A stretch of 64,000 nt of DNA, taken from an uncultured Elusimicrobia bacterium. Lineage in GTDB: Bacteria > Elusimicrobiota > Elusimicrobia > UBA1565 > UBA9628. The position numbers and the translations under genes are program-made. The stretch covers positions 1,086,378 to 1,150,377 of the forward strand of contig CBDIQC010000001.1 of the NCBI GenBank assembly GCA_965283875.1, given 5' to 3'. Below, in pieces: positions 1 through 64,000 of this stretch. How positions within the stretch are numbered: the first letter of the stretch is position 1; every line of letters starts with the position of its first letter. The notes under the pieces are model-generated. The model was not told the DNA's origin and ran no database searches. It worked only from the letters and a program-made list of their open reading frames with translations.

Positions 1-161
1 CCCAGGTGGTCTCGCCCAACGGCTCGCTCCTGACCCGCCTCGGCCACGACGCCCCGGCGACGGCCGTGGTCACCGTGGACGCCTGGACCGCCAAGAACAA
101 GAAGGTCCATCCGGCTTGCGACCTGTTCCAGGACCGCCGTCCCAAGCTTTATGCCCGCTAA
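1..161 (+). CDS. 3' end of an upstream gene (partial, start outside window); C-terminus resembles carbon-nitrogen hydrolase family (ends ...FQDRRPKLYAR*)
   Basis: Open frame from window edge to TAA at 159-161; C-terminal RRPxLY-type ending typical of nitrilase/CN-hydrolase superfamily; overlaps next start by 11 nt. Confidence 0.35.
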   Translation, partial: QVVSPNGSLLTRLGHDAPATAVVTVDAWTAKNKKVHPACDLFQDRRPKLYAR

Positions 162-624
162 GAAGCCCTCCCTGCCGGCCAAGGCGGTCCGCGAATCCGT
201 TTCAGACGTGGCGGACCTGATGTTCCCGCCCGACGCCAACATGCACGGCACCGTTTTCGGCGGCAAGGTCCTCCAGATGGTGGACAAGGCCGCCTCGGTG
301 TGCGCCATGCGCCACGCCGGCAAGCCGGTCGTCACCGTCGCCATGGAGCGCGTCGAGTTCCTCGTCCCCATCCGCGTCGGCACCTTTCTCATCGCCAACG
401 CCACGGTCAACCACGTGGGCCGCACCTCCATGGAGATCGGCGTCGAGGTTTACGCCGAGGACATGCCCGGCGGCAGCCGCGTGCACACCAACTCCTGCCT
501 GGTCACCATGGTCGCCGTGGACGACAACGGCCGCCCCTCACCCGTCCCGCCCCTCCTCGTGGAAACCCCCGAGGAAAAGGCCCGCTGGGCCGCCGCCGAA
601 GCCCGCCGCCAAGCCCGCCGCTGA
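151..624 (+). CDS. acyl-CoA thioesterase, hotdog fold (YciA-like)
   Basis: 157 aa ORF; motifs DANMHGTVFGGKVLQMVDKAA...VTVAMERVEFLVPIRVG typical of YciA/4HBT hotdog thioesterases. Confidence 0.8.
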   Translation: MPAKKPSLPAKAVRESVSDVADLMFPPDANMHGTVFGGKVLQMVDKAASVCAMRHAGKPVVTVAMERVEFLVPIRVGTFLIANATVNHVGRTSMEIGVEVYAEDMPGGSRVHTNSCLVTMVAVDDNGRPSPVPPLLVETPEEKARWAAAEARRQARR

Positions 625-759
625 CCTCGGACGCCCCCGTTTACCGGCGGGCCACCCCTGTCACCCCCGCCTGCCCCCCTCTTTGCCCCGCGCCACGGCG
701 CCAAACATCCCCCTCTAGAGGGTGGGAAAAATACCCCCTCAAACGCGAAAAGATGACAC

Positions 760-788
760 TTGACGGACGGTTGTTCCGTGATAAAATC
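760..788 (+). promoter_or_regulatory. putative sigma70-type promoter upstream of cspA (TTGACG - 14-15 nt spacer - GATAAAAT), about 75-nt leader
   Basis: ttgacg at 760-765 and gataaaat at 780-787 read directly; long 5'UTR is usual for csp genes. Confidence 0.3.
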
Positions 789-862
789 AAGGTGGCCCCG
801 TCGACGAGGATGGGGGGCTTCGCCGAGAAGCTCGTGTAAGTCGCATATAGAGGTGTTTACGC

Positions 863-1063
863 ATGCAAGGCAAAGTGAAGTGGTTCAACGATCAGAAGGG
901 ATACGGCTTCATCACTCCCGATGACGGCACCCCGGACGTTTTCGTCCATCACAGCGCGATTCAGGCGCAGGGTTTCCGCTCCCTCTCCGAGAACCAGGCG
1001 GTCCAGTTCGATCTTAACCAGACCGACAAGGGCCCGAAGGCTGCCAACGTCACCAAGCTCTAA
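863..1063 (+). CDS. cspA: cold-shock protein CspA family
   Basis: 66 aa; [21 protein letters not shown]...[12 protein letters not shown]1/RNP2 motifs. Confidence 0.95.
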
Positions 1064-1088
1064 GAGCTGACGTAGGGCCTCACAATGA

Positions 1089-1125
1089 CCCCCCGACCGG
1101 TACACCCGGTCGGGGGGTTTCATTT
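1089..1125 (+). terminator. rho-independent terminator after cspA
   Basis: perfect 12-bp stem ccccccgaccgg/ccggtcgggggg with loop tacac followed by tttcattt. Confidence 0.75.
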
Positions 1126-1167
1126 GGTCCTGGTAGGGCTTGGATTGCCCTGTTATGCTGTCCCTGT

Positions 1168-1518
1168 ATGCGTTATCTGGTGCTGGCCGCCGTCATTTTC
1201 TGCGCCGTCGGCTGCCGCCGCGACCCCATCGGCGCCGCCGACTTGGACCGCTTGGAGGCGTCGCTTGCCCTGACCCCGGCGCAGAGACCGGCCTGGCTGG
1301 CCTTCCGCAAAGAAGCCGAAGCCCTCAACGGCTCTCAAGCCGCCTGGCGGGTCCAACTCAGCGAAGCCCTATCCGGGGAGCGCTTCGATGCCTCGCGCGC
1401 TCACACCGCGGCCGATACCGCCCGAGAGGACGCCGGACGCCTCATCGAGGCCTGGCAGGAGCTGGACGCGACCTTAAGTCCGACTCAGAGGGCTGCCCTC
1501 AAGGACCTCGACCGCTGA
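1168..1518 (+). CDS. periplasmic lipoprotein with LTXXQ motifs (CpxP/Spy-like)
   Basis: signal peptide with lipobox AVGC; two L(T/S)PxQR motifs (LTPAQR, LSPTQR); helical. Confidence 0.5.
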   Translation: MRYLVLAAVIFCAVGCRRDPIGAADLDRLEASLALTPAQRPAWLAFRKEAEALNGSQAAWRVQLSEALSGERFDASRAHTAADTAREDAGRLIEAWQELDATLSPTQRAALKDLDR

Positions 1519-1530
1519 CCCGCGCCGCGT

Positions 1531-1749
1531 TCACGGCTTCGTCGATTGGCCGCTGCGCGGGTCGTGGCGCCAGCCAATCAGGCTGAGCGCCGTCATCAAA
1601 ACGGCCACGAGGCTGAATCGGTTGAGGGCGGAGTTCGGCAGGCCGGCGCTCACGCGCACGCGGTGAAGGACGGTCGCGATGAGACCGGCGACGGCGAACA
1701 GGTTCATCCAGAACCTGGCGTAAGTCTTGTCGGCGCGTCTTGAGGTCAT
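1531..1749 (-). CDS. small membrane protein (72 aa), translationally coupled downstream of rmuC
   Basis: ATG at 1749 overlaps rmuC stop (ATGA); hydrophobic segments NLFAVAGLIATVL and FSLVAVLMTALSLIGW. Confidence 0.4.
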   Translation of the reverse strand: MTSRRADKTYARFWMNLFAVAGLIATVLHRVRVSAGLPNSALNRFSLVAVLMTALSLIGWRHDPRSGQSTKP

Positions 1750-2858
1750 CCCAGGTCGGCGGGGAGCTTGGGCGGCTCGGGCTGCTCTTCGCCTTTGCGG
1801 ACGCGGTCGATCTTCTGCACCGCGCCGTCCAGGCGTTTGAACGACTTCTGCTCGATGTCGTCGTAGAGCTCGCTGACCTTGGCGATCTTCTCGCCGAGGT
1901 CGGCGAAGCGGGCCTTGAAAGTGTCGTAGGTGGCCCCGAACTGGCCGATGAGCTTGAGCACTTCCTGGGTGGCCTGGGTGAAGTGGAAGTGGTCGAAGGC
2001 CTGGCGGACGACGCCGAGCACCGCGTAAAGCGTGAAGGGCGAGCACAACACCACCTTCTGGGCCAACGCCTCATCGCTGATGCCCGGAAAGCTCTCCTGG
2101 ATGTAGGCGTAAACCTGCTCGTTGGGGATGAACAGGAGCACGTAATCGAGCGTCCCCTCCTCGGGGCTGACGTAGCCGCGGGTGGTGACCTCCTTGATGC
2201 GGGCCTTCACGTCCTTCTCGAATTCCTTCTTGAAACGGAGCTTGTCTTCCGGTGTGACCGCGTGCGACAGGCGCAGCCAGTTGTCGAGCGGGAACTTCAC
2301 GTCCATGTTGAGCTTCTTGCTGTCGGGCAGCAGGAAGGTGAAGTCGGGACGCACGGTGGAGGTGTCGAGCGCGCGGTTCTTCTTGTACTGGATGCCCTCC
2401 TGGAGGCCGGACGCCCGCAGGATGTCCTCGGCCATGCGTTCGCCCCACTGGCCGCGGGCGCGCGAGTTGTCGAGCATGGAGCGCAGGCCCTCGGTCGAGG
2501 TCGCGAGCTTGGCGGTCTGGTCGGCGGCGTCTTTGAGCCCCTTCTCGAGCGAGCCGTATTTGGTCGCCCGGTCGGCCTCGAACTTGCGGACCAGCTCCTC
2601 GTAGTTCTTGAGGCGCTCGGACAGCTTCTCGACCGCGTTCTCGACGGCGACGCGTTTCTCGTCGAGGTCCCCCTTCTGCTTGACGCGCTCGGTCTCGAAC
2701 TTCTGCTCGGCCAGCTCGAGGAAGCGGCGGAAGTCCTCGGTCTGCTGCAAACGCGTCGCCTCCTGGTTCTTGGCGGAGGAGAAGAAAACGAGGTAGAAGA
2801 CGACGCCCGAGATGGCGGCGCCGGCGAGCACGGCGAGCACGACGGTGAGCGCGTTCAT
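1746..2858 (-). CDS. rmuC: DNA recombination protein RmuC
   Basis: N-terminal TM (MNALTVVLAVLAGAAISGVVFYLVF) then long coiled coil and conserved RmuC C-terminal region (LLFIPNEQVYAYIQE...VVLCSPFTLYAVLGVV); start chosen at MNAL (ATG 2858), longer ORF to 3116 rejected. Confidence 0.85.
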   Translation of the reverse strand: MNALTVVLAVLAGAAISGVVFYLVFFSSAKNQEATRLQQTEDFRRFLELAEQKFETERVKQKGDLDEKRVAVENAVEKLSERLKNYEELVRKFEADRATKYGSLEKGLKDAADQTAKLATSTEGLRSMLDNSRARGQWGERMAEDILRASGLQEGIQYKKNRALDTSTVRPDFTFLLPDSKKLNMDVKFPLDNWLRLSHAVTPEDKLRFKKEFEKDVKARIKEVTTRGYVSPEEGTLDYVLLFIPNEQVYAYIQESFPGISDEALAQKVVLCSPFTLYAVLGVVRQAFDHFHFTQATQEVLKLIGQFGATYDTFKARFADLGEKIAKVSELYDDIEQKSFKRLDGAVQKIDRVRKGEEQPEPPKLPADLG

Positions 2859-3379
2859 TTCTTCTTGCGGGACAGGATGCGGACGGTCTCGAGGTCGATC
2901 ACCTCGTCCTTGCAGGTCTTGCCCGTCTCGATGTAGAGCTTCAGCTTGGCGACGCAGTCCTCCCAAGCCCGCGCGTAGCGGTCGTAGTGGCCGTCGGCCG
3001 CGGCCGGGAAACCCGCGTGCAGGAGCGACACCTCGCAGCTCTTCAGCCGCGGGTTGATAAAAAAGGAGGAGAGCGGCGGCACGTCCTTCTCGCCGCGGAC
3101 CGGCTTCCACATCCACGCGACCTTGCGGCCGGGCTCGAGATCCACGAAGAACCCCTCGCGCTCCCCGAAGCCCGACGCGGGCTTGGTCTTAGGCCAGACC
3201 AAGCGCAGGCGTCCGGCGTTGCGCGCGTCGGTCTCGGCGCCCAGCAGCCACCAGCGCGTCAGCTCGCGCGCGGACGTCAGCGCGGCATAGACGCGTTCGG
3301 GCGCGGCTTTCAGCGGCACCTCGTAGCGGATGTCGCGCGTCGCGCCCCGGCGGGGACGGGTGGTATCGGCGGGGGCCAT
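2855..3379 (-). CDS. SRPBCC-superfamily protein (AHSA1/Activator-of-Hsp90-ATPase-homolog-like domain)
   Basis: 174 aa; IRYEVPLKAAPERVYAALTSARELTRWW pattern typical of AHSA1/SRPBCC; ATGA overlap with rmuC start. Confidence 0.65.
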   Translation of the reverse strand: MAPADTTRPRRGATRDIRYEVPLKAAPERVYAALTSARELTRWWLLGAETDARNAGRLRLVWPKTKPASGFGEREGFFVDLEPGRKVAWMWKPVRGEKDVPPLSSFFINPRLKSCEVSLLHAGFPAAADGHYDRYARAWEDCVAKLKLYIETGKTCKDEVIDLETVRILSRKKK

Positions 3380-3421
3380 CGCCGTCTAGTTTAGCACGCG
3401 ACCGCGACCGCGGCCAGGGGG

Positions 3422-4117
3422 TCAGTTATCGACGGCCGAGCCGCTTTTGCCCGGTCCCGGCAGGCGGATCTTGCGGCCGCCCGGGCCGCGCGTGATGGGC
3501 AGGAAGGAGCTGACGAGCTGGTTGAAGTTCTCGTCGTACTTGTTATAACCGCCGCGCGTCGCGGGATAGGTCAACACGTAGAAACCCTCGCCCATGGGGA
3601 CGACGACGTAGGCGTGCTGGCGCACGTTGTAGGTGATGCCCGCCTCCTCGTCCACCTCGACGCCGTTGCGCGTCGCGGCCGGAACGGGAATGCGCGACAG
3701 CACCACGAACAGGCGCGCCTTGAGACCCGACTGGCGCAGATCGATGTCCTTGAGCGGGGTCTTGAACTCGTATTCCGGGCCGTAGATCTCGTTGAGCGTG
3801 CGCTTGATGAAGTCGTCGGCGCTCGCGTACGACTCGAGGCGACCGTCGCGCATCATGCGGGGCCAGAAATTGCGGTACCAGCGCACGCTCATGCTCGGCA
3901 CGCCCAGATAGAAGGAAGGATCGAAAGGTCCGACGAAATTGACGTGGGCGAAGGCCGTGCCGTCGCCTTCCTGGTCGGTGATGACCTGCCAGCCCCAGGG
4001 CACGGCGGCCGTGAAGTCACCGTTGACCGCGCGATAGGAGACGTATTTCGGAGGGGTGCAGCCGGCGGCCAGCAGGCAGGCCGCCGCGACGAGGGTGAGG
4101 GCGCGATTTTTAAGCAT
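3422..4117 (-). CDS. hypothetical lipoprotein
   Basis: start taken at MLKNRALTLVAAACLLAAGC (lipobox); no recognisable catalytic motif. Confidence 0.5.
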   Translation of the reverse strand: MLKNRALTLVAAACLLAAGCTPPKYVSYRAVNGDFTAAVPWGWQVITDQEGDGTAFAHVNFVGPFDPSFYLGVPSMSVRWYRNFWPRMMRDGRLESYASADDFIKRTLNEIYGPEYEFKTPLKDIDLRQSGLKARLFVVLSRIPVPAATRNGVEVDEEAGITYNVRQHAYVVVPMGEGFYVLTYPATRGGYNKYDENFNQLVSSFLPITRGPGGRKIRLPGPGKSGSAVDN

Positions 4118-4160
4118 CAGCGAGACCGGAGTATAACAGGACTCGGGGGCTTTGTCCATG

Positions 4161-6029
4161 TCACGGCTCCCGCGCCGCGTCGGCGAGCGCCGCGAGGCGG
4201 GCCGCGATACGTTTGGCTTCGCCCGGCTCGACGGCCGCGAGCAGCCGCTCGAGGATGGCGGCCTCCGACGCGGCCTCGCGCCGGCGGCGGGCCTCGCGCG
4301 CGGCGCGGCGCAACGCGGCGGCGCCGTCCGAGGCGCGGCCCAACGCCTGCAGCACCGCGCCGTGCATGGCCAATATCTCCGGGTCGCGGCCTCGCCCGAG
4401 ACGCTCGCTCGCCTGCCCCAGCAGCCACTCAGCCTTGTCTTTGAGGCCGAGCCGATGCAGCACGTACGCCTTCCAAATCAGCGGCTGCACCGCCGCGGGA
4501 ACCGACACCATCCACGCGTCGAGCTCCTCGAGCACCTTGGCCGCGCGGCGCGGATCGGCGATGGCGGCGTCGAGCGTCTCGGGCCAGAGCCGGTTGGGCG
4601 CGACGAGGCGCGGCGGCGTCTGGTTGAAGAGCACCGCGTTGGGACCGTCGCGTTTGACGTACACGAGCGCGTCGTCGTCGGCGAACGCCAGGCGCCAGGC
4701 CGGGTCCGCGTCGAGCGGCGACGCCGGCGCGCCCGCGCGACGGTTGGGCAGGACGGCGTAATCGAAGCGATAGATGCCGTCGAGATGCGCCCAAAGCCGC
4801 GGCCAATCGCGCGCGTCGCGCAGGAACTGGGCGGTATAAAGGCCCGCGCGCCCGTCCGTGAACACCGGCCGGTCGGTCAGACCGATGAGCTCCGCGCCCA
4901 GCTCCGGCGGGTTGAACAACCGGCCCGCCACGCCAGACGATTTCAGGTAATGAGCCGCGCCCTCGAGCACCGGGGCGCCGTAGCCCCGAGCATAGGACAG
5001 CGGCGCGACCGCGACGCGGTGCACCACGAGCAGGGCGAACGCGAGCACCGACCAACGCAGGACCCGCGGCCAGGTGTCGTCGCGCGGCCGCAGAACGTGG
5101 CCCAAGGCGAGCGCGATGACCGGGCAGGCCGCCAGTACGGCCAGCGGCCGCAAGGCGGGCAACGCGAAGGACAAGGCGATGCAGGTCGCCGCGATGAGGG
5201 TGGTCACGAATTCCTGCTGCAGCGTCATCCAGCAGGCGGCCAGCCCTCCGAGCGCGAAAAGTGTCCACAACGAGAGCCACGAGGCCGTCCACCCGCCGAG
5301 GAACGGCACCCCGTCGGAGAACGTGCGCCCGAGCAATCCCCAGCCGTGAGGGTTCCACGACAAGGCGAGCACGGCGACGATGGCCAACACCCAGTAGCCC
5401 GCGCGCTCCCTCGCGGCCGTGCGCAGGGACGCCTTGAACGCCTTCAGGCCCACGAACCACACCGCGAGGATGGCCGAGGAGCCGTGCAGGTTCGCCCAAA
5501 GCGCGGTGAGCAGGGCGGCCGTCGCCGCGTCCTTCCAGCGGAAACGGGTGCGCGGCCGAAGCAGGCGGATGAACAGGGCGGTAAATAGCAGGTCGAAGAC
5601 GGCGGGGGTCTCAGTGAAGCCCGGCCATGCCGCGCAGGCGCCCAAGGCCAGCAAGGTCGCGGCCGCCAGCGGGCTGCCGTGGTTGACCGGCAGCAGCAGC
5701 GCGAAGGCGAACGCCAGCACCACGCTCTTGAGGACGAACAGCGCGCGCCGGCCGCCGGCCTGCTCGGTTTTGGCCATGACGACGTCGGCCAGCCAGGAGT
5801 CCGTGCTCCAGCGCGCGCCCGAAACGCCGGCGGAGAACGGGTCCGTGCCGGGCAGCGCGCCCTCGGCGACGATGCGTTGGCCGGTCTTGAGGTGCAGCCA
5901 GGTCCGCGGCTCGTGCGCCGATCGCAGCCCGAGCAGCAGGACGAAGACGAACAGGAGGACCGATAACGGCCAATGCGGGTGGTGCGGCTTCTCATGCGCG
6001 TGCGCCGGCGCGCGGCCGTGGGCCTTCAT
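4161..6029 (-). CDS. polytopic membrane protein with C-terminal TPR-like helical domain (possibly ArnT/PMT-like glycosyltransferase fold)
   Basis: about 10 predicted TM helices then Ala/Arg-rich TPR-like tail; start at MKAHGRA (ATG 6029), upstream extension is low-complexity and overlaps divergent acd promoter region. Confidence 0.5.
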   Translation of the reverse strand: MKAHGRAPAHAHEKPHHPHWPLSVLLFVFVLLLGLRSAHEPRTWLHLKTGQRIVAEGALPGTDPFSAGVSGARWSTDSWLADVVMAKTEQAGGRRALFVLKSVVLAFAFALLLPVNHGSPLAAATLLALGACAAWPGFTETPAVFDLLFTALFIRLLRPRTRFRWKDAATAALLTALWANLHGSSAILAVWFVGLKAFKASLRTAARERAGYWVLAIVAVLALSWNPHGWGLLGRTFSDGVPFLGGWTASWLSLWTLFALGGLAACWMTLQQEFVTTLIAATCIALSFALPALRPLAVLAACPVIALALGHVLRPRDDTWPRVLRWSVLAFALLVVHRVAVAPLSYARGYGAPVLEGAAHYLKSSGVAGRLFNPPELGAELIGLTDRPVFTDGRAGLYTAQFLRDARDWPRLWAHLDGIYRFDYAVLPNRRAGAPASPLDADPAWRLAFADDDALVYVKRDGPNAVLFNQTPPRLVAPNRLWPETLDAAIADPRRAAKVLEELDAWMVSVPAAVQPLIWKAYVLHRLGLKDKAEWLLGQASERLGRGRDPEILAMHGAVLQALGRASDGAAALRRAAREARRRREAASEAAILERLLAAVEPGEAKRIAARLAALADAAREP

Positions 6030-6105
6030 TGGCCCGAATTCTACCAATAAGAGGAAGGCTCCTCGGCCCCGGAAAACGCTAGAATCGGCGGACAACGGAG
6101 AACCC

Positions 6106-7257
6106 ATGGATTTCGAACCCACTGACGAGCAGAAAACCATCCGCGACACGGTCCGCAAGTTCGCGGAGGCCAAGATCAAGCCCGCCGCCCACGAACTCGA
6201 CGAGAAGGAGGAGTTCTCCGCGGAGCTGACGCGCGGCATGGGCGAGCTGGGCATCTTCGGCATCATCGTGCCCGAGGAGTTCGGCGGCCAGGGCCTGAAA
6301 TACGCCGAATACTGCATCGCCGTCGAGGAGCTCGCGCGCGTGGACGGCTCGCACGCGGCGACCGTCGCGGCGGGCGTGTCGCTGGGCATCGCGCCCATCC
6401 TCTACTTCGGCAGCGACGAGCAGAAGAAGAAGTACCTCCCCCGCCTCGCGGCCGGCGAGGGGCTGTTCGCCTTCGGCCTCACCGAGCCCGGGGCCGGCTC
6501 CGACTCGCGCGGCTCCAAAACGACCGCGGTCGAGAACGCGGACGGCAGCTGGACCATCGACGGCGCCAAGATCTTCATCACCAACGGCTCGACCGAGATG
6601 ACCGACGGCGTCATCGTGCAGGCCGTCAGCGGCCGCAACGAATCCGGCGACCCGGAGTTCACCTGCTTCATCGTGCCCAAGGGCACGAAAGGCTTCTCGA
6701 CCAAGACGATGCACAAGAAGCTGATGTGGCGCGCCTCCAACACCGCGGAGCTCTACTTCGACAAGGTGAAGGTGCCCGCGTCGAACATGCTCGGCAAACG
6801 CGGCGCGGGCTCGCGCCAGATGCTCAAGACGCTCGACGCCGGCCGCCTATCCATCGCGGCCATGGGCCTGGGCTGCGCGCAAGGCGCTTACGAAGCGGCG
6901 CTCGCCTACGCCCAGCAGCGCCAGCAGTTCGGCAAACCCCTCTCGCGCTTCCAGGCCATCGCCTTCAAGCTCGCCGACATGGCGCTCAAGATCGAACACG
7001 CCCGCGTGTTCCTCGCCAAGGCCTGCTGGCTGCGCGACAACGGCAAACCCTTCGGCAAGGAATCGGCCATGGCCAAGCTGTACTGCTCCGAGGTGGCCCA
7101 AGAGGTCGCCAACGAGGCGGTGCAAATCCACGGCGGCTACGGCCTCATGAAGGAGTTCGACGTCGAGCGCTTCTACCGGGACCAGCGCCTGCTCCAGATC
7201 GGCGAAGGCACCTCGGAGATCCAGCGCCTCGTCATCAGCCGCGCCATCGGCTGCTGA
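6106..7257 (+). CDS. acyl-CoA dehydrogenase
   Basis: 383 aa; TEPGAGSD, GxKxFITNG, and C-terminal QIHGGYG...YRDQRLLQIGEGTSEIQR motifs; start at MDFEPTDEQK (ATG 6106), not the 5419 track start. Confidence 0.9.
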   Translation: MDFEPTDEQKTIRDTVRKFAEAKIKPAAHELDEKEEFSAELTRGMGELGIFGIIVPEEFGGQGLKYAEYCIAVEELARVDGSHAATVAAGVSLGIAPILYFGSDEQKKKYLPRLAAGEGLFAFGLTEPGAGSDSRGSKTTAVENADGSWTIDGAKIFITNGSTEMTDGVIVQAVSGRNESGDPEFTCFIVPKGTKGFSTKTMHKKLMWRASNTAELYFDKVKVPASNMLGKRGAGSRQMLKTLDAGRLSIAAMGLGCAQGAYEAALAYAQQRQQFGKPLSRFQAIAFKLADMALKIEHARVFLAKACWLRDNGKPFGKESAMAKLYCSEVAQEVANEAVQIHGGYGLMKEFDVERFYRDQRLLQIGEGTSEIQRLVISRAIGC

Positions 7258-7267
7258 CCGACGGGCG

Positions 7268-8923
7268 TCAGTCCGCGTCGGCCGCGCGTTCGGCGAGGCG
7301 CCGGCGCACGAAGACGACGAGAAGCGCCGTGAGCCCGGCCATGAAGGCGCCCAACAGGAATCGGCGCAGGCCGCCGCCATCGTCCGGCGCGGGAAGCTCG
7401 GCGGGCATCTGCCGCATGCGGACCACGTCGCTCTGGCGGGCCCCGGGCTCGACGGCGGCGCCTTCCGCGCCCGGCGCGGCGCGTTCCACGCCGTAATCCA
7501 GGGTCGATTCGTAGTCGCGCGCCGAAGAGCCGGCATCCGCCGCGCCGCCGGCGCCGTTATCGCCGCCTGCGCCCAGCGCCCCCGATAACGCCTCGAGCAA
7601 AGCGCCCAAGCGGCTCTTCTTGCCGCCGCCGGCCGCGGGTTTACGGCTCGCCTCCTCCTCCGCGAGCTTCTTCTGGAACTCCTCGTCCTCCTTCTGCAGG
7701 CGGTCCCAGAACTCCTGGCCTCGTTTCGCGCGGGGCTTCTCTTCCTTCTTCGCCGTCTCCGCGCCGCCCGCGGCCAGCCGCTTCGTCGCGTCGAGCGACA
7801 TGTTCTTGAGGTCCTCGGGCGCCACGTAGCGGCCCTTGGAATACGAGCCCTGCGTCGCGTTGGGATTGCAGTTGCCGTCGAGGCGGCCGCATGTGCGGCT
7901 CCATTGGAAGTCGCGGACCTCCGGCGTCGCGGTGACGTCCCTAAACGTGCTGGCGCGCAGCTCGGGTTTGGTCGCGTAATGCGAGCGCAGCTCCTGGAAC
8001 TTGTCGCGCGGCAGAACCTGATGGAAATCCGGGCGCTGCATCTGCGCCAGCGGCTCGCGCCCGAGCCGGCTCTGGAGCTCGGCCACCTCCGCCGCCGAGG
8101 CCGGGGAGCCGTCCTTGCGCAGCACGGCCGCGCGCCCGCCGGCGCCTTCCCCCACCTTCAGCCCCATGTCGCGAAACGGCTGGCCCAGGCCGCCCGACTG
8201 AGCCACCTGCAGGTCGGACATACTCATGGCGGCGCCCAGGCCGCCCGTCGCTCCGCCCATGGACGCCCCGCCGCGCGAGCTGCCCGAGCCCGATGAGCCG
8301 CTAAAGCCTGACGAGCCGGCGCCGGATGAGCCCGAGCCCGAAGAGCCGACGCCCCCCGAGCCCCCTTCGCGCGGCCGGAACAGCCGCTGGATCATGCCCG
8401 TGAGACCACGCACCGAGCGTTCGGCGCGCTCCTGTCCCTCGGGCGCGATTCGAGTCGTATCAACGCGTTCGGCCGTATCACGCGCCGCTCTTTCGCCGGC
8501 GACCGCGGCCTCGGCCTGCGCGCGCGCGATGAAAGCATCGGTCGTTTCGCCATCCTGCCTGATTATCGGCGACACCAACGGAAGCGCCGCCGGCTCGGCG
8601 AGTTCACGCACAGTCGGACGTTCAATCGTCTCCACCAAAGGCACCAAAGGCGCTACCGTGAGTTGTGGCGCCGGGTTCTCTTTCGGCGTGACCGCCCGGT
8701 CTCTCGACGGCACGGGAATAAGCGGCAGGCCGCGTGCGGCCCGCTCGACGTTTTGACGCGCCACGTTTTCTTCATAAGACCGCCTCGTGAGATACCCCGC
8801 CACCTCGCTGTCGGACGGTACCGGCCGAAGCTCCCGGTTCTTTAGCCACTGCTCGATGTATGCATCGTCCGCGGCGCCGGCGCTTAGCGCCGTCAGCAGG
8901 GCTAGTCCGGCCAAGAAGTTCAC
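7268..8923 (-). CDS. secreted, C-terminally membrane-anchored protein, paralog A of tandem pair
   Basis: N-terminal signal peptide, Gly/Ser low-complexity linker, conserved 2-Cys domain (WSRTCGRLDGNCNPNATQG), C-terminal TM (LLGAFMAGLTALLVVFV). Confidence 0.6.
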   Translation of the reverse strand: MNFLAGLALLTALSAGAADDAYIEQWLKNRELRPVPSDSEVAGYLTRRSYEENVARQNVERAARGLPLIPVPSRDRAVTPKENPAPQLTVAPLVPLVETIERPTVRELAEPAALPLVSPIIRQDGETTDAFIARAQAEAAVAGERAARDTAERVDTTRIAPEGQERAERSVRGLTGMIQRLFRPREGGSGGVGSSGSGSSGAGSSGFSGSSGSGSSRGGASMGGATGGLGAAMSMSDLQVAQSGGLGQPFRDMGLKVGEGAGGRAAVLRKDGSPASAAEVAELQSRLGREPLAQMQRPDFHQVLPRDKFQELRSHYATKPELRASTFRDVTATPEVRDFQWSRTCGRLDGNCNPNATQGSYSKGRYVAPEDLKNMSLDATKRLAAGGAETAKKEEKPRAKRGQEFWDRLQKEDEEFQKKLAEEEASRKPAAGGGKKSRLGALLEALSGALGAGGDNGAGGAADAGSSARDYESTLDYGVERAAPGAEGAAVEPGARQSDVVRMRQMPAELPAPDDGGGLRRFLLGAFMAGLTALLVVFVRRRLAERAADAD

Positions 8924-10569
8924 GCGGTCTCCTTCATCCGCCGCCTCACGAAGACGGCGAGCAGGAAGGCGAGGCCCGCCATGAAGCCTCCCAACAAGTA
9001 GCGCCGCAGGTTCGCGCCCGCCGGCGGCGACTTGGTCACCTGGCGCATCCGCGTGACGTCACTGTCGCGGCGCGGCGCGCCCGCTTCGACGCCGGCGCCC
9101 GCGGCGCCCGACGCGGCGGCCGCGTCACCGTAGCTCGGCGCCTCGGCGCTCGCCCCGTAGTCCGTCGCGGCGGAGCCGGCCTCACCGGACCCGCCGCCCA
9201 GCGCGCGCGACAACGCGTCGAGCATGGCGCCGAAGCCGCTGCGGCCCGCGGGCGCCCCGCCGGCTGCTTGGCGGCTCTCCCGTTCCTTGGCGACGTTTCG
9301 ACGGTATTCGGCGTCCTCCGCGCGCAGCTTCTCCCAGAAGCTTTTGCTGGAGCTCTCCGTCGGTTTGGCGTCCTTCTTCTCCTGCGCTCCGTCCGCGGCG
9401 AGCCGCTTCGTCGCGTCGAGCGACATGTTGTTGAGGTCCTCGGGCGCCACGTAGCGGCCCTTGGTGTAGGCGCCCTGCGTCGCGTTGGGGTTGCAGTTCC
9501 CATCAAGGCGCCCGCACGTGCGGCTCCACTGGAAGTCGCGGACGTCCGCCGTCGCGGCCACGTCTTTGAAGGTGCTCCCGCGCAGCTCGGGTTTGCTCGC
9601 GTATCGCGTACGAAGCTCCGCGAACTTATCACGCGGGATGACCTGATGGAAATCCGGCCGCTGCATCTGCGCCAGCGGCTCGCGGCCGAGCCGCTTCTGC
9701 AGCTCGCCGATTTCCGCGGCCGATGCCGGAGCGCCGTCGGCGCGCATCACCGCCGCAGCGCCGCCGGGACCGGCGCCGACCTTAAGCCCCATGTCGCGGA
9801 AAGGCTGGCCCAGTCCGCCCGACTGCGCCACCTGCATCTCGGACAGGCTCATGGCGCCGGGAGCGCCGCCGCTGCCGCTCATCGACGGTTTGGGAGCCGA
9901 CATCGTCTTGCCGCCGGCGCCGGGAGAGCCGGGTCCGCCAGGTGAGCCGCCGCCGGGCAACGCAGCGGCGTCCGGGTCCGCAGGTTTGAACAGGCTCTGG
10001 AACAGCCCGGTCAGCCCCTGCGCGTTCTGCTCCGCGCGGGCCTGCTGTTGGGCCGTGATTTGCGGAGCGGCGGCGGCCGGATTGCTCATCGCCAGGGCCA
10101 CGCGTTCACGGTAGGCCGCGTCCGATTCGCCTTCCAAACGCGGCGGCGGCGCGTCGGGAAGCGGCGCGGACACCGCTCCGTTGGGGGTGACGACGCCGGA
10201 CGGTGCGACGAGTCCGACGGGAGCGACGCCGTCGCCGGACGGCGGCGTGTCCTGCCCGGCGGCGCTGGTCCGCGCGGCGGCACGTCTTCGCATCGCCTCT
10301 ACAATCCCGCCAGAGGTACGGCGTCGGCGATGGTCGAGCGGGTCAGGGGCCGGCGCTGGCGTCACGACGTCGTCGCGCTGCGGCAATAACCCGCGCTCTC
10401 GTCGCCATTCCACACCGGCCGGTGAAACGAGGAAGTCGGCGATATAAGCGTCCGTAGGCTTCACGCCGTTGTTCATATCGGTCAAATAAGCAGTGATGTC
10501 GTTGCGGTCGGCCGCTTTCACGGACGCTGCAAACAATAAGAAAAAGACGGTGGTGGCGAACAAGCGCAA
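8920..10569 (-). CDS. secreted, C-terminally membrane-anchored protein, paralog B of tandem pair
   Basis: same architecture and about 150-aa near-identical core as 7268..8923; ATGA overlap between the two. Confidence 0.6.
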   Translation of the reverse strand: MRLFATTVFFLLFAASVKAADRNDITAYLTDMNNGVKPTDAYIADFLVSPAGVEWRRERGLLPQRDDVVTPAPAPDPLDHRRRRTSGGIVEAMRRRAAARTSAAGQDTPPSGDGVAPVGLVAPSGVVTPNGAVSAPLPDAPPPRLEGESDAAYRERVALAMSNPAAAAPQITAQQQARAEQNAQGLTGLFQSLFKPADPDAAALPGGGSPGGPGSPGAGGKTMSAPKPSMSGSGGAPGAMSLSEMQVAQSGGLGQPFRDMGLKVGAGPGGAAAVMRADGAPASAAEIGELQKRLGREPLAQMQRPDFHQVIPRDKFAELRTRYASKPELRGSTFKDVAATADVRDFQWSRTCGRLDGNCNPNATQGAYTKGRYVAPEDLNNMSLDATKRLAADGAQEKKDAKPTESSSKSFWEKLRAEDAEYRRNVAKERESRQAAGGAPAGRSGFGAMLDALSRALGGGSGEAGSAATDYGASAEAPSYGDAAAASGAAGAGVEAGAPRRDSDVTRMRQVTKSPPAGANLRRYLLGGFMAGLAFLLAVFVRRRMKETA

Positions 10570-10600
10570 TTACTCTAATTATTCGCCCGCAACGCCACCC

Positions 10601-10629
10601 TGTCAAGGCCGTCCCGAGAGGGGTAGAAT
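10601..10629 (+). promoter_or_regulatory. putative sigma70 promoter (TGTCAA-17-TAGAAT) giving a very short leader for the CHASE2-cyclase gene
   Basis: tgtcaa 10601-06, tagaat 10624-29, ATG at 10642. Confidence 0.3.
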
Positions 10630-10635
10630 ACACCC

Positions 10636-12758
10636 GTGGCCATGCCCGCCGGCGGTTTAAAACGCCTTCTGCCTCTCTTGGCGCTCCTCGCCGCGGTCGG
10701 CGCGTTGAGCCTGGTCGCGCGTTCGACCGACCTCGGCCGCGTGGCCGAGCTCAAAACCGTGGACTGGCGCTTCCGTTCCTACAGCACGGCGTCTCGCCAC
10801 GACCCGGACATCGTGCTCGTGGTCGTGGACCAGGCCAGCCTCGACCATTTCGAGAAGGACGGCGTGTATTGGCCCTGGCCGCGCAGCATCTACGGCGCCG
10901 CGTTATCCTTCCTTAAGAAAGGCGGGGCCCGCGCGGTCGTCCTCGACATCCTCTTCAGCAACCCCTCCGCCATCGGGGCCGACCAGGACGTCGAGCTCGC
11001 CAGAGCGTTCAAGGATTTCGGCAACGTCGTCGCGGCGATGGAGACCAGCCCGTACCCCGACGAGCGGCGCGCCGCCGCGCCGCCGGCGCGGTTCGCGACG
11101 GCCGCGCCGGCGCTGGCCGCCGCGGCACCGGCGCGGCAATCCGTCGCGGCCGCCGAAGGCCTGAGCTGGCCAGCCGCCGCCCGCTTCCTCGGCGACACCT
11201 CCATGCCGCCCGACCTCGACGGGATTTTTCGGCGAGTGCCGCTGGCCGTGCGTTTCGGCGACGCGTTGTACCCGACCTTGCCCTCCGCCGCCGCGATGGC
11301 GGCCACGGGCAAATCCTCGCCGAGCTCGCGCCGCCCGAAGGCGGCCCGTTGCCCGTGCGTTTTCACGGCAAAAGCTCGAGCCAAGACCCGCGCCTCAAGA
11401 CCTACGAGGTCCACCCCATCGGGGACCTCATCCTCGCCTGGCAGGCGCTCTCCGAGGGCCGCAAACCCGCGCTCGACCCGGCGCGCTTCAAGGACAAAAC
11501 CGTCTTCATCGGCATGACCGCCGCGGGCCTGCTCGACAACCGCCCCTCCCCCGTCTCGCCCGTCTTCCCCGGCACGGAGATTCTCGCCGCCGCGACCGAC
11601 AACCTCGTCAACCGCGATTTCCTGAAAACGTGCGGGACGGGCTCGGCGCTGGCGCTCATCCTCGCCGGCCTGCTCGCGGCCGGGCTCGCGTCGCGGCTGT
11701 CGAAATACGCGTGGATGTCCTTCGGCCTCGCCTTGGCCGCGTCCGCCGCGTTGGCCGGCGTCGCGGTCGCGGCCTTCCGCCACGGCCTCCTGCTCGACGT
11801 CGCCGCGCCGCAGCTCGCGCTCTGGCTCGGCTTCGCCGCCGCTTCCGCCTGGAGCTACGCCGTCGAAGGCCGCCAGCACCGCTACATCCAGGGCGCCTTC
11901 GGCCACTACCTCTCCCCCGAGATCGTGCGCCGCATCTCGGAGAGCCCCGAGAGCCTGCGCCTGGGCGGCGAACGGCGCGAGGTCACGTTCTACTTCTCCG
12001 ACATCGCGGGCTTCACCACCTTCTCCGAGAAGCTCGAGCCCGAGGCGTTGACCAAGCTGATGAACACCTACCTCGGCGAGATGACCGACACCGTGCTCGA
12101 AACCGGCGGCACGCTCGACAAATACATCGGCGACGCCGTGATGGCGTTCTGGGGCGCGCCGCTGCCCATGGACGGCCACGCGCTGGTCGCCTGCAAGGTC
12201 GCGCTGACCAACCAGAAGAAGCTGGTGCGCCTGCGCGAGGAGTGGGCCAAGGCCGGCTGGCCGCCGGTCCACAACCGCATCGGCCTCAACTCGGGCCCGG
12301 CCATCATCGGGAACATGGGCTCTCCCAAACGCTTCAGCTACACCGCCATCGGCGACAACGTCAACCTCGCCTCGCGCCTGGAAGGCGCCAACAAGCCTTA
12401 CGGCACGGGCATCATGATCTCGGAGTCCACGCGCCTGGCCGCCGGCGACGCCATCGAGGTCCGCGAGCTTGACTACATCAAGGTGAAAGGAAAGAATCTC
12501 CCCATCCGCGTCTTCGAGCTGCTCGGCCTCAAGGGCGAGACGGACCCGAAGCTCCTGGCCAAGGCGCGGCGCTTCGAGGCGGGCCTGGCGCATCTGCGCG
12601 CGCGCCGGCTCGACGAGGCGGAGGCGGCGTTTCGCGCCGTCGTCGCGGAGCACGGCCCGGACGACTCGTGCGAGCTTTTCCTCGAACGCTGCGCCGAGGT
12701 CCGCGCCGAGCCGCCGCCGCCGGATTGGGACGGGTCGTTCGCGTTGACGGAGAAATAG
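10636..12758 (+). CDS. CHASE2 sensor domain - class III adenylate/guanylate cyclase, interrupted by a 1-nt frameshift near 11311-11313
   Basis: N-terminal TM + CHASE2-like periplasmic region, two further TMs, cyclase motifs FSDIAGFTTFSE...GDAVMAFWGAP...IGLNSGPAIIGNMG; reading frame switches between track ORFs 10636..11517 and 11349..12758 at an aaa run. Confidence 0.75.
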
Positions 12759-12765
12759 GAGCCTT

Positions 12766-13233
12766 ATGAAGAAGAAGATCGCCGTCCTGCTCGCGGCCGC
12801 GGGCTTTCCCGCCGCCGCGCTCGCCGCCACGGTCACCGTGCTGGTCCAAGAGACCGCCGTGCGCAAGAAGCCCCAGTTCTTCGCCCCCTCCGTCGGCGCC
12901 GCCAAGCTCGGCCAGTCCTTCGAGGCCGAAGGCCCCGACGACGGCTGGTACAAGGTGGACGGCCGCCTCGACGGCTACATCCACGCCAGCGCGGTCACCG
13001 CCAAGAAGGTGAAGATCGGCGCCGGCGACACGGTGGGCGGCGGCGCCAGCGCCGAAGAGGTCACCCTCGCGGGCAAAGGCTTCAACGCCCAGGTCGAGAA
13101 GTCCTACGGCGCCAAAAACGGCTCCGCGGACTTCTCCGCGGTCAACGCGATGGAGCGCCGCGGCGTGTCGGAGAACGCCGTGCTCGACTTCATGCGCGCG
13201 GGCGGCCTGCTGCCCGAGGGAGGCGCCCGATGA
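12766..13233 (+). CDS. secreted protein with bacterial SH3-like domain
   Basis: signal peptide MKKKIAVLLAAAGFPAAALA; ...VRKKPQFFAPSVGAAKLGQSFEAEGPDDGWYKVDGRLDGYIHASAV resembles SH3b. Confidence 0.5.
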   Translation: MKKKIAVLLAAAGFPAAALAATVTVLVQETAVRKKPQFFAPSVGAAKLGQSFEAEGPDDGWYKVDGRLDGYIHASAVTAKKVKIGAGDTVGGGASAEEVTLAGKGFNAQVEKSYGAKNGSADFSAVNAMERRGVSENAVLDFMRAGGLLPEGGAR

Positions 13234-14105
13234 AACGCGCGCTCCCGCTGCTGCTCCTGCTGCTCGCCGGCTGCGCCGGCCTCGAGCAATACGGCCTGGG
13301 CGCCGACAGCGCCGTCGGCCAGCGCCTCAAGAAGGTCGATCTCGACAAGGTCGGCAAAGGCGTCACCGCGCTGCGCAAAGGCGTCGAGGAGATCTCCGAG
13401 AGCGAGGAGTATTACATCGGCCGCGCGGTGTCCGCGCAGATTCTCGCCCGCTACAAACCCTGGCGCAACGAGGCCGCCAACCTCTACGCCCAGAAGGTCC
13501 TGCAGGCGGTCGCCATGGCTTCCGACCGTCCGAACACCTTCAAGGGCTGGCACGTCCAGCTCCTCGACAGCGACGAGGTCAACGCCTTCGCCGCGCCCGG
13601 CGGCTTCGTTTTCGTCACCCGCGGCATGGTCAAGCGCACCAAGACCGAGGACGAGCTGGCCGGCGTGCTCGCCCACGAGGTCGCGCACGTGGTCAAGAAA
13701 CACGGCCTCAAGACCATCCAGACCGCGCGCCTGACCTCCGCGTTCACCATCCTCGGCTCCGAAGCCGCCAAGAGCTACACGCCCCAGCAGGTCTCGCAGC
13801 TGACGTCCGCCTTCGAAGGCGCGGTCGAGGACGTGGTCAACAAGCTCGTGGTCAACGGCTACAGCCGCGACAAGGAGTTCGAGTCCGACCGGCTCGGCGC
13901 GGACTACGCCAAGGCCGCGAACTACGACCCCAACGCGCTGAAGGCCTTCCTGGAGCGCCTCGGCTCCGACGACAAGGGCGGCGGCGTGTTCAAGACGCAC
14001 CCCTCGTCGGCCAAACGCGTGGACGAGCTGGGCTCGCTATCCGCCTCGGCCTCGCACAAGAAGCCCGGCGTGCGCCAGGCCCGCTACAACGCCGCGCTGC
14101 GTTAG
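13230..14105 (+). CDS. M48-family zinc metalloprotease lipoprotein (BepA/YcaL-like)
   Basis: lipobox LLAGC; HEVAHVVKKH (HExxH) with downstream E; ATGA overlap with upstream gene. Confidence 0.85.
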   Translation: MKRALPLLLLLLAGCAGLEQYGLGADSAVGQRLKKVDLDKVGKGVTALRKGVEEISESEEYYIGRAVSAQILARYKPWRNEAANLYAQKVLQAVAMASDRPNTFKGWHVQLLDSDEVNAFAAPGGFVFVTRGMVKRTKTEDELAGVLAHEVAHVVKKHGLKTIQTARLTSAFTILGSEAAKSYTPQQVSQLTSAFEGAVEDVVNKLVVNGYSRDKEFESDRLGADYAKAANYDPNALKAFLERLGSDDKGGGVFKTHPSSAKRVDELGSLSASASHKKPGVRQARYNAALR

Positions 14106-14192
14106 AACCCCGGGCCATTTGGCCGCCCCCGTGGGGGTCCCACGGCCCATGCGGCTCGCGTGCTTCCTCTATACAATGAAGCCGTGAGCGAC

Positions 14193-15680
14193 ATGCGGCC
14201 TTTTTGGCTGCTTCTGCTGGCCGTTCCCGCCTCCGCGACCCGCGTCGTGGTGCCCCGGGTGCCCTCGGTGACGTCCGTCTCACCGCTGGGAACCGGCATG
14301 GCGGCGCCGACCCTGCGCCTGACGGGAACCACCTCCCCGCTCTCGGCGCCGCTCGGCGCCCCGACCGTCGGTTTCCCCCAGCTGCCGCCGGCGCCCGCGC
14401 TCGCCTTGCCCCGGCAGGCCGCGCCGGCCGACGCGCCGAAGCCTCTCGTGCCGGGCCTGCCCGCGGTGCCGATGCCCAATTTCATCCCGCAGGCCGCCCG
14501 CGCCGACGCCCCGCTCGAGGACCTCACCGGCGGCGGCCGCGCGCAGTTCGATCTGGCCGCGCCCGCCAAAGGCGCGGTGGACGTCTCCGGCGCGCGCGCC
14601 GCGTCGCCCTCCGGACCCGCGCTCGAGCCGGGCTGGACGCTCGGCTCCTTCGAGGGCGATGGCGGGCTCCCCGTCAGCTACAAACGCCGCGCGGGCGCCG
14701 ACGCGACGGCCCCCGCCCGCGTGTTCTCCGGAGGCCTGGCGCTCAACGAGAGCTACGACACCCTTTTCGCCGGACGCCCGGCCGCCCGCGACGAATATTT
14801 CCTATGGACCCGCGCCCACGCCCCGACCGGCTGGACGCCGACGCGTTCGCCGCTCGACGCGGACGCGCGCGACCTCGCGCGTATGCTCGTGACCGCGGCC
14901 CGCGAGAACGCCTCCGGCAAAACCGAGCTCGTGCTGCATTCCTTCGGCACGCTCGTCTTCCAGCGCCTGCTCCAGCTGCGCGGCGAACCCGTCGTGGACG
15001 CGGCGCTGGCGACCTTGGCGGGCCAACGCGTCGTGTTCCTGCACGGCACCACGCGTTACGAAGGCTCGGAGCGGCGCGCCGGCCGCGAGTTCGAGCAGAT
15101 GGGCCAGGCCACGCGCGCCTTCACCGACTGGCTCAACACCGCCGATTCGATGGTCGAGCTCTGGGAGAGCACCGCGCGCCTCAACCCGCTGCTGGGCCCG
15201 GCCGTGGAGATGTGGCTCGCGCAGTGGCGCGTGCAGCGCCGGCAGGTGCTCGCGATGGCCTCGCGCGACGCGGTGGCCATGATGCGCCAGGACCTCGCCG
15301 AGCCCTGGGCGCCCGAGCTCGAGCCCCACCGCCGCCGCTTCCAGGCCGCGCTCGAACGCGACGCGCTCGACCCGGGCTGGCAGGAGGCGCTGCTGCGCCG
15401 CTCCGGCGACATGTTCCGCCTCGCCATGACCCCCGCCGACGTCAAACACCTGCGCAAGCTCGGCGTCCAGCTCGAGATGGTCCACGCCCGCGGCGACAAG
15501 CTCCTCAACTGGGAGACCGCCCGCGCGCTCTACGATTTGTACGGCGTGAAATCCCCCGCCGAGCTTCCGCCCGCCGGCACCGTGCTCGAAGGCCGCGGCG
15601 CGCGCGCCATCGTCGTGGACGGCGACCACTACTGGCCGCTCAAGCGCCCCGGCGAGCTCGCCCGCCTCCTCGACCGATGA
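14193..15680 (+). CDS. secreted Pro-rich protein with putative alpha/beta-hydrolase-like C-terminal domain
   Basis: signal peptide MRPFWLLLLAVPASA, long P/A-rich linker, LHSFGT nucleophile-elbow-like motif; function uncertain. Confidence 0.4.
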   Translation: MRPFWLLLLAVPASATRVVVPRVPSVTSVSPLGTGMAAPTLRLTGTTSPLSAPLGAPTVGFPQLPPAPALALPRQAAPADAPKPLVPGLPAVPMPNFIPQAARADAPLEDLTGGGRAQFDLAAPAKGAVDVSGARAASPSGPALEPGWTLGSFEGDGGLPVSYKRRAGADATAPARVFSGGLALNESYDTLFAGRPAARDEYFLWTRAHAPTGWTPTRSPLDADARDLARMLVTAARENASGKTELVLHSFGTLVFQRLLQLRGEPVVDAALATLAGQRVVFLHGTTRYEGSERRAGREFEQMGQATRAFTDWLNTADSMVELWESTARLNPLLGPAVEMWLAQWRVQRRQVLAMASRDAVAMMRQDLAEPWAPELEPHRRRFQAALERDALDPGWQEALLRRSGDMFRLAMTPADVKHLRKLGVQLEMVHARGDKLLNWETARALYDLYGVKSPAELPPAGTVLEGRGARAIVVDGDHYWPLKRPGELARLLDR

Positions 15681-16846
15681 AGGCCGTCCGCGCCCTCGGG
15701 CTGCAGCTGGGCCTGCCGCGCGTTCCCGTGTACGCCGCGCGCGAGACGGAAGATCTCACCACGCGCGCCGAGCGCGCGGCGAACTCGGTGCACCTCGACG
15801 CCCAGCACATCGCTCCGCCGAAATCATTCTGGACCCCTTTGCCCAAGGCCGTGCCCGGCCTCCTCGTCGAGGGCACCTTGGCGCCGGACCATCACGCGCG
15901 TTATCTTCTGCGCGTTCCCAAAGATTGGAACGGCCGTCTCGTCGTCGCGGCCGCCTCCGGCGTGACCGGCGAGCGCACCTACGACCTCTACCTCTCCGAC
16001 TACCTGCTGTCGAAAGGCTACGCCTTCGCCGCCACCGACAAAGGCGTCCACCTGGGCCTGGTGGACGACGTCATCGTCATCCCGCAGACGCCGGAGTCCT
16101 CGCTGCGCCGCTGGGCCGGCCGACTCGAGGACCTCGCCGTCGCCGCGAGCGCGGAGTGCGCCAAGGCCCGCGGCAAGAAGCCCGCCTACGTGTACGCCGC
16201 GGGCCTGTCCAACGGCGGCTACGTCGCGCGCAAGGCCGCGGAATCCTCCAGCGGCCTGTTCGCCGGCGCCATCGAGGTGTCGGGCGTGCTCTGGCGCGCC
16301 GACGCCGGCAACATCCTGCGCGAGCTGCCCGCCGCCCTGCGCGCCGCGGTCGCCGCGCCCTTCGACCGCAAGGCGCTCGCCGCCGCCGGCTACCCGGCCT
16401 TCGACGCGAAGTGGGAGCCGGTCGTGGCCTGGTACCGCGACATGTATTGGTCGGCCGTGCTGCACATGTTCATCGGCGACCTCGATCCGACTTACGCGGG
16501 CGAGGCGGAGCGCTACGACTTCTCAGCGCGCCCCGCCGCCATCGAAGCCGTCCGCGCCTTCGAGAACACCGGCGACCTCAAGGTGCCTCTCGTCTCCATC
16601 GCCGGCCGCCAGGACTGGCTCATCCCCTGCGCGTCCCACGCCGAAGCCTACGCCGCGTTGATCCGGAAGGCCGGCAAGTCGGCCCTGCACACGCTCGAGG
16701 TGGTCGAGGACGCCGCGCACATCGACACCAACGCCGAGACCTTCCCCTTCATCGCCCCGCTCATGCCGCGCCTGCACGCGGCCTTCGACGCCCTGACGGT
16801 CCGCGTCGAGAGCGCTACTGCGCCGTCCAGCCCCCGTCCACGCTGA
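15677..16846 (+). CDS. alpha/beta hydrolase (possible 3-hydroxybutyrate-oligomer hydrolase-type esterase)
   Basis: GLSNGGY (GxSxG) nucleophile elbow; ATGA overlap with upstream gene; convergent and 32-nt overlapping with bdhA. Confidence 0.55.
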   Translation: MKAVRALGLQLGLPRVPVYAARETEDLTTRAERAANSVHLDAQHIAPPKSFWTPLPKAVPGLLVEGTLAPDHHARYLLRVPKDWNGRLVVAAASGVTGERTYDLYLSDYLLSKGYAFAATDKGVHLGLVDDVIVIPQTPESSLRRWAGRLEDLAVAASAECAKARGKKPAYVYAAGLSNGGYVARKAAESSSGLFAGAIEVSGVLWRADAGNILRELPAALRAAVAAPFDRKALAAAGYPAFDAKWEPVVAWYRDMYWSAVLHMFIGDLDPTYAGEAERYDFSARPAAIEAVRAFENTGDLKVPLVSIAGRQDWLIPCASHAEAYAALIRKAGKSALHTLEVVEDAAHIDTNAETFPFIAPLMPRLHAAFDALTVRVESATAPSSPRPR

Positions 16847-17600
16847 GCGAAGAGCCGCTCATCTGCGCGGCCGCGTCCGAGCACAGGAACACCGCAAGGC
16901 CGCCGATCTGCTCGGGCGTGGCGAAGTCCCCGGAAGGCTGCTTCTCGGCGAGCAGGCGTTTGCGCGCCGCCTCCTCGCTGAGCCCCTCGCGTTTGGCGAG
17001 CGCGTCGATCTGCTTCTGGACGAGCGGGGTGAGCACCCAGCCCGGGCAGATGGCGTTGCACGTGATGCCCGACCCCGCGGTCTCGAGCGCGGTCACCTTG
17101 GTCAGCCCGACCAGCCCGTGTTTGGCCGCCACGTAGGCGGCTTTGCCCGTCGAGGCGACCAGCCCGTGCGCGGACGCCAGGTTGATGATGCGGCCCCAGC
17201 CGCGCCGGCGCATGCCCGGCAAAGCGGCCTTGATGCTGTGGAAGCTCGATGAGAGGTTGATGGCGAGCACGGCGTCCCATTTGTCCTCGGGGAACTCCTC
17301 GATGGGCGCGACGTGCTGGATGCCGGCGTTGTTGACCAGGATGTCCACCGCGCCCAGCTCCTTCTCGCCGGCGCGCACGAGGTGCACGATGTCCGCGGGT
17401 TTGGACATGTCGGCGCCGTGGTAGCCCACGCGCGCGCCCGACAGGCGGGCCAGCCCCTCGCGCAGCTCCTCGATGAGCGCCTTGTCGCCGAAGCCGTTGA
17501 GCATCACCGCCGCGCCCTGCGACGCCAGCGCCCGGGCGATGCCCAGCCCGATGCCGCTCGTCGAACCCGTCACCACCGCCGCCTTGCCCTTGAGAGTCAC
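16815..17600 (-). CDS. bdhA: 3-hydroxybutyrate dehydrogenase (SDR family)
   Basis: 261 aa; TGSTSGIG Rossmann motif, NNAG, YVAAKHG (YxxxK) catalytic motif, strong similarity pattern to BdhA. Confidence 0.85.
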   Translation of the reverse strand: MTLKGKAAVVTGSTSGIGLGIARALASQGAAVMLNGFGDKALIEELREGLARLSGARVGYHGADMSKPADIVHLVRAGEKELGAVDILVNNAGIQHVAPIEEFPEDKWDAVLAINLSSSFHSIKAALPGMRRRGWGRIINLASAHGLVASTGKAAYVAAKHGLVGLTKVTALETAGSGITCNAICPGWVLTPLVQKQIDALAKREGLSEEAARKRLLAEKQPSGDFATPEQIGGLAVFLCSDAAAQMSGSSLSVDGGWTAQ

Positions 17601-17625
17601 GCGCGCCCCCGTGTGTTCAAATCAA

Positions 17626-17696
17626 AGCCCCCTCCCAGAATCGAACTGGGGTAGCTTGTTTACAAAACAAGTGCTCTACCACTGAGCTAAGGGGGC
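17626..17696 (-). tRNA. tRNA-Thr (anticodon UGU)
   Basis: cloverleaf read by hand on minus strand: GCCCCCT/AGGGGGC acceptor, GCTC-AGTGGTA-GAGC D arm, CTTGT-TTTGTAA-ACAAG anticodon arm, CCCAG-TTCGATT-CTGGG T arm; no encoded CCA. Confidence 0.8.
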
Positions 17697-18784
17697 GTCA
17701 CGACGGAGTTTAACAGGTTGGGCCGGGCTTGGGGAGGGGTGCGGCGGCCCAGCGTCCGGTCCGCGTAACGAACGACCTCCTCCCAATAACCGCGGTCCAT
17801 GGTGTGCCAGGTCCAGCGGCGGTGTTGGACCGCGCGTCCGGGGGCGCCGAGCAGGCGGTACACGGCCTCGGCGCGGCGCAGGCTCTCCGCCGCGCTCCAG
17901 TAGTTCGACCACACGTCCAGACGTCCCTCGGTGTCGAGCAGCGGGCGCGGCGCCACGAGCGCGACCAGCTCGTCTTGGTCCACCGGCAGACGACTCGGAT
18001 CGTCGGCGTAGCCGCGGAAGGCGTCCGCGAACCAATGCGGGTAATCCCGCGTGATGCGGCCGACGCTCTCGAGGCGGTTGCCGCGACTGAGCGCCATGCC
18101 GCCCGTGCCCGACTGGTGCGGCACGACCAGCGCGAAACGTTCGTCGAGCGCTCCGGCCAGCAGCGCCGCCTTGCCGCGCCGCGAATGGCCCCAGACGATG
18201 AGGCGCGCCGGGTCCACGTCGGGGTCGCGCGCGAGTTGGTCGGCGACGCGCCGCAGGCCCCACGCCCAGGCGGCGACGGCGCCCCAGGAGCCCGGCAGGT
18301 CGCGGCGCACGCCGTCGCCGTCGGGCCGGTCGAGCTCGACGTCGCTTTCATGAAAGGTGGCGAGCGCGTAGCCCGACGCGAGCAGCGTCTCCACCGACCA
18401 GAACGCCGTCTGCCCGCCGCGGCGGCTCCAGCGGAAGAAGCCGCAGGCCGGATGGAGCCACGCCTTCGTCTCGCGCAGGACCGGGTCCGGGAGCACGGCC
18501 TGGTTGCCGCATTTGTTGGCCGCGACGATGACGGGGAAGGGCCCGGGGCCCGGCGGGAGGAACACCGCGAGCTCGATGACGCGGCGCGTGCCTTCGAGCC
18601 GCAGGGCGGCCTGTTTCACGCGGCCGTTTTTAAGCTGCGCGGCCTCGGCTCGTTCGACGACGACCCGCCGCGGCGGCGGCGCCTCGCCGTACACGTGCCT
18701 TTCGAAGAGGCGGATGAGCTCCGGGCGACGAACCTCGCGCCATTGCTTCGGCGTGAGCACGGGTTTCCCGTCGGACGTCGTCAA
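17687..18784 (-). CDS. alpha/beta hydrolase, carbohydrate esterase family 15 (glucuronoyl esterase)-like
   Basis: GHSRRGK matches CE15 G-C/x-S-R-x-G nucleophile motif; 3' end overlaps tRNA-Thr 5' end by 10 nt. Confidence 0.5.
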   Translation of the reverse strand: MTTSDGKPVLTPKQWREVRRPELIRLFERHVYGEAPPPRRVVVERAEAAQLKNGRVKQAALRLEGTRRVIELAVFLPPGPGPFPVIVAANKCGNQAVLPDPVLRETKAWLHPACGFFRWSRRGGQTAFWSVETLLASGYALATFHESDVELDRPDGDGVRRDLPGSWGAVAAWAWGLRRVADQLARDPDVDPARLIVWGHSRRGKAALLAGALDERFALVVPHQSGTGGMALSRGNRLESVGRITRDYPHWFADAFRGYADDPSRLPVDQDELVALVAPRPLLDTEGRLDVWSNYWSAAESLRRAEAVYRLLGAPGRAVQHRRWTWHTMDRGYWEEVVRYADRTLGRRTPPQARPNLLNSVVTPP

Positions 18785-18833
18785 CGCGTCCGCGCCGCGC
18801 GCGCGGGCATCAGGGCAGCGAGCGCGAGAAAAG

Positions 18834-19598
18834 TTAAGGCGCGGCGGGACACGGCCCGTTGGCGTAGCCGAGCGTGCGGTTCTCGGCCTGCTCGACGCAC
18901 CACAGGTGGCAGCGCAGGTAGGTCTTGCCGTTATGGCAGGCGAGCTCGTTGACCGGGTCGATGCCGTCCTGCCACAGGTCGCCGCAGCCCGACACGGCGC
19001 GCCCGACGCGGTTGAGCGACACGCAATCGTCGCCGCGGCTGTCCGAGGTGAACTGGACCAGGTGGAGCCACGGCGCCGCCGCGCTGCGGCCCGTTTCGAA
19101 AGCGGGCAACGCGCCGTTGACGCCGTAAACGGACGGCGCGATGAGCGCGCGCGCGCCCATGCGCATCAGGATGTACTCCGGGCTGATGAGCGCGGGCCGC
19201 CCCACGAGCTGGGCGATGACAGCGCTCGAATCGCTCCACGGCCCGATGATGTTGCTCTCGATGAGCATGGGCTGCGTTTCGGCCCCGTTCTCGTTGACGA
19301 CCCACGAGGCGGCGATCAGCCCCGGGCGCGAGCCCGGCCAGCGGTTGCCGACGATGTCGCGCGCCGGGTCGCCCGCGCGGCGCCGCGCCGGGTCGATGAG
19401 ATGGCGGTAGGTCGAACGCGGGCCGCCGGGCCAGCGCAACGACGCTTCGTGCCGGGCGCGCTCCTCGGGGGTCTCGGCGACCGCGAGAAACGGCTTCGTC
19501 ATCCCGGCCGTCGCTTCGTCGAAGCTCAGCGGCGTAAAAGGCGGCAGGACCGCCTGCGCGGACGCGACGCCGGCCAGGAGCATCAAGAGGTTGATCAT
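18834..19598 (-). CDS. secreted Cys-containing hypothetical protein
   Basis: start at MINLLMLLAGVASAQA signal peptide (ATG 19598); 8 Cys in C-terminal half; longer track ORF to 20114 is an antisense extension over the 19738 gene. Confidence 0.5.
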   Translation of the reverse strand: MINLLMLLAGVASAQAVLPPFTPLSFDEATAGMTKPFLAVAETPEERARHEASLRWPGGPRSTYRHLIDPARRRAGDPARDIVGNRWPGSRPGLIAASWVVNENGAETQPMLIESNIIGPWSDSSAVIAQLVGRPALISPEYILMRMGARALIAPSVYGVNGALPAFETGRSAAAPWLHLVQFTSDSRGDDCVSLNRVGRAVSGCGDLWQDGIDPVNELACHNGKTYLRCHLWCVEQAENRTLGYANGPCPAAP

Positions 19599-19682
19599 GG
19601 GCCCTGATTCTACACCTCTCGCGCGGGGCCGGGGCCGCAATCTGCGGGAAAAACGCCGCTTTTTTCGCCCTCCCCCCCGGGG

Positions 19683-19711
19683 TTGACGGCCGGCGCGACG
19701 CGCCTTACACT
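19683..19711 (+). promoter_or_regulatory. putative sigma70 promoter TTGACG-17-TACACT with AGGAGG RBS at 19723
   Basis: read directly; correctly spaced from ATG 19738. Confidence 0.4.
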
Positions 19712-19737
19712 GGACGCGCGACAGGAGGATCAACGAC

Positions 19738-20202
19738 ATGGGTCCCGAGCGCCAGGACGTGCAGAAAACGACGCCGTCGGGCTTGACCTTCGAGCAGTTC
19801 ATCAAGGACGTGGCCTCGAAGGCCAAGCTCAACGTGATGGTGAAGGGCCCCGAGATGGTCGTGGTCCCCTGGGACATCTCCGAGGGTCGTAAGCAGAACA
19901 CGTTCGTGCGCCCGCTCGGCACCACCGGCATCGGGCTCATCATCTCCTTCTTCTCCCCCACCCGCAAGATCGTCACCGGCTCGGAACTCGACCTCGCCGC
20001 CGCGCTCGACATGCTGCGCAAAAACGCGCGCATCCCGCACGGCGCCTGGGCCATCGCCAGCGTCATGGGCGAGGAGTACCTGGGCGTGCAGGACACCCAG
20101 CTCGCCCACACCATGCAGCCCGACGAGTTCTACGCGTCCGCGCTCGCGGTCGCCCGGCTGGCCGACGAGGCGGAGCAGAAGCTCGGGACCGACACCTTCT
20201 AG
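19738..20202 (+). CDS. YbjN-like (putative sensory-transduction regulator / T3SS-chaperone-like fold) protein
   Basis: 154 aa soluble; overall pattern resembles YbjN domain; low certainty. Confidence 0.5.
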   Translation: MGPERQDVQKTTPSGLTFEQFIKDVASKAKLNVMVKGPEMVVVPWDISEGRKQNTFVRPLGTTGIGLIISFFSPTRKIVTGSELDLAAALDMLRKNARIPHGAWAIASVMGEEYLGVQDTQLAHTMQPDEFYASALAVARLADEAEQKLGTDTF

Positions 20203-20206
20203 CGGC

Positions 20207-21229
20207 GTGCCCCGGCGCGAGGCGCACATCATCGGCCCGGTCGCGGACTGGGCGCATCTCATCCTCGCGCCGCTGTGGGCCCTGGGCCTGGGTCTCCTGC
20301 TCGGCGCCGGCCCGCTCGCCCGCGGCCGCGTATCGGCCTTCGGCCTCTCCGCCTCCCCGACCGACGCCTTCATCGGCGCCTTCATCATGGCGCACCTCGC
20401 GCTCGTGTTCGCGCGCAGCCATCTCGACGCCGCGGTGCGCGAGCGCCACCCGGTGCGTTTCTTCGTCGTGCCCCCGCTGCTGCTCGCCGTGCTCCTGGCT
20501 TCGCCCACGGCGCGCGCCGTCGCCGTGGTCCTCGCGGTGTGGTGGGACGTCTATCATTCGAGCCTGCAGACCTTCGGCCTCGGCCGGATGCTCGACCGGA
20601 AGGCGGGCAACGACGCGGAGGCCGGGCGCGGCCTCGATTTCGCGCTGAACCTGTTCCTCTATATAGGGCCGGTATTGTCCGGCTCCTTGCTGCTGTTCCA
20701 CGCCAGCTCGTTTTACGAGTTGGCGGATTCTAATCTCGCCGTTTTGACCCGGATACCCGACGCCATGAAAGGCGCCCAAGCCGTCATTCGACAAGCCTTG
20801 CTCATATCATTCGTTCCGTTCCTCGCCTATTACCTCTGGCGTTACCGACGCCTCGTCGCCGGCGGCTACGTGACGGATAAACGGAAGATCTGGCTCTACC
20901 TCGGCACCGCGTTGTGCTCGGTCTGGGCGTGGGGCTTCAACCCGCTCGGCATGGGGCTGTTCATCATGAACTTCTTCCACGCGTGGCAGTATTACGCGTT
21001 GGTCTGGCGCTACGAGGGCGACAACGTGGCCGCCGCCGTCGGCGTGAAAGGCCCGCGCCGCGGCGCCGTCGCGCTGGCGCTGCTCGTTGGGGCGGGTTTC
21101 CTCTACGGCGGCGTGTTCGGGTTCCTGGGCGAGCTCACCGACGCCGGCCTGTGCGTCACCCTCGTCGTCAGCCTGCTGCATTTCTGGTACGACGGCTTCG
21201 TCTGGTCGGTCCGGGCGGAGCACGTCTAG
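20207..21229 (+). CDS. hypothetical polytopic membrane protein (GTG start)
   Basis: about 8 TM helices; no known motif recognised. Confidence 0.5.
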   Translation: MPRREAHIIGPVADWAHLILAPLWALGLGLLLGAGPLARGRVSAFGLSASPTDAFIGAFIMAHLALVFARSHLDAAVRERHPVRFFVVPPLLLAVLLASPTARAVAVVLAVWWDVYHSSLQTFGLGRMLDRKAGNDAEAGRGLDFALNLFLYIGPVLSGSLLLFHASSFYELADSNLAVLTRIPDAMKGAQAVIRQALLISFVPFLAYYLWRYRRLVAGGYVTDKRKIWLYLGTALCSVWAWGFNPLGMGLFIMNFFHAWQYYALVWRYEGDNVAAAVGVKGPRRGAVALALLVGAGFLYGGVFGFLGELTDAGLCVTLVVSLLHFWYDGFVWSVRAEHV

Positions 21230-21249
21230 GATTTGATAACCTCCCCCTC

Positions 21250-22482
21250 ATGAAAGACCGAATCTCCCCCGAATTTATCCGCGCCATCCCCAAGTCGGAC
21301 CTGCATCTCCACCTCGACGGCTCCTTGCGTTTGAAGACGCTCATCGAGCTGGCGCGCGAGGCCAAGGTCAAGCTTCCCTCCTACACCGAAGCGGGGCTGC
21401 GGCGCCTGGTCTTCAAGGACGCCTACAAGGACCTGCCCGACTACCTGCACGGCTTCATGTACACCTGCGGCGTGCTCAACGGCGAGCTCGACAACCTCTC
21501 GCGCGTCGCCCAGGAGCTCGTCGAGGATAACGCCGAAGAGGGCGTGCGCTACATCGAGGTGCGCTTCGCCCCGCAGCTGCACGTGACGTCGGCCATCGGC
21601 GTGCGCGACGTCGTGCGCGCCGTCAACAAGGGCCTGGCCGCCGGCGCCAAGGCGCACAACGCGTCTCGCGCCGTCAAATCGGGCGAGGACCTCCCGTTCC
21701 ACTACGGCATGATCCTCTGCGCCATGCGCCGCTTCAAACGCGGCATGTCGCCGTATTTCGCCGACATGCTGCGCCTCATGGAGCATTCACCCAAGGACGA
21801 GGTGTACGCGGCCGCGTCCCTCGAGCTGGCGCGCGCGGGCGTCGAACTCGCGGAAGAAGGCCTTCCCGTCGTGGCCTTCGACCTGGCCGGCGAGGAGTCG
21901 GGTTACCCGCCCGCCGACCACTGGGCCGCCTACCAGTACGCCCACAACCACTTCCTGAGGAAGACGGTGCACGCCGGCGAAGCCTACGGCCCCGAATCCA
22001 TCTGGCAGGCCGTCACGCAGTGCCACGCCAACCGCATCGGCCACGGCACCTTCCTCTTCGCCCACGACCTCATCGCCGACCCCAAGATCGAGGACCGGCG
22101 CAAATACGTGGACGACCTGGCCAACTACCTCGCCAGCCAGCGCATCGGCATCGAGGTCTGCGTCACCAGCAACCTGCAGACCATCCCGTCCATCAAGTCC
22201 ATCGCCCATCACCCCATCCGCAAGTTGCTCGACTACGGCCTGTCGGTCTCGGTGTGCACCGACAACCGCCTGGTCTCCAACACCACCGTGAGCCGCGAGA
22301 TGGGCCTCATCGTCGAGCACGCCAAGCTCTCGCGCTCCGAGCTGCGTCGCCTCGTCATCGCCGGCTTCAAAGGCAGCTTCTTCCACGGCACCTTCGGCGA
22401 GAAGCGCAAGTTCGTCTCCGCCGTCGGCGCCCGCTACGACGCCCTCGAAGCAACTAAGCTGGGGGACAGGCCCTCAGCTTAG
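21250..22482 (+). CDS. add: adenosine deaminase
   Basis: HLHLDGSL, VRYIEVRF, HAGE, CHANRIGHG, SVCTDN motifs of the Add metal-dependent hydrolase family. Confidence 0.9.
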   Translation: MKDRISPEFIRAIPKSDLHLHLDGSLRLKTLIELAREAKVKLPSYTEAGLRRLVFKDAYKDLPDYLHGFMYTCGVLNGELDNLSRVAQELVEDNAEEGVRYIEVRFAPQLHVTSAIGVRDVVRAVNKGLAAGAKAHNASRAVKSGEDLPFHYGMILCAMRRFKRGMSPYFADMLRLMEHSPKDEVYAAASLELARAGVELAEEGLPVVAFDLAGEESGYPPADHWAAYQYAHNHFLRKTVHAGEAYGPESIWQAVTQCHANRIGHGTFLFAHDLIADPKIEDRRKYVDDLANYLASQRIGIEVCVTSNLQTIPSIKSIAHHPIRKLLDYGLSVSVCTDNRLVSNTTVSREMGLIVEHAKLSRSELRRLVIAGFKGSFFHGTFGEKRKFVSAVGARYDALEATKLGDRPSA

Positions 22483-22503
22483 CTGACCTGGCACTGGGCT
22501 TCG
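22452..22503. repeat. copy L of a 52-55 bp palindromic element (internal hairpin ctaagctg-N13-cagcttag)
   Basis: aactaagctgggggacaggccctcagcttagctgacctggcactgggcttcg; inverted copy at 23222-23280. Confidence 0.6.
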
Positions 22504-22522
22504 TTTCAACGTAGCGCGGTAG

Positions 22523-22816
22523 CTACGGCGTGGGTTGTGTGCGACCGCAGGAAAAGGCAACGATGGCGACCAGCATGACCAGGCCCGCCGCCGCCGAGAA
22601 CAACCAGGGGCCGTAGGCCTTGGGCTTCGCCGCTACGTGCGGCCGACGGCCCGGGCCCAGAGGCGGAAGCGCCACCATCGCGGCGTCAATTTCGGCTTCG
22701 GTGAACTTCTTCTTAGCGAGCAGCGCGCGCACCTCGCCGTCCACGCGTTTCTCGCGCTCGGCGAAGGCCAGCACCATCGCGTCGTGCACCCGCGCAGGAT
22801 CCGGCGCGTCGCTCAT
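22523..22816 (-). CDS. small C-terminally membrane-anchored hypothetical protein
   Basis: 97 aa; C-terminal TM WLFSAAAGLVMLVAIVAF; ATGA coupling with cupin gene. Confidence 0.5.
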   Translation of the reverse strand: MSDAPDPARVHDAMVLAFAEREKRVDGEVRALLAKKKFTEAEIDAAMVALPPLGPGRRPHVAAKPKAYGPWLFSAAAGLVMLVAIVAFSCGRTQPTP

Positions 22817-23178
22817 GCTGGGTCGCGTTTAACGGTATCAGGCGAGAACGCCGGCACACACACGGCCACGTACTCCGCTCCGTCGGCACCCGGCGTAGAG
22901 TAACGCACCCACTCGCCCTTCGGCGTGATGACAGCCTGTCCGGCGCGGACCTGAATGGTGCCGGCCTTGGTCTCCACCTGGAGTACGCCCGCGAGCACGA
23001 CGGTGTATTCGTCAAACTGCGGCGTCTGCCCTGGCTCGACCCAGCCGCCCGGACTTTTCATTCGCGCCACGCTGACCGTAGACGTCCCGGAGTTCACGCG
23101 GCCGACGAATTCCTGAATAAGCTTGGGTTTTGTGCCCACGGCTTCGACGACGGAGGGTTTTTCAATCAGCGTAGCCAT
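22813..23178 (-). CDS. cupin-domain protein
   Basis: 121 aa; beta-rich, GxWVExGQ...VxLAGVLQV...GxAVIxPxGEWVRY cupin_2-like pattern. Confidence 0.65.
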   Translation of the reverse strand: MATLIEKPSVVEAVGTKPKLIQEFVGRVNSGTSTVSVARMKSPGGWVEPGQTPQFDEYTVVLAGVLQVETKAGTIQVRAGQAVITPKGEWVRYSTPGADGAEYVAVCVPAFSPDTVKRDPA

Positions 23179-23221
23179 GTTCTAATTCTAGGAAATGTTG
23201 GCTACGGAACAGCCCCATTGT

Positions 23222-23280
23222 CGACTAAGCTGAGTGCCAGGTCAACTAAGCCAGGGGCCTGTCCCCCAGCTTAGTTGGAC
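23222..23280. repeat. copy R (inverted) of the palindromic element; overlaps pepN stop codon
   Basis: reverse complement of 23221-23280 = gtccaactaagctgggggacaggcccctggcttagttgacctggcactcagcttagtcga, about 45/52 identical to copy L. Confidence 0.6.
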
Positions 23281-26276
23281 CAGGCTTTCAGGGAGGCGGA
23301 CTGGGTGGCGCGCAGGCGCAGGCCCAGGTCGATGGTCTCGAGGGTCTGGTCGAGGGTTTTGCGGGCCATCTCGACGTCGTTGGCGGGCGCGCGGAAGAAG
23401 GCCTCGACCTCGGCGCGCCACTCGGGCGAGACGAGGCCGCCGGCCGCCGCGACGACGCGGGTCGCGCCGCGCGGGCCGACCTTGGCGACGAGGGCCGGCC
23501 AGTGGGCCTTCACGAACTCCCAGGCGCGGGCGCGCGAGAGCGGGTTCGACAACAGCCACACGAAGGGCTTCCACGCGTCCTGGGCGCGGATCTCGGGCGA
23601 CAGCGTCATCGCCAGGTAAGACTCGAGCAGCGCGGGCTGCGTGAACTCGGCGAGCGCGCGCAGCATCAGCTCCTTCTGCTCGGGCGTGCGCGGGGAGGCG
23701 AGACGCTCGCGGTACGCGTCGAAGAGCGCCGCGTCGCCGGCGCGGGCGGCGGCGGTGAGCACGACGGGCTGGATGGCGGCGTCCACGGCCGCCGGGTCGT
23801 CGAGGTAGGCGGCCATGCGCGGCGCGACGCCGTCGGCCACGGCCTGGGGCGCGAGCAGCGCGAGAGCGTTGAGCACGGTGGGACGCGTGAGCGTGGCGTC
23901 GGCGGATTCCTTGGGCTTCTTGTCCCAGCCCAGCCGCGCGAGCGCGGGCGCGAAGAAATCCGCGGTGAACGCGGCGAGGCGCGTCCTCTCGACGTCGGTC
24001 GAAGCCAGCTCCTGGCGCAAGGTCTTCAGGTAGCCGGCCGCGTCCTCGAGCAGGAGGCGCGACGGGTCGCCCTTGAAGGCGGCCAACGCGTCGAGGAACT
24101 GATCCACGGGCATCACGCCCGCGCGGGTCTGCGCCCACAGGTGGTTGAGCAGGCCCGAGCTTTCCTCGACGCTCAGCTCCTTGCGATACGCGAGCAGCCC
24201 GGAGAGGGTCCGCGCGTCGAAGGAGAGCCGGTAGTAGCCGACCTCGCCGGCGTTGGGATACGCCCAGAGGACCTCGCCTTTCCCGGGCAGCGTCACGCGC
24301 GCCTGGCGTCCGTCGAGCAGCACGCGGCTCACGCGGGTCTTGCGCTCGCCTTTGAGGCGGTAGCGCACGGTCACGGGCACGGGCCACAGCGACGCGTCCT
24401 CGCGCCCGAACGCGGAGAAACGTTTCTGCGTCAGCGTCAGCTCGCGCCCGGAAAGCGCGGCGCTCACCACGGGCACGCCCGGCCGCTCCAGCCACGCCTC
24501 GGCCATGGCGCGGATGGGTTTGCCCGACGCGGTCTCGATCTCGCGCCAGAAGTGCGCGGACTCGGCGTTTTTGTAGGCGTAACGCTTCATGTAGGCGCGC
24601 ACGCCCTTGAGGAAATCCTTCTCGCCGACGTAGGCCTCGATCATGCGCAGCAGGGCGCCGCCTTTCTCGTAGGACATCGGGTCGAACATGGCCTGGATCT
24701 CGGCGGGCGTGGACGCCTGGGAGCGCACGGCGCGCGTGCCCGGCAGCGCGTCGATGGACAACGGCGCGCGTTTGCCCTGGCCGAAGTCCTCCCACACCTT
24801 CCAGCCCGGCTTCCAGTCGTGCACGACCTTGTAGGCGACCCAGGTGGCGAAAGCTTCGTTGAGCCACAGGTCGTTCCACCAGCCCATCGTCACAAGGTTG
24901 CCGAACCACTGGTGCACGACCTCGTGGCTGACCACCTCGGCCACGCGGCGTTTGGCCGCGTCGGAGGAAAGCTTCGGATCGATGAGGAACGACGCGTCCC
25001 TGAACAGGATGGCGCCCCAGTTCTCCATGGCGCCCGAGGCGAAGTCGGGCGAGACCACGAGGTCGAGCTTGGGCAGCATGTACGGGTAGGCGAACCACTT
25101 GTTGAGGAAGCCGAGCGCCTGCACCGCCGCGTCGAGCGCGAAATCGGCCTGCGCGAGCTGCTCCGGCGGCGCCCACACCGTCACCACGGTTTTGCCGACC
25201 TTGCGGCTCTTGGGCGACAGGCGCGCGGCGAACACGGCGAGCAGATAGGAGGACATCTTCGGCGTCTCGGCGAAGCTCACGACGCGCCGTCCGTCGGCCG
25301 TGACGTCGGACGTCGCGGGCATGTTCGACAACGGCTGCAGGCCCGCCGGCACGTCGAGCGTGAGGCGGAAGGACGCCTTGAAGGCGGGCTCGTCCCAGGA
25401 CGGCAGCACGCGCCGCGCGTGCGTGGGCTCGAGGTGCGTGAACGCCCAGGCCTCTTCCTTGCCGCCGGTTTTGCCGCGCGCCTTGAACAAGCCGCGCATC
25501 AGCTCGTTCATCTTCCCGGAATACTCCAGCTCGACGACGGCGGCGCCCTTTTTGAGCGGCTGCTCGAGAATCAAGGTCACGGTCTCGGCCTTGTCGTCCA
25601 CTAATACCCGCGACGCGTCGAGAACGCGGCCGTTGACCAGCACCCGGTCGTAAGAGAGGTCCAACGAGTTCATCACGAGACGAGTCGTCGGTTCCGTCGC
25701 GTTCAAGCTCGTTTTAACGCGGCCTTTGAACGTTCCGGTCTCCGGCTCGAGCGCGAGGCGCAGGTCGTAACGTTTGGGCTTGACCGACTTCGGCAGGCGG
25801 CCCGCCGGCGCCGCGGGCGTCGCCGGGCTCGCCGGACGCAGGCTCGCGCCGGGCATGTCGGAAAGGCTCCCGCTGGGATTGCAGCCCGCGCAGGCCGGCG
25901 CCAGCTCGCCGAGCTCGCGCGGCAGCAACGCGTCGAAGCCGGCGTCGAGCGCGGCGGCCGGGGCGTCGTGCGCGGCCGTGATGGCGGCGTCGAGGGCTTC
26001 GAGCGCGGCCTTCGGCGCGGCCGCGACGGCGGCGGGCGCCGCGGCGAGCGGCGCGGGGGCGGGAGCGATCGCGGGAGACGGCAGGAAAGACGCGAGCGGC
26101 GCGGCGCTGAAAGGGGCGTTGTTCATGGGTTGGAGGGACGGCGCTCTAGTTGGAACAACGATGAGGCCGCTCAGCGGCCTCACGGACGGCGCGACGCGCG
26201 CGACCGTGCCGGCCGACGCGGGCGAGACGAGGAGCAGCGAAGCGGCGAACGCGCGCGCGGCCTTCATCCCCCGCAT
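23271..26276 (-). CDS. pepN: aminopeptidase N (M1 family), secreted, with N-terminal Ala/Pro-rich linker
   Basis: GAMENWG and HEVVHQWFGNLVTMGWWNDLWLNEAFA (HExxH-18-E) motifs; signal peptide. Confidence 0.9.
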   Translation of the reverse strand: MRGMKAARAFAASLLLVSPASAGTVARVAPSVRPLSGLIVVPTRAPSLQPMNNAPFSAAPLASFLPSPAIAPAPAPLAAAPAAVAAAPKAALEALDAAITAAHDAPAAALDAGFDALLPRELGELAPACAGCNPSGSLSDMPGASLRPASPATPAAPAGRLPKSVKPKRYDLRLALEPETGTFKGRVKTSLNATEPTTRLVMNSLDLSYDRVLVNGRVLDASRVLVDDKAETVTLILEQPLKKGAAVVELEYSGKMNELMRGLFKARGKTGGKEEAWAFTHLEPTHARRVLPSWDEPAFKASFRLTLDVPAGLQPLSNMPATSDVTADGRRVVSFAETPKMSSYLLAVFAARLSPKSRKVGKTVVTVWAPPEQLAQADFALDAAVQALGFLNKWFAYPYMLPKLDLVVSPDFASGAMENWGAILFRDASFLIDPKLSSDAAKRRVAEVVSHEVVHQWFGNLVTMGWWNDLWLNEAFATWVAYKVVHDWKPGWKVWEDFGQGKRAPLSIDALPGTRAVRSQASTPAEIQAMFDPMSYEKGGALLRMIEAYVGEKDFLKGVRAYMKRYAYKNAESAHFWREIETASGKPIRAMAEAWLERPGVPVVSAALSGRELTLTQKRFSAFGREDASLWPVPVTVRYRLKGERKTRVSRVLLDGRQARVTLPGKGEVLWAYPNAGEVGYYRLSFDARTLSGLLAYRKELSVEESSGLLNHLWAQTRAGVMPVDQFLDALAAFKGDPSRLLLEDAAGYLKTLRQELASTDVERTRLAAFTADFFAPALARLGWDKKPKESADATLTRPTVLNALALLAPQAVADGVAPRMAAYLDDPAAVDAAIQPVVLTAAARAGDAALFDAYRERLASPRTPEQKELMLRALAEFTQPALLESYLAMTLSPEIRAQDAWKPFVWLLSNPLSRARAWEFVKAHWPALVAKVGPRGATRVVAAAGGLVSPEWRAEVEAFFRAPANDVEMARKTLDQTLETIDLGLRLRATQSASLKAWSN

Positions 26277-26482
26277 TCTAGCGGACCTCCCTATTAAAGG
26301 AGATGGGACCTCCGGGGCGTCTCGGGCAGGGCAGAGAGCCTAGACCCGAGAGGCGGAAGGCCCATACCGGAAGTCCCAGTCGGACCCGCGCGAAGGCCCA
26401 CGCGGGATAGGGCTACTACCGCGCCCGAACCGGGACCTAGGCCTCATCTCTCCGAACGGGGGCCGCAATTACAATATCCGAC

Positions 26483-29400
26483 ATGATCAAGCGTTCCCTT
26501 TCCCTCCTTATCGCCCTCCTTCTCACCAACCTTCCCGCCGCGGCCGCCGTCACCGTCGGCTCCACCGTCAAAACCTCCCGCGTCGGCGCCGCCGCGACCG
26601 CCGGCGCCGCCAACGCCGGCGCCGGCTTGGGCCTCGTCGCGCCCGCCGTCGGCCTGACCCCTTCGCTGCCCCTCGCCCCGGCCCCCGCCTTGCTCGCCAT
26701 CTCCCGCGTCGAAGCCGGTTCGCCCGACGCCGTGCGGCTGCTCGCCGCCGACGCCGCCCCGGCGGCCGCCTTCGTCGCCGCCGTCGCCGCGCGCCCCGCT
26801 TTGCTCGCCGACGCCGCCGTGCGCGCCGGCGCCGTCTCCGCCCTCGGTGAAGCCGCCGTCGTCCGCCTCGAAGCCGCCGCCGCCTCGTTGTCGGCCCGCG
26901 CGACGACCGACCCCGCCCTCGACGCCGCGTTGACCACGTTGCGCCGCGAGACCCCCGTGGTCTCCCCCGCCAAGGCCCAGGACGCGCTCGCGCGCGTCGC
27001 CCGCGAGCTCGGCGAGATGACGGCCGCCGCCGACGCGCCCGCGCCTTCCGCCGCCCCCGTCGCCGCCCTCAAACCCGCGGCGCGCCGCCCGGGCGCCCTG
27101 CGCCGCTTCGCCATCGCCGCGCTGGCCGCGATGACCCTCTCGCAGGCCGTGCCCGCCGTCTCTCTCGCGCAGGAACACGTCCAGGCGCCCGTGACCGCCG
27201 TCTCCGTCCAGCTCGGCGACCTGCTCGCCCAGGCCGGGCAGCGCCAGGCCGACTACGTCGAGTTCCGCACCGCCGACGACCTCGTCGCGCGCTGGGACGC
27301 CGACACCCATCTTTACGTGAACGGCGACGTCGGCCTCGACCGCGCGGCCCTGCGCCGCCTGGCCGCCTTCCTCGCCGATAAACACTGGACCGTCGTGCTC
27401 GTCCAGGACGGCTCCGGCTTCCGCTGGACCGACGCGCAGGGCCGCACGCACCATGGCGACGTCGCGCTCGAATACGCGACCGGCCAGGGCATCTTCGCCA
27501 AAGGCGGCTTCACCGGCCAAGTGAACGCGGCCACCGGCCAGCGCGACGGCTCCATCATCACCATCGTGCTCCAGCAGCGCGTGCTGCTGCTGCGCAACTC
27601 CGAGGCGCAGAAGACCCGCGGCCTCGACGGCGAGACCCAGTTCCGCGGCAACCTCGACCAGTGGGCCGTCTCCAACATGCGCAACGGCGGCGACCTCTAC
27701 GGCGCCGTGACCGAGACCGTCGAGAACGTCGATCGACTTCTCGCGCAGGCCATCGCCTCCGAGCAGGCCACCGCCGCGACCGCGCTCGCCGAAGCAAAAT
27801 CCCTCCTCTCGCAGTACGAGACCGCTCGCTCCGGCTTCGTCGGCCGCCACCCCGCCGCGACCGTCGGCCGCGCCGACGTCTCCGCCGCGCGCCGCGCCGT
27901 GGCCGAGGCCGAAGCCCTCATCGCCCAGCGCCAGACCGGCCGCGCCGCGACCGTCGCCAACGGCGTCGTGCGCGACCTGCGCTCCGCCGTCGAGCAGATG
28001 AACGGGTTCGACCGCGCCGCGACGTCGGCCGCGGAACGCCTCGCGACCGCGCGCGCCGAGCTCGACGCGCTCGACCGCGCCGCCGCCGCGTACCGCTCGT
28101 CGCACCGCGACGCCTCCGGCGACCTGGCGCGCCCCGGCGTGACCGCCTGGCGCGAGACCCTCGCCGCGGCCGCCCGCCAGCAGGCCGCCGACCCGCGCGC
28201 CGCCGAAGCGACGGCCGCGAGCGTGCTCAACGAGGTGCGCGCCGTCTCCGCCGCCTTGGCCGCCCACCCGTCGGGCGAGCGCCTGATTTCCGAAGCCCGC
28301 GAGCTTCAGGGCTCGCTCGCCGGCCGCCTGCGCGCGGGCGAAGCCCAGCCCCAGCTCACCGCCGCCGCGCAGGCCCTGCGCGAGGCCGCCTCCGCTCACG
28401 AGAACGGCGCCTCGGCCTGGTCCGCGCAGCTCGAGACCGCCAAAACCTCGCTCGCCGAGGCCGAACGCGTCATCGACGCCGCCGACGCCGCGGCCCGGAC
28501 CAAGCTCATCATGTTCTGGGTGTTCAACGTCCTCGGCGGCCTGCTGACCTTGGGCGCGCTCGCCTTCCTCAACCGCCGCGCCGCCCGCGCCGGCCGCAAG
28601 GCCGAGGAAGCGCTGACGGAGTGGGACGGCATCCTCGAGAAGAAGCTCGAGGCCATCTACGGCGGGTCTAAGCCGGGCGAGGCCCTTAATAGCCTCGAAG
28701 CCAAGATCGAAGCCTACGTCGGCCCGACCACGGGCGAGAAGTCGCGCGGCTGGGTCGGCGACACGGCGACGCTGACGGCCGCCATCCGCAAGGACTCCGG
28801 CTACGCCAAGCTCCTGCTCGCCAAGGCGCGTTCCGTGCACGACGAGGCGACCGCGCTGGTGCGCCCGAAGGCGTGGACCACGCTCGGCTGGTGGCGCAAC
28901 CTCGTGTGGCCTTCGGGCTACGCGCTCGCGGAGCGCAAGCTCTCCACCGAGCCCGTCGAGTTCAAGCCCGAGGACGGCCTGCTCGACGCCGCCGGCAAGA
29001 AGTCCGACTGGCGCGACGACCTCTACGGCGAGACCGAGAGCTACAAGCCCTTCAAGCTGCCGTTCAAGGACCTCATGGCGCAGTTCAACGCCAGCGCCAA
29101 GTCCGCCGTCGATGCGGTCACCCGCCTCGAATACGCGGTGACCCAGTCCGGCTCCGTGTTCGACGCGCTCGACGGGAAGATCGCCGCGGCCGCCAAGACG
29201 CGGGCCGGCCTCGTCGTCGCCGACGGCCTGTTCGCCGCGGCCGCCCTCTACGAGAAGGCCCTGCCCGCCGCGAGCGAGCAGGTCAAGACCTCCCGCGTCA
29301 CCGCCCAGAAGGACCCCATCACCGGCATCTACGGCGGCGGCGCCGAAGCCACGCGCATCGTCGAGGACGCCGAGGCTCTCGTGGCCATGCTGACGAAGGC

Positions 29401-31189
29401 GCGGACCGGCTCCTTGGCCGCGGCCGACGCCGCGGCCCTGACCATCGCCGCCAACGCGGTGGAGAACGGCTGGATCGCCGACGACAAGAAGAAGCTCTCG
29501 GCCAAAGCCGACAAGATCGCCGCCGAGACCGCGACGACGGCCGTGTCCGAACGCGTCGCCGAGCTGTCGCTCGAGCTCACCGCGCTCGCCGTGAAAGCCG
29601 CGGACATCGCCAAAGGCGCCGAGGCGCTCACCGCCCTGCGCAAGAGCGTGGACGCCACCGAGACCGCGACGGCCGCCGCCCGCGCGACCATCGGCGCCGC
29701 CCTCGGCCTGCCCGTCGAGAAGATGCTCGTCGAGAAGGGCTCCAACCCCACCGAGTTCGTCGCCACCGCCCGCGAGTTCGCGGAGAAGACGGACGCCCTG
29801 CTCGGCAAAGGCAAACTCGCCGAAGCCAAGGAAGCGTTCGCCTCGGCCGAGATCGCCGCGCGCGCCGCGGCGGCCGTCGTGGCCGCCGGCCTCGAATCCC
29901 TGCGCAGCCACTCCGCCGTCGAGACCGCCCGCCGCGCCGAGACCGAACGCCTCGAAGGCCTCGTGCCCGACCGCCAGCGCGTGCTCGCGTCCATCGAGCG
30001 CGACTTCGCGGCCTCCGTGCTCGCGCTCAACGCGGGCGACGCCGCCCACCCCAACTCCAACGGCACCGTGAAGGACAACGTGGATGAGGCCGAGGCCGCG
30101 CTGTCGGCCGCGACGACGAAGCGCGAGCAGGCCCTGCGCGCGTTCACCGAGGGCAAGGTCATCTCCGCCGCCGACCTCCTCTCCCAGGTCGCCGCGCACC
30201 AGGCCATCGCCCAGCACCGCCTCGACGAGATCGCCGAGAAGCGGACGCGCCTGGACGCCGCCGTCGCCGCCAACAAGTCCCTGCGCGAGAAGCTCGAGGC
30301 GAAGGTCCTCGAATACAAGCGCACCGTCGTCGGTGACCGCCGCACGATGAAGCCGACGCTCAAGACCTACGACGCCGCCGCGCGCGGCCTGGCCGAAGCC
30401 TCCGCGCAGATCGACGCCGCCCAGGGCGACCCGTTCAAGGCCGCCGCCGCGCTCGCGGCCGCGACCGCCGCCCTCGAGCAGGTCTGGGTGTCGGCCCGCA
30501 ACGACTTCGACGCCTACGCCGAGGTCGAACGCAGCCTGCAGGCCGCCTACAACCAGCTCGGCGCGGCCGGCGCGCTCGCCAAGCAGGCGCAAGGCGACAA
30601 CACCGCCGACAGCCCGGCCATCACCGCGGCCTACCGCGAGCTGTCCGCCCTCGAGACCGCCTACCGCTCCGCGGTGGACGCGGCCAAGGGCGAACACGGC
30701 GACTGGAACGCGCTCGACCGCGAATCCGACCGCATCACCAACGAAGCGGCCCACGTGGCCGCCTCGCTCAAGGGCGAGCTCGCCGCCGCCGCGTCGGCCA
30801 CCAGCGCGGTGTCCTCCGCCGCGTCGAAGGTGCGCGAGGCCACGAACTGGTCCGGCTCCTACGGCGTCTATATCCCGGGCTCCCCGGGCGCCTCCCAGCT
30901 CGACAACGCGCGCGCCGCGCTGAGCCGGGGCGACTACCAGGGCGCCATCAGCTCCGCCGAAAGCGCGCGCCGCGCCGCCGCGTCGGCCATCGCCACGGCC
31001 GAGGCCGAGGTGGAGCGCCACCGCGAGGAGGAGCGCCGCCGGCGCCAGCGCGAGGAAGAAGAGCGCCGCCGCCGACAACAGGAAGAAGAGGACCGCCGCC
31101 GCTCGTCGAGCAGCTCCAGCTCGGGCTCCGGCTCCGGCGGCTCGTCGTGGGGCGGCTCGAGCTCCGGCTCCGGCCGGTCGGGCTGGTAA
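26483..31189 (+). CDS. giant (1568 aa) Ala-rich secreted/membrane protein with putative TPM-like domain, central TM helix, coiled-coil C-terminal half and Gly/Ser-rich ...SGW tail
   Basis: signal peptide MIKRSLSLLIALLLTNLPAAAA; region ~aa 270-370 (LDRAALRRLAAFLADKHWTVVLVQ...DGSIITIVLQQRVLLL) resembles TPM/YgcG fold; TM LIMFWVFNVLGGLLTLGALAFL; tail EEERRRRQ...SSSSGSGSGGSSWGGSSSGSGRSGW. Confidence 0.6.
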   Translation: MIKRSLSLLIALLLTNLPAAAAVTVGSTVKTSRVGAAATAGAANAGAGLGLVAPAVGLTPSLPLAPAPALLAISRVEAGSPDAVRLLAADAAPAAAFVAAVAARPALLADAAVRAGAVSALGEAAVVRLEAAAASLSARATTDPALDAALTTLRRETPVVSPAKAQDALARVARELGEMTAAADAPAPSAAPVAALKPAARRPGALRRFAIAALAAMTLSQAVPAVSLAQEHVQAPVTAVSVQLGDLLAQAGQRQADYVEFRTADDLVARWDADTHLYVNGDVGLDRAALRRLAAFLADKHWTVVLVQDGSGFRWTDAQGRTHHGDVALEYATGQGIFAKGGFTGQVNAATGQRDGSIITIVLQQRVLLLRNSEAQKTRGLDGETQFRGNLDQWAVSNMRNGGDLYGAVTETVENVDRLLAQAIASEQATAATALAEAKSLLSQYETARSGFVGRHPAATVGRADVSAARRAVAEAEALIAQRQTGRAATVANGVVRDLRSAVEQMNGFDRAATSAAERLATARAELDALDRAAAAYRSSHRDASGDLARPGVTAWRETLAAAARQQAADPRAAEATAASVLNEVRAVSAALAAHPSGERLISEARELQGSLAGRLRAGEAQPQLTAAAQALREAASAHENGASAWSAQLETAKTSLAEAERVIDAADAAARTKLIMFWVFNVLGGLLTLGALAFLNRRAARAGRKAEEALTEWDGILEKKLEAIYGGSKPGEALNSLEAKIEAYVGPTTGEKSRGWVGDTATLTAAIRKDSGYAKLLLAKARSVHDEATALVRPKAWTTLGWWRNLVWPSGYALAERKLSTEPVEFKPEDGLLDAAGKKSDWRDDLYGETESYKPFKLPFKDLMAQFNASAKSAVDAVTRLEYAVTQSGSVFDALDGKIAAAAKTRAGLVVADGLFAAAALYEKALPAASEQVKTSRVTAQKDPITGIYGGGAEATRIVEDAEALVAMLTKARTGSLAAADAAALTIAANAVENGWIADDKKKLSAKADKIAAETATTAVSERVAELSLELTALAVKAADIAKGAEALTALRKSVDATETATAAARATIGAALGLPVEKMLVEKGSNPTEFVATAREFAEKTDALLGKGKLAEAKEAFASAEIAARAAAAVVAAGLESLRSHSAVETARRAETERLEGLVPDRQRVLASIERDFAASVLALNAGDAAHPNSNGTVKDNVDEAEAALSAATTKREQALRAFTEGKVISAADLLSQVAAHQAIAQHRLDEIAEKRTRLDAAVAANKSLREKLEAKVLEYKRTVVGDRRTMKPTLKTYDAAARGLAEASAQIDAAQGDPFKAAAALAAATAALEQVWVSARNDFDAYAEVERSLQAAYNQLGAAGALAKQAQGDNTADSPAITAAYRELSALETAYRSAVDAAKGEHGDWNALDRESDRITNEAAHVAASLKGELAAAASATSAVSSAASKVREATNWSGSYGVYIPGSPGASQLDNARAALSRGDYQGAISSAESARRAAASAIATAEAEVERHREEERRRRQREEEERRRRQQEEEDRRRSSSSSSSGSGSGGSSWGGSSSGSGRSGW

Positions 31190-31193
31190 AACC

Positions 31194-32963
31194 TTGCTGA
31201 TCCGGCTCGTCGCGCTCGCCGTCGTCGCCCTGGGGCTCAGCCCCGCGGCGGCGAGCGTGCGCGCGGTCCGGCCCGTCGCCGCGGCTTCTTCCGTTCGTCC
31301 CGTCGTTTTACCCGTCGTGCCGTTCGCCCTCGACCTCGCGCCGTCCGCCGGCATCCGGGCCGCTCTCACGCCGACGCTCCGCGCGCCCAACGACGCGCCC
31401 AAGTCGGCGTCCCAACTGCGCGCCGAGGCCGCCGATGCCGTGGCTCAATGGCGCGCAAGCCGTGCTCCGGCGACCGCCGTCGCTGCCGCCGCGCCCGTCG
31501 CCGCCGTTAACGTCGCCCCGCTCACGCCGGCCGAAGCCATCGCCACCGCGCAGACGAGCGGCCAGGCGCTGTCGCGCCTGGTCGAACTAGGAGTCATCAA
31601 ACCCCAGGACATCCCCGAAGGCGAGACCGACCGCGTCGCCCTCCTTAAAAGGGTCTGGGACGGCGTTTCCGCGAAGCTGACCTCCGACGTCCTGCCGGTC
31701 GATGCCTCCTGGGCCGTGCCCGCCATCACCGTCAAACGCGACGGCAAAACCTACCTCGTGCACGGCGTCGCCCACGGCGAGCTGTACCCGCCGAACCGCC
31801 GCCAGGTGGCGCGCCTCGTGGCCCAGATCGAGAAAAACGGCCACGCCTTGCTCTCCGAGCAGAACCTGCCCGCGCATTACGGCTTCGCCTACGGCCAGGA
31901 GACTATGGACCAGGCGGTCGATCGCCACGGCGTGCCGGCGCGCGTCACCGACGCGGCCGGCGGTCCGGCCTCCGGCGGCATCGCCGCGGTGCACGCCGTG
32001 CTGCGCTGGGCCGCGCTCGGCGGGACGGGTTACGCCTGGCTGCGCGCGGCGCTTTCCCCGACCGACCCGCTGGTCTGGGCGCTGGCCGTCGGCGTCTCGC
32101 TCGGCCTGTGGCTGCTCGCCCGCGGCCTGCAGCCCCTCAACCGCCTCGCGTTGCTTTCGGCCGCGCGCGACGCCGAGCGCCTCGGCTCCAAAGACCTCGC
32201 CGCCCACCTGCGTCGCGAAGCGCGCGCCTTCTTCGGCCCGCGCGGCGTGAAGGCCGAGGACATCCTGCGCCTGCACCTGCCGCCGGGACCGGGCGCGGCG
32301 TCCGATTCGTTGTCCCCCCGCTCATCGGCCATCGCGGGCGCCGCGCTCGCCGCCTCCGCCTCGGTCGTGCACGTGCTGGTCGGCTACCGCCACGCCGCCG
32401 AGATCGCTTGGCGCCTGGCCGGCGCGGACGCCGCCGTCGGGACCGCGGCGCGGGCGACCGGAGCCTCCGAGCGCAACGGCGGTTCGGTGACGAAGCCCTT
32501 GTTCTTCGGCGTGCTCGGCGCCGTCGCTTTGGCCTTCGGGCTCGCTCAGATGAACACGGGCTACATGCTCGCCGGCGGCTTCTGGCTGGGGTCGGCCCTG
32601 TGGGACTACCTTAATAAGGACAAACCCGCCGAAGCCATGACGGCGCGCGCGCTGCTCGGCTACCCGCCCCATGTCTATCTGCTGATGGCCGCCGCCTTCG
32701 TCACCGCCGTGGTCGCCCCCGTCGCCGCGCCGCTCGCGATGCTCGGGCTCGCCGCCTGGTCCGCGCTGACGAGCAAGACGGCCCGGGAATACTTCGACGC
32801 CTCCCAGGCGTTATTCACCCTTTCCATCGGCCTCGGCTTCGGGGCCCTGCTGGCGTACGGCTTGCACGGCTTCGACATCGGCTTCATCGCCGCCGGCGTC
32901 TCCGCCGTGCTGGCCAACATCATCGGCAAACTCATGAAATTCGCCGCGATCCGGAAGTCCTAG
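31194..32963 (+). CDS. TraB/GumN-like protein with C-terminal polytopic membrane domain (TTG start)
   Basis: signal/TM N-terminus, KTYLVHGVAHGE resembles TraB/GumN (Y)LxGTxH motif, about 6 C-terminal TM helices. Confidence 0.4.
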   Translation: MLIRLVALAVVALGLSPAAASVRAVRPVAAASSVRPVVLPVVPFALDLAPSAGIRAALTPTLRAPNDAPKSASQLRAEAADAVAQWRASRAPATAVAAAAPVAAVNVAPLTPAEAIATAQTSGQALSRLVELGVIKPQDIPEGETDRVALLKRVWDGVSAKLTSDVLPVDASWAVPAITVKRDGKTYLVHGVAHGELYPPNRRQVARLVAQIEKNGHALLSEQNLPAHYGFAYGQETMDQAVDRHGVPARVTDAAGGPASGGIAAVHAVLRWAALGGTGYAWLRAALSPTDPLVWALAVGVSLGLWLLARGLQPLNRLALLSAARDAERLGSKDLAAHLRREARAFFGPRGVKAEDILRLHLPPGPGAASDSLSPRSSAIAGAALAASASVVHVLVGYRHAAEIAWRLAGADAAVGTAARATGASERNGGSVTKPLFFGVLGAVALAFGLAQMNTGYMLAGGFWLGSALWDYLNKDKPAEAMTARALLGYPPHVYLLMAAAFVTAVVAPVAAPLAMLGLAAWSALTSKTAREYFDASQALFTLSIGLGFGALLAYGLHGFDIGFIAAGVSAVLANIIGKLMKFAAIRKS

Positions 32964-33093
32964 GCCCGCCGTCCCGAGGACCCGGATTGGCTAGGCCCAA
33001 AGAATTCGCGAAATGACCCCTGTGGTCTCATTCGCCCGAACGACGGTCCGCGATAGAATCAGGATTCGACGTACCCAAATCAGTGGAGGCCTA

Positions 33094-36000
33094 ATGCTTA
33101 AGAAGTCCCTTGCGACGACCATCTCCGCCGCGCTTATCCTCACCGGCCCCGGCCGCGCCGCCGTCTCCGCCGCCGTCAATGTGGCCCGCCCCGTCGCGGC
33201 GCCCCGCCTGACCACCCCTCTCGTAACCGCTTACGGCGCGCCGCGCATGGCGCCCCTGTCCACGAACCTGCTGACCGCGTCCGGCGCCCGCCTCGCGCCC
33301 GCGTTCCCGGCCCCCAACGCCGCGCCCGCCGCCTCCGTCATCAACGGCAACGTCGCGACGCCCGCCGGCGCCCCCGTCGCCGCGCCCGCCCCGGCCGACG
33401 CCCCGACCGCTCTCGGCTCCGTGTCCGTCGCCGCCGAAGCCGTCTCCGCTCCGAACGCTTCCCCCGCCGCCCAGACCGGCGCGCTCGACGGCCTCTACGA
33501 AGGCGCCGTGCGCTCCGATGACGCCGGCGACGTGCTCGGCGGCGTTTCCGCCGGCTCCGCGCGCCTGGCGCCCGTCAGCGCGGCCCCGGCCTCGGCCCGC
33601 GCGTCGGTTCCCTCCGCCAAAAACGGCGGACTGCTGCTCGAAGTCGGCATCGGCGCCGCGGTCATCACCGTGATCGCCCTCGTCTCCAAACCTTTCCGCG
33701 ACATCCTCGCCCGCCTGTGGAACGTGACGCTCGGCCGCCTCTCCATCTTCGCCAAGAAGGCCGAGACCCCCGAGGTGCTCGCCCAGCGCATCGTGGACCA
33801 GCTCAACGCCGCCAAACCCGTCTATAACCGCAAGGTCCAGGAAGCCTCCACCCTCGTCGAGAAGCTGAAGCTCCAGATTGATTCTGAAAAGGCGAAAGTT
33901 GCTGATTTGGAAACCAGCATCACCGCCCTGCTCTCCGACTCCGACCCGGCCAACGACACCATGGCGGCCGGCCTCATCAACCAGCAGAAGACGCTCGCCG
34001 GCTCCATCGCGACCTCCGAGGAGCAGCTCAAGCTCTCCGAAGTCACGCTCCAGGACATCAAGGACGAGCGCACCCGTTTCTTCGCCGAGCGCGAGGAGAC
34101 CATCGCCAAGATCAACGCCAAGCTGACCCAGGCCAAGGCCGCCGAAATCCGCAAACAAATGGCCGAGCTCAAGGGCGGCTTCCAGATCGGCGATCTTAAG
34201 GACAACCTCGACCGCCTCGACCAGGCCGTCAACGATAAGATCGCCGACGCCAACGGCACGGCCGACTCCGTCGCCTCCAACCCCGACGAGATCCTCAAGA
34301 AGGCCAAGGACTCGGTCCGCAACAACGAGGCCCTCGCCGAAATCGAGCGCCGCAAGAAGGAGATCGCCGAGAAGGCCGCTCAGAAGAACGGCGGCGCCAT
34401 CGGCCAGATGACCTGGGTCGGGATCGGAGCCGCGACGTTAATCGCCGTCGGAATGATCTACGGCTCGGTGTTCACGATCGGCGCCGCCGTCGCGGCGTTC
34501 GCGGTCACGACGCTTTACGCCGTCGCCACCAAGCGGGCCTCCAGCGCGGCCGCTCCGGCTCGCGACCTGACCATGACCGAAGTCCAGGTCCTCAACGTGG
34601 TCGGCATCGCCGTCTCCATTGGCGCCGGTTTCTACTTCGACGCCATCCTGCTGGGCTTGCTCGGCACCTTCGTCGCCCCCATCCCCGTCATCGTGGGCTA
34701 CGTGCTCCTGGAGAACCTGTCCGGCAACAAGGTGAACATGCCGGGCTTCCGCTTCGCCCCCAGCTTCAAGTGGAACGGCAAACCCCAGGACCCGTCCGAT
34801 AAAAACGGTGGCGACGTCTTGACCATCGCCGGCGCCGCCCTGGCCGTCGTCGCGGTCGCCGCCGTCGCCTCCAAATCGTTCCGCGACATCCTCGCCCGCC
34901 TGTGGAACGTGACGCTCGGCCGCCTGTCCATCTTCGCCAAGAAGGCCGAGACGCCAGAGGTGCTCGCCCAGCGCATCATCGACCAGCTCAACGCCGCCAA
35001 GCCCCTCTACAACCGCAAGGTCGCCGACGCCTCCACCTTGGTCGAGAGCCTCAAGCTCCAGATCCAGTCGCAGAAGGAGAAGTCCGCCGAGCTCGACGCC
35101 AACGTGACCGCGCTGCTCTCCGACGCGGACGCGAGCAACGACCTGATGGCCGCGACCCTCCTCAACCAGAAGAAGACCATCGACGCGTCCACCGCCGCCT
35201 CAGAGGAGCAGCTCAAGATCTCCGAGGTCACCCTCCAGAACATCAAAGACGAGCGCACCTCCTTCTTCGCCGAGCGCGAGGAGACCATCGCCAAGATCAA
35301 CGCCAAGCTGACCCAGGCGAAGGCCGCCGAGATCCGCAAGCAGATGGCCGAGCTCAAGGGCGGCTTCCAGATCGGCGACCTCAAGGACAACCTCGACCGC
35401 CTCGACCAGGCCGTCAACGACAAGATCGCCGACGCCAACGGCGCCGCCGACTCCGTCGCCTCCAACCCCGACGAGATCCTCAAGAAGGCCAAGGACTCGG
35501 TGCGCAACTCCGACGCGCTCGCCGAGATCGAACGCCGCAAGAAGGCCATCGCCGAAGCCGCCGCCAAGAAGAACGGCGGCGACGTCTTGACCATCGCCGG
35601 CGTCGCCCTGGCCGTCGTCGCGGTCGCCGCCGTCGCCTCCAAATCGTTCCGCGACATCCTCGCCCGCCTGTGGAACGTGACGCTCGGCCGCCTCTCCATC
35701 TTCGCCAAGAAGGCCGAGACCCCCGAGGTGCTCGCCCAGCGCATCGTGGACCAGCTCAACGCGGCCAAACCCGTCTATAACCGCAAAGTTCAGGAAGCTT
35801 CTACGCTCGTTGAAAAGCTCCGGCTCCAAATCGCTAGCGAAAGGGCCAAAGTCGCCGACCTCGAAACCAGCATCACCGCCTTGCTCTCCGACTCCGACCC
35901 GGCCAACGACACCATGGCGGCCGGCCTCATCAACCAGCAGAAGACGCTCGCCGGCTCCATCGCCGCGTCCGAGGAGCAGCTCGCGCTTTCCGAGGTCACC

Positions 36001-38163
36001 CTCCAGAACATCAAGGACGAGCGCACCTCCTTCTTCGCCGAGCGCGAAGAGACCATCGCCAAGATTAACGCCAAGCTGACCCAGGCGAAGGCCGCCGAGA
36101 TCCGCAAGCAGATGGCCGAGCTCAAGGGCGGCTTCCAGATCGGCGATCTTAAGGACAACCTCGACCGCCTCGACCAGGCCGTCAACGACAAAATCGCCGA
36201 CGCCAACGGCGCCGCCGACTCCGTCGCCTCCAACCCCGACGAGATCCTCAAGAAGGCCAAGGATTCGGTCCGCAACAACGAGGCCCTCGCCGAAATCGAG
36301 CGCCGCAAGAAGGAGATCGCCGAGAAGGCCGCGCAGAAGAACGGCGGCGCCATCTCCCAGGCGACCGCGCTCAGCCTCTTCGGTAAAGCCATCGCGGTCG
36401 GCTTCGCGCTCGCGATGCCCATCGTCGCGTCCCTCGTCATCGCCGGTGCCGGCCTGCTCTCCTTGGTCCTGCCTTCCGAGAACGGCCGCAAGGTCGGCCG
36501 CCAGCTCGCCGTCATCGGCCTGCTGACCCTCGTGGTCGGCGCGGTGCCGCTGCTGCTGGGCGTCAACATGGGCTTCCTGGGCATCGCCACCTTCGGCGGC
36601 TCCTTCGGCTTCCTCATCCCCGGCGGCCTCGCGTTGATGGGCGGCATCCTCGCCAACCTCAAGGCCAACAAGTCGGACGCCTCCGTCGCGGCGTCGGTGC
36701 CCCAGGCCACCGCGCCCGTCGTGGTCGCGGCCCCGACGGCTCCTTCGACTCCCGTCGAGACCGCCGCGCCGTCGAAGGGCGCTTCGTTCTCCATCAAGCC
36801 GCTCCTCGACATCATGTCGCGGGTGTGGAACGCCTTGCTCGGCGCCCTCGGCCTGGGCGTGCGCAAGCTCGAAACTCCGGAAATCCTCGCCCAGCGCGTC
36901 ATCGACCAGCTCAACGCCGCCAAGCTCGCCTACAACAACAAGGTCAAGGACGCGTCCACCTTGGTCGAGAGCCTCAAGCTCCAGATCGGCAAGCAGAAGT
37001 CGGACTCGGCCAAGCTCGACGAGGCCGTGACCATCCTGCTGTCGGACTCCGACACGGCCAACGACCTCCAGGCCGCCGGCATCCTCAACCAGAAGAAGAC
37101 GCTCGACGCCTCCACGGCCGCGACCGAGGAGCAGCTCGCCATCGCCCAGCAGGGCCTGCAGGGCATCAAGGAAGACCGGGCCCGCTTCTTCGCCGAGCGC
37201 GAGGAGACGATGGCCAAGATCACCGCCAAGCTGACCCAGGCCAAGGCCGCCGAGATCCGCGCCCAGATGGCCGCGCTTAAGGGCGGCTTCTCCATCGGCG
37301 ACTTGAAAGACAACCTCGACCGCCTCGACTCCGCCGTCAACGACCGCGTCGCCGGCGCCAACGGCGCGGCCGACTCCGTCGCCTCCAACCCCGACGAGAT
37401 TCTCAAGAAGGCCAAAGACGCCGCCCGTTCCTCCGAGGTCAACGACGAGCTCGAGCGCCGCAAGCGCGAGATCGCCGAAGCCGCCGCCAAGAAAAACGGC
37501 GGGCAGATTCCCGGCCTCGTCTGGGCCGGCGCGCTCGCAGGCCTGGCGCTCCAGGTCGCGGCCGTGATGACCATCGGCTGGACCGCGGCGCTGCCGCTGC
37601 TCGGCGTGATGGGTTGGTCGGGCCTGGCGGCCGGCGTCGTCAGCTATTTCGTTCCCGACACCCGCACCGGCGCCATCGCCGGCGCCATCGCGGGCGCCAT
37701 CCTCGTCGCGCTTTCGGCCGTCGCCTCGCCCGAGATGCTCCTGCTCGGCGCGGCCTCCGGCTCCTTCGTGGGCTGGTTCGGCGCGCACGGCAACAATCAG
37801 CCCGGCATCGGCGGCTTCATCGGCGCCACGTTCGGCGGCATGATGGTCGGCATGACGCTCCCGGCCTGGCTGGGCGCGCTCGGCGCCAAGAAGCTGCTCG
37901 ACAACGCCGGAAACCGCAACGGCGGCTCGGTGACGTTGCTGCCCGTGCTGGCCGGCGCCACCGGCCTGGCGGCGTTAGCCGCCCTCATCGGCGGCGGCAT
38001 CGCGGGGTTCGTCATCGGCGCGGCGCTCGGCTACGTCTATCTCGAGCACCTCTCGGCCCATAAGAACAGCCGCGACATCAACGACCTCGTCTTCGGCGTC
38101 ATCGGCTACGGCGCCATCGGCGCCATCATCACCGCCATCGGCTCCGTCCTCTACTTCATCTAA
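33094..38163 (+). CDS. giant (~1690 aa) membrane protein with four tandem PspA/IM30 (Vipp1/LiaH, ESCRT-III-like) domains
   Basis: RBS ggagg 33085-89; signal peptide; four ~245-aa units each preceded by a TM helix and each containing (I)LARLWNV..G.LSIFAKKAETPEVLAQRI(V/I)DQLNAAK... matching the PspA N-terminal consensus (f.r.wd....LdkaEdPekmldQ.irdm) followed by long coiled coil; multi-TM Gly-rich C-terminus. Confidence 0.7.
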   Translation: MLKKSLATTISAALILTGPGRAAVSAAVNVARPVAAPRLTTPLVTAYGAPRMAPLSTNLLTASGARLAPAFPAPNAAPAASVINGNVATPAGAPVAAPAPADAPTALGSVSVAAEAVSAPNASPAAQTGALDGLYEGAVRSDDAGDVLGGVSAGSARLAPVSAAPASARASVPSAKNGGLLLEVGIGAAVITVIALVSKPFRDILARLWNVTLGRLSIFAKKAETPEVLAQRIVDQLNAAKPVYNRKVQEASTLVEKLKLQIDSEKAKVADLETSITALLSDSDPANDTMAAGLINQQKTLAGSIATSEEQLKLSEVTLQDIKDERTRFFAEREETIAKINAKLTQAKAAEIRKQMAELKGGFQIGDLKDNLDRLDQAVNDKIADANGTADSVASNPDEILKKAKDSVRNNEALAEIERRKKEIAEKAAQKNGGAIGQMTWVGIGAATLIAVGMIYGSVFTIGAAVAAFAVTTLYAVATKRASSAAAPARDLTMTEVQVLNVVGIAVSIGAGFYFDAILLGLLGTFVAPIPVIVGYVLLENLSGNKVNMPGFRFAPSFKWNGKPQDPSDKNGGDVLTIAGAALAVVAVAAVASKSFRDILARLWNVTLGRLSIFAKKAETPEVLAQRIIDQLNAAKPLYNRKVADASTLVESLKLQIQSQKEKSAELDANVTALLSDADASNDLMAATLLNQKKTIDASTAASEEQLKISEVTLQNIKDERTSFFAEREETIAKINAKLTQAKAAEIRKQMAELKGGFQIGDLKDNLDRLDQAVNDKIADANGAADSVASNPDEILKKAKDSVRNSDALAEIERRKKAIAEAAAKKNGGDVLTIAGVALAVVAVAAVASKSFRDILARLWNVTLGRLSIFAKKAETPEVLAQRIVDQLNAAKPVYNRKVQEASTLVEKLRLQIASERAKVADLETSITALLSDSDPANDTMAAGLINQQKTLAGSIAASEEQLALSEVTLQNIKDERTSFFAEREETIAKINAKLTQAKAAEIRKQMAELKGGFQIGDLKDNLDRLDQAVNDKIADANGAADSVASNPDEILKKAKDSVRNNEALAEIERRKKEIAEKAAQKNGGAISQATALSLFGKAIAVGFALAMPIVASLVIAGAGLLSLVLPSENGRKVGRQLAVIGLLTLVVGAVPLLLGVNMGFLGIATFGGSFGFLIPGGLALMGGILANLKANKSDASVAASVPQATAPVVVAAPTAPSTPVETAAPSKGASFSIKPLLDIMSRVWNALLGALGLGVRKLETPEILAQRVIDQLNAAKLAYNNKVKDASTLVESLKLQIGKQKSDSAKLDEAVTILLSDSDTANDLQAAGILNQKKTLDASTAATEEQLAIAQQGLQGIKEDRARFFAEREETMAKITAKLTQAKAAEIRAQMAALKGGFSIGDLKDNLDRLDSAVNDRVAGANGAADSVASNPDEILKKAKDAARSSEVNDELERRKREIAEAAAKKNGGQIPGLVWAGALAGLALQVAAVMTIGWTAALPLLGVMGWSGLAAGVVSYFVPDTRTGAIAGAIAGAILVALSAVASPEMLLLGAASGSFVGWFGAHGNNQPGIGGFIGATFGGMMVGMTLPAWLGALGAKKLLDNAGNRNGGSVTLLPVLAGATGLAALAALIGGGIAGFVIGAALGYVYLEHLSAHKNSRDINDLVFGVIGYGAIGAIITAIGSVLYFI
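33688..37500 (+). repeat. four ~750-bp intragenic tandem repeats encoding the PspA-like units (units 1 and 3 >90% nt identity)
   Basis: direct comparison of 33691-34260 with 35644-36210; also produces repeated antisense ORFs in the track. Confidence 0.8.
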
Positions 38164-38181
38164 CAACGTCGCTTCGAACCG

Positions 38182-38218
38182 AAGGCCCCGCGCTCCCACG
38201 CGGGGCCTTCTTCTTTTC
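38182..38218 (+). terminator. rho-independent terminator after the tetra-PspA gene
   Basis: aaggccccgcg-ctccca-cgcggggcctt followed by cttcttttc. Confidence 0.75.
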
Positions 38219-38284
38219 ACGGGTATGAGCCGTGTCGCCGGTTCTATTCGTTAGTCTCCGCGTATGCCGGTTCAAACCGCCCGA

Positions 38285-39166
38285 TTAGAAACGCCAGCCG
38301 AGGTCGAAGCGGTGGGCGCGGCCGAGCTCGCCCATCGGCTTGATGGCGTAATCGACGCGCAGCGCGCCGAACTCGACGCCCAGGCCGAAGGCGAGGCCTT
38401 TGGCCGCATCGAGGCTGGACCCGCCGCCGACGGCGCCTTTGGTTGAGTAACCGCCGCGCAGCGCCACGCCGGGTCGCGCCGTCCACTCCGCGCCGAAGCC
38501 GGCGTCGTTTTGTCCCACGCGCGGGCGGTATTCGTAGTCGAGCCCCAGGCGCAACGCGTCGCGTTTCCAAGACAGGCCCGCGGCCGTAGCCAGCGGCAGG
38601 TCGTTAGTCTGGTCTCGGTAACGCAGGCCGGGGCCGAGGTTGCGTACGGCCGCGGCGGCCGTGAAGTCGCCGATGACTCGCGAGAAGCCGACGTCGGCCG
38701 CGAGGCCTTGCGCCTCGGCCTCGGCGATGTGCGAGCGCAGATATTTGACCGTCGCGCCCAACGAACCCGCGTCGTGCTTGCGAGCGTAGCCGAATGCCAA
38801 CGCAGCGTCCGAGGCGCCGAAATTCCCGGTGGGACGCCCCGCCGCGTCGCGCCCAGACAGGTTTCCGTGGCTGAGATAGGTGAACGCCGCGCCGATGGCG
38901 CCGCCCATAGCGGGGTGTGCGTAGCCGCCGTAGTCCAGGCGCGTGGAGTCTGCTAGTTCGGCGTGCGTGAACACGGCGTCGCGTTTCTCAAGCACCGCGA
39001 TTCCCGCGGGATTCCAGTAAATCGCCGTAGCGTCGGCGGCCATCGCCGTGCCCGCGCCGCCCAACGCCACGGCGCGTGCGCCCACGGGCAATTCCAGAAA
39101 CGAAGCCGTCTCCGCGGCGCGAAGACCGGCCGGCGCGAACAGAAGGGCGAGAAGCAAGCCCCTCAT
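38285..39166 (-). CDS. T9SS-associated outer-membrane beta-barrel protein, PorV/PorP(SprF) family-like
   Basis: signal peptide; N-terminal FLELPVGARAVALGGAGTAMAADATAIYWNPAGIA (NPAG motif), C-terminal aromatic residue (…DLGWRF); ATGA-coupled directly downstream of the CTD-cargo gene. Confidence 0.55.
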   Translation of the reverse strand: MRGLLLALLFAPAGLRAAETASFLELPVGARAVALGGAGTAMAADATAIYWNPAGIAVLEKRDAVFTHAELADSTRLDYGGYAHPAMGGAIGAAFTYLSHGNLSGRDAAGRPTGNFGASDAALAFGYARKHDAGSLGATVKYLRSHIAEAEAQGLAADVGFSRVIGDFTAAAAVRNLGPGLRYRDQTNDLPLATAAGLSWKRDALRLGLDYEYRPRVGQNDAGFGAEWTARPGVALRGGYSTKGAVGGGSSLDAAKGLAFGLGVEFGALRVDYAIKPMGELGRAHRFDLGWRF

Positions 39167-42100
39167 TTGATCACCCCGACTTTACCGCGCGTCGTCACGT
39201 CGCCTCGACCGGCCCGTTTGGCGACGATGACGTAGTGATAGACGCCTGAGGCGACGCCCGACACGTTCCAAACGTGGTCGTAAGTGTGTTGTGCGCCTTT
39301 GCCGTTGCCGTCATCGAAGGAGGCCGACAAGGCGAAGTTGGAAGACGAGTGGATTTTGCGGCCCGCCAAGTCGTACACGCGTACTTCCACCGAATCCGCC
39401 AGGCCCGGCTGCACGCGGAAGGTGACCGCCGCGCCCGAGCGCGATGGATTGGGGAAGGCGTAGTGGTCGCGCAAGCCGAAGTCATCGACGGCTGCAACGC
39501 CGATGCCGGGGGCCAGGGGCTGGTAAAGCGAGAAATGGTCGGTGCGGGCGATGAGCACACGACGGGCCGCATCTACCTGGGTGGGCAGCGGCGTCCAGGT
39601 CCGCGCCGCCGGATCGAAGTAGTGGACGGCGAGGGTCGCCGGCGGGCCGCCGGGGAACAGTGACGGGTCGTAGGGCAGTTCGATGGTGACAGGAACGGAA
39701 AAACGCGTGCCCTCCGGGCCGAACTCGATGGGCTCGCCTGCCGCGCCCAGGCCTTCTCGCGCGAGCGCGGCCGCGCGAGCCGCCTTGTGGCTGTCGCGGT
39801 CGCGAGCGACCGTGATGACGGCGTCGGCTTCGAGCGCGCCGGGCGGCACGGTCACGGCGGCCTGCGCGGGCGTCTCGACGCGTCCGCCCTCCTCGGCGGG
39901 CAAGTTGAGACCGCCTTCGAAGTTCATATCGGGTTGGGCCGACAGCGCCGAGAAACCCGACAAGGCGGCGGGGCCGAAGGTCGTGCCCTTGGTGAACTCG
40001 ACGGGCGCGCTTGAAACGGAGCCGCCGGCGGGATGGCGAGCGACGATCACCTCATGCGGACCGTCGGGTAGGCTTGCGGGCACGGTCCAGCGGATCGTGG
40101 CGTCGTTCCATACCGACACGGTCACCGTGCTGCCGCCCACGAGCAGGCGCGTGGCCGCCCCCGCGTAAGGTCCGAAGCCATGCCCGGTCACGGTGACCAC
40201 GGTCCCCGTCGGCCCGAAAGACGGCGTGATGCTCGATATAGTCGGCAGGAGCACCGCAAAGTCGAACGGCGCGGCAGCCGAGACGGCCGCCCCCACCGCG
40301 CGTTCGACAACGACGCTCACCGTGCCCGTTGATAAGACGCCGGGCACCGTGCCCTTGATAGTCGAATCATTCCACACCGAGATGGGCGCGACCACGCCGC
40401 CGAACTTAACGCGCGTATTGGCGCCCGCGTAGGGACCGAAAGCCGTACCTGTGAGGGTGAACGGCGCGCCGATAGGCGCCGAAGACGGCTCGACGCTTTG
40501 AACGTCGAGCGCCAGCACCGTGAAGGTCGAGGCCTCGCTGTCGGTCGGCGTCCCGGCCTGTAGGCGGCGCACCAGCAACGGGTGCTCGCCGGCTTCAAGC
40601 GCCGGAACAGTGCCTTTGATGGTCGTGTCGTTCCACACCGACACGGCCGCCGTGACCGTTCCGAACAAAACGAGCGTATTGGCCCCGCCGTAGGTCCCGA
40701 AGCCCGCGCCCGTGAGGGTAAAGGGCACGCCGATGGCGCCCGACGACGGGGTCAAAGCGTTCACGGTCGGGGTCAACACTTCAAAATAGACGGTGTTGCT
40801 GGCCTGTAGGCCCGTGCCCGCTCGGCGTTCGAGCCACAACGGGTGCGCGCCCGCGGGAAGGGTCAGAACCGTCCCGGTGATGGTCGTGTCGTTCCACACC
40901 GACACCGGTACTGTCGCCCCGCCCAGAAGCAAACGCGTGTTAGTCACGGCGTAGGGACCAAATCCCGCGCCGTTTAAGGTGAAGCTCACACCCGCCGGGC
41001 CTGAAGACGGCGTGGGCGCCGTCAAAACGAGCTCGGTCAAGGTGAACGCTCCTGCGTTGCTCATGGACAGTCCTGAGCCCGAGACGCGTTCGACCGTGAC
41101 GGCGTGCGCGCCCGGCGTCAGCAAGGGGATGGTGCCCGTGATGGTGGAGTCGTTCCACACCGACACCGGCGCCGTCGTGCCGCTAAACAACACCCGTGTG
41201 TTGGCCCCGCCGTAAGCTCCGAATCCAGCGCCCGTGACGGTGAAGGGCACGCCCACGGGCCCGGAAGACGGCGTGACCGAATTTATGAACTGGCCCACGA
41301 CTTGGAACTCGACGGTGGCGGAACGCGACAACGCGCCGGCGTAGGCGCGTTCGACAAGCAACGGATAAGTCCCCGTGGGCAGCGACCCCGGCACCGTGCC
41401 CTTGATGGTCGCGTCGTTCCACACCGACACGGCCGCCGTCGCCCCGCCAAGCAAGACCCGCGTATTGGCCCCGCCGTACGGGCCGAAGCCGTGTCCGGCC
41501 AATGTGAAAATCGCTCCGATGGCGCCCGATGAAGGACTCAAAGACGCGATGACGGGCGTGAGCACCTCGAAATACGCGGTATTACTGGACTGCAGGCCCG
41601 CGCCCGAGCGGCGTTCGATCCACAACGACTGAATGCCCGCTGCGACGGCCGGAACCACACCCGAAATGACCGCATCGTTCCATACCGACACGGCCACGGT
41701 CGCCCCGCCCAGCAAAAGCCGCGTGTTGGCGCCCGCGTAAGGCCCGAAACCGGAGCCCGTCAAGGTGAACGGCGCGCCAATCGGCGCTGAAGACGGCACG
41801 GGCGGGGGCAGCGCCAACTCGGTTAAAGTGAAGGTCGTAGGCAGGCTTAACTCCTCGCCGCCGCCTTGCGCGCGGCGCACCACCACCGCGTAAGCCCCCG
41901 TGGAGAGAGACGGCACCGTGCCCTTGATGGTCGTGTCGTTCCACACCGATACGGCGGCCGCCGTCGAGCCGAAGAAGACCTGGGTGTTCGCCCCGCCATA
42001 GGCGCCGAACCCCGCCCCCGTCAGAGTGAAGGGTACGCCGATTGGACCCGTCGAAGGCGTGAGCGCGGAGACGGCGATGCCCGAGACTTGGAAATACACC

Positions 42101-45100
42101 GTGTTCGAGCGCGCCAGGCCGCCGTCCCCGGTTTGACGTTCCACTGATAGGTCGTATACGCCGGGTTCAAGCGTCCCAGGCACGGTGCCCACGATACGCG
42201 CGTCGTTCCAAATCGACACCGGCGTCGTGGCCCCGCCGATAAGCACCCGCGTGTTGCTCCCGCCATAAGGCCCGAAGGCCGCCCCGTCCAGCGTGAAGGT
42301 CGCGCCGATGGGCCCCGACGACGGCGCCACCGCCACCACCGTGGGCGTCAGCACCGTGAATACGCCTAAAGACGCCGTCACCGTCGCGCCGTCCTGCAGC
42401 GCCGTCAGCGAGAGCGGGTAATCCCCGCTCGCCAGCCCCGGCACGGTGGCCGTGACCTGCGCGTCGTTCCAAACGGACACCGATGCCGCGACCGTGCCGA
42501 AGCGCAAAGCGGTCAGCGGCGGCGTCCATACGCCGAACCCGGACCCAAGGATGGTAATGGGTTGCCCTATCGGGCCGGAGGAACGGCTGACTGAGGCGAC
42601 CACGGGTCCGTAGTTGACCGTGATCGTCACCGACGAGATTCCCGTTTCGTTTCCAACCGAGTCCGTCGCCAGGTAATAAATCGTGTGGGAGCCGGGACTA
42701 AGAGTGAAAGGTCCGGAATAGACGCTGTTCGCGCAAGTGCCTGGCGCCGCCGCAGAGCTCTCTTCGACCCCGTCGCATGATTCCGGACTCGCGTCGATAA
42801 GAAAGTTCAACTCGCTTAGTCCTGACGACGCTCCGGCGACGTCCGGGTCCGTCGCGTCGAACTCGAACGTTCCGCCGGGGCCTTCGCTGAGCGTCACGGT
42901 GGGAGGCGTCCGGTCGACGTAGATGGTGCTCGAAACCAAGGTTTCGAAATTTCCGGCCCGATCTCTCGCGCCGAATACGATGTCGCGCCGACCTTCCGAC
43001 AGCGTAAGAGTCGAAGCGTAACGGTCGAACATGCCGGCGCTGGCGGCGTTGAGGCCGGTCGCGACGAGGGTCGAAGACGGGTCGACGGCGTAATAGACGG
43101 CGAGCACGCCGGAGTCGTTATCCACGCTGTTGAGGGACAGCGTCGCGGCAGGGCTTACGTAAAGCCGCCCGATTCCATCGATAAAGCGCCCGCGCTCGCC
43201 GAATAAAGCGACGTCGAGCGTCGTTGCCGGGGCGGCCGTGTCAGCCGGAACGAGCCCGGTGGCGATGAAAATCGCGAACGGGGAGGCGGACGTGCTGTGC
43301 CCGGACACGCGCCGCCCTGAAGTATCCACCCCGATAGTCACGTCTTCCCAGCCGCCGCCCGCGAGAAGATGGAACACCTTGAGATGTTGGCCGAGGCTCG
43401 TCGGCACCTGCTGTAGATACGGAATGTCGATGCTGATGCCATCGTTGACCGCCGCTTCGAGGATTAAATCGATACCGCGATCGGCGGGCATGCCCGGAGG
43501 AGTACGGTATCCCGGAGGCGGAGTGACGGGAAAATCATCCACCATGGCGACGCGGCCGCCAGGCGCGCTCACGTCATGCAGGGTCACGCCGACGCCGTTC
43601 AAGTTTAAGGTGATGTTCTGCCCGGGACCGGCGACGAAAGACGGCACGTCTCTACGCGCCGCTCCGCCAAGAGCGTCGATGGTGATTCCGACGTCCGCGC
43701 TCCCGGTCACCATGAACTCGAGTTGGCCGCCCACGAGGATGTCCGGCCCGACCTCGGTCAGGGGCGGCTGCCCTCCGACTTCCTCGCTCGTTAACTGGGC
43801 AATCATGAAGGTGCCAGGTAGCTGCCCGCCCACCAGATTGATGACGGCATCCTTCGGGTCGGCGCTGCTGGCCCAACGTCCCCAGACGGTCGCGCTGCCG
43901 GTGTTTCCCACGAGCCGTACTCTTCGAATCCAGTTGGCGATCTCGCCGGTCCCGCTCAACGTCGTCCAGCCCGCGCCTTCCGTCAGCAAGCGGTCATCCA
44001 GCTTGAGGCGGTACAAGGATATCGGGTTGAAGTCGCTCGCCAAGGTCGCCGCATCCGCCGCGCTGATGTTTCGCGTCGTCTCGCCCATGATAAGCACCGT
44101 ATGGGGCGCGTTCGATATGAAAAACGTCTGGCTGAGACTTTCGTCGCCGCGAGTGGTCGGCGCGGACGACAGGTCGATGTCCATGCCGAACTGCGCGATG
44201 CCGGAGCCGTCGTCCGAGGCGACGACGGGCGCCTCGACTTGAAGGGTCATGCCGGGCTCCGTGCCGACCATCACGGGAACGCGGGTGATTCGAAGGGAGT
44301 AGTCCACGGTAGGCGGCTTGCTGTCCACGTTGAACGGCAGCATGGTCTGATTGCCTTGTCGGTCGCGCACCAGCAGGTTATACGCGGGTCCTTCTTCGCC
44401 CGCCGCGAAAGACGGGTGATCTTCGAGGATGCGCGCGTCAACCGACGTAAACATGGTCTGAGTCGGATATTCCGCCTTAAGCTCCAGCGGCGGCGGCGTG
44501 TTTCTGGTTATAGTCGTGTCCAGCACCCCGGACAGGTCGTCCGTCAGTTCAAAGCGCAGGCCGTTGAGGCCGCCTTCGTCCGAAATCAAACCGTTGCTGA
44601 GCCAATGCGCCTGTCCTTGGGGTCCTGTAAATGGGCCGGGCGTCGGCCCTAATTTGCGGCCGCCGGACACGCCCTCCGTGATGGCGATGGTGGGCGGCGT
44701 GTTATCTTCGCCGACACGAATGTTCACCTCACGCGCGACGCGTCTTCCGGCGCGGTCTAGCACCTCGATGGTGAGCAGGAATTCATCATCCCCGACCATG
44801 AACGGCGCTAACGGCGCGTTTAATCCGATGACGAGCTGATGCTCCAGTTCGTCCGGCGTCGCGTCCTCCGGCACGCTGACGTTGAGCGGTATGTCGTTCC
44901 CATCGATTCGCGCCGTGAAAGCGGAGGTTGACGCGTAGTCGAATCCGCTGTATTCGTCACGCATCCGGACGAACAGATTGACGGGCGATGATGGCGCGAA
45001 AACGTCGCCGGACAAGGGCTCGACTATTTCGAAGACGGGATCTTTGGCGTCCACCCGAATCGTGACGGTCGAGGTGTTGCCGACCGCATCGTCCACGGAG

Positions 45101-45747
45101 ACAGCCCATTCTCCGGACGGGAGGTCCGGCACTCCTCCGCCCGGCGGCAACTGCGCGGTCCCGCTTTCTTGGGGCGGCGCTAGTTCGACCACGTAAGGTT
45201 CTCGCCCCGCGGGGAATTCGCCCAGGGGCGTGGCCGTGAAGCGTTTGATGAAGGTGCCGGAATCAGCCGCGTTCACATAGAGCGGCGTATAGAGGACGTA
45301 GCCGGCCGCGCTAGTGGGCACGAGGTCACCGAGCAAATCGAGCACCGTGACCGTGGGCGCCGTGTTGTCCACGTGGAAAAGCAACGACTCGTTGAAGCTC
45401 TCGAGACCCGGTATGAGGTTCTTCGTCACCGCGTCTAAGCCGAAATTGAACGTTCGCAATCCGTCTTGCGCCGACGCGGTGACCGCGTAATTGACGGCGA
45501 AGGTGCGGATTACTCCGGGCGCGATATCATCCGTAGCGGGCGTCACGGACACGTTGAACCCGAAAGGCGCCTCGTAGATCGCGCCGGCGCCGATGACGGA
45601 GCCCGTGCTCGCGTTGCTGTTTGCGAGCGGGAAGAAGATATCGCCCGCGTCGCCCGCGCGCACGAGGATGGCGGCGGCGCGCGCGTCCGAAGGGACCAGT
45701 CCCGCCAGAATCCCTAAAGCGATTAACACGGCTGCTCGGCTCAGCAT
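39163..45747 (-). CDS. giant (2194 aa) cell-surface protein: signal peptide, Ig/cadherin-like N-terminal region, ~14 IPT/TIG repeats, C-terminal T9SS sorting domain (CTD)
   Basis: repeated ~85-aa units PSSGPIGxPFTLTGxGFGxYGGANTRVLxGGxxAxVSVWNDxxIxGTVP; C-terminus ...VEVRVYDLAGRKIHSSS...GVASGVYHYVIVAKRAGRGDVTTRGKVGVIK matches Por secretion tail pattern. Confidence 0.75.
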   Translation of the reverse strand: MLSRAAVLIALGILAGLVPSDARAAAILVRAGDAGDIFFPLANSNASTGSVIGAGAIYEAPFGFNVSVTPATDDIAPGVIRTFAVNYAVTASAQDGLRTFNFGLDAVTKNLIPGLESFNESLLFHVDNTAPTVTVLDLLGDLVPTSAAGYVLYTPLYVNAADSGTFIKRFTATPLGEFPAGREPYVVELAPPQESGTAQLPPGGGVPDLPSGEWAVSVDDAVGNTSTVTIRVDAKDPVFEIVEPLSGDVFAPSSPVNLFVRMRDEYSGFDYASTSAFTARIDGNDIPLNVSVPEDATPDELEHQLVIGLNAPLAPFMVGDDEFLLTIEVLDRAGRRVAREVNIRVGEDNTPPTIAITEGVSGGRKLGPTPGPFTGPQGQAHWLSNGLISDEGGLNGLRFELTDDLSGVLDTTITRNTPPPLELKAEYPTQTMFTSVDARILEDHPSFAAGEEGPAYNLLVRDRQGNQTMLPFNVDSKPPTVDYSLRITRVPVMVGTEPGMTLQVEAPVVASDDGSGIAQFGMDIDLSSAPTTRGDESLSQTFFISNAPHTVLIMGETTRNISAADAATLASDFNPISLYRLKLDDRLLTEGAGWTTLSGTGEIANWIRRVRLVGNTGSATVWGRWASSADPKDAVINLVGGQLPGTFMIAQLTSEEVGGQPPLTEVGPDILVGGQLEFMVTGSADVGITIDALGGAARRDVPSFVAGPGQNITLNLNGVGVTLHDVSAPGGRVAMVDDFPVTPPPGYRTPPGMPADRGIDLILEAAVNDGISIDIPYLQQVPTSLGQHLKVFHLLAGGGWEDVTIGVDTSGRRVSGHSTSASPFAIFIATGLVPADTAAPATTLDVALFGERGRFIDGIGRLYVSPAATLSLNSVDNDSGVLAVYYAVDPSSTLVATGLNAASAGMFDRYASTLTLSEGRRDIVFGARDRAGNFETLVSSTIYVDRTPPTVTLSEGPGGTFEFDATDPDVAGASSGLSELNFLIDASPESCDGVEESSAAAPGTCANSVYSGPFTLSPGSHTIYYLATDSVGNETGISSVTITVNYGPVVASVSRSSGPIGQPITILGSGFGVWTPPLTALRFGTVAASVSVWNDAQVTATVPGLASGDYPLSLTALQDGATVTASLGVFTVLTPTVVAVAPSSGPIGATFTLDGAAFGPYGGSNTRVLIGGATTPVSIWNDARIVGTVPGTLEPGVYDLSVERQTGDGGLARSNTVYFQVSGIAVSALTPSTGPIGVPFTLTGAGFGAYGGANTQVFFGSTAAAVSVWNDTTIKGTVPSLSTGAYAVVVRRAQGGGEELSLPTTFTLTELALPPPVPSSAPIGAPFTLTGSGFGPYAGANTRLLLGGATVAVSVWNDAVISGVVPAVAAGIQSLWIERRSGAGLQSSNTAYFEVLTPVIASLSPSSGAIGAIFTLAGHGFGPYGGANTRVLLGGATAAVSVWNDATIKGTVPGSLPTGTYPLLVERAYAGALSRSATVEFQVVGQFINSVTPSSGPVGVPFTVTGAGFGAYGGANTRVLFSGTTAPVSVWNDSTITGTIPLLTPGAHAVTVERVSGSGLSMSNAGAFTLTELVLTAPTPSSGPAGVSFTLNGAGFGPYAVTNTRLLLGGATVPVSVWNDTTITGTVLTLPAGAHPLWLERRAGTGLQASNTVYFEVLTPTVNALTPSSGAIGVPFTLTGAGFGTYGGANTLVLFGTVTAAVSVWNDTTIKGTVPALEAGEHPLLVRRLQAGTPTDSEASTFTVLALDVQSVEPSSAPIGAPFTLTGTAFGPYAGANTRVKFGGVVAPISVWNDSTIKGTVPGVLSTGTVSVVVERAVGAAVSAAAPFDFAVLLPTISSITPSFGPTGTVVTVTGHGFGPYAGAATRLLVGGSTVTVSVWNDATIRWTVPASLPDGPHEVIVARHPAGGSVSSAPVEFTKGTTFGPAALSGFSALSAQPDMNFEGGLNLPAEEGGRVETPAQAAVTVPPGALEADAVITVARDRDSHKAARAAALAREGLGAAGEPIEFGPEGTRFSVPVTIELPYDPSLFPGGPPATLAVHYFDPAARTWTPLPTQVDAARRVLIARTDHFSLYQPLAPGIGVAAVDDFGLRDHYAFPNPSRSGAAVTFRVQPGLADSVEVRVYDLAGRKIHSSSNFALSASFDDGNGKGAQHTYDHVWNVSGVASGVYHYVIVAKRAGRGDVTTRGKVGVIK

Positions 45748-45820
45748 CCGCGGCCTATATAACCCCGTGGGGGCGGTATGTCAATCAATTTCAAATACAA
45801 CCTTCGCTCCTTGCGCGACC

Positions 45821-45849
45821 TTGCGGGAATCCGGTTGAGGCCTTATAAT
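45821..45849 (+). promoter_or_regulatory. putative sigma70 promoter TTGCGG-17-TATAAT for response-regulator gene
   Basis: read directly; about 22 nt upstream of ATG 45872. Confidence 0.3.
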
Positions 45850-45871
45850 CTCGCTCACATCACTCCTTAAT

Positions 45872-46622
45872 ATGGCTAAGCCTCCTCTTGAACCGTCACC
45901 GCGAATCGCCGAGGTCGTACACATCGAAGACGATCCGGATTGGTCGAGCCTCGTCGGCCGATGGGTGCGGCAAATAAGGACTCACCTTCCATTCTGTCCG
46001 CTCCCGCGACGAGCTTAAAGCCTATCTGAGCCGCGTGGAGTCTGCGCCGCGCTGCGTCATCATCGACGCGGGCCTTGGCGCTGACAGCGGACTGGACCTT
46101 TGCGAGAGGCTCAAGGATTCTCCGAGCCTCCAGGCCGCTCCGATTATCGTGTTGACGGGGGGCGGCGTATCAAGCGATGAGTGTCTGAAACGCGGCGCCC
46201 TCCAAGTCGTTTTGAAGGACGGGCGGACAGAACAGTCCTTAAACGCGGTGCTGGGCGCGGTATTAGACCAGCATGAACGCTCGCGCGGTGTTGTGCAAGC
46301 GGGTGATTTGAACCTCGATCCGAGGGAGCGCACGGTTACGGCGACTAACGGTCGAGCCGTCGTGTTGGCGCCAGGCCTATTCGCCGCTTTTATGAGACTG
46401 GTGTCGCTCACCCCGGAGACGGTTGCGGACATCGAGCTTTATACGGCCTTCATCGAGCGTCGTCCCTACGACAAGCGCGACCATGAGTTGTCCGTCAGGG
46501 GCACTCTTCGCAATTACGTCTCACGACTACGCGGCGAGTTGGGGCCGGTCATCGGCGCGCGCATCATGAGGCGTCCTGCCGGCTATGCGTACGTTCCGGC
46601 CAACCCCGTGCCGCGGCTATAG
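45872..46622 (+). CDS. OmpR-family (winged-helix) response regulator, receiver domain interrupted by frameshift near 45970-45980
   Basis: MAKPPLEPSPRIAEVVHIEDDPDW... (receiver start) runs into stop at 46017; continuation ...GLTFHSVRSRDELKAYLSRVESAPRCVIIDAGL... in another frame (stop at 45975 upstream) joins ORF 46035..46622 with trans_reg_C-like C-terminus. Confidence 0.55.
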
Positions 46623-46645
46623 CCGATTGATGTATTTGAAATTGA

Positions 46646-46674
46646 TTGACAGCCCCCGGGCGCGGGGCTATATA
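46646..46674 (+). promoter_or_regulatory. strong consensus-like sigma70 promoter TTGACA-17-TATATA directly upstream of RHS1; transcript would be leaderless or nearly so
   Basis: ttgaca 46646-51, tatata 46669-74, ATG 46684; the same ggggctatataggtgttcgcATG block recurs before RHS3 (56416-56437). Confidence 0.5.
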
Positions 46675-46683
46675 GGTGTTCGC

Positions 46684-49600
46684 ATGCCCCTCTTTCGCCG
46701 CCGCCTGTCCGTCGTTCTTAGCGCGCTGATAGCCTGCCCGTCATCTCTCCTGGCGCGCGTGCTCGACCCCATCGTCTTGCCCACCGCCGTGGTCACCGTC
46801 GTGCCCGCTCGAGATGACAATCCCAAGGGCCCCACGACCAGCGCCGCGCCCATCCCCGACGCCGTCTCGGCGTCTTTAGGCGCCGGCGACTCGCCCGCGA
46901 CTGACGGCGCAGACGGCAAAGTCGCGCTTCAGTCCACGCCCGCCTCACGGCTTCCCTGCGGCTCGCCGGCCCTCGACGCCGCGCCGCGTTTCCACAGCGG
47001 CAGCACGGTATCCACGCCTTGGGGCCTGGGCTGGTCCTCCGACCTCGATCATCAGCTCATCGTCGAGTCATCCCACACGGTGGTCTGGCTTGACGGCAAC
47101 GCCAACCGCGTCAGGCTGTTTAGAAGCGGCTCTAACCCGGCCCCGCCCCACGTCTATAACGCGCCTTCGGGGCTTTTCGTCAGGTTGACCGTCACCGGGC
47201 TGCTCTCAGGTCAACCCGGCACCGCCTCGCTTCGCGAAAAAGACGGCACCGTGCGTACTTTTAGCCGTCTCAACACGAATACGCCGCTCTACCTCACCGG
47301 CCTCACCGACCGCAACGGCAACACCGTCGCCTATACCCGCGTCTCGGGCCTGCTCACCAAAGTCTTAGACGTCCACGGCCGCTTCATCGACCTCACCTAC
47401 GACGCCTCAGACCGCGTCGCGTCCTTAACCGACTCGGCCGGGCGCACCTTCACCCACACCTACGACGCCCAAGGCCGCCGGCTCACTGAAAACGGCCCTG
47501 ACGGCTTGACCACCTACGCCTATGACGCGGGTAACCGCATCTCCCGGCTGACTTACCCCGACGGCGGCGTTAAGAACTTCACCTACGACGCCCAAGGCCG
47601 CGTGCTCACCGAAGACGACGGCGCGGGCGTTAACCGCCGCGCCTACGAATACCTAGCCGACCGCACCCGCGTTACCGACGCCGATAACGGCGTGACTACC
47701 ACCGAGTTCATCCAACGCGACGGCCTTAAAAAGCCCACCCGCGTCACCGACCCCGAAGGCCGCGTAACGACCTACACCTATGACGCGGCCTTTAACCTCG
47801 CCACCGTCACCGACCCCTTAAGCCGAATCACGCGTTACACCTACGACGCCCGCGGCAACGTCACCGTGACCCAGGACCCCGCCGGTGGATTCACCTTAGC
47901 CAGCTACGAGCCGGTTTTCGACATGCCCACCCAACTCACCAGCCCGCGAAGCCTCGTGACCACCTTAAGCTACGACGCCAAGGGCAACCTGACCACCGCG
48001 CTCGACCCCGCCGGTCAAAGCACCCAAAGAACCTACGACAGCTTCGGCCACCTCGCCACCGAGCGCGACCCCCGCAGCCAAACCACCGCCTTCACCTATA
48101 AAAGCGCCAACGGCGCGCTGGCCACGGTCACCGACCCAGAAGGCCGGGTGACCACGCTTACCACCGACGCCTTAAGCCGCGTTACCCGCAGCCTCGACGC
48201 CAAGGGCAAGGCCACCGATTACCAATACGACGCCTCGGGCAACCTGACCCAGGTCACCGACGACTTGGGCGGGGTGACCAGCTATCAATACGAACCCGGC
48301 CGTCCCAGCAAGCGCCTAATTAGCGTCACCGACGCCAAGAACCACACGACCAGCTTCCAGTACGACGGCCACGGCCGCTTAATCTCGGTAAGCAACGCCT
48401 TAAACCAGGCCCGCGGCTCGGTCTATGACGCCAAGGGCATGTTAACCCAGACCACTAATGCCCGCGGCCAGGTCATCAGCTACGACTACGACGGGGCGGG
48501 ACGCTTAACGGGCAAGGCCACGCCTGATGGTGCCTACAGCTACGCCTATGACCTAGCGGGCAACCTCACCTCGGTGAGCAACCAAAACGGCTCAGTCGCC
48601 ATGACCTACGACGCGCTTAACCGCGTCATCCAGGTGACCCAAAGCGTGCCCCCCGCAGCGCCGGTAATCATCGCCTATAGCTACGACGCCGACGGCAACC
48701 GCATCACGATGACAACGCCTTGGGGCAACTTCGCCTATGCCTACGACAACGCTAATCGCCTGACACGCATCACTAACCCCCAAAACGGCCACTTCGACTT
48801 CGATTACGACCTGGCAAGCCGACGGACAGAGCTGACTTACCCTAACGGCGTCATCACCACCTACGCCTATGACGACGCGGGTCAGGCCACGAGCATCGTC
48901 CACCGCAAAGGCGCCGGCGGCCCGATTATCGCGCGGGCCGACTACCAATACGACCTGGCGGGCAACCGGACCTCGATGACGGACCAAGACGGCCTGCACG
49001 CCTTCGACTACGACGACCTGCACCGCTTAACCGAGGCATTACACCCCAGCACGAACACCTTAGTCCAAGCCGAGACCTTCAGCTACGACGCGGTGGGCAA
49101 CCGGCTGGCGGATGCCCAAATCACGGGCTACACTTACGACAACGCCGACAGGCTGACGCAAAGCAGCAGCTTCACCTATACCTACGACGCCGACGGCAAC
49201 ATGACCAGTCGCACCGACCGGGCCACGAACTTGACGACCACCTTCGACTACGACAGCGAGAACCGGCTTACCGGCGCGCAACTGCCGGGCGGGCCCAATT
49301 GGACCTACAAGTACGACGCGTTAGGCCGACGCGTCCAGAAGTCGTCGGGGACCGCACCCAGCCAAATCACGCGCTACAGCTACGACGGCCAAGACATCAT
49401 CGCGACCAAGGCGGGTGACGACGCGTTAACCGGCGTGTACACCCACGGCGGGGGCATAGACGAGCCATTGGCGCTAGTGGCGAGCCAAGTCCACTTCATG
49501 CACGCTGATGCGCTCGGCTCGATAGTCGCTCACACGAGCCTGACCGGCGACCTACAGGAGCGCGTCAGCTACACGGCTTACGGGCAGGCAAGATTTAGCA

Positions 49601-50157
49601 ATGTCAGTGGTAGCACGAGCGCGGTGTCAGCGACGGGGAGCCCGTTCGCGTTTACGGCCCGAGAACTAGATGACGAGACGGGCCTATACTTCCACCGCAA
49701 CCGCCAGACTTATGAACCCGGGGCGGGGAGGTTCTTTCAGGCTGATCCGATAGGAATTGCGGGTGGGGTAAATACATACGCATACGTTGATTCCAACCCT
49801 CAGCGGTTTACCGACGCGTTTGGATTAAGCCCTGTCGAAGCAGACGTAAGTAATCAACGTGATTGGGGTGAGCAGGGAATTGAGCCTACGTACTTAGAGG
49901 TAGACGCCGTCTTGGCTGGAGTTGGTGGCGCCCCTTTCGCTGCAAACCGAATGTGCCAATTGAGTACTGGAAAGCCATTGAAGGCGTTCTTTAGATTTGA
50001 GATTGGCTCGTTCGGCAATCTGAGCGCTTCCGGTGCCGCCGGGAAAATAAGAACAAGACATTTCAATATAGGCGAACTCCATATTTTGATTAATCCTTTT
50101 AAGTACAGATATCTGACCGGGTCAGTATTTAAATTTTGGTGGAAGAAGCCAAAATGA
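46684..50157 (+). CDS. RHS-repeat polymorphic toxin 1 (full length, Sec signal peptide, YD repeats, RHS core ending ...DPxGL, ~110-aa unknown C-terminal toxin)
   Basis: signal peptide MPLFRRRLSVVLSALIACPSSLLA; dozens of YD repeats (YxYDxxGN/R); ...GRFFQADPIGIAGG...NPQRFTDAFGL then divergent AT-richer tip. Confidence 0.9.
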   Translation: MPLFRRRLSVVLSALIACPSSLLARVLDPIVLPTAVVTVVPARDDNPKGPTTSAAPIPDAVSASLGAGDSPATDGADGKVALQSTPASRLPCGSPALDAAPRFHSGSTVSTPWGLGWSSDLDHQLIVESSHTVVWLDGNANRVRLFRSGSNPAPPHVYNAPSGLFVRLTVTGLLSGQPGTASLREKDGTVRTFSRLNTNTPLYLTGLTDRNGNTVAYTRVSGLLTKVLDVHGRFIDLTYDASDRVASLTDSAGRTFTHTYDAQGRRLTENGPDGLTTYAYDAGNRISRLTYPDGGVKNFTYDAQGRVLTEDDGAGVNRRAYEYLADRTRVTDADNGVTTTEFIQRDGLKKPTRVTDPEGRVTTYTYDAAFNLATVTDPLSRITRYTYDARGNVTVTQDPAGGFTLASYEPVFDMPTQLTSPRSLVTTLSYDAKGNLTTALDPAGQSTQRTYDSFGHLATERDPRSQTTAFTYKSANGALATVTDPEGRVTTLTTDALSRVTRSLDAKGKATDYQYDASGNLTQVTDDLGGVTSYQYEPGRPSKRLISVTDAKNHTTSFQYDGHGRLISVSNALNQARGSVYDAKGMLTQTTNARGQVISYDYDGAGRLTGKATPDGAYSYAYDLAGNLTSVSNQNGSVAMTYDALNRVIQVTQSVPPAAPVIIAYSYDADGNRITMTTPWGNFAYAYDNANRLTRITNPQNGHFDFDYDLASRRTELTYPNGVITTYAYDDAGQATSIVHRKGAGGPIIARADYQYDLAGNRTSMTDQDGLHAFDYDDLHRLTEALHPSTNTLVQAETFSYDAVGNRLADAQITGYTYDNADRLTQSSSFTYTYDADGNMTSRTDRATNLTTTFDYDSENRLTGAQLPGGPNWTYKYDALGRRVQKSSGTAPSQITRYSYDGQDIIATKAGDDALTGVYTHGGGIDEPLALVASQVHFMHADALGSIVAHTSLTGDLQERVSYTAYGQARFSNVSGSTSAVSATGSPFAFTARELDDETGLYFHRNRQTYEPGAGRFFQADPIGIAGGVNTYAYVDSNPQRFTDAFGLSPVEADVSNQRDWGEQGIEPTYLEVDAVLAGVGGAPFAANRMCQLSTGKPLKAFFRFEIGSFGNLSASGAAGKIRTRHFNIGELHILINPFKYRYLTGSVFKFWWKKPK

Positions 50158-50750
50158 ACACCTCAGAATCTGATTACGTCATCATGAAACAACCAGTAGA
50201 TGCTTGGGCCCGTGATGCGGGCTGGGCCGACTACGACTCGAGCATTCAAATCTTCACGTTAAACCCCGGAATTATTTGCAACGAACAAGGCTGCCTCCTT
50301 GCGGAGTTGCTGGGGGCTTTTAGGAGTGGCCATCCGCACTCGGGTTTTATCATTGAGGATAAGTGGGCTCTGGGTCTCCATAAAGAAATTGGTGGCGCGC
50401 GGCAGATTGTCAAAAACGGAGCAAGCTACCTCTTTATTCAAGATCCCGCACTCGACGAGATCTCGAGTCTGTTTCGTCAGCACTGGAATGATATTGGGTT
50501 CGTTTTTACGGTTCGCTCTCAGCTGGAATCCGAGCGCAGCGTAGATGCGCTAATTACTGCATACGAAACAGAGCGGTGTGGACAGTTCCTGGAAAATTCC
50601 ATAGCCCACCTGCTGACTACCGGACACGATAACAACTTTATTTTTCTAGCGACAAAATCCGAGTTCACCGCCCTACAAGCACAAATAAAATCTATGTGTG
50701 AGAAATACGGCAAAACACTAAAAATTATCACGGGAGCTCGAAGAGGATAG
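50154..50750 (+). CDS. putative cognate immunity protein 1 (soluble, 198 aa)
   Basis: ATGA overlap with RHS1 stop; AT-rich; no TM, consistent with cytoplasm-acting toxin. Confidence 0.55.
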   Translation: MNTSESDYVIMKQPVDAWARDAGWADYDSSIQIFTLNPGIICNEQGCLLAELLGAFRSGHPHSGFIIEDKWALGLHKEIGGARQIVKNGASYLFIQDPALDEISSLFRQHWNDIGFVFTVRSQLESERSVDALITAYETERCGQFLENSIAHLLTTGHDNNFIFLATKSEFTALQAQIKSMCEKYGKTLKIITGARRG

Positions 50751-53700
50751 TTGTCGCGGTTTTTTTCGTGCCGCCGCCTGTGCGTCGTTCTCTGCGCGCT
50801 GATAGCCTGCCCGTCATCTCTCCTGGCGCGCGTGCTCGACCCCATCGTCTTGCCCACCGCCGTGGTCACCGTCGTGCCCGCTCGAGATGACAATCCCAAG
50901 GGCCCCACGACCAGCGCCGCGCCCATCCCGGACGCCGTGTCGTCATCTTTAGGCGCGGGCGACTCGCCCGCGACTGACGGCGCAGACGGCAAAGTCGCGC
51001 TTCAGTCCACTCCCGTCTCACGCCTTCCCTGCGGCTCCCCGGCGCTCGACGCCGCCCCGCGTTTCCACAGCGGCAGCACGGTCTTAACGCCTTGGGGCCT
51101 GGGCTGGTCCTCCGACCTCGACCACCAGCTCATCGTCGAATCATCTCACACGGTGGTCTGGCTCGACGGCAACGCTAATCGCGTCCGGCTGTTTCGCAGC
51201 GGCTCTAACCCGGCACCGCCACACGTCTATAACGCGCCTTCGGGGCTCTTCGTCAGGCTTACCGTCACCGGGCTGCTATCAGGCCAGCCGGGGACCGCCT
51301 CTCTTCGCGAAAAAGATGGCACTGTTCGCACCTTTAATCGTAGCAACGTCAACACGCCGCTCTACCTCACCGGCCTCATCGACCGCAACGGCAACACCGT
51401 CGCTTACACCCGCGTCTCGGGCCTGCTCACCAAAGTCTTAGACGTCCACGGCCGCTTCATCGACCTCACCTACGACGCCTCAGACCGCGTCGCGTCCTTA
51501 ACCGACTCGGCCGGGCGCACCTTCACCCACACCTACGACGCCCAAGGCCGCCGGCTCACTGAAAACGGCCCTGACGGCTTGACCACCTACGCCTATGACG
51601 CGGGTAACCGCATCTCCCGGCTGACTTACCCCGACGGCGGCGTTAAGAACTTCACCTACGACGCCCAAGGCCGCGTGCTCACCGAAGACGACGGCGCGGG
51701 CGTTAACCGCCGCGCCTATGAATACCTAGCCGACCGCACCCGCGTCACCGACGCCGATAACGGCGTGACTACCACCGAGTTCATCCAACGCGACGGCCTT
51801 AAAAAGCCCACCCGCGTCACCGACCCCGAAGGCCGCGTAACGACCTACACCTATGACGCGGCCTTTAACCTCGCCACCGTCACCGACCCCTTAAGCCGAA
51901 TCACGCGTTACACCTACGACGCCCGCGGCAACGTCACCGTGACCCAGGACCCCGCCGGTGGATTCACCTTAGCCAGCTACGAGCCGGTTTTCGACATGCC
52001 CACCCAACTCACCAGCCCGCGAAGCCTCGTGACCACCTTAAGCTACGACGCCAAGGGCAACCTGACCACCGCGCTCGACCCCGCCGGTCAAAGCACCCAA
52101 AGAACCTACGACAGCTTCGGCCACCTCGCCACCGAGCGCGACCCCCGCAGCCAAACCACCGCCTTCACCTATAAAAGCGCCAACGGCGCGCTGGCCACGG
52201 TCACCGACCCAGAAGGCCGGGTGACCACGCTTACCACCGACGCCTTAAGCCGCGTTACCCGCAGCCTCGACGCCAAGGGCAAGGCCACCGATTACCAATA
52301 CGACGCCTCGGGCAACCTGACCCAGGTCACCGACGACTTGGGCGGGGTGACCAGCTATCAATACGAACCCGGCCGTCCCAGCAAGCGCCTAATTAGCGTG
52401 ACCGACGCCAAGAACCACACGACCAGCTTCCAGTACGACGGCCACGGCCGCTTAATCTCGGTAAGCAACGCCTTAAACCAGGCCCGCGGCTCGGTCTATG
52501 ACGCCAAGGGCATGTTAACCCAGACCACTAATGCCCGCGGCCAGGTCATCAGCTACGACTACGACGGGGCGGGACGCTTAACGGGCAAGGCCACGCCTGA
52601 TGGTGCCTACAGCTACGCCTATGACCTAGCGGGCAACCTCACCTCGGTGAGCAACCAAAACGGCTCAGTCGCCATGACCTACGACGCGCTTAACCGCGTC
52701 ATCCAGGTGACCCAAAGCGTGCCCCCCGCAGCGCCGGTAATCATCGCCTATAGCTACGACGCCGACGGCAACCGCATCACGATGACAACGCCTTGGGGCA
52801 ACTTCGCCTATGCCTACGACAACGCTAATCGCCTGACACGCATCACCAACCCCCAAAACGGCCACTTCGACTTCGATTACGACCTGGCAAGCCGACGGAC
52901 CAGGCTGACTTACCCTAACGGCGTCATCACCACCTACGCTTACGACGACGCGGGTCAGGCGACCAGCATCGTCCACCGCAAAGGCGCCGGCGGCCCGATT
53001 ATCGCGCGGGCCGACTACCAATACGACCTGGCGGGCAACCGGACCTCGATGACGGACCAAGACGGCCTGCACGCCTTCGACTACGACGACCTGCACCGCT
53101 TAACCGAGGCATTACACCCCAGCACGAACACCTTAGTCCAAGCCGAGACCTTCAGCTACGACGCGGTGGGCAACCGGCTGGCGGATGCGCTCATTGGGGG
53201 CTACACTTACGACAGCGCCGATAGGCTCACGCAAAGCAGCAGCTTCACCTATACCTACGACGCCGACGGCAACATGACCAGTCGCACCGACCGGGCCACG
53301 AACTTGACGACCACCTTCGACTACGACAGCGAGAACCGGCTTACCGGCGCGCAACTGCCGGGCGGGCCCAATTGGACCTACAAGTACGACGCGTTAGGCA
53401 GACGCGTTCAGAAGTCGTCGGGGACCGCACCCAGTCAAATCACGCGCTACAGCTACGACGGCCAGGACATCATCGCGATGAGGGCGGGCGACGACGGGCT
53501 TAAGGCGGTCTATACGCACGGCGGGGGCATAGACGAGCCATTGGCGCTAGCGGCGAGCCAAGTCCACTTCATGCACGCTGATGCGCTCGGCTCGATAGTC
53601 GCTCACACGAGCCTGACCGGCGACCTACAGGAACGAATCAGCTACACGGCTTACGGGCAGGCAAGATTTAGCAATCTCAGTGGTAGCACGAGCGCGGTGT

Positions 53701-54263
53701 CGGTGACGGGCAGCCCGTTCGCGTTTACGGCGCGCGAGCTCGACGACGAGGCCGGGTTGTATTTCCACCGCAACCGCCAGACTTATGAGCCCGGGGCGGG
53801 GAGGTTTTTTCAGGCCGATCCGATCGGCATGCATGGCGGAATAAATCTTTTCGCGTATGGTGAAAACAACCCACTATCTAAAATCGATCCTTTCGGGACC
53901 GATGTGCTTCTTGTCCGTCAAGGCGCAAAAGAGTTTTTCCATGAGGTGGTGTATATCGGAAACCCACAGGCGGGATATACCAAGTTCGAATTCTCCCCAG
54001 CGACTTCAAGAACGCTACTGGTTTTGCCACTCGATTGGCCCGGGGTAGCATTTTATACGCCGTTAGCGCCAAAAGTGAAAGGTACAGTCGTTCGGCAATT
54101 TCCGCAAAGTGCCGATTTAGATGCGCTTGCTGTTATCCGTGGGCGCTCCAAAATCAAAGCCGGATGGGAAGACATGCCGTACAACCTTTACTCGAGAAAT
54201 TGTCGGGCGTTCTCGAGAACACTCTACTCAGAACTTACGACGAGCATGGGGCCATCACGGTGA
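50751..54263 (+). CDS. RHS-repeat polymorphic toxin 2 (TTG start; >95% identical body to RHS1; LRAT/NlpC-P60-like C-terminal toxin)
   Basis: same signal peptide core (ALIACPSSLLARVLDPIV); tip after ...NPLSKIDPFGT contains H (FFHEVVYIG) and C (YNLYSRNCRAF) in LRAT-like order. Confidence 0.85.
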   Translation: MSRFFSCRRLCVVLCALIACPSSLLARVLDPIVLPTAVVTVVPARDDNPKGPTTSAAPIPDAVSSSLGAGDSPATDGADGKVALQSTPVSRLPCGSPALDAAPRFHSGSTVLTPWGLGWSSDLDHQLIVESSHTVVWLDGNANRVRLFRSGSNPAPPHVYNAPSGLFVRLTVTGLLSGQPGTASLREKDGTVRTFNRSNVNTPLYLTGLIDRNGNTVAYTRVSGLLTKVLDVHGRFIDLTYDASDRVASLTDSAGRTFTHTYDAQGRRLTENGPDGLTTYAYDAGNRISRLTYPDGGVKNFTYDAQGRVLTEDDGAGVNRRAYEYLADRTRVTDADNGVTTTEFIQRDGLKKPTRVTDPEGRVTTYTYDAAFNLATVTDPLSRITRYTYDARGNVTVTQDPAGGFTLASYEPVFDMPTQLTSPRSLVTTLSYDAKGNLTTALDPAGQSTQRTYDSFGHLATERDPRSQTTAFTYKSANGALATVTDPEGRVTTLTTDALSRVTRSLDAKGKATDYQYDASGNLTQVTDDLGGVTSYQYEPGRPSKRLISVTDAKNHTTSFQYDGHGRLISVSNALNQARGSVYDAKGMLTQTTNARGQVISYDYDGAGRLTGKATPDGAYSYAYDLAGNLTSVSNQNGSVAMTYDALNRVIQVTQSVPPAAPVIIAYSYDADGNRITMTTPWGNFAYAYDNANRLTRITNPQNGHFDFDYDLASRRTRLTYPNGVITTYAYDDAGQATSIVHRKGAGGPIIARADYQYDLAGNRTSMTDQDGLHAFDYDDLHRLTEALHPSTNTLVQAETFSYDAVGNRLADALIGGYTYDSADRLTQSSSFTYTYDADGNMTSRTDRATNLTTTFDYDSENRLTGAQLPGGPNWTYKYDALGRRVQKSSGTAPSQITRYSYDGQDIIAMRAGDDGLKAVYTHGGGIDEPLALAASQVHFMHADALGSIVAHTSLTGDLQERISYTAYGQARFSNLSGSTSAVSVTGSPFAFTARELDDEAGLYFHRNRQTYEPGAGRFFQADPIGMHGGINLFAYGENNPLSKIDPFGTDVLLVRQGAKEFFHEVVYIGNPQAGYTKFEFSPATSRTLLVLPLDWPGVAFYTPLAPKVKGTVVRQFPQSADLDALAVIRGRSKIKAGWEDMPYNLYSRNCRAFSRTLYSELTTSMGPSR

Positions 54264-54562
54264 TACAAGCCACTCCAATCGTTCGTTCGATTGGCAAAGC
54301 GTTATCCTGGCTTCTGACGGCCTATCTGCTCCTCTACCTTACAGGGTTCGTGTTCGCCTACATGCAAAGCATTCCGGATCGTTGGGAATCGCCGTTGCTA
54401 CGGGGGTTCGGCTACGTTCTAACGGCAACTGCACTAATTCTGGCGTACGCAATTCCGCTGATGTACGTAAATGCAAAGAAGTCAGATTATCAATCAAGGT
54501 TGCGTCGATGGTTTGCTGTGGAAGTTGTCTCGATAGCACTTCTTATTGCGTATACATATTAG
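54260..54562 (+). CDS. putative immunity protein 2 (small 3-TM membrane protein, GTG start overlapping RHS2 stop)
   Basis: GTGA overlap; hydrophobic helices LSWLLTAYLLLYLTGFVFAY, FGYVLTATALILAYAIPLMYV, FAVEVVSIALLIAY. Confidence 0.45.
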   Translation: MIQATPIVRSIGKALSWLLTAYLLLYLTGFVFAYMQSIPDRWESPLLRGFGYVLTATALILAYAIPLMYVNAKKSDYQSRLRRWFAVEVVSIALLIAYTY

Positions 54563-54592
54563 TAGCAAGCCCGAGCATCGGCCTACGACGAC

Positions 54593-55957
54593 ATGGGCCG
54601 CTTAATGCAGACCGTCAACGCCCGCGGCCATACCGCTACCTACGCCTACGACGACGCGGGCCAGGCGACCAGCATCGTCCATCGCAAAGGCGCGGGCGGC
54701 CCGGTTATCGCGCGGGCCGACTACCAATACGACGCGGCAGGCAACCGGACCTCGATGACGGACCAAGACGGCCAGCACGCCTTCGACTACGACGACCTGC
54801 ACCGCTTAACCGAGGCCGTTCACCCCAGCACGAACACCTTAGTCCAAGCCGAGACCTTCAGCTACGACGCGGTGGGCAACCGGCTGGCGGATGCGCTCAT
54901 TGGGGGCTACACTTACGACAGCGCCGATAGGCTCACGCAAAGCAGCAGCTTCACCTATACCTACGACGCCGACGGCAACATGACCAGTCGCACCGACCGG
55001 GCCACGAACTTGACGACCACCTTCGACTACGACAGCGAGAACCGGCTTACCGGCGCGCAACTGCCGGGCGGGCCTAGCTGGACGTATAAATACGACGCCT
55101 TGGGGCGGCGCGTTCAGAAATCGTCGGGGACCGCACCCAGCCAAATCACGCGCTACAGCTACGACGGCCAAGACATCATCGCGACCAAGGCGGGCGACGA
55201 CGGGCTGAAGGCGGTCTATACGCACGGTGGCGGCATAGACGAGCCGCTGGCCCAGGTGGGTGAAGACGTTCACTTCATGCACGCTGATGCGCTCGGCTCA
55301 GTCGTGGCGCACACGAGCCTGACCGGCGACCTACAGGAGCGCGTCAGCTACACGGCTTACGGGCAGGCAAGATTTAGCAATCTCAGTGGTAGCACGAGCG
55401 CGGTGTCAACTACGGGGAGCCCGTTCGCGTTCACGGCCCGAGAACTAGACGACGAGACGGGCCTATACTTCCACCGCAATCGCCAGACTTATGAGCCGGG
55501 GGCGGGGAGGTTCTTTCAGGCCGACCCGATTGGGATTGCGGGTGGAGTGAATGTTTACGCGTATGTAGAAGGGCGACCGACCAAGCTGAGCGACCCCTAC
55601 GGCCTATTTATGTTCGAAGGAGGCATCTCTGGAATCGGTGATTTTATTCACAACTATATCGAGCTTAGAGCTGCGAACCGGGAGCAGAATTTAAGCGGAA
55701 CGGATAAGTACTATCACTGCAAAGCTAACTGTGAGTCGAGCAGCAGAGGTGCGGGAGGATTCGCTGTCGCATGCGCCGCATCGGTAACCCGAGAAGTGTT
55801 AGACATGCGAATCAAATCCTCGCCCGTCGATGACAGCGCCAAGGACATGCTTGCGAACATCTACGGGGCAGCAAGTGGCCGAGGTGCCAGTGCTCCAAGT
55901 CGTTGCCGTCAGATATGCGAGCCATTCCGCCCCAAAACGCTGGATCCAAAATATTAA
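54593..55957 (+). CDS. orphan 5'-truncated RHS C-terminal module with serum-amyloid-A (SAA)-like toxin tip
   Basis: begins mid-repeat after tandem stops (tagtag); RHS core ...RPTKLSDPYGL; tip DKYYHCKANCESSSRGAGGFAVA ... PFRPKTLDPKY aligns with SAA [23 protein letters not shown] ... HFRPAGLPEKY. Confidence 0.7.
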   Translation: MGRLMQTVNARGHTATYAYDDAGQATSIVHRKGAGGPVIARADYQYDAAGNRTSMTDQDGQHAFDYDDLHRLTEAVHPSTNTLVQAETFSYDAVGNRLADALIGGYTYDSADRLTQSSSFTYTYDADGNMTSRTDRATNLTTTFDYDSENRLTGAQLPGGPSWTYKYDALGRRVQKSSGTAPSQITRYSYDGQDIIATKAGDDGLKAVYTHGGGIDEPLAQVGEDVHFMHADALGSVVAHTSLTGDLQERVSYTAYGQARFSNLSGSTSAVSTTGSPFAFTARELDDETGLYFHRNRQTYEPGAGRFFQADPIGIAGGVNVYAYVEGRPTKLSDPYGLFMFEGGISGIGDFIHNYIELRAANREQNLSGTDKYYHCKANCESSSRGAGGFAVACAASVTREVLDMRIKSSPVDDSAKDMLANIYGAASGRGASAPSRCRQICEPFRPKTLDPKY

Positions 55958-55959
55958 CA

Positions 55960-56391
55960 ATGAAAGTCAACGCCCCAATCGCGGCAATACTATTCCTGAC
56001 GGCCGTACTAGCTTCATCGTGTGGATTCGAACGAGTGAATAACTACTACCCGGATTATGTGGCGGCCAACAAAACCTCGAATGATTATCTCCCGAAATTT
56101 ATGCCGAAGAACGCCACGCTGATTTATGAACAGCATGATTTCGACACCAATGAATCTTGGGTAGCGTTTAGGTTTATCGAGCAGGATATTGCGAGCATCG
56201 AGGCGGCGTGCACATCGACAGGGGCGCCGCCTTCGCGTCTACCCATAAATATTATTGGGTTGAAAAGACGCTGGTGGTATCGATACCCACTGGATTCAAC
56301 TGCTACACGCCAACTAATCCGTGGCTGTAGCGGTGGTGGCTCAATATACATCGACCAGCCAAATAGTGTCGCCTATTTCTGGCGTCGGTAA
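55960..56391 (+). CDS. putative immunity lipoprotein for the SAA-like tip
   Basis: starts 3 nt after orphan stop; MKVNAPIAAILFLTAVLASSCG lipoprotein signal; AT-rich. Confidence 0.5.
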   Translation: MKVNAPIAAILFLTAVLASSCGFERVNNYYPDYVAANKTSNDYLPKFMPKNATLIYEQHDFDTNESWVAFRFIEQDIASIEAACTSTGAPPSRLPINIIGLKRRWWYRYPLDSTATRQLIRGCSGGGSIYIDQPNSVAYFWRR

Positions 56392-56434
56392 TTTATTCAC
56401 AGCCTCTTGGCGGCGGGGCTATATAGGTGTTCGC

Positions 56435-59400
56435 ATGCTCCTCTTTCGCCGCCGCCTGTCCGTCGTTCTTAGCGCGCTGATAGCCTGCCCGTCATCTCTC
56501 CTGGCGCGCGTTCTCGACCCCATCGTCTTGCCCACCGCCGTGGTCACCGTCGTGCCCGCTCGAGATGACAATCCCAAGGGCCCCACGACCAGCGCCGCGC
56601 CCATCCCGGACGCCGTGTCGTCATCTTTAGGCGCGGGCGACTCGCCCGCGACTGACGGCGCAGACGGCAAAGTCGCGCTTCAGTCCACTCCCGTCTCACG
56701 CCTTCCCTGCGGCTCCCCGGCGCTCGACGCCGCCCCGCGTTTCCACAGCGGCAGCACGGTCTTAACGCCTTGGGGCCTGGGCTGGTCCTCCGACCTCGAC
56801 CACCAGCTCATCGTCGAATCATCTCACACGGTGGTCTGGCTCGACGGCAACGCTAATCGCGTCCGGCTGTTTCGCAGCGGCTCTAACCCGGCACCGCCAC
56901 ACGTCTATAACGCGCCTTCGGGGCTTTTCGTCAGGTTGACCGTCACCGGGCTGCTCTCAGGTCAGCCGGGTACCGCGTCTTTGCGCGAAAAAGACGGCAC
57001 GGTGCGCACCTTTAACCGCAGCAATATAAACTCGCCGCTATACCTCACCGGCCTCGTTGACCGCAACGGCAACACCGTCAGCTACACCCGCGTCTCGGGC
57101 CTGCTCACCAGGGTCTTAGACGTCCACGGCCGCTTCATCGACCTCACCTACGACGCCTCAGACCGCGTCGCGTCCTTAACCGACTCGGCCGGGCGCACCT
57201 TCACCCACACCTACGACGCCCAAGGCCGCCGGCTCACTGAAAACGGCCCTGACGGCTTGACCACCTACGCCTATGACGCGGGTAACCGCATCTCCCGGCT
57301 GACTTACCCCGACGGCGGCGTTAAGAACTTCACCTACGACGCCCAAGGCCGCGTGCTCACCGAAGACGACGGCGCGGGCGTTAACCGCCGCGCCTATGAA
57401 TACCTAGCCGACCGCACCCGCGTCACCGACGCCGATAACGGCGTGACTACCACCGAGTTCATCCAACGCGACGGCCTTAAAAAGCCCACCCGCGTCACCG
57501 ACCCCGAAGGCCGCGTAACGACCTACACCTATGACGCGGCCTTTAACCTCGCCACCGTCACCGACCCCTTAAGCCGAATCACGCGTTACACCTACGACGC
57601 CCGCGGCAACGTCACCGTGACCCAGGACCCCGCCGGTGGATTCACCTTAGCCAGCTACGAGCCGGTTTTCGACATGCCCACTTTGCTCACCAGCCCGCGA
57701 AGCCTCGTGACCACCTTAAGCTACGACGCCAAGGGCAACCTGACCACCGCGCTCGACCCCGCCGGTCAAAGCACCCAAAGAACCTACGACAGCTTCGGCC
57801 ACCTCGCCACCGAGCGCGACCCCCGCAGCCAAACCACCGCCTTCACCTATAAAAGCGCCAACGGCGCGCTGGCCACGGTCACCGACCCAGAAGGCCGGGT
57901 GACCACGCTTACCACCGACGCCTTAAGCCGCGTTACCCGCAGCCTCGACGCCAAGGGCAAGGCCACCGATTACCAATACGACGCCTCGGGCAACCTGACC
58001 CAGGTCACCGACGACTTGGGCGGGGTGACCAGCTATCAATACGAACCCGGCCGTCCCAGCAAGCGCCTAATTAGCGTCACCGACGCCAAGAACCACACGA
58101 CCAGCTTCCAGTACGACGGCCACGGCCGCTTAATCTCGGTAAGCAACGCCTTAAACCAGGCCCGCGGCTCGACCTACGACGCCAAGGGCATGTTAACCCA
58201 GACCACTAATGCCCGCGGCCAGGTCATCAGCTACGACTACGACGGGGCGGGTCGCTTAACGGGCAAGGCCACGCCTGATGGTGCTTACAGCTACGCCTAT
58301 GACCTAGCGGGCAACCTCACCTCGGTGAGCAACCAAAACGGCTCAGTCGCCATGACCTACGACGCGCTTAACCGCGTCACCCAGGTGACCCAAAGCGTGC
58401 CCCCCGCAGCGCCGGTAATCATCGCCTATAGCTACGACGCCGACGGCAACCGCACAAGCATGACAACGCCTTGGGGCAACTTCGCCTATGCCTACGACAA
58501 CGCTAATCGCCTGACACGCATCACTAACCCCCAAAACGGCCACTTCGACTTCGATTACGACCTGGCAAGCCGACGGACCAGGCTGACTTACCCTAACGGC
58601 GTCATCACCACCTACGCTTACGACGACGCGGGCCAGGCGACCAACATCGTTCACCGCAAAGGCGCCGGCGGCCCGATTATCGCGCGGGCCGACTACCAAT
58701 ACGACGCGGCGGGCAACCGCACGCAGTTAACCGACCTAGACGGCCTGCACGCCTTCGACTACGACGACCTGCACCGCTTAACCGAGGCATTGCACCCCAG
58801 CACGAACACCTTAGTCCAAGCCGAGACCTTCAGCTACGACGCGGTGGGCAACCGACTGGCGGATGCCGAGGTTACGGGCTACACTTACGACAGCGCCAAC
58901 CGGCTCACGCAAAGCAGCAGCTTCACCTATACCTACGACGCCGACGGCAACATGACCAGCCGCACCGACCGGGCCACGAACTTGACGACCACCTTCGACT
59001 ACGACAGCGAGAACCGGCTTACCGGCGCGCAACTGCCGGGCGGGCCCAATTGGACCTACAAGTACGACGCGTTAGGCCGACGCGTCCAGAAGTCGTCGGG
59101 GACCGCACCCAGCCAAATCACGCGCTACAGCTACGACGGCCAGGACATCATCGCGACCAAGGCGGGTGACGACGCGTTAACCGGCGTGTACACCCACGGC
59201 GGGGGCATAGACGAGCCATTGGCGCTAGTGGCGAGCCAAGTTCACTTCATGCACGCCGACGCGCTCGGCTCAGTCGTGGCGCACACGAGCCTGACCGGCG
59301 ACCTACAGGAGCGCGTCAGCTACACGGCTTACGGGCAGGCAAGATTTAGCAGTGTCAACGGCAGCACGAGCGCGGTGTCGGTGACGGGGAGCCCGTTCGC

Positions 59401-60004
59401 GTTCACGGCCCGAGAACTAGACGACGAGACGGGCCTATACTTCCACCGCAACCGCCAGACTTATGAGCCGGGGGCGGGGAGGTTCTTTCAGGCGGACCCC
59501 ATTGGGATTGCGGGTGGGGTGAACGTCTATGCGTATGTCGAGGGGCGGCCGACAAAATTGAGCGATCCTTTGGGGCTAATTCGAGATGACCCTGGCGAAA
59601 ACCTCTACTTCTCAGGCAACAATGCCAGCATCTACGCTCTGGAAGCATCGAATCTTGAACTTATTAGTGATTTCTCTGCTGGATTCGGCGACAATATTAG
59701 TCGCGGCGTTACTCGAAATATCAGAGAACGCTTTATTTCTGGCGGCGGCGTAAATCGGTGCGCGACCGCCTATAGTATTGGAAACGCTACTGGCGTTGGG
59801 TTTTATATCGCAGGCGGTGTTTTAGGTGGAGCTCGAGTAGGTGCGAGCGTTGCTGCCACTCACAGCGGGGCAATTAGTAAATGGTTAAGCCAAGGACAAT
59901 TATGGCGAGTTGGTCGTTCTGGCGGAGCCAACAACCGGGTGCTCCGGATTGGGCCCTGGAAGTCAAAATGGAATCACATCGACTTGTCAATCTTCGGGTA
60001 TTAA
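56435..60004 (+). CDS. RHS-repeat polymorphic toxin 3 (full length; Gly-zipper-rich C-terminal tip)
   Basis: same promoter/leader and signal peptide as RHS1; tip after ...PTKLSDPLGL contains GVGFYIAGGVLGGARVGASVAA glycine-zipper segment. Confidence 0.9.
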   Translation: MLLFRRRLSVVLSALIACPSSLLARVLDPIVLPTAVVTVVPARDDNPKGPTTSAAPIPDAVSSSLGAGDSPATDGADGKVALQSTPVSRLPCGSPALDAAPRFHSGSTVLTPWGLGWSSDLDHQLIVESSHTVVWLDGNANRVRLFRSGSNPAPPHVYNAPSGLFVRLTVTGLLSGQPGTASLREKDGTVRTFNRSNINSPLYLTGLVDRNGNTVSYTRVSGLLTRVLDVHGRFIDLTYDASDRVASLTDSAGRTFTHTYDAQGRRLTENGPDGLTTYAYDAGNRISRLTYPDGGVKNFTYDAQGRVLTEDDGAGVNRRAYEYLADRTRVTDADNGVTTTEFIQRDGLKKPTRVTDPEGRVTTYTYDAAFNLATVTDPLSRITRYTYDARGNVTVTQDPAGGFTLASYEPVFDMPTLLTSPRSLVTTLSYDAKGNLTTALDPAGQSTQRTYDSFGHLATERDPRSQTTAFTYKSANGALATVTDPEGRVTTLTTDALSRVTRSLDAKGKATDYQYDASGNLTQVTDDLGGVTSYQYEPGRPSKRLISVTDAKNHTTSFQYDGHGRLISVSNALNQARGSTYDAKGMLTQTTNARGQVISYDYDGAGRLTGKATPDGAYSYAYDLAGNLTSVSNQNGSVAMTYDALNRVTQVTQSVPPAAPVIIAYSYDADGNRTSMTTPWGNFAYAYDNANRLTRITNPQNGHFDFDYDLASRRTRLTYPNGVITTYAYDDAGQATNIVHRKGAGGPIIARADYQYDAAGNRTQLTDLDGLHAFDYDDLHRLTEALHPSTNTLVQAETFSYDAVGNRLADAEVTGYTYDSANRLTQSSSFTYTYDADGNMTSRTDRATNLTTTFDYDSENRLTGAQLPGGPNWTYKYDALGRRVQKSSGTAPSQITRYSYDGQDIIATKAGDDALTGVYTHGGGIDEPLALVASQVHFMHADALGSVVAHTSLTGDLQERVSYTAYGQARFSSVNGSTSAVSVTGSPFAFTARELDDETGLYFHRNRQTYEPGAGRFFQADPIGIAGGVNVYAYVEGRPTKLSDPLGLIRDDPGENLYFSGNNASIYALEASNLELISDFSAGFGDNISRGVTRNIRERFISGGGVNRCATAYSIGNATGVGFYIAGGVLGGARVGASVAATHSGAISKWLSQGQLWRVGRSGGANNRVLRIGPWKSKWNHIDLSIFGY

Positions 60005-60252
60005 TGAGTCCCCCGAAGAACTGTCCTTCTTGCGGCAACAAGCAAGTTCCCGGCACTGATGCTTGTTCCAAATGCGGGCGCCTGCAGTATCGTCAGTTAG
60101 GCGCGCCGCTGCGTATAAGCGCGGGTGTTTTTTCATGCATCATAGTCGCAGGATTATATTTCAATTCAGCATCCTTCCCATTCTGGTCAAATGTTCTGGC
60201 AGCAATTAATGCCTTCTTTTTCTGCTATCTCGCGCTTTTTGGCCGAGTCTAA
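60004..60252 (+). CDS. putative immunity protein 3: zinc-ribbon (CPSC...CSKC) plus 2-TM membrane protein
   Basis: TAATG overlap with RHS3 stop; alternative upstream ATG at 59968 inside RHS3 less likely. Confidence 0.45.
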   Translation: MSPPKNCPSCGNKQVPGTDACSKCGRLQYRQLGAPLRISAGVFSCIIVAGLYFNSASFPFWSNVLAAINAFFFCYLALFGRV

Positions 60253-60269
60253 CGCTTACGACGACATGC

Positions 60270-62480
60270 ATGCTCGACCCCGCCGGTCAAAGCACCCAAA
60301 GAACCTACGACAGCTTCGGCCATCTCGCCACCGAGCGCGACCCCCGCAGCCAAACCACCGCCTTCACCTATAAAAGCGCCAACGGCGCGCTGGCCACGGT
60401 CACCGACCCAGAAGGCCGGGTGACCACGCTTACCACCGACGCCTTAAGCCGCGTTACCCGCAGCCTCGACGCCAAGGGCAAGGCCACCGATTACCAATAC
60501 GACGCCTCGGGCAACCTGACCCAGGTCACCGACGACTTGGGCGGGGTGACCAGTTACCAATACGAGCCCGGCCGCCCCGCCAAGCGCCTAATTAGCGTCA
60601 CCGACGCCAAGAACCACACGACCAGCTTCCAGTACGACGGCCACGGCCGCTTAATCTCGGTAAGCAACGCCTTAAACCAGGCCCGCGGCTCGACCTACGA
60701 CGCCAAGGGCATGTTAACCCAGACCACTAATGCCCGCGGCCAGGTCATCAGCTACGACTACGACGGGGCGGGACGCTTAACGGGCAAGGCCACGCCTGAT
60801 GGTGCCTACAGCTACGCCTATGACCTAGCGGGTAACCTCACCTCGGTGAGCAACCAAAACGGCTCAGTCGCCATGACCTACGACACGCTTAACCGCGTCA
60901 CCCAGGTGACCCAAAGCGTGCCCCCCGCAGCGCCGGTAATCATCGCCTATAGCTACGACGCCGACGGCAACCGCATCACGATGACCACGCCTTGGGGCAA
61001 CTTCGCCTATGCCTACGACAACGCTAATCGCCTGACACGCATCACTAACCCCCAAAACGGCCACTTCGACTTCGATTACGACCTAGCAAGCCGACGGACA
61101 GAGCTGACTTACCCTAACGGCGTCATCACCACCTACGCCTATGACGACGCGGGCCAGGCGACCAGCATCGTTCACCGCAAAGGCGCCGGCGGCCCGATTA
61201 TCGCGCGGGCCGACTACCAATACGACCTGGCGGGCAACCGCACGCAGTTAACCGACCTAGACGGCCAGCACGCCTTCGACTACGACGACCTGCACCGCTT
61301 AACCGAGGCATTACACCCCAGCACGAACACCTTAGTCCAAGCCGAGACCTTCAGCTACGACGCGGTGGGCAACCGGCTGGCGGATGCGCTCATTGGGGGC
61401 TACACTTACGACAGCGCCGATAGGCTCACGCAAAGCAGCAGCTTCACCTATACCTACGACGCCGACGGCAACATGACCAGTCGCACCGACCGGGCCACGA
61501 ACTTGACGACCACCTTCGACTACGACAGCGAGAACCGGCTTACCGGCGCGCAACTGCCGGGCGGGCCCAATTGGACCTACAAGTACGACGCGTTAGGCCG
61601 ACGCGTTCAGAAATCGTCGGGCACCCTGTCGAGCCAAATCACGCGCTACAGCTACGACGGCCAGGACATCATCGCGACCAAGGCGGGTGACGACGCGTTA
61701 ACCGGCGTGTACACCCACGGCGGGGGCATAGACGAGCCATTGGCGCTAGTGGCGAGCCAAGTCCACTTCATGCACGCCGACGCGCTCGGCTCAGTCGTGG
61801 CGCACACGAGCCTGACCGGCGACCTACAGGAGCGCGTCAGCTACACGGCTTACGGGCAGGCAAGATTTAGCAGTGTCAACGGAAGCACGAGCGCGGTGTC
61901 GATGACGGGCAGCCCGTTCGCGTTCACGGCCCGAGAGCTCGACGGCGAAACGCACTTGCATTACTACCGCGGACGCCAGACTTACGACGCCACAACGGGG
62001 AGATTCGGGCAGGATGACCCGGTCCTGCATCCGGGGTATTCCAATCAGGAGTATGCACTGGGCAATCCAGTCAAATACAGGGATCCGATGGGCACGGATG
62101 TGTTGCTTATCGAACGTCATGCCTGGGGAAAATACCATCAAGAAATCTGGGTTGGCAACATCGGAGGATATACGTCATATGGATTCGTGCCGTCGGCCTT
62201 GGGCAAGTATCAGTCGGTTGCAGGATTCGAAGTGAGCGGATCCATACAACCGAATCGAGGCATGAGCTATTCGAAAATACCCTCGTATATTCCATTTGCC
62301 GGCTACACGCTACTGGGCCGTATTAATCAGGACGAATACTCAGACCTAAGACTACGTGCGTATCTCGAAAGTGGAGAGCTCGCAAAAAACTGGAGCCGCT
62401 ATAGTCTGTACTCGCGGAATTGCCAAGATTTTGCCCAGGATGTATTCAGCAAAGTTCTTCATGAGAAAAAAGCGAGATGA
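60270..62480 (+). CDS. orphan 5'-truncated RHS C-terminal module with LRAT/NlpC-like tip (paralog of RHS2 tip)
   Basis: starts mid-repeat (…LDPAGQSTQRTYD) at an internal ATG; tip YHQEIWVGN...YSLYSRNCQDFAQDVF. Confidence 0.75.
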   Translation: MLDPAGQSTQRTYDSFGHLATERDPRSQTTAFTYKSANGALATVTDPEGRVTTLTTDALSRVTRSLDAKGKATDYQYDASGNLTQVTDDLGGVTSYQYEPGRPAKRLISVTDAKNHTTSFQYDGHGRLISVSNALNQARGSTYDAKGMLTQTTNARGQVISYDYDGAGRLTGKATPDGAYSYAYDLAGNLTSVSNQNGSVAMTYDTLNRVTQVTQSVPPAAPVIIAYSYDADGNRITMTTPWGNFAYAYDNANRLTRITNPQNGHFDFDYDLASRRTELTYPNGVITTYAYDDAGQATSIVHRKGAGGPIIARADYQYDLAGNRTQLTDLDGQHAFDYDDLHRLTEALHPSTNTLVQAETFSYDAVGNRLADALIGGYTYDSADRLTQSSSFTYTYDADGNMTSRTDRATNLTTTFDYDSENRLTGAQLPGGPNWTYKYDALGRRVQKSSGTLSSQITRYSYDGQDIIATKAGDDALTGVYTHGGGIDEPLALVASQVHFMHADALGSVVAHTSLTGDLQERVSYTAYGQARFSSVNGSTSAVSMTGSPFAFTARELDGETHLHYYRGRQTYDATTGRFGQDDPVLHPGYSNQEYALGNPVKYRDPMGTDVLLIERHAWGKYHQEIWVGNIGGYTSYGFVPSALGKYQSVAGFEVSGSIQPNRGMSYSKIPSYIPFAGYTLLGRINQDEYSDLRLRAYLESGELAKNWSRYSLYSRNCQDFAQDVFSKVLHEKKAR

Positions 62481-62842
62481 ACTCTCTCAATAGGATTGTT
62501 TGGGCCATATTGTTGGCCATCATAGTGCTCCCTCTGATGTTATACGGGACATCGCTGGCGTTAGGGCTCGGCTCGTTTGCAGTATATTTAATCGCCAATT
62601 CTCAGCATGCAAACAGAGTCCTTGAGTTATATGCCATGGTGATAGTGGCTGGGTTATTTGGCATCCTGCTATGGGCACTTCCGTTTATAGGTTGGAGAGC
62701 AAAGAATCGCCAATCGCGGACCATGTATGCCATAGCGGCGGCGTGGATTGTCCAGATGCTTGTAATTGCCTGCATAGCAGGCTTTGCGAAACAAAAAACG
62801 CCGGCGTTGTTCAACGAATTGCAGATTCGATATATACGTTAA
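62477..62842 (+). CDS. putative immunity protein 4 (4-TM membrane protein)
   Basis: ATGA overlap; four hydrophobic helices; AT-rich. Confidence 0.55.
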   Translation: MNSLNRIVWAILLAIIVLPLMLYGTSLALGLGSFAVYLIANSQHANRVLELYAMVIVAGLFGILLWALPFIGWRAKNRQSRTMYAIAAAWIVQMLVIACIAGFAKQKTPALFNELQIRYIR

Positions 62843-62865
62843 CTTCCGGCCACGTCGCTACCAAT

Positions 62866-64000
62866 CGCGTTACCCGCAGCCTCGACGCCAAGGGCAAGGC
62901 CACCGATTACCAATACGACGCCTCGGGCAACCTGACCCAGGTCACCGACGACTTGGGCGGGGTGACCAGTTACCAATACGAGCCCGGCCGCCCCGCCAAG
63001 CGCCTAATTAGCGTCACCGACGCCAAGAACCACACGACCAGCTTCCAGTACGACGGCCACGGCCGCTTAATCTCGGTAAGCAACGCCTTAAACCAGGCCC
63101 GCGGCTCGACCTACGACGCCAAGGGCATGTTAACCCAGACCACTAATGCCCGCGGCCAGGTCATCAGCTACGACTACGACGGGGCGGGACGCTTAACGGG
63201 CAAGGCCACGCCTGATGGTGCCTACAGCTACGCCTATGACCTAGCGGGTAACCTCACCTCGGTGAGCAACCAAAACGGCTCAGTCGCCATGACCTACGAC
63301 GCGCTTAACCGCGTCATCCAGGTGACCCAAAGCGTGCCCCCCGCAGCGCCGGTAATCATCGCCTATAGCTACGACGCCGACGGCAACCGCATCACGATGA
63401 CAACGCCTTGGGGCAACTTCGCCTATGCCTACGACAACGCTAATCGCCTGACACGCATCACCAACCCCCAAAACGGCCACTTCGACTTCGATTACGACCT
63501 GGCAAGCCGACGGACAGAGCTGACTTACCCTAACGGCGTCATCACCACCTACGCCTATGACGACGCGGGTCAGGCCACGAGCATCGTCCACCGCAAAGGC
63601 GCCGGCGGCCCGATTATCGCGCGGGCCGACTACCAATACGACCTGGCGGGCAACCGGACCTCGATGACGGACCAAGACGGCCTGCACGCCTTCGACTACG
63701 ACGACCTGCACCGCTTAACCGAGGCATTACACCCCAGCACGAACACCTTAGTCCAAGCCGAGACCTTCAGCTACGACGCGGTGGGCAACCGGCTGGCGGA
63801 TGCCCAAATCACGGGCTACACTTACGACAACGCCGACAGGCTGACGCAAAGCAGCAGCTTCACCTATACCTACGACGCCGACGGCAACATGACCAGTCGC
63901 ACCGACCGGGCCACGAACTTGACGACCACCTTCGACTACGACAGCGAGAACCGGCTTACCGGCGCGCAACTGCCGGGCGGGCCCAATTGGACCTACAAGT
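62866..64000 (+). CDS. third orphan RHS fragment (5'-truncated, continues beyond window end)
   Basis: near-identical to RHS1 from ...RVTRSLDAKGKATDYQYD onward; no stop before position 64000 so absent from ORF track. Confidence 0.7.

What the first reader, a model, noticed from the sequence alone, without database searches (positions are those of the whole stretch)
22452..23280. Two copies of a ~55-bp palindromic element in inverted orientation bracket a 2-gene cassette (cupin + small membrane protein), each overlapping the stop of a flanking housekeeping gene
Copy L (22452-22503) and copy R (23222-23280, reverse complement) are about 87% identical. Each contains its own 8-bp-stem hairpin (ctaagctg…cagcttag). 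Copy L supplies the last codons and stop of add, and copy R supplies the stop of pepN. The 0.77-kb segment between them holds two minus-strand genes. This looks like REP/MITE-like elements acting as bidirectional terminators, or the footprint of a small inverted-repeat-flanked insertion between add and pepN.
Basis: seen in the sequence. Interest (0 to 1): 0.55.

Follow-up and report, generated by a model that had tools for sequence, protein, structure and literature searches.

The report
Palindromic repeat units flanking a cupin operon
Two inverted copies of a small hairpin-forming DNA repeat sit at the ends of the adenosine deaminase and aminopeptidase N genes of an uncultivated Elusimicrobiota bacterium and supply their stop codons; they were added around an older two-gene operon rather than bringing it in, so this is an ordinary REP-like repeat with a few curious traits.

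Summary
Arms 22451-22504 and 23224-23277 are 54 nt long and 87% complementary. Each folds into a 12-14 bp hairpin, add ends inside copy L, and pepN's TAA lies in copy R.

The idea that the cupin cassette is an insertion flanked by inverted repeats is refuted. Five related Elusimicrobiota genomes (six counting the window) all have pepN-cupin-small protein-add in the same order and orientation. In two outgroups (L007, L031) the add-side gap is empty.

The repeats are built from a ~34-nt palindromic unit: a stop-codon-bearing box, a GGGGACAGGCNCC core, and the inverted box. Unit number, orientation and box sequence differ between close relatives. Relative L008 carries perfect inverted doublets like REPINs, including one at a third, unrelated convergent gene pair.

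Covariance-model scans of the 64-kb window and 89 kb of relatives found units only at these sites. Genome-wide copy number could not be measured, because the source genome is in neither scannable collection.

Most likely these are REP-like units that spread by copy-and-paste. They serve as 3'-end RNA hairpins without a U tract and rewrote the C-termini of add and pepN.

Novelty: new member of a known kind. Interest is modest.

The parts
22451..22504 (+). Copy L. It consists of one full palindromic unit (22452-22485) plus a 19-nt extension (22486-22504, GACCTGGCACTGGGCTTCGT) that looks like a truncated second unit. It overlaps the last 9 codons and the TAG of add.
   Evidence: Inverted repeat I1. 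Covariance-model hit of 43.6 bits, E 1e-11. Fold of -28.6 kcal/mol with 12 pairs. Stop codons in all three frames in both directions.
22454..22482 (+). Hairpin of copy L: CTAAGCTGGGGG / loop ACAGG / CCCTCAGCTTAG. One G-U pair exists only on the add-sense strand.
23224..23277 (-). Copy R. It consists of one full unit (23243-23276) plus an extension (23224-23242) that ends in a third GCTTAGT box. Its first box supplies pepN's TAA (23271-23273).
   Evidence: Inverted repeat I1. Covariance-model hit of 42.4-43.7 bits. Fold of -36.5 kcal/mol, z -3.8, on the pepN-sense strand against -28.6 on the + strand.
23195..23226 (-). Degenerate third unit of the GTTAAC-box type (GTCGACAATGGGGCTGTTCCGTAGCCAAC), between copy R and the cupin promoter. 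It is homologous to intact units at the same position in L005 and L008.
   Evidence: Visual alignment. Covariance-model score of only 15 bits, E 0.04, and the sequence was in the training set of R1; model R2, which did not contain it, does not find it. The evidence is weak.
21250..22482 (+). add (adenosine deaminase). The start is placed at MKDRISPEF, as in the relatives. The C-terminal tail after ...YDALE is variable between relatives and is partly encoded by the element.
22523..22816 (-). 97-aa protein with a hydrophobic C-terminal stretch (possible membrane anchor; read from the sequence, not predicted with a tool) and no family match. It is the second gene of the cupin operon (ATGA overlap with cupin) and is convergent with add.
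   Evidence: Conserved next to cupin in L002, L005, L007, L008 and L031.
22813..23178 (-). 121-aa Cupin_2 protein, the first gene of the operon.
   Evidence: Thousands of homologues at 74% identity or more across phyla among the 120 listed.
23185..23190 (-). TAGAAT, a -10-like box 6 nt upstream of the cupin ATG. It is conserved in all relatives and points to the cupin operon's own promoter and a leaderless or near-leaderless mRNA.
   Evidence: Sequence comparison. The function is inferred.
23271..26276 (-). pepN (M1 aminopeptidase). Its stop codon is supplied by copy R. The start coordinate is the longest ORF and is uncertain.

Best explanation
The two copies belong to a small, lineage-specific family of REP-like palindromic units of about 34 nt. 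Each unit is a 6-8 nt box containing a stop codon (CTAAGC, GTTAAC, CCTAAC or CTGAG), a core GGGG[A/C]CAGGC[A/C]C, and the inverted box.

A single unit just after pepN is old: it is present in all six genomes compared. In the ancestor of the window's closest relatives a copy appeared in inverted orientation in the previously empty gap between add and the small-protein gene. Units have since been duplicated, flipped, extended (window, L005) or turned into perfect inverted doublets (L008, REPIN-like), and they reached at least one unrelated convergent gene pair.

The cupin/small-protein operon was already there and has its own promoter. The units did not deliver it.

Because the boxes carry TAA, TAG and TGA in all three frames on both strands, a unit landing on a gene's 3' end gives that gene a new stop and a new short tail. 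add became ...TKLGDRPSA*, and pepN became ...AWSN* instead of ...AWSLK*.

Functionally, I infer that the units act in RNA as stable 3'-end hairpins. Copy R would close the pepN transcript and insulate the cupin promoter. Copy L would serve the convergent add and small-protein transcripts. This would work by hairpin-dependent termination or protection from 3' exonucleases, not as classical intrinsic terminators with a U tract.

What is shown: the anatomy, the conserved synteny, the presence/absence pattern, the family relationship and the folding. What is inferred: the copy-and-paste mechanism (an unknown transposase, or gene conversion and template switching) and the RNA function.
For: - **Real inverted repeat with strong hairpins:**
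- **Conserved gene order:** synteny and orientation are the same in L002, L005, L007, L008 and L031.
- **Empty site in outgroups:** Add protein identity places window, L005, L008 and L002 at 96-98% and L007 and L031 at 89-92%. The add-side gap is empty in L007 and L031, while the pepN-side gap has a single unit in both.
- **Alignable family with some covariation:** twelve units align over 34 columns with invariant GGG..G..C core positions. 74% of cells are paired, against 24-53% for slid controls, and 5 pairs change on both sides. One example is CTAAG/CTTAG becoming CTGAG/CTCAG at the L008 third site.
- **Detection of an unseen site:** model R1 found a doublet it was not trained on in L008, at 7256-7329 (27.9 bits, E 2e-6). 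It lies exactly between the stop codons of two unrelated convergent genes.
- **Young or maintained doublets:** the L008 doublets are perfect or near-perfect palindromes of -50 to -84 kcal/mol, z -10 to -14.
- **Conservation at coding level:** the 54-mers of the window and L005 are 83-96% identical, including across sites (52/54), while flanking coding DNA is 81-91% identical and the rest of the gaps barely aligns.
- **Strand-specific pairing:** wobble pairs keep the stems intact only on the strand transcribed with add or pepN.
- **Stops in all three frames in both directions:**
- **Remodelled C-termini of add and pepN across relatives:**
Against: - **Dispersal is barely documented.** Covariance-model scans with filters off over the 64-kb window and 89 kb of relatives found units only at the two cupin-flanking gaps plus the one extra L008 site, which is 3.7 kb away.
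- **A strict genome scan found little.** The 18-mer scan of 185,579 species genomes found only one Elusimicrobiota match, the add locus of the L002 genome. That pattern was specific to one box type.
- **The source genome could not be scanned.** No RAYT or other transposase was looked for.
- **The L008 doublets differ between sites but are identical within a site.** This fits palindrome formation in place better than transposition of one master REPIN.
- **No transcript data.** There is no U tract, and the terminator scan is silent at both copies.
Confidence: 0.55

Rival explanations
1. The hairpins are locally evolved and are not a mobile family. An ancestral pepN terminator hairpin was copied once into the add-side gap, and in L008 into a nearby gap, by template switching or ectopic gene conversion. 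The copies are kept similar by gene conversion between the inverted repeats, and there are no other copies in the genome.
For: All but one of the unit-bearing sites seen in about 150 kb of sequence are the two cupin-flanking gaps, and the exception is 3.7 kb away. Only one match was found in the L002 genome. The mosaic sharing of variant positions among the four 54-mers suggests exchange between copies. The L008 doublets are site-specific, as expected for palindrome formation in place.
Against: Copying a 34-54 nt segment into an empty gap that lacks flanking homology is hard to explain by gene conversion alone. The third L008 site lies between unrelated genes at the edge of a 2.4-kb insertion. 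Conservation of the element at or above coding level between species needs selection or recent spread.
Confidence: 0.3
2. The inverted repeats are the ends of, or recombination sites for, a mobile or invertible cupin cassette. Candidates are a composite element, an integron-like attC pair, or an inverton switched by a recombinase or by homologous recombination between the 22-nt identical cores.
For: The inverted repeats bracket a self-contained two-gene unit with its own promoter. The cupin protein is 74-77% identical in other phyla and sits in different contexts there. The L008 boxes CCCTAAC/GTTAGGG loosely resemble attC R''/R' cores. Variant positions appear swapped between sites in window versus L005.
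Against: The cassette is present in the same place and orientation in 6 of 6 genomes, including two without the add-side element. The boxes do not fit RYYYAAC/GTTRRRY consistently. The swap of variants cannot be produced by a single inversion, because the inner halves of the elements would travel with the cassette. No inverted arrangement was seen.
Confidence: 0.05
3. The conserved core and extension are protein-binding or promoter DNA rather than RNA hairpins. Candidates are the sigma-54-like TGGCAC-N5-TT motif, or the sigma-70-like TTGACC-17-GACAAT inside copy R that would drive the cupin operon.
For: The promoter scan finds TTGACC (23245) -17- GACAAT (23217) on the cupin strand, against 0.0 expected. 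TGGCAC-N5-TTNG recurs in all four long copies.
Against: The -12 GC of sigma-54 promoters is absent in all four copies (TTAG, TTCG, TTGG, TTAG). Half of the copies point antisense into the 3' end of the small-protein gene. The sigma-70-like -10 is not conserved in L005. Relatives without the extension (L002, L007) keep the conserved TAGAAT box right before the cupin ATG.
Confidence: 0.07

Closest known systems
REP / BIME elements of enterobacteria and pseudomonads, and REPINs (REP doublets mobilised by RAYT transposases; Bertels & Rainey, PMC3116915, PMC3337134)
   Same: Short imperfect palindromes lie at gene 3' ends and between convergent genes. They occur as singlets, as mosaics in alternating orientation, and (in L008) as inverted doublets with a short spacer that form long hairpins. 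Number and orientation vary between close relatives. Singlets look like decayed or partial forms. Co-option as transcript 3' hairpins is plausible.
   Different: No high copy number has been shown: 2 units in 64 kb, and one extra site in a relative. No RAYT has been identified. The units overlap stop codons and nine codons of add instead of being strictly extragenic. Box sequences differ from site to site, whereas REPIN populations cluster around one master sequence. The phylum is Elusimicrobiota, for which a full-text search found no description of such repeats.
Rickettsia palindromic elements (RPE) and Neisseria Correia elements (from my own knowledge, not checked here)
   Same: These are small palindromic repeats that can become part of coding sequence or change gene ends (RPE), or that bring terminators and promoters next to genes (Correia).
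   Different: RPEs insert in frame inside genes and are 100-150 bp. Correia elements have 26-bp terminal inverted repeats, a TA duplication and hundreds of copies. None of these features is seen here.
Rho-independent terminators shared by convergent genes
   Same: A GC-containing hairpin lies immediately after, or across, the stop codons and is usable on both strands.
   Different: There is no U or A tract on either side. The loop/core sequence is conserved far beyond what a generic terminator needs. The same sequence is reused at two or three loci.

Membership tests
REP / REPIN | Short (about 20-40 nt) imperfect palindrome able to form a hairpin | tested here: met
   The 34-nt unit forms 12-14 bp stems. 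74% of cells are paired across 12 units, against 24-53% for slid controls.
REP / REPIN | Extragenic position, typically at 3' ends or between convergent genes | tested here: inconclusive
   All sites are at gene 3' ends. However, units overlap the stop codons, and in the window they overlap 9 codons of add.
REP / REPIN | Many dispersed copies per genome (tens to hundreds) | tested here: inconclusive
   Only the 2 units were found in 64 kb. L008 has 3 sites in its 9.3-kb locus. The L002 genome gave one match to a strict 18-mer. The source genome is absent from both scannable collections. Zero further copies in about 63 kb only excludes more than roughly 150 copies in 3.1 Mb.
REP / REPIN | [quoted passage not shown] | tested here: not met
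   Each window copy is one unit plus a truncated second unit in direct orientation. True doublets occur only in relative L008, with spacers of 8, 30 and 8 nt.
REP / REPIN | A cognate RAYT (HUH-Y1 transposase) gene, usually flanked by the repeats | not tested
   Only 15 window proteins were scanned against Pfam or NCBIfam, and none is a transposase. The rest of the genome is not available.
MITE | Terminal inverted repeats plus a target-site duplication | tested here: not met
   A 9-nt ACTAAGCTG/CAGCTTAGT pair bounds copy R but is degenerate in copy L. The flanks (CCA|...|CGA and GCA|...|TTC) show no duplication.
MITE | Filled versus empty sites among relatives | tested here: met
   The add-side gap is empty in L007 and L031, holds a short form in L002, and holds long forms in the window, L005 and L008.
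Intrinsic terminator | GC-rich hairpin followed by a U tract | tested here: not met
   The hairpin is present, but the tails are UUAGCUGACC and UUAGUUGACC. The terminator scan reports nothing at either copy.
Integron attC / gene cassette | R''/R' core sites RYYYAAC...GTTRRRY, a promoterless cassette, and presence of the cassette that depends on the sites | tested here: not met
   The boxes fit the consensus only sporadically (sequence inspection). The cassette has a conserved -10-like box of its own. It exists without the add-side site in L007 and L031.
Invertible DNA segment | Both orientations observable, with a recombinase nearby | tested here: not met
   Orientation is the same in 6 of 6 genomes. 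A recombinase was not searched for, and read-level data are not available.
Rfam RNA families | Match at the gathering score | tested here: not met
   Only sub-threshold miRNA-hairpin look-alikes were found.

The most novel reading that the evidence does not exclude
These units are the visible tip of an undescribed REPIN-like mobile system in Elusimicrobiota. Its palindromic units carry stop codons in every frame on both strands, home to gene 3' ends, replace native stop codons and terminal codons of housekeeping genes, and are converted in place into perfect long palindromes. This would be a repeat family that routinely rewrites protein C-termini while providing transcript ends.
Probability: 0.25. 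Interest if true: 0.5.

Novelty: new member of a known kind. Interest (0 to 1): 0.3.

Why it matters
If the family proves to be dispersed, it would extend REP/REPIN-type repeats to a poorly studied, mostly uncultivated phylum. It would also give a clean example of small repeats remodelling the ends of conserved enzymes: add and pepN have different C-terminal tails in each close relative. For annotation, the practical point is that the last codons of add and pepN are repeat-derived, and that the cupin operon is ancestral rather than a mobile cassette. Otherwise this is an ordinary intergenic hairpin repeat.

Tried and rejected
- **Cassette delivered by the inverted repeats:** rejected on conserved synteny and the empty add-side site in L007 and L031.
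- **Single inversion to explain the swapped variant positions between window and L005:** rejected, because the inner halves of the elements would move with the cassette, whose orientation is unchanged.
- **Integron attC:** the boxes do not fit RYYYAAC/GTTRRRY consistently, and the cassette has its own promoter-like box.
- **Sigma-54 promoter (TGGCAC-N5-TTGC):** the -12 GC is missing in all four copies.
- **Classical intrinsic terminator:** there is no U tract.
- **Known RNA family:** none found.
- **Copy-number scans:**
  - The genome-contig scan with CTAAGCYRGGGGACAGGC returned 14 hits. One is the add locus of the L002 genome; the rest are unrelated, including 7 Acidimicrobiaceae MAGs that share a conserved stretch.
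  - The metagenome-contig scan with GCTTAGYTGACCTGGCAC returned 3 chance hits in AT-rich contexts.
  - Neither collection contains the window's genome or L005's sample, so the scans say little about copy number.
- **Plasmid and phage BLAST:** no match.
- **Search for another locus of the L008 genome via RmuC homologues:** this landed on a different, more distant MAG (L034), which has no units.
- **Homologues of the L008 155-aa gene:** these showed that L008 has a 2.4-kb insert next to its third unit site, but gave no second dispersed site.
- **Literature search for Elusimicrobiota palindromic repeats:** nothing relevant.
Full report
**Observation**

The window (66.6% G+C) carries an inverted repeat with arms 22451-22504 and 23224-23277. 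The arms are 54 nt long, 87% complementary and 719 nt apart. A 22-mer is identical in both arms, and neither half of the element occurs anywhere else in the 64 kb even with three mismatches; shuffles give zero.

Each copy folds on its own. Copy L forms 12 contiguous pairs on the + strand (-28.6 kcal/mol, z -2.5). Copy R forms 14 pairs plus an outer helix on the minus strand (-36.5 kcal/mol, z -3.8). On the opposite strands the same positions become A-C mismatches, so the stems are best on the strand transcribed with add (copy L) or pepN (copy R).

- adenosine deaminase, ending ...EATKLGDRPSA* inside copy L;
- an M1 aminopeptidase, whose TAA is the TAA of the AACTAAGC box of copy R;
- between them, on the minus strand, a 121-aa Cupin_2 protein and a 97-aa protein with a hydrophobic C-terminal stretch and no family match, joined by an ATGA overlap.

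**Organism and relatives**

The cupin protein is 100% identical to a protein on a 3.1-Mb NCBI contig. Its closest named relatives are Elusimicrobiota MAGs. I retrieved the locus from five relatives:
- L002 (GCA_033875325.1);
- L005 (a JGI metagenome);
- L007 and L031 (Logan assemblies);
- L008 (GCA_964618085.1).

Where the contig reaches far enough, all have pepN, cupin, small protein and convergent add in the same order and orientation; L031's contig ends just upstream of cupin, before pepN. By Add protein identity, window, L005, L008 and L002 form a tight group (96-98%), and L007 and L031 are outgroups (89-92%).

In more distant Elusimicrobia and in Oleiharenicola the cupin gene sits in other contexts and no unit is present.

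**What the gaps look like**

On the add side:
- L007 has a 7-nt gap, and in L031 the two genes overlap by 4 nt. This is an empty site.
- L002 has only a short hairpin inside the add tail (...KLGDRHPA*).
- The window and L005 have the 54-nt form.
- L008 has a 96-nt perfect palindrome.

On the pepN side:
- Every genome has at least one hairpin of the same type.
- L005 and the window have two different units in tandem.
- L008 has an inverted doublet.

The cassette is therefore older than the elements, and the model of an insertion flanked by inverted repeats fails.

**The unit**

Twelve units from the six genomes align over 34 columns with almost no gaps. The consensus is AACTAAGCnGGGGGACAGGCACCnAGCTTAG, with invariant core positions and boxes that change in step: CTAAGC/GCTTAG, GTTAAC/GTTAAC, CCTAAC/GTTAGG, CAAGC/GCTTG and CTGAG/CTCAG.

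On the named 12-pair helix, 74% of cells pair, against 24-53% when the partner is slid, and five pairs show changes on both sides. The shuffle control is only moderately exceeded (6 of 500 for percentage paired, 25 of 500 for the covariation score). The sequences are related, so this is supportive rather than proof.

The 54-nt element of the window is one unit plus about 20 nt that looks like a truncated second unit in direct orientation, ending in a third box.

**Is it a dispersed family?**

A covariance model built from the units (R1) was run with filters off.
- **Window.** It found only the two copies (43-44 bits), plus the weak degenerate unit 23195-23226, which was in its training set. 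A 14-bit hit at 31480 lies inside a coding region.
- **Relatives.** It recovered the known gaps and one site it had not been trained on, L008 7256-7329 (27.9 bits, E 2e-6). That site reads TGA-CAACTGAGAAAGGGGACAGGTACCTAACTCAGTT-TCATATAG-inverted copy-TCA. It is a perfect palindrome of -78 kcal/mol (z -14) that abuts the stop codons of two convergent genes with no homologue in the window.
- **Context of that site.** Compared with L032, where the same 147-155-aa gene is followed directly by add, L008 has a 2.4-kb two-gene insert there, with the doublet at its junction.
- **Broader model.** A second model (R2) found nothing more in the window or in 89 kb of relatives.

The two public-collection scans were uninformative about copy number. 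The strict 18-mer hit only the add locus of the L002 genome among Elusimicrobiota. The 18-mer from the extension gave three chance hits. Neither collection holds the window's genome or L005's sample.

Dispersal therefore rests on one extra site in one relative. Zero further copies in about 63 kb of the source genome excludes only very high copy numbers, more than roughly 150 in 3.1 Mb.

**Conservation**

Between the window and L005, coding DNA is 91% (add), 90% (pepN) and 81% (cupin) identical, and the rest of the intergenic gaps hardly aligns. The four 54-mers are 83-96% identical. The best pair (52/54) is the window's add-side copy against L005's pepN-side copy.

The element is therefore at least as constrained as coding sequence, or it has been exchanged or re-seeded since the species split. 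The mosaic of variant positions points to exchange between copies. The numbers are small, and a single inversion cannot explain the pattern.

**Consequences for the flanking genes**

The element has TAA, TAG and TGA in three different frames when read from either side. The tail of Add after ...YDALE differs in every genome:

| Genome | Add tail |
|---|---|
| window | ATKLGDRPSA* |
| L005 | AKLGN* |
| L002 | (YDALA)AKLGDRHPA* |
| L008 | SKLTP* |
| L007 | (YAELE)SRLPF* |
| L031 | AAATKTVRA* |

PepN ends ...AWSLK(K)* in L007 and L008. It ends ...AWSN*...AWSD* and ...TWAD* where the CTAAGC box abuts it. The units have evidently replaced native stops and terminal codons.

**Function (inferred)**

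There is no U tract, and the terminator scan calls nothing at either copy. No Rfam family matches.

A TAGAAT box 6-8 nt before the cupin start codon is conserved in all relatives. A similar box (TAGAAT or TACAAT) sits there even in distant Elusimicrobia. The operon therefore has its own promoter immediately downstream of copy R.

The most economical reading is that copy R is the 3' hairpin of the pepN transcript and shields the cupin promoter from read-through. Copy L would be a shared 3' hairpin for the convergent add and small-protein transcripts. From my own knowledge, not checked here, REP hairpins stabilise upstream mRNA (Newbury et al. 1987), and REPs within about 15 nt of a stop codon can depress translation through ribosome stalling (Liang, Rudd and Deutscher 2015). 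Both effects could apply, because the stop codons lie inside the stems.

**Comparison with known systems**

REPs and REPINs, as defined by Bertels and Rainey (PMC3337134, read; PMC3116915), are the closest match:
- short palindromes;
- singlets that look like decayed remnants;
- inverted doublets with a spacer that form long hairpins;
- occasional co-option as terminators.

The window copies fail the doublet criterion, and copy number and a RAYT gene are untested. I therefore call the units REP-like, not members of that family. MITE, intrinsic terminator, attC and inverton each fail a defining feature that I could test (see the membership table).

**Verdict**

This is a new member of a known kind and of modest interest.

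The unusual points are:
- the all-frame stop boxes;
- the rewritten enzyme C-termini;
- conservation at coding level or above;
- the perfect long palindromes in one relative.

Noticed in passing
Spacings are 4073, 1706, 3972, 2521 and 2416 nt. They include YD-repeat coding sequence (TYDAQGRRLTENGPDGLTTYAYD). This looks like an Rhs/YD polymorphic-toxin locus with repeated core ends and variable tips.
   Followed up: partly
window 23179-23190 (minus strand); L002, L005, L007, L008, L031, L030, L028 upstream of cupin: A TAGAAT or TACAAT box is conserved 6-8 nt upstream of the cupin start codon in all Elusimicrobiota relatives. This suggests a leaderless or near-leaderless cupin mRNA.
   Followed up: partly
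L008 4843-7331: L008 has a 2.4-kb insert (genes of 601 aa and 178 aa, in opposite orientation) between a thioredoxin-like 155-aa gene and add, relative to L032 (335 aa, 147 aa, add). A perfect doublet with 34-nt arms of the same unit family sits at the junction, and its arms extend into both stop codons.
   Followed up: partly
window 22813-23178; L026, L028, L030: The 121-aa cupin is 74-77% identical to proteins in Verrucomicrobiota (Oleiharenicola, Opitutus) and Acidobacteriota. It sits next to nucleoside or SAM-cycle genes in different phyla: add here, metK-ahcY in Oleiharenicola, and a PRK-domain gene in other Elusimicrobia. No PDB relative was found by sequence.
   Followed up: partly
window 23217-23245 (minus strand): A sigma-70-like TTGACC-17-GACAAT lies partly inside copy R and points at the cupin operon, with 0.0 such sites expected in shuffles. 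It is not conserved in L005.
   Followed up: partly
L031 402-1214: In L031 the small protein downstream of cupin is 270 aa instead of about 97 aa. The difference is a Pro/Ala-rich repetitive insertion before the conserved C-terminal hydrophobic segment, and the gene overlaps add by 4 nt.
   Followed up: no
L011, L012, L016, L018, L021, L022 (Acidimicrobiaceae MAGs): The 18-mer CTAAGCTGGGGGACAGGC sits in a roughly 100-nt stretch conserved across six Acidimicrobiaceae genomes, next to a CCTCCTTCTTC motif. It is unrelated to the Elusimicrobiota unit, and Rfam has no match.
   Followed up: partly
window 1746-3116: The longest ORF for RmuC (456 aa) overextends the N-terminus. Homologues are uniformly 370 aa.
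   Followed up: no

Follow-up and report, generated by a model that had tools for sequence, protein, structure and literature searches.

How PspA is recruited to membranes and organised on them is an open question. PspA and Vipp1 are the bacterial ESCRT-III proteins, and few of their partners are known (PspBC, LiaI, and YdjGHI). The three-gene locus described here (the trio: g1, g2, and g3) hard-wires an answer, as its PspA protomers are concatenated and built into the membrane, with a giant TPM protein and an enzyme-like protein of a new family always present. The genes lie in a stretch of 64,000 nucleotides from an uncultured Elusimicrobiota bacterium that was analysed as a whole, referred to below as the window. 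What, then, does the trio do? We consider it reasonably likely that it forms an Elusimicrobiota-specific module for membrane maintenance or remodelling of the Psp/ESCRT-III type, expressed from two co-regulated units (g1–g2 and g3).

Gene order and transcription signals

The genes and the signals around them are as follows.

26395–26415, + strand: imperfect inverted repeat GGCCCA-N9-(T)GGGC(C/T), a candidate operator (alignment of the region upstream of g1 from eight loci)
26443–26475, + strand: promoter-like motif P1, CTCAT-N22-TACAAT, ending 7 nt before the g1 ATG
26483–31189, + strand: g1, an Ala-rich membrane protein of 1568 aa, from a family of about 20 members, nearly all from Elusimicrobiota
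31194–32963, + strand: g2, a membrane protein of 589 aa from an unannotated family (homologue searches)
33027–33059, + strand: promoter-like motif P3, CTCAT-N22-TAGAAT, 34 nt upstream of the g3 start
33094–38163, + strand: g3, a polytopic membrane protein of 1689 aa with four PspA_IM30 units (Pfam, hydropathy)
38181–38217, + strand: intrinsic-terminator-like hairpin, a 12-bp stem (10 GC) followed by a T-tract

The three open reading frames of the window (26483–31189, 1568 aa; 31194–32963, 589 aa with a TTG start; and 33013–38163) are all on the + strand, and g1 and g2 are 4 nt apart. The true start of g3 is the ATG at 33094, which has GGAGG 7 nt upstream, and the orthologues of g3 begin at the corresponding MLKKSL or MFKKSL. 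The gap before g3 is therefore 130 nt, so the co-directional order and both gaps agree with the original prediction. Both g1 and g2 are real genes: a 3.1-Mb contig in the databases yields entries that match them at 100% identity, and they have 20 and 52–74 homologues, respectively.

A sigma-70 consensus scan of the trio region found no promoter, and no sigma-54 motif (GG-N10-GC type) was seen upstream of g1 in eight loci. The CTCAT motif was discovered only through locus-to-locus comparison. P1 and P3 are the only two matches to CTCAT-N21–22-TAnnnT on both strands of the 64-kb window (shuffled sequences gave a mean of 0.8). Among related loci, the promoter-like motif precedes g1 in all 18 that include the upstream region (17 trio loci and L034), and CTCAT-N21–22-TAGAAT stands ahead of g3 in 15, with the variant TAACAT in L021. 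Both sites carry the motif in 15 related loci, and only three stray matches occurred across the approximately 300 kb scanned. The candidate operator sits about 25 nt upstream of the CTCAT box and is a perfect palindrome in L002. No Shine-Dalgarno sequence precedes g1, so its transcript looks leaderless.

The hairpin at 38181–38217 is the strongest site of its kind in 26200–38400, as expected from the original prediction of a terminator only after the last gene. Such a terminator does not imply a single transcription unit, since the 130-nt gap contains a conserved promoter-like motif. Sharing of the CTCAT motif by g1 and g3 suggests two co-regulated transcription units, g1–g2 and g3, rather than one operon.

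Conservation of the neighbourhood, which had been proposed as a check, is strong. The order g1–g2–multi-PspA is held in every sufficiently long Elusimicrobiota locus, about 20 in total (L001–L003, L005–L008, L010–L024, and the window). In L034, a relative of g1 (30% identity over 1298 aa, E 8e-100) again adjoins a relative of g2; the proposal that the third gene of that locus encodes a divergent PspA was unsupported. The Thermoanaerobaculia homologue of g1 (L004) has neither g2 nor PspA alongside. A sigma-54 activator was seen upstream of the g1 homologue in this locus only.

Conserved linkage within the trio raises the question of whether its neighbours belong to it. In the window these include a PorV-like protein, a 2194-aa IPT/TIG protein, an M1 peptidase, and RHS toxins, and the trio could be part of a surface or secretion system with them. 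Adjacency within the window favours such a link, as does the presence of an M1 peptidase and an adenosine deaminase upstream in L001, L005, and L008. However, the flanking genes on both sides differ in L002, L006, and L007, and those of L034 are entirely different from those of the window; the intact trio thus occurs in entirely different surroundings in these four loci, and the shared promoter motif is restricted to g1 and g3. We reject the PorV, IPT/TIG, and RHS link because the flanks are not conserved. Their variability already largely refutes a common secretion system, which is highly improbable.

PspA units of g3

The four units of g3 are arranged as follows.

33700–34407, + strand: PspA unit 1, with one hydrophobic anchor helix directly before it (PF04012, 35.4 bits alone against a gathering cutoff of 33.9)
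34885–35580, + strand: PspA unit 2, 85% amino acid identity to unit 1, preceded by a four-helix TM cassette and an anchor helix
35653–36360, + strand: PspA unit 3, 96% amino acid identity to unit 1, one hydrophobic helix away from unit 2
36808–37509, + strand: PspA unit 4, 68% identity, without an anchor helix directly before it; a multi-TM region at the C-terminus comes next

The original prediction of a tetra-PspA protein was confirmed at the HMM level. g3 matches PF04012 with an E-value of 5.5e-26 (92 bits over four stretches), and single PspA units match the same model in 18 of 18 cases, covering model positions 2–217 of 220 (best E 3.4e-11). PF04012 aligns with each g3 unit end to end, including the N-terminal segment (FRDILARLWNVTLGRLSIFAKK) that corresponds to the amphipathic helix of canonical PspA. 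The units are divergent, and a search with one g3 unit and with the PspA-unit profile gave no match among PspA/Vipp1 chains in the PDB. Judged by its sequence identity, unit 3 is a recent duplication.

In contrast to canonical PspA, IM30, Vipp1, and LiaH, the units of g3 are covalently concatenated with TM cassettes. The canonical proteins are soluble or peripheral and bind the membrane only via the N-terminal amphipathic helix. g3 departs from this pattern, which marks it as a variant architecture and does not contradict its domain membership. It contains 12 hydrophobic segments, some with room for two helices, and anchor helices stand directly before units 1–3. TM and signal segments throughout this study were read from hydropathy, so the counts are crude, and the helices of the cassettes were counted by hand. 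Tandem PspA repeats are reported in <2% of homologues (PMC11237479), and a text search of two Psp surveys and an ESCRT-III review found no mention of TM-integrated PspA forms.

In the membrane-maintenance module that we propose, g3 would be the effector, providing two to four complete PspA/IM30 protomers in one polypeptide. Its anchor helices and multi-TM cassettes would tether these protomers to the inner membrane. With such tethering, the scaffold would never leave the membrane, and its protomers would already be concentrated for polymerisation.

The predicted TPM-fold protein g1 and its counterparts

The first gene encodes a giant protein. Its regions are listed below.

26483–27097, + strand: signal-peptide-like N-terminus (aa 1–22) and variable Ala/Pro-rich extension (aa 23–205) (alignment, hydropathy)
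27110–27169, + strand: internal weakly hydrophobic segment (aa 210–229), aligned with the signal peptide at the N-terminus of P0020
27254–27757, + strand: TPM-fold domain (approximately aa 258–425) (AlphaFold2 model and Foldseek)
27758–28501, + strand: family-conserved helical region linking TPM domain and TM helix (aa 426–673)
28502–28573, + strand: transmembrane helix (aa 674–697; hydropathy 2.04), followed by RRAARAGRK
28574–31012, + strand: post-TM helical domain of approximately 810 aa (family alignment)
31013–31186, + strand: Arg/Glu-rich stretch, then a Gly/Ser-rich tail ending in SGRSGW, with the terminal W invariant in the family

The general description of g1 given at the outset, an Ala-rich protein with a single central TM helix and the Gly/Ser tail GSSSGSGRSGW, holds on closer reading. 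Its Ala content is 23.5%, the tail can be read directly from the sequence, and aa 674–697 form the only strong TM helix; N697 and R699 are invariant in the family alignment. The N-terminal leader and extension (aa 1–205) are missing in the Thermoanaerobaculia homologue P0020. The approximately 810-aa domain contains the invariant motifs GD..HP..NGT..DN..E (aa 1185–1202), GDP (aa 1315–1317), and W.G..GV...G.PG (aa 1456–1469), matched nothing in Pfam or the PDB, and showed no resemblance to SPFH. Searches of Pfam, NCBIfam, and PADLOC with g1 and g2, both whole and as segments, gave no match. By hhalign, the helical regions on both sides of the TM helix showed no similarity to the PspA units, and g1 had no internal repeats.

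A TPM-fold segment in g1 had also been predicted, and here the evidence is structural. The AlphaFold2 model of aa 236–445 (pLDDT 87.5, pTM 0.81) was compared with the PDB using Foldseek, and the top nine matches were exclusively TPM domains, among them 7tbr, 2kw7, Psb32 (8c7i), BA41 (5anp), TLP18.3 (3pvh/3ptj), and BA42. Probabilities were 0.80–1.00, E-values were modest (1.5e-3 to 0.2), and target-normalised TM-scores were 0.25–0.67 (0.53–0.67 for single-domain targets). The proposed HMM check failed: PF04536 matched neither g1 nor its TPM segment taken alone, and a scan of 17 family members at E<=10 was equally negative. Comparison of the g1-TPM profile with PDB TPM chains was negative, and so was hhalign of the g1-TPM alignment against YgcG. 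The assignment of aa ~258–425 to the TPM fold is thus supported by one predicted model without sequence-level support, and g1 is a case of a predicted TPM fold that is invisible to HMMs.

The overall architecture of g1 is of the YgcG/YdjH type, with a signal-peptide-like leader, a predicted TPM domain, a TM helix, and a tail with an aromatic end. E. coli YgcG likewise has a signal peptide, a TPM fold, a TM region, and a Ser/Gly-rich tail, and its C-terminus (...GGGGASGRW) resembles that of g1 (...SGRSGW), in keeping with the YgcG-style tail noted originally. Unlike YgcG, g1 is not matched by PF04536, and it has a 250-aa helical stalk and the approximately 810-aa helical domain around the TM helix. 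The YgcG gene, unlike g1, does not adjoin pspA.

A closer counterpart of the locus is pspA-ydjGHI (samGHI) of B. subtilis, in which a PspA-family gene is likewise linked to the gene of a TPM membrane protein, as g1 and g3 are in about 20 loci. YdjH is the conserved PspA partner, and an association between PspA and TPM proteins has been described (PMC11237479). In B. subtilis, YdjH interacts with PspA and YdjI and is required for the recruitment of PspA to the membrane (PMC8581546); a SamG–SamH–SamI–PspA model has also been presented (bioRxiv 10.64898/2026.02.06.704340). The TPM partner of this type is proposed to be the membrane anchor or organiser of the PspA scaffold. Similar to g1, YdjH/SamH combines an extracytoplasmic-type TPM domain with a TM helix, a low-complexity/coiled-coil C-terminus, and a Gly-rich tail with an aromatic end. 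The C-termini of YdjH and YdjG, as deduced from primer sequences, are ...SRGSF and ...MGGGF (PMC8581546).

The two systems also differ. PspA of the trio has 2–4 concatenated, membrane-integrated units, whereas that of B. subtilis is soluble. g1 is about six times the size of the B. subtilis TPM protein, possesses the conserved ~810-aa helical domain, and has a TPM domain that is undetectable by sequence. The trio has the extra conserved partner g2, the order TPM protein–g2–PspA, and two promoter-like motifs. No match to Band_7 or a zinc ribbon was found in g1–g3; counterparts of YdjI (SPFH) and YdjG (zinc ribbon) are therefore absent, and the analogy with B. subtilis is partial. Of the classical Psp system, neither PspB/C nor an AAA+ activator (PspF) was found among the trio and six scanned neighbours. 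In this respect too, g3 is unlike canonical PspA, as it lacks partners of the PspF/sigma-54, PspB/C, and LiaI types.

The idea of an uncharacterised membrane-stress or remodelling module can therefore be kept in part. A module for membrane maintenance or remodelling fits the known PspA–YdjH partnership, but the pairing of PspA with TPM proteins is already published (PMC11237479, PMC8581546). Since this linkage is known from B. subtilis pspA-ydjGHI, the trio is a new variant of a known system; what is new is the concatenated, membrane-integrated PspA, the giant TPM protein, and the partner family g2. Within this module, g1 would be the organiser or sensor, a very divergent TPM protein of the YgcG/YdjH type. 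Its TPM domain and helical stalk would lie on one side of the membrane, with the ~810-aa domain and Gly/Ser tail on the opposite side. By analogy with YdjH (SamH), g1 may dock or organise the PspA polymer through physical contact. It may also relay the state of the envelope across the membrane, and the module may have a role in the stress response.

The partner g2 and the side of the membrane

The second protein consists of a core and, in some orthologues, a membrane cassette.

31491–32468, + strand: conserved alpha/beta core (aa 100–425) (family alignment and AlphaFold2)
31971–32120, + strand: hydrophobic helical hairpin interrupting the core (aa 260–309) (alignment/model)
32487–32960, + strand: C-terminal multi-TM cassette (aa 432–589), present only in some orthologues (P0022, P0025, and P0027)

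Residues H190, H194, E222, D239, R376, S377, and H400 are invariant in the core, and the cassettes of P0025 and P0027 resemble those that lie between the PspA units of g3. Three unannotated families can be defined from the module, namely these TM cassettes, the helical domain of g1, and the domain of g2. In the proposed module, g2 would be a membrane-embedded, enzyme-like partner (invariant His, His, Glu, Asp, Arg, and His) that works on or with the scaffold.

The original prediction that g2 is TraB/GumN-like could not be upheld. The PF01963 search suggested as a check failed, with none of 48 g2-family members matching at E<=10, and ten distant relatives gave no notable match in Pfam (one weak DUF match). 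An hhalign comparison of the g2 family (98 sequences) with YbaP and six plasmid TraB/GumN proteins, a shallow alignment of seven sequences, gave a probability of 0.4% (E 0.14), and comparison with YbaP alone gave 0.6%. Although the core was modelled with high confidence (pLDDT 90.0, pTM 0.87), Foldseek found no fold match in the PDB below E 0.4, and no ChaN, erythromycin esterase, or other TIKI-superfamily member. A PDB sequence search with YbaP returned nothing relevant. What is left is a non-significant resemblance in motif order. In g2, GVAH (G191–H194) is followed by E222, R376–S377, and GYRH (G397–H400), and E. coli YbaP has GSIH at H41, E67, R217–N218, and GALH at H241 at similar spacing; these short motifs were identified by inspection and carry no statistics. 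The likeness to TraB/GumN/PrgY (TIKI superfamily) is therefore that GxxH, E, R-[NS], and GxxH follow in the same order, roughly the same distance apart, on a core of the beta-alpha-beta type, whereas the hydrophobic hairpin within the domain and an N-terminal helical bundle set g2 apart. The original prediction was to be abandoned if TPM/TraB HMM support and a conserved neighbourhood were both lacking; the HMM searches failed, and the prediction of a module stands because conservation of the neighbourhood is very strong.

A relative of g2 has a different partner. SPFH is seen only in the distant locus L033, where a 901-aa protein comes after the g2 relative P0108. This protein has a g3-like leader at its N-terminus and a pair of Band_7/SPFH domains, each with a hydrophobic segment before it. 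This pairing suggests a generic role for g2 as a scaffold partner. Here SPFH domains occupy the place of PspA on the same chassis, which links the two major bacterial membrane-scaffold families via a common partner. SPFH proteins classically pair with proteases, as in HflK/C–FtsH and stomatin–NfeD. The L033 arrangement, in which the SPFH protein is tandem and TM-anchored, resembles such scaffolds with dedicated partners (HflK/C–FtsH, stomatin–NfeD, and YdjI–PspA); the window trio differs in having no SPFH domain, and g2 is not FtsH- or NfeD-like.

An alternative, which resembles such pairs, is that g3 is a processed polyprotein. g2 would be a very distant TIKI/TraB/GumN hydrolase that cleaves g3, and possibly g1, at Lys-x-Gly-Gly module boundaries, thereby releasing or activating single PspA protomers. 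The invariant GxxH, E222, R376–S377, and GxxH, spaced as in YbaP, are in line with this, as are the SPFH pairing in L033 and the sole local hhalign match between g2 and TraB/GumN (RS...GxxH against RN...GxxH). K/R-N/A-G-G also occurs at module boundaries of g3 and of g2 extensions, but the Asn of the boundary NGG is variable, and orthologues have AGG, DGG, or SGG. The uniformly negative PF01963 result, the hhalign probabilities of 0.4–0.6%, and the Foldseek search without ChaN or erythromycin esterase all speak against a hydrolase of this type. Cleavage of g3 by g2 is thus putative, and we regard the polyprotein alternative as quite unlikely.

The trio further poses a testable question about the membrane face at which an ESCRT-III-like polymer is able to work. 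All three proteins have signal-peptide-like starts and single helices occur between units, so a cytoplasmic location of PspA should not be assumed. If the leaders were true Sec signal peptides, the periplasm would hold some or even all of the PspA units. With non-spanning anchors, all units would be there, on the side of the TPM domain and of the g2 core; with spanning anchors, they would alternate between the membrane faces. The module would then act on the inner membrane from its outer face or sandwich it, which would make it the first ESCRT-III-type scaffold to be extracytoplasmic or to enclose a bilayer from both faces. We consider such an arrangement unlikely. An extended version, in which PspA is exported (periplasmic or on both faces) alongside the TPM domain and the catalytic core of g2, PspA and SPFH are interchangeable on one chassis, and g2 is a new scaffold-processing enzyme, has a similarly low probability. 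To our knowledge, no PspA/ESCRT-III protein occurs outside the cytoplasm or stroma. The small distant g2 relatives P0131 and P0133–P0135 have no signal peptide, which places the g2 domain in the cytoplasm in these proteins, the hydropathy counts are crude, and the leader could be uncleaved or a reverse anchor. On the other side, g1, g2, and g3 each begin with a positive stretch, a hydrophobic stretch, and an AxA-like motif. In L001 and L008, unit 1 follows the leader and an Ala/Pro region with no hydrophobic segment between; the window, L002, and L005 have one anchor helix at this point. Units 2 and 3 in the window, units 3 and 4 in L008, and units 1 and 2 in L006 are each separated by exactly one hydrophobic segment of 26–32 aa. 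Counted by hand, the helices of the inter-unit cassettes are even in number. Both flanks of the anchors carry a net positive charge, which fits non-spanning anchors.

Conservation and layout of the module

Together, the co-directional genes g1, g2 and g3 make up a genuine module that is strongly conserved and lacks annotation. Of its readings, a Psp-like module of membrane maintenance or remodelling has the best support, with putative roles for its individual members. GC content is ~70% across the first 46 kb of the window, and the trio is laid out as follows.

26483-31189, plus strand: g1, ORF of 1568 aa
31194-32963, plus strand: g2, ORF of 589 aa with a TTG start
33013-38163, plus strand: g3 ORF, likely start ATG 33094
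38181-38217, plus strand: terminator-like 12-bp GC-rich hairpin and T-tract, 3' of g3

Four nucleotides separate g1 from g2. ATG 33094 is the most likely start of g3; a GGAGG sits 7 nt 5' of it and g3 orthologues begin at the corresponding MLKKSL/MFKKSL. This start gives the 130-nt gap between g2 and g3 quoted in the original prediction, whose description of three ORFs, a 3' hairpin and an Ala-rich g1 (23.5% Ala) ending in ...GSSSGSGRSGW was also borne out.

Database proteins identical to g1 and to g2 come from a 3.1-Mb contig, and homologues of both carry Elusimicrobiota or Elusimicrobia labels, except for P0020 from Thermoanaerobaculia (the sole non-Elusimicrobiota homologue in the g1 family) and one small g2 relative (~260 aa, no signal peptide) from Acidimicrobiales. 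Genomic contexts were obtained for six g1 homologues, and a one-genome-per-species scan gave 15 loci, all 15 from Elusimicrobiota. A tblastn search with five query pieces found the order g1 TPM region, g1 helices, g1 C-domain, g2 core and PspA units in all sufficiently long loci, and the proposed conservation of the neighbourhood therefore holds. Flanking genes are completely different in loci L002, L006 and L007, and the M1 peptidase and adenosine deaminase of the window recur in closer relatives only. The Thermoanaerobaculia g1 homologue of locus L004 stands alone, next to a sigma-54 activator. In this stretch (L004, 8325-17729) the homologue, of 1271 aa, has neither the N-terminal extension nor a g2 or PspA neighbour; the activator lies on its upstream side, and a partner-switching set (HATPase_c_2, STAS, SpoIIE) comes after it.

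Architecture of the three proteins

Neither whole nor in pieces did g1 match Pfam, NCBIfam or PADLOC. From the N-terminus on, an alignment of 20 family sequences reveals a signal-peptide-like segment, a variable Ala/Pro-rich extension, a weakly hydrophobic segment (in P0020 its counterpart is the N-terminal signal peptide), a well-conserved alpha/beta region and ~250 aa of helices. Next come a strong TM helix (aa 674-697), directly trailed by RRAARAGRK, and ~810 aa of conserved helical sequence bearing invariant motifs. The protein closes with a stretch rich in Arg and Glu and a Gly/Ser tail whose last residue, Trp, never varies. AlphaFold2 gave a confident model of aa 236-445 (pLDDT 87.5, pTM 0.81), and its top nine Foldseek matches in the PDB are TPM-domain structures only, among them 7tbr, 2kw7, Psb32, BA41, AtTLP18.3 and BA42 (probability 0.80-1.00, E 1.5e-3 to 0.2), with probability declining below them. 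In overall architecture and tail g1 also resembles E. coli YgcG, which ends in ...GGGGASGRW. The TPM idea is thus supported at the level of predicted fold and architecture. The HMM test proposed for it failed: no TPM relationship was detected by the profile of this region against PDB sequences, by Pfam scans of each member (E<=10) or by hhalign of the TPM alignment against YgcG.

For g2, no Pfam or NCBIfam match was found. A profile search returned 52 relatives, all unannotated, and those with a named source are all Elusimicrobiota or Elusimicrobia. HMMER, run exhaustively on 1.84 billion representatives, gave 74 relatives, some small (~260 aa) and without a signal peptide, others giant proteins in which the g2 domain is reduced to its N-terminal half; none of ten distant relatives scanned had a meaningful Pfam match. 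H190, H194, E222, D239, R376, S377 and H400 are invariant. A confident AlphaFold2 model of aa 100-425 (pLDDT 90) shows an alpha/beta core broken by a long helical hairpin; against the PDB it found nothing better than E 0.4. The TraB/GumN label originally given to g2 is unsupported or wrong. The giant multidomain carriers are P0126 (2462 aa), P0128, P0129, P0132, P0138 (3692 aa) and P0139; their half-domain comprises a helical bundle, hairpin, HGxxH and E, and one source label reads Ser/Thr protein kinase.

The tetra-PspA description of g3 was confirmed by Pfam, which finds PspA_IM30 four times (E 5.5e-26). All 18 single units taken from the window and orthologous loci match PF04012 (positions 2-217 of 220), and unit 1 of the window clears the gathering score by itself. 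Neither a single unit nor the 18-unit profile reached any solved PspA or Vipp1 chain, so the units are divergent. Units 1 and 3 of the window share 96% protein and 86-95% DNA identity and thus stem from a recent internal duplication. The number of units varies among orthologues, from two in L002 (866 aa) through three in L014 and L016 to four in L006 and L008. The complete Elusimicrobiota genome CP096137.1 (L015) has four, the last in a separate ORF (11041-15653, two neighbouring ORFs), and concatenation is thus evolutionarily fluid.

By hydropathy, one hydrophobic anchor helix immediately precedes each of units 1, 2 and 3, and multi-helix cassettes lie 3' of units 1, 3 and 4. In the g2 orthologues P0025 and P0027, the C-terminal extension bears a multi-TM cassette (RDLTMTE...) closely resembling the one after unit 1 of the window (34416-34880); the extension of the window g2 (32487-32960) is a different multi-TM segment. 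The pattern [KR]-N/A-G-G bounds cassettes in g2 as well as g3.

As to membrane topology, a single hydrophobic helix, positively charged on both flanks, lies between neighbouring PspA units, and the anchor before unit 1 is present in some orthologues and absent in others. If the anchors span the membrane, the units would alternate sides. All three proteins open with a signal-peptide-like segment; if these leaders are real export signals and the anchors do not span, every unit would be periplasmic, and if they are not export signals, every unit would be cytoplasmic. The signal-peptide-like start with a 100-200-aa Ala/Pro-rich extension occurs in all three proteins and in the divergent M1 aminopeptidase.

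26483-27097, plus strand: Ala/Pro-rich N-terminal region of g1
31194-31490, plus strand: the same of g2
33094-33620, plus strand: the same of g3
25780-26276, minus strand: signal-peptide-like, Ala/Pro-rich N-terminus of the M1 peptidase

L-x-P-[ST]-L occurs at aa 58 of both g1 and g2, LAPAF in g3; motifs like PN-x-AP are found in the M1 peptidase as well as g2 and g3. One possible reading of this common leader is an N-terminal module specific to the lineage, another a sorting signal.

Promoter-like motifs and transcription units

When the sequences 5' of g1 were aligned, a conserved CTCAT box emerged 21-22 nt ahead of a TAnnnT hexamer, itself ~7 nt before the g1 ATG.

26443-26475, plus strand: CTCAT-N21-22-TAnnnT before g1
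33027-33059, plus strand: CTCAT-N21-22-TAnnnT in the g2-g3 gap

These are the only two matches on both strands of the 64-kb window (shuffled mean 0.8). The motif precedes g1 in all related loci scanned that contain the region and g3 in 15 related loci, with TAGAAT in 14 and TAACAT in L021; the loci in which it is conserved include L001, L005, L006, L008, L012-L019, L021 and L023. Elsewhere in ~300 kb of scanned loci, three other matches occur. Its presence before both genes argues for two transcription units sharing one promoter type, and against the single operon implied in the original prediction. The distance from CTCAT to the -10 is too great for a standard sigma-70 -35, and the box may serve an activator or an alternative sigma factor. 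Transcripts of g1 would have almost no leader, and no sigma-54 motif was found upstream of g1. A candidate operator, the inverted repeat GGCCCA-N9-TGGGCC (26395-26415), lies upstream of the g1 CTCAT box in several loci; the L002 copy is perfectly palindromic.

Known systems, variants and surrounding genes

Earlier work describes PspA linked with a membrane protein of the TPM type (PMC11237479), and the trio is a new form of this linkage. In B. subtilis, both PspA and YdjI are interaction partners of the TPM protein YdjH, and PspA recruitment to the membrane requires YdjG and YdjH (PMC8581546); a current model of the SamG-SamH-SamI-PspA system has been presented (bioRxiv 10.64898/2026.02.06.704340). 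In the trio, g1 may act, by analogy with YdjH, as a trans-membrane organiser or sensor; g2 may be an enzyme-like scaffold partner, and g3 would supply ESCRT-III-type protomers that are pre-tethered and pre-concatenated. Tandem PspA repeats occur in <2% of homologues, according to PMC11237479. Searched by term, that survey and two further Psp/ESCRT-III papers do not mention membrane-integrated multi-PspA proteins, a giant TPM protein or Elusimicrobia, and a literature search combining Elusimicrobia with PspA gave a single, unrelated paper.

In locus L033 (2623-6563), the gene after the g2 relative P0108 encodes a protein of 901 aa with a g3-like N-terminal leader, in which two Band_7/SPFH domains, each with a hydrophobic segment ahead of it, replace the PspA units. 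Locus L034 (5081-14634) holds a distant trio: a g1-like protein of 1638 aa (30% identity over 1298 aa), a g2-like protein of 569 aa and a third of 967 aa with signal-peptide, coiled-coil and TM segments. This third protein has no Pfam match or detectable PspA signal; it may be a scaffold that has diverged strongly, or one of another kind. These two loci suggest that the g2 family accompanies different membrane scaffolds.

Convergent with g3 are two translationally coupled genes (38285-45747, minus strand), one for a PorV-like outer-membrane protein of 293 aa, the other for a protein of 2194 aa that carries a ZU5 domain and at least 10 IPT/TIG domains; this pair is not kept beside the trio in other loci. 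An RHS/YD-repeat gene array follows (46585-62480), where GC falls from ~0.70 to 0.57-0.62. Three paralogues in it (starts near 46585, 50751 and 56321) hardly differ in their N-terminal regions, and the array resembles a polymorphic-toxin island that may have arrived by horizontal transfer.

Follow-up and report, generated by a model that had tools for sequence, protein, structure and literature searches.

PspA, Vipp1 and the ESCRT-III proteins are universal membrane-repair and membrane-remodelling polymers. Classical PspA, Vipp1 and LiaH are soluble, single-domain proteins of ~220-260 aa with neither signal peptide nor transmembrane (TM) helix, are encoded together with PspF/B/C or LiaI/F, and are recruited to membranes reversibly, either through their amphipathic helix alpha0 or by small membrane partners. 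In the LiaI-LiaH and PspB/PspC-PspA systems, it is such small integral membrane proteins that hold the PspA-family effector at the membrane. The eukaryotic and archaeal ESCRT-III subunits (Snf7/CHMP, CdvB) are likewise separate chains, assembled in a set order, with Vps4 recycling them. To our knowledge, all studied members of these families are separate soluble subunits, recruited on demand, with a cytoplasmic or stromal site of action in every characterised PspA, Vipp1 or ESCRT-III protein. In the PSP survey of Ravi et al. (2024), tandem PspA_IM30 repeats or fusions were reported for less than 2% of homologs; what comes closest in it to the protein considered here is a gene of the type 'SIG+TM+Snf7', located in a Bacteroidetes neighbourhood, and the survey and its supplement contain no signal-bearing, TM-interleaved multi-PspA proteins, no Elusimicrobiota members and no operon of the A-B-C kind described below, the supplement having no entry for PspA_IM30+PspA_IM30, SIG+PspA or Elusimicrobia (PMC11237479).

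The window that we analyzed is a 64,000-nt stretch of contig CBDIQC010000001.1 from an uncultured Elusimicrobia bacterium, and the gene of interest (gene C; 33094-38163, + strand, stop codon included) encodes a multi-PspA membrane protein of 1,689 aa. As had been read from the letters alone in a preliminary description (about 1690 aa), this is a single frame, open from 33013 to 38163. We place its start at the ATG at 33094, as a GGAGG ribosome-binding site (SD) lies 5 nt upstream, MxKKSLA is the common N-terminus of the orthologues, and an NCBI protein of 1,689 aa (P0001) has exactly this sequence. Beyond the stop codon, an intrinsic-terminator-like hairpin (38181-38210, +; 12-bp stem with 10 GC pairs, then a T-rich tail) marks the end of the operon.

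The chain, all parts of which are given in + strand coordinates, opens with a Sec-type signal-peptide-like N-terminus (MLKKSLATTISAALILTGPGRAAVSA/AV, 33094-33171; with two basic residues, 16 aa of uncharged core and sites of the small-x-small type) and an Ala/Pro-rich N-region (aa 27-175, 33172-33618; 42% Ala+Pro) with the family motif GALDGLYEG. This N-region has no match in Pfam and is also N-terminal in about two dozen relatives, distant single-unit ones among them. Hydrophobic helix h1 (33631-33687; KD 2.39, summed Hessa score +0.5) abuts alpha0 of PspA/IM30 unit 1 (33688-34395), after which come membrane cassettes A1 (aa 435-487) and A2 (aa 488-573, the 'DLTMTE' cassette), together at 34396-34812, with hydrophobic stretches at aa 441-479 and 497-540 and KNGG at the end. 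Helix h2 (34813-34872; KD 2.40, Hessa score -0.27), unit 2 (34873-35580), helix h3 (35581-35640; KD 2.53, Hessa score -0.69, hydrophobic moment 0.06) and unit 3 (35641-36348) follow directly upon one another, h3 being the sole segment that joins units 2 and 3 and lying separate from alpha0 in the AF2 model. Block B (36349-36669), a conserved multi-helix membrane module of ~107 aa, and a 39-aa Ala/Pro-rich linker (36670-36786; 44% Ala+Pro), the position of which is conserved in relatives, lead to the divergent unit 4 (36787-37503), and the protein ends in a multi-helix block (37504-38160), assigned by composition (19% Gly) and hydrophobicity, with an RNGG junction inside. AF2 models block B as three long helices at pLDDT below 50; at such values, helix counts in the membrane blocks are uncertain, and block B may have three or four spans.

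Module ends carry KNGG at six places and RNGG at one. The signal-like start, Ala/Pro spacer, KKNGG linkers and Gly-rich multi-TM finish of the preliminary description are thus all found in the protein, which, by hydrophobicity, is indeed integral to the membrane. The same layout was said to occur four times in a row. This is not the case, as a hydrophobic helix of ~19-20 aa directly precedes units 1-3 only and units 2 and 3 are the only adjacent pair; A1+A2 (aa 435-573) part unit 1 from unit 2, and block B with the linker parts unit 3 from unit 4. A TM anchor for each unit stands in part: units 1-3 have the helix and unit 4 has none, while the status of the helix as a simple TM segment is doubtful (see below).

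When the whole protein was compared with Pfam, PspA_IM30 (PF04012) matched in four stretches (E=5e-26, 92.1 bits), with no match to Snf7 reported in the scan. Single units scored 35.3, 37.5, 33.9 and 32.3 bits in chain order, which should be read against the curated cut-off of 33.9 bits, unit 4 taken alone being slightly below it. All four span the whole domain, from alpha0 to alpha5 (positions 2-217/218 of 220; 2-217 in units 1 and 4 and 2-218 in unit 2). The units carry the 'ETPE' alpha0-alpha1 junction, and their alpha0 has a hydrophobic moment of 0.32-0.49, similar to that of the classical helix (0.41-0.50 in E. coli PspA and Synechocystis Vipp1). The AF2 model of unit 3 (helices at 25-48, 52-107, 111-167, 172-187, 193-212 and 225-258) has an alpha1/alpha2-3 hairpin at pLDDT 75-91. 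In a Foldseek search of the PDB with this model, the best 12 matches were all Vipp1/PspA (prob 1.0, TM ~0.5 on target, with weak E-values of 0.004-0.08), and CdvB2 appeared further down the list. A PDB sequence search with a profile of the four units returned no chain at E up to 1, and the link to solved structures thus rests on Pfam and the fold comparison.

Taken together, these comparisons show four complete, divergent PspA/IM30 (ESCRT-III-fold) domains, each with its own amphipathic alpha0. The four domains of the preliminary description are thereby confirmed, and two of the checks that it had proposed, a unit-by-unit profile search and an AlphaFold model, yielded the 32.3-37.5-bit matches above and, for unit 3, an ESCRT-III-type hairpin with Vipp1/PspA as its nearest neighbours. 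Each unit thus resembles PspA/IM30 (Vipp1)/LiaH in the whole profile, the amphipathic alpha0, 'ETPE', the long alpha1/alpha2-3 hairpin and the C-terminal helices. However, the sequence distance is large, with no PDB sequence match, and in contrast to the classical proteins, members of the gene C family have 2-4 domains per chain, a Sec-type signal, helices abutting alpha0, multi-helix cassettes and other operon partners. With its signal-like N-terminus, three alpha0-abutting helices, three multi-helix blocks and four domains, the gene C protein is therefore not a typical member.

The four DNA repeat copies are spaced by 1185, 768 and 1155 nt and differ by 7-25%. Units 1 and 3, earlier noted as more than 90% identical in DNA, are so over a 236-codon core (92.8% in DNA and 96.2% in protein), with 89.8% DNA identity when the hydrophobic leader is counted; unit 4 shares 67-72% of its amino acids with units 1-3. 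The dN/dS ratio is 0.10-0.30 among units 1-3 (0.10 for units 1 and 3, at dS 0.26) and ~0.55 in comparisons with unit 4. Identical tracts between units are arranged as a mosaic, the longest being 116 nt. These comparisons show purifying selection on all of the units, together with gene conversion between them, the latter indicated by the mosaic of tracts. Unit types are orthologous across genomes (for example, unit 4 of the window protein is orthologous to unit 4 of P0002), and this, together with the dS of 0.26 for units 1 and 3, makes the multi-unit state old. Of the recent internal duplication or gene conversion suggested previously, the conversion is thus retained, while recency conflicts with this dS, with the dN/dS of 0.10 and with the orthologous unit types.

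A search for homologs with more than one PspA domain, also suggested in the preliminary description, yielded 18 long relatives with 2-4 units each. Among 1.84 billion representatives, only 66 proteins matched, ~13 of them with at least two matched units; all four matches in species-representative genomes were from Elusimicrobiota, and the taxon labels of the relatives are all Elusimicrobiota. Classical PspAs of ~250 aa surfaced only at E 1e-12 to 1e-4. All family members come from uncultured genomes, and the multi-unit design is present in independent assemblies (NCBI, JGI, ENA and Logan). Orthologues have two, three or four units in varying order, so that the stoichiometry is not fixed as had been proposed.

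The membrane modules vary as well. Block B is found in 20 relatives, including the large majority of the multi-unit ones, and is always followed by the Ala/Pro linker and one constant unit type. Cassette A2 is found at other positions in P0003, P0009 and P0004, as well as in orthologues of gene B (P0024 and P0026), and the terminal cassette of gene C (C3) is shared with P0002, P0042, P0005, P0010 and P0015. Modules meet at small-residue junctions, (K/R)NGG in the window protein and xAGG in other members, the two junction residues being Gly in 48/64 and 50/64 cases, with varying synonymous codons. We also considered natural splitting of the gene at the junctions. The 324-aa PspA gene that follows P0012, which is frameshifted, results from a frameshift within helix h, and the other short relatives are contig-end fragments; these candidates were rejected. 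The comparison thus shows a small family with 2-4 PspA units and variable membrane cassettes joined via small-residue junctions. The cassettes, which recur at differing positions, are shuffled between proteins, and the number of units appears to be adjustable rather than fixed. No description of a signal-bearing, membrane-interleaved multi-PspA architecture was found in the literature, the survey cited above giving only tandem or fused forms in less than 2% of homologs; the architecture is rare, conserved in its lineage and, as was thought initially, apparently undescribed.

Gene C is the last gene of an operon with the order A-B-C in all eight loci having upstream sequence; genes A and B are separated by 4 nt, and gene C is flanked by the SD and terminator described above. 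Gene A (26483-31189, +), the first gene in 8/8 loci, encodes 1,568 aa, and the products of its family are bitopic, helical proteins of ~1,550 aa. The window copy comprises a signal-like N-terminus, a low-complexity region, a conserved alpha/beta domain and a helical region, followed by a single TM helix (aa 675-697); beyond it, ~870 aa are helical, and the chain closes with a stretch rich in Arg/Glu and a Gly/Ser/Trp tail. Pfam, NCBIfam and PDB-sequence searches returned nothing for gene A, and a TPM domain at aa 235-440, suggested by the alpha/beta domain and the Gly-rich tail, was rejected when Pfam at E up to 10, with five orthologues, and a PDB profile search were both negative.

Gene B (31194-32963, +) encodes a 589-aa membrane protein with a signal-like N-terminus and a core that tentatively resembles TraB/TIKI. 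Residues H81, H85, E113, H284, H291 and E294 are invariant in 10 sequences and may include counterparts of the conserved catalytic 2His/2Glu set that is needed in the TraB/TIKI superfamily (PMC6254334). The gene B domain differs from TraB/TIKI/PrgY in being split by a two-helix membrane insertion, no Pfam TraB match was obtained for 10 family members at E up to 10, and Foldseek against the PDB gave no support for TraB. An RNGG junction at aa 427 is followed by two cassettes of kinds seen in gene C relatives, and the gene B product can thus carry membrane modules of the gene C type.

Neither A nor B matched any Pfam or NCBIfam family. The operon includes no known Psp or Lia partner and no AAA+ ATPase, and no Psp or Lia family was seen among the larger ORFs scanned in the window, up to 54.3 kb and from 60.2 kb onwards. 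A targeting module shared by the N-termini of A, B and C was considered and rejected, as BLAST among them gave a best E of 0.23; what they have in common is a signal-like sequence and low complexity. An 'AL..LF(D/E)' motif recurs in gene C N-regions and in some gene B orthologues. Upstream of gene A lies a divergent gene for an M1 aminopeptidase (23271-26276, - strand; TIGR02412 pepN, 3.5e-87), which has the same position in loci L001-L005 and is taken as a syntenic neighbour of the system. The operon partners, the cassette shuffling and what the signal peptide implies for sidedness were not part of the preliminary description.

When compared with LiaI-LiaH and PspB/PspC-PspA, the cassettes and helix h of gene C could serve as anchors of the same kind, except that in gene C the anchor is covalently part of the effector chain and both recur along it; no similarity of the cassettes to PspB, PspC or LiaI was detected in Pfam. 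With ESCRT-III, the units share the helical-hairpin fold (as in the CdvB2 match) and, presumably, polymerisation on membranes, but ESCRT-III works with separate chains and Vps4 recycling, and the A-B-C operon is without an AAA+ ATPase. We favor, at a probability of roughly 55%, reading the gene C protein as a multivalent PspA scaffold with permanent tethering to the membrane. The hydrophobic helix next to alpha0, block B and the remaining cassettes would be its anchors, fused in cis, and would concentrate a number of alpha0 helices and hairpins locally at the bilayer. Along with proteins A and B, the linked units would nucleate or join an ESCRT-III-like coat that may stabilise or shape the cytoplasmic membrane, the unit number being adjustable instead of fixed.

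The side of the membrane on which the units would act should be considered carefully. By a strict heuristic for signal peptides, a Sec-type signal with textbook features passes in 27 of the 33 members that have a complete N-terminus, and to the eye most of the others look similar. Main-clade proteins have no hydrophobic helix between this signal and unit 1. One relative, P0051, encoded by a complete gene on an 89.7-kb contig behind genes of ~1,540 and ~540 aa (the layout of the A-B-C operon), combines the N-region and two PspA units with a signal peptide and has no hydrophobic 19-mer past residue 30, which suggests, from sequence features, exported PspA domains. P0047 and P0049, at first also candidates for TM-free exported proteins, lie on contigs of 2.2-2.5 kb and may be truncated; P0051 and, more cautiously, P0052 were used instead. 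Given the signal peptide, units that have no preceding helix (main-clade unit 1 and all of P0051) are predicted to be exported, contrary to a scaffold that is entirely cytoplasmic.

Helix h complicates the topology further. It is strongly hydrophobic, without an amphipathic moment, and if it spans the membrane once, units 2 and 3 come to lie on opposite sides and block B becomes inverted between the near-identical orthologues P0004 and P0007; this inversion makes it doubtful that the pre-unit helix is a simple TM segment. A two-span hairpin of helix h with alpha0 was rejected as unlikely, since alpha0 scores ~+10 by hand summation (Hessa), far from TM-like, and does not differ between units that have h and units that lack it. 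Helix h, block B and the signal peptide cannot be made consistent with one topology. Unit 4 is most likely cytoplasmic, as positive charges flank block B, and unit 1 would be cytoplasmic if h1 acts as a stop-transfer segment after an exported N-region.

It is also possible, though we consider it the less probable course, that the signal is functional and that some or all of the units work in the periplasm, either at the inner membrane or at the inward-facing side of the outer membrane, the cassettes acting as hairpin anchors and block B perhaps returning the chain, so that units may coat both faces. The widespread signal, P0051 and the main-clade N-termini all point this way, as do the signal-like starts of proteins A and B and a parity argument, by which h does not flip the chain and units 1-3 of the window protein would share the exported side of the N-region. 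There is also a precedent in BdpA of Shewanella, a signal-bearing, helical, BAR-domain-like membrane sculptor that is reported to act outside the cytoplasm (PMC8687657); it is an analogue for this point only, being unrelated to gene C in fold and family. Set against these are the order of signal, N-region, h and PspA in many relatives, a classic type I layout that places PspA inside, and a helix h hydrophobic enough for stop-transfer. In addition, Lys/Arg-rich flanks of block B and A2 favor cytoplasmic ends, and a P0003 unit is fused directly to a Bax1-I/YccA-like domain, the loops of which are, by charge count, strongly positive-inside for a cytoplasmic N-terminus. The cytoplasmic or stromal action of all characterised relatives also speaks against export. 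At its boldest, and only tentatively, the family might represent a first extracytoplasmic PspA/ESCRT-III branch, with Sec-exported domains on the periplasmic inner-membrane face, multi-unit chains reaching both faces via block B, and maturation at GG by the TraB/TIKI-like partner.

Such maturation is central to a further reading, which we hold to be improbable: a polyprotein cut at the small-residue junctions, possibly by protein B, which would yield, at a set ratio, helix-anchored or soluble PspAs and small membrane proteins of 2-4 helices that are functional analogues of LiaI or PspB/C. What is observed here is a conserved junction motif and a candidate hydrolase, yet Gly-Gly also makes a good hinge, breaking the helix where it meets a membrane segment, the linker between block B and unit 4 has no GG junction, and no genome was found with the modules as separate genes split at the junctions. 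We know of no TIKI/TraB enzyme with GG specificity, RRSP cutting at Tyr-Asp, and the fold assignment of gene B is weak (Foldseek and Pfam negative). Finally, an array expanded or made chimeric in assembly, a pseudogene, or false positives from generic coiled coils, which a repetitive gene in a probably metagenome-derived genome, borderline per-unit Pfam scores and the frameshift in P0012 might bring to mind, are very unlikely, as the gene has no exact repeat of at least 120 nt, its units differ by 7-25% in DNA, the same design occurs in independent assemblies, the frame is intact over 5 kb with dN/dS well under 1, and the full PspA profile is matched in register, the structural neighbours being Vipp1, PspA and CdvB2 specifically and not coiled coils at random.

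A natural chain of 2-4 PspA domains welded to anchors provides a test case for the roles of linkage, valency and permanent tethering in ESCRT-III-type polymerisation and curvature. With this architecture, it must be asked on which membrane face the PspA domains work, and the family-wide signal, along with P0051 and its lack of a membrane helix, means that PspA-type polymers are possibly active outside the cytoplasm. No nucleotide-driven disassembly is available there and, if this is true, the mechanism and evolution of the superfamily would be seen differently. For the Elusimicrobiota themselves, the conserved A-B-C operon points to two uncharacterised partners in an envelope system.

Gene C lies in a frame that is free of stops over 33013-38163 (+). 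The ATG at 33094 is its functional start, given the GGAGG 5 nt upstream, the N-terminus MxKKSLA common to orthologues and an identical NCBI product, as the 1,689-aa protein equals one of the predicted proteins of a 3.1-Mb NCBI contig. A GC-rich hairpin with a 12-bp stem and a T-rich tail follows the stop codon (38181-38210). Numbered from this ATG, the protein contains a Sec-type signal-like sequence (residues 1-26), an N-region with 42% Ala+Pro (27-175), a KNGG junction (176-179), hydrophobic helix h1 (180-198), unit 1 (199-434), the membrane cassettes A1 and A2 (435-573), helix h2 (574-593), unit 2 (594-829), helix h3 (830-849), unit 3 (850-1085), block B (1086-1192), an Ala/Pro linker (1193-1231), unit 4 (1232-1470) and a C-terminal block with 19% Gly (1471-1689). 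Six modules end in KNGG, and one RNGG is found within the C-terminal block. The preliminary description saw the same layout four times in a row; the four units stand, but unit 4, unlike units 1-3, has no hydrophobic helix of its own, and units 2 and 3 are the sole adjacent pair.

The units are PspA/IM30 domains by sequence, coverage, fold and alpha0. Gene C matches Pfam PspA_IM30 (PF04012) in four stretches (E=5e-26, 92.1 bits, gathering score 33.9), and units 1-4 taken singly score 35.3, 37.5, 33.9 and 32.3 bits, each over profile positions 2-217/218 of 220. The segments between the units gave no Pfam match when scanned separately. In the DNA, the four repeat copies are in register, with spacings of 1185, 768 and 1155 nt. 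Searching the PDB with a profile of the four units gave no sequence with an E of 1 or below, and the units are thus distant relatives of PspA. Residues 826-1240 were modelled with AlphaFold2 from a 9-sequence family alignment (mean pLDDT 58); the model presents the hairpin of alpha1 and alpha2/3 at pLDDT 75-91, preceded by h and alpha0 as separate helices and followed by three shorter helices. When this model was compared with the PDB by Foldseek, the best 12 matches were all Vipp1 or PspA assemblies, with weak E-values (0.004-0.08) and alignments spanning whole chains; archaeal CdvB2 was also present. The near full-length profile matches and this partial model bear out the PspA assignment made earlier. 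Hydrophobic moments are 0.32-0.49 for the alpha0 helices, resembling classical alpha0, while h, with a moment near 0.05, is strongly hydrophobic; its summed Hessa scores (-1.7 to +2.4 across the family) make it as TM-capable as any cassette helix of the same protein. Members of the PspA/IM30 family are usually soluble, single-domain and without a signal peptide, and the gene C protein departs from all three.

Among 5.8 billion proteins searched by a word index, only 18 matched (970-1,689 aa), and all named ones were labelled Elusimicrobiota or Elusimicrobia. Homologues with more than one PspA domain thus exist, as a unit HMM built in this analysis finds 2-4 units in all 18. When 1.84 billion representatives were searched exhaustively with HMMER, 66 proteins reached E<=1e-3, about 13 of them with at least two matched units and one of these, of 1,927 aa, with three; ordinary PspAs of ~250 aa reached only E 1e-12 to 1e-4. 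A pattern-limited scan of 185,579 species-representative genomes revealed four loci, all in Elusimicrobiota MAGs. In the unit tree, the main clade presents three orthologous types (first unit, h-bearing unit and unit after block B), and P0018, the most divergent member, already has two very different units, which indicates that the multi-unit state is old and the number and order of units variable. This variability argues against the fixed-stoichiometry tetramer proposed in the preliminary description. Among individual relatives, P0012 (1,310 aa) and the next gene, a 324-aa 'PspA_IM30' (12376-14901 of orthologous locus L001), form one four-unit gene frameshifted inside a hydrophobic helix, by either a sequencing error or pseudogenization, in a 3.8-Mb, complete-looking Elusimicrobiota genome. 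P0003 (10001-14938 of locus L004) ends in a Bax1-I/YccA-like seven-helix domain (PF01027) and so joins two families related to membrane stress, an uncommon fusion that is useful as a topology marker. Small inserts such as VTSVYSAEFGVRVTLTDGADMAAAAEALRPWETKLGLPIEIV, which have no counterpart in the window protein and are apparently soluble, lie amid the membrane cassettes of P0011 (residues ~830-957), P0033 (~1130-1300), P0034, P0017 (~560-640) and at the C-terminus of P0016.

Two genes lie upstream of gene C, first gene A (26483-31189, 1,568 aa) and then gene B (31194-32963, 589 aa), with gaps of 4 nt (A-B) and 130 nt (B-C) and no convincing terminator between the three genes. The A-B-C order is kept in all 8 loci having upstream sequence, six of which also contain a divergent M1 aminopeptidase (23271-26276 in the window). 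Protein A begins with a signal-like N-terminus and low complexity, followed by a conserved alpha/beta domain and a single TM helix (residues 675-697); then come about 870 more residues, mostly helical, a stretch rich in Arg/Glu and a Gly/Ser/Trp tail. The protein matched nothing in the databases, and a TPM domain was considered and failed to match. A second, internal signal-like stretch, RRPGALRRFAIAALAAMTLSQAVPAVSLAQE, follows its low-complexity region (residues 201-231, about 27083-27175); an alternative start, a Tat-like motif and a membrane helix are possible readings of it.

In classical PspA systems, anchoring is in trans, through alpha0-only binding, PspB/C or LiaI. No Psp or Lia partners of gene C were found in the operon or among the larger window ORFs scanned. 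The best supported reading, to which we assign a probability of roughly 55%, is that its protein is a permanently membrane-tethered, multivalent PspA scaffold. Anchors supplied in trans elsewhere would here be fused in cis and repeated, concentrating several polymerisation-competent units at the membrane, and the scaffold would work with partners A and B.

Some or all of the units might instead act outside the cytoplasm, which we consider a tentative possibility. Judged by a heuristic that is crude but strict, 27 of the 33 family members with complete N-termini have a canonical Sec signal, and by eye most members that fail it resemble those that pass. Main-clade proteins run from the signal to unit 1 with no hydrophobic helix in between. 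P0051, whose gene is complete and lies within an 89.7-kb contig behind genes of ~1,540 and ~540 aa, consists of signal, N-region and two units, with no hydrophobic 19-mer beyond residue 30. If the predicted signal works, such units are exported. Many relatives, and the window protein, present the order signal, N-region, h and PspA, a type I layout in which PspA would be cytoplasmic. Only one helix separates units 2 and 3 of the window protein, so if it spans the bilayer, they lie on opposite sides. Likewise, P0007 (signal, N-region, unit 1, block B) and P0004 (the same with h and unit 2 before block B) have nearly identical block B sequences, which would be inverted relative to each other if h spans once; thus either h is monotopic or interfacial and leaves the chain unflipped, or modules insert independently, or block B tolerates both orientations. 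By our own reading of charges in family sequences, the C-flank of block B, A2 and the N-terminus of the Bax1-I/YccA-like domain (a Pfam assignment) after the last unit of P0003 favour the cytoplasm. With an exported N-terminus this requires an odd number of spans between, whereas a constant A2 orientation in P0003 compared with P0004 and P0009 requires the opposite, so the charge counts do not settle sidedness. AlphaFold2 gives block B as three long helices at pLDDT below 50, and we found no single topology model that meets all of these constraints together.

The modules recur in different arrangements. Cassette A2 separates units in the window protein, P0003 and P0009, is C-terminal in P0004, and is also present on the gene B orthologues P0024 and P0026, and the two C-terminal cassettes of window gene B recur inside the gene C relatives P0015, P0017, P0006 and P0002. 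Twenty relatives contain block B, in each case ahead of an Ala/Pro linker and a unit of one and the same type; it is absent from P0015 and the TM-free P0051. About two dozen relatives carry the N-region at the N-terminus, and its motif AL(N/D)x(L/V/F)(Y/F)(D/E), which is GALDGLYEG in the window (33469-33495, residues 126-134), is kept even in distant single-unit gene C relatives. An 'LDALFDGS' version occurs in the N-terminal part of gene B orthologues in loci L002 and L004 and in P0029, and given this likeness the two proteins may share a motif for periplasmic interaction. Junctions at module boundaries are conserved as small residues: the two central positions are Gly in 48/64 and 50/64, the remainder being Ala or Ser. 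All 8 window junctions, gene B's included, are (K/R)NGG with synonymously differing codons, which indicates that selection maintains the amino acids, not a DNA joint. A polyprotein cleaved at these GG sites, with protein B as a possible agent, is a reading we regard as improbable.

Over their cores, units 1 and 3 share 92.8% of DNA, in line with the identity above 90% reported before, and 96.2% of protein sequence; units 1 and 2 share 86.6% of DNA, and unit 4 shares 75-78% with the other three. For units 1/3, dS is 0.26 and dN/dS 0.10, the latter being 0.30 in comparisons with unit 2 and about 0.55 with unit 4. The longest tract identical between units is 116 nt. An artefact, pseudogene or false-positive coiled coil is very improbable. 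Gene C has no exact repeat of at least 120 nt, and its units are under selection. Identity is mosaic, with units 2/3 identical through h and alpha0 and units 1/3 in other tracts, which points to gene conversion; in the unit tree, the units of the window protein, P0002, P0013 and P0016 group by protein, indicating homogenisation. The earlier suggestion of recent duplication or gene conversion thus holds for conversion but not for recency, given the age of the multi-unit state and the dS of units 1/3.

Elsewhere in the window, a weakly PorV-like outer-membrane protein (38285-39166, -; 28.4 bits) and a protein of 2,194 aa that has 10 IPT/TIG domains and a ZU5-like region matched weakly (39163-45747, -) are encoded on the other strand, directly after the PspA operon. 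The stop of the former overlaps the start of the latter by 4 nt, suggesting a T9SS-type surface-protein pair. Four RHS-repeat/YD-shell genes (46570-50154, 50751-54260, 60210-62477 and 62626-63999, +; PF05593, E 1e-64 to 1e-106), consecutive among the ORFs scanned outside 54.3-60.2 kb, coincide with a fall in GC from about 70% to 57-62%, and the last runs past the window end; they look like a horizontally acquired polymorphic-toxin array. A CHASE2-sensor adenylate/guanylate cyclase (10917-12755, +) and, 3 nt on, an M48 peptidase (12759-14102, +) are a possible envelope-signalling pair. The large ORFs at 4164-6401(-), 8923-10569(-), 14106-15677(+) and 18837-20129(-) have coding-like GC3 and no Pfam match.

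In a survey of PSP proteins (Ravi et al. 2024, PMC11237479), tandem repeats or fusions are given for less than 2% of homologs; in the parts searched it does not mention Elusimicrobia, signal-bearing PspA or the gene A-B-C operon, and the closest item there is a 'SIG+TM+Snf7' gene. No description of a signal-bearing multi-PspA membrane protein was found in the literature searched, in agreement with the suggestion that this architecture is not a described family. The gene C protein is of clear interest for the ESCRT-III/PspA field, and no question about it is more valuable or more open to test than that of sidedness.
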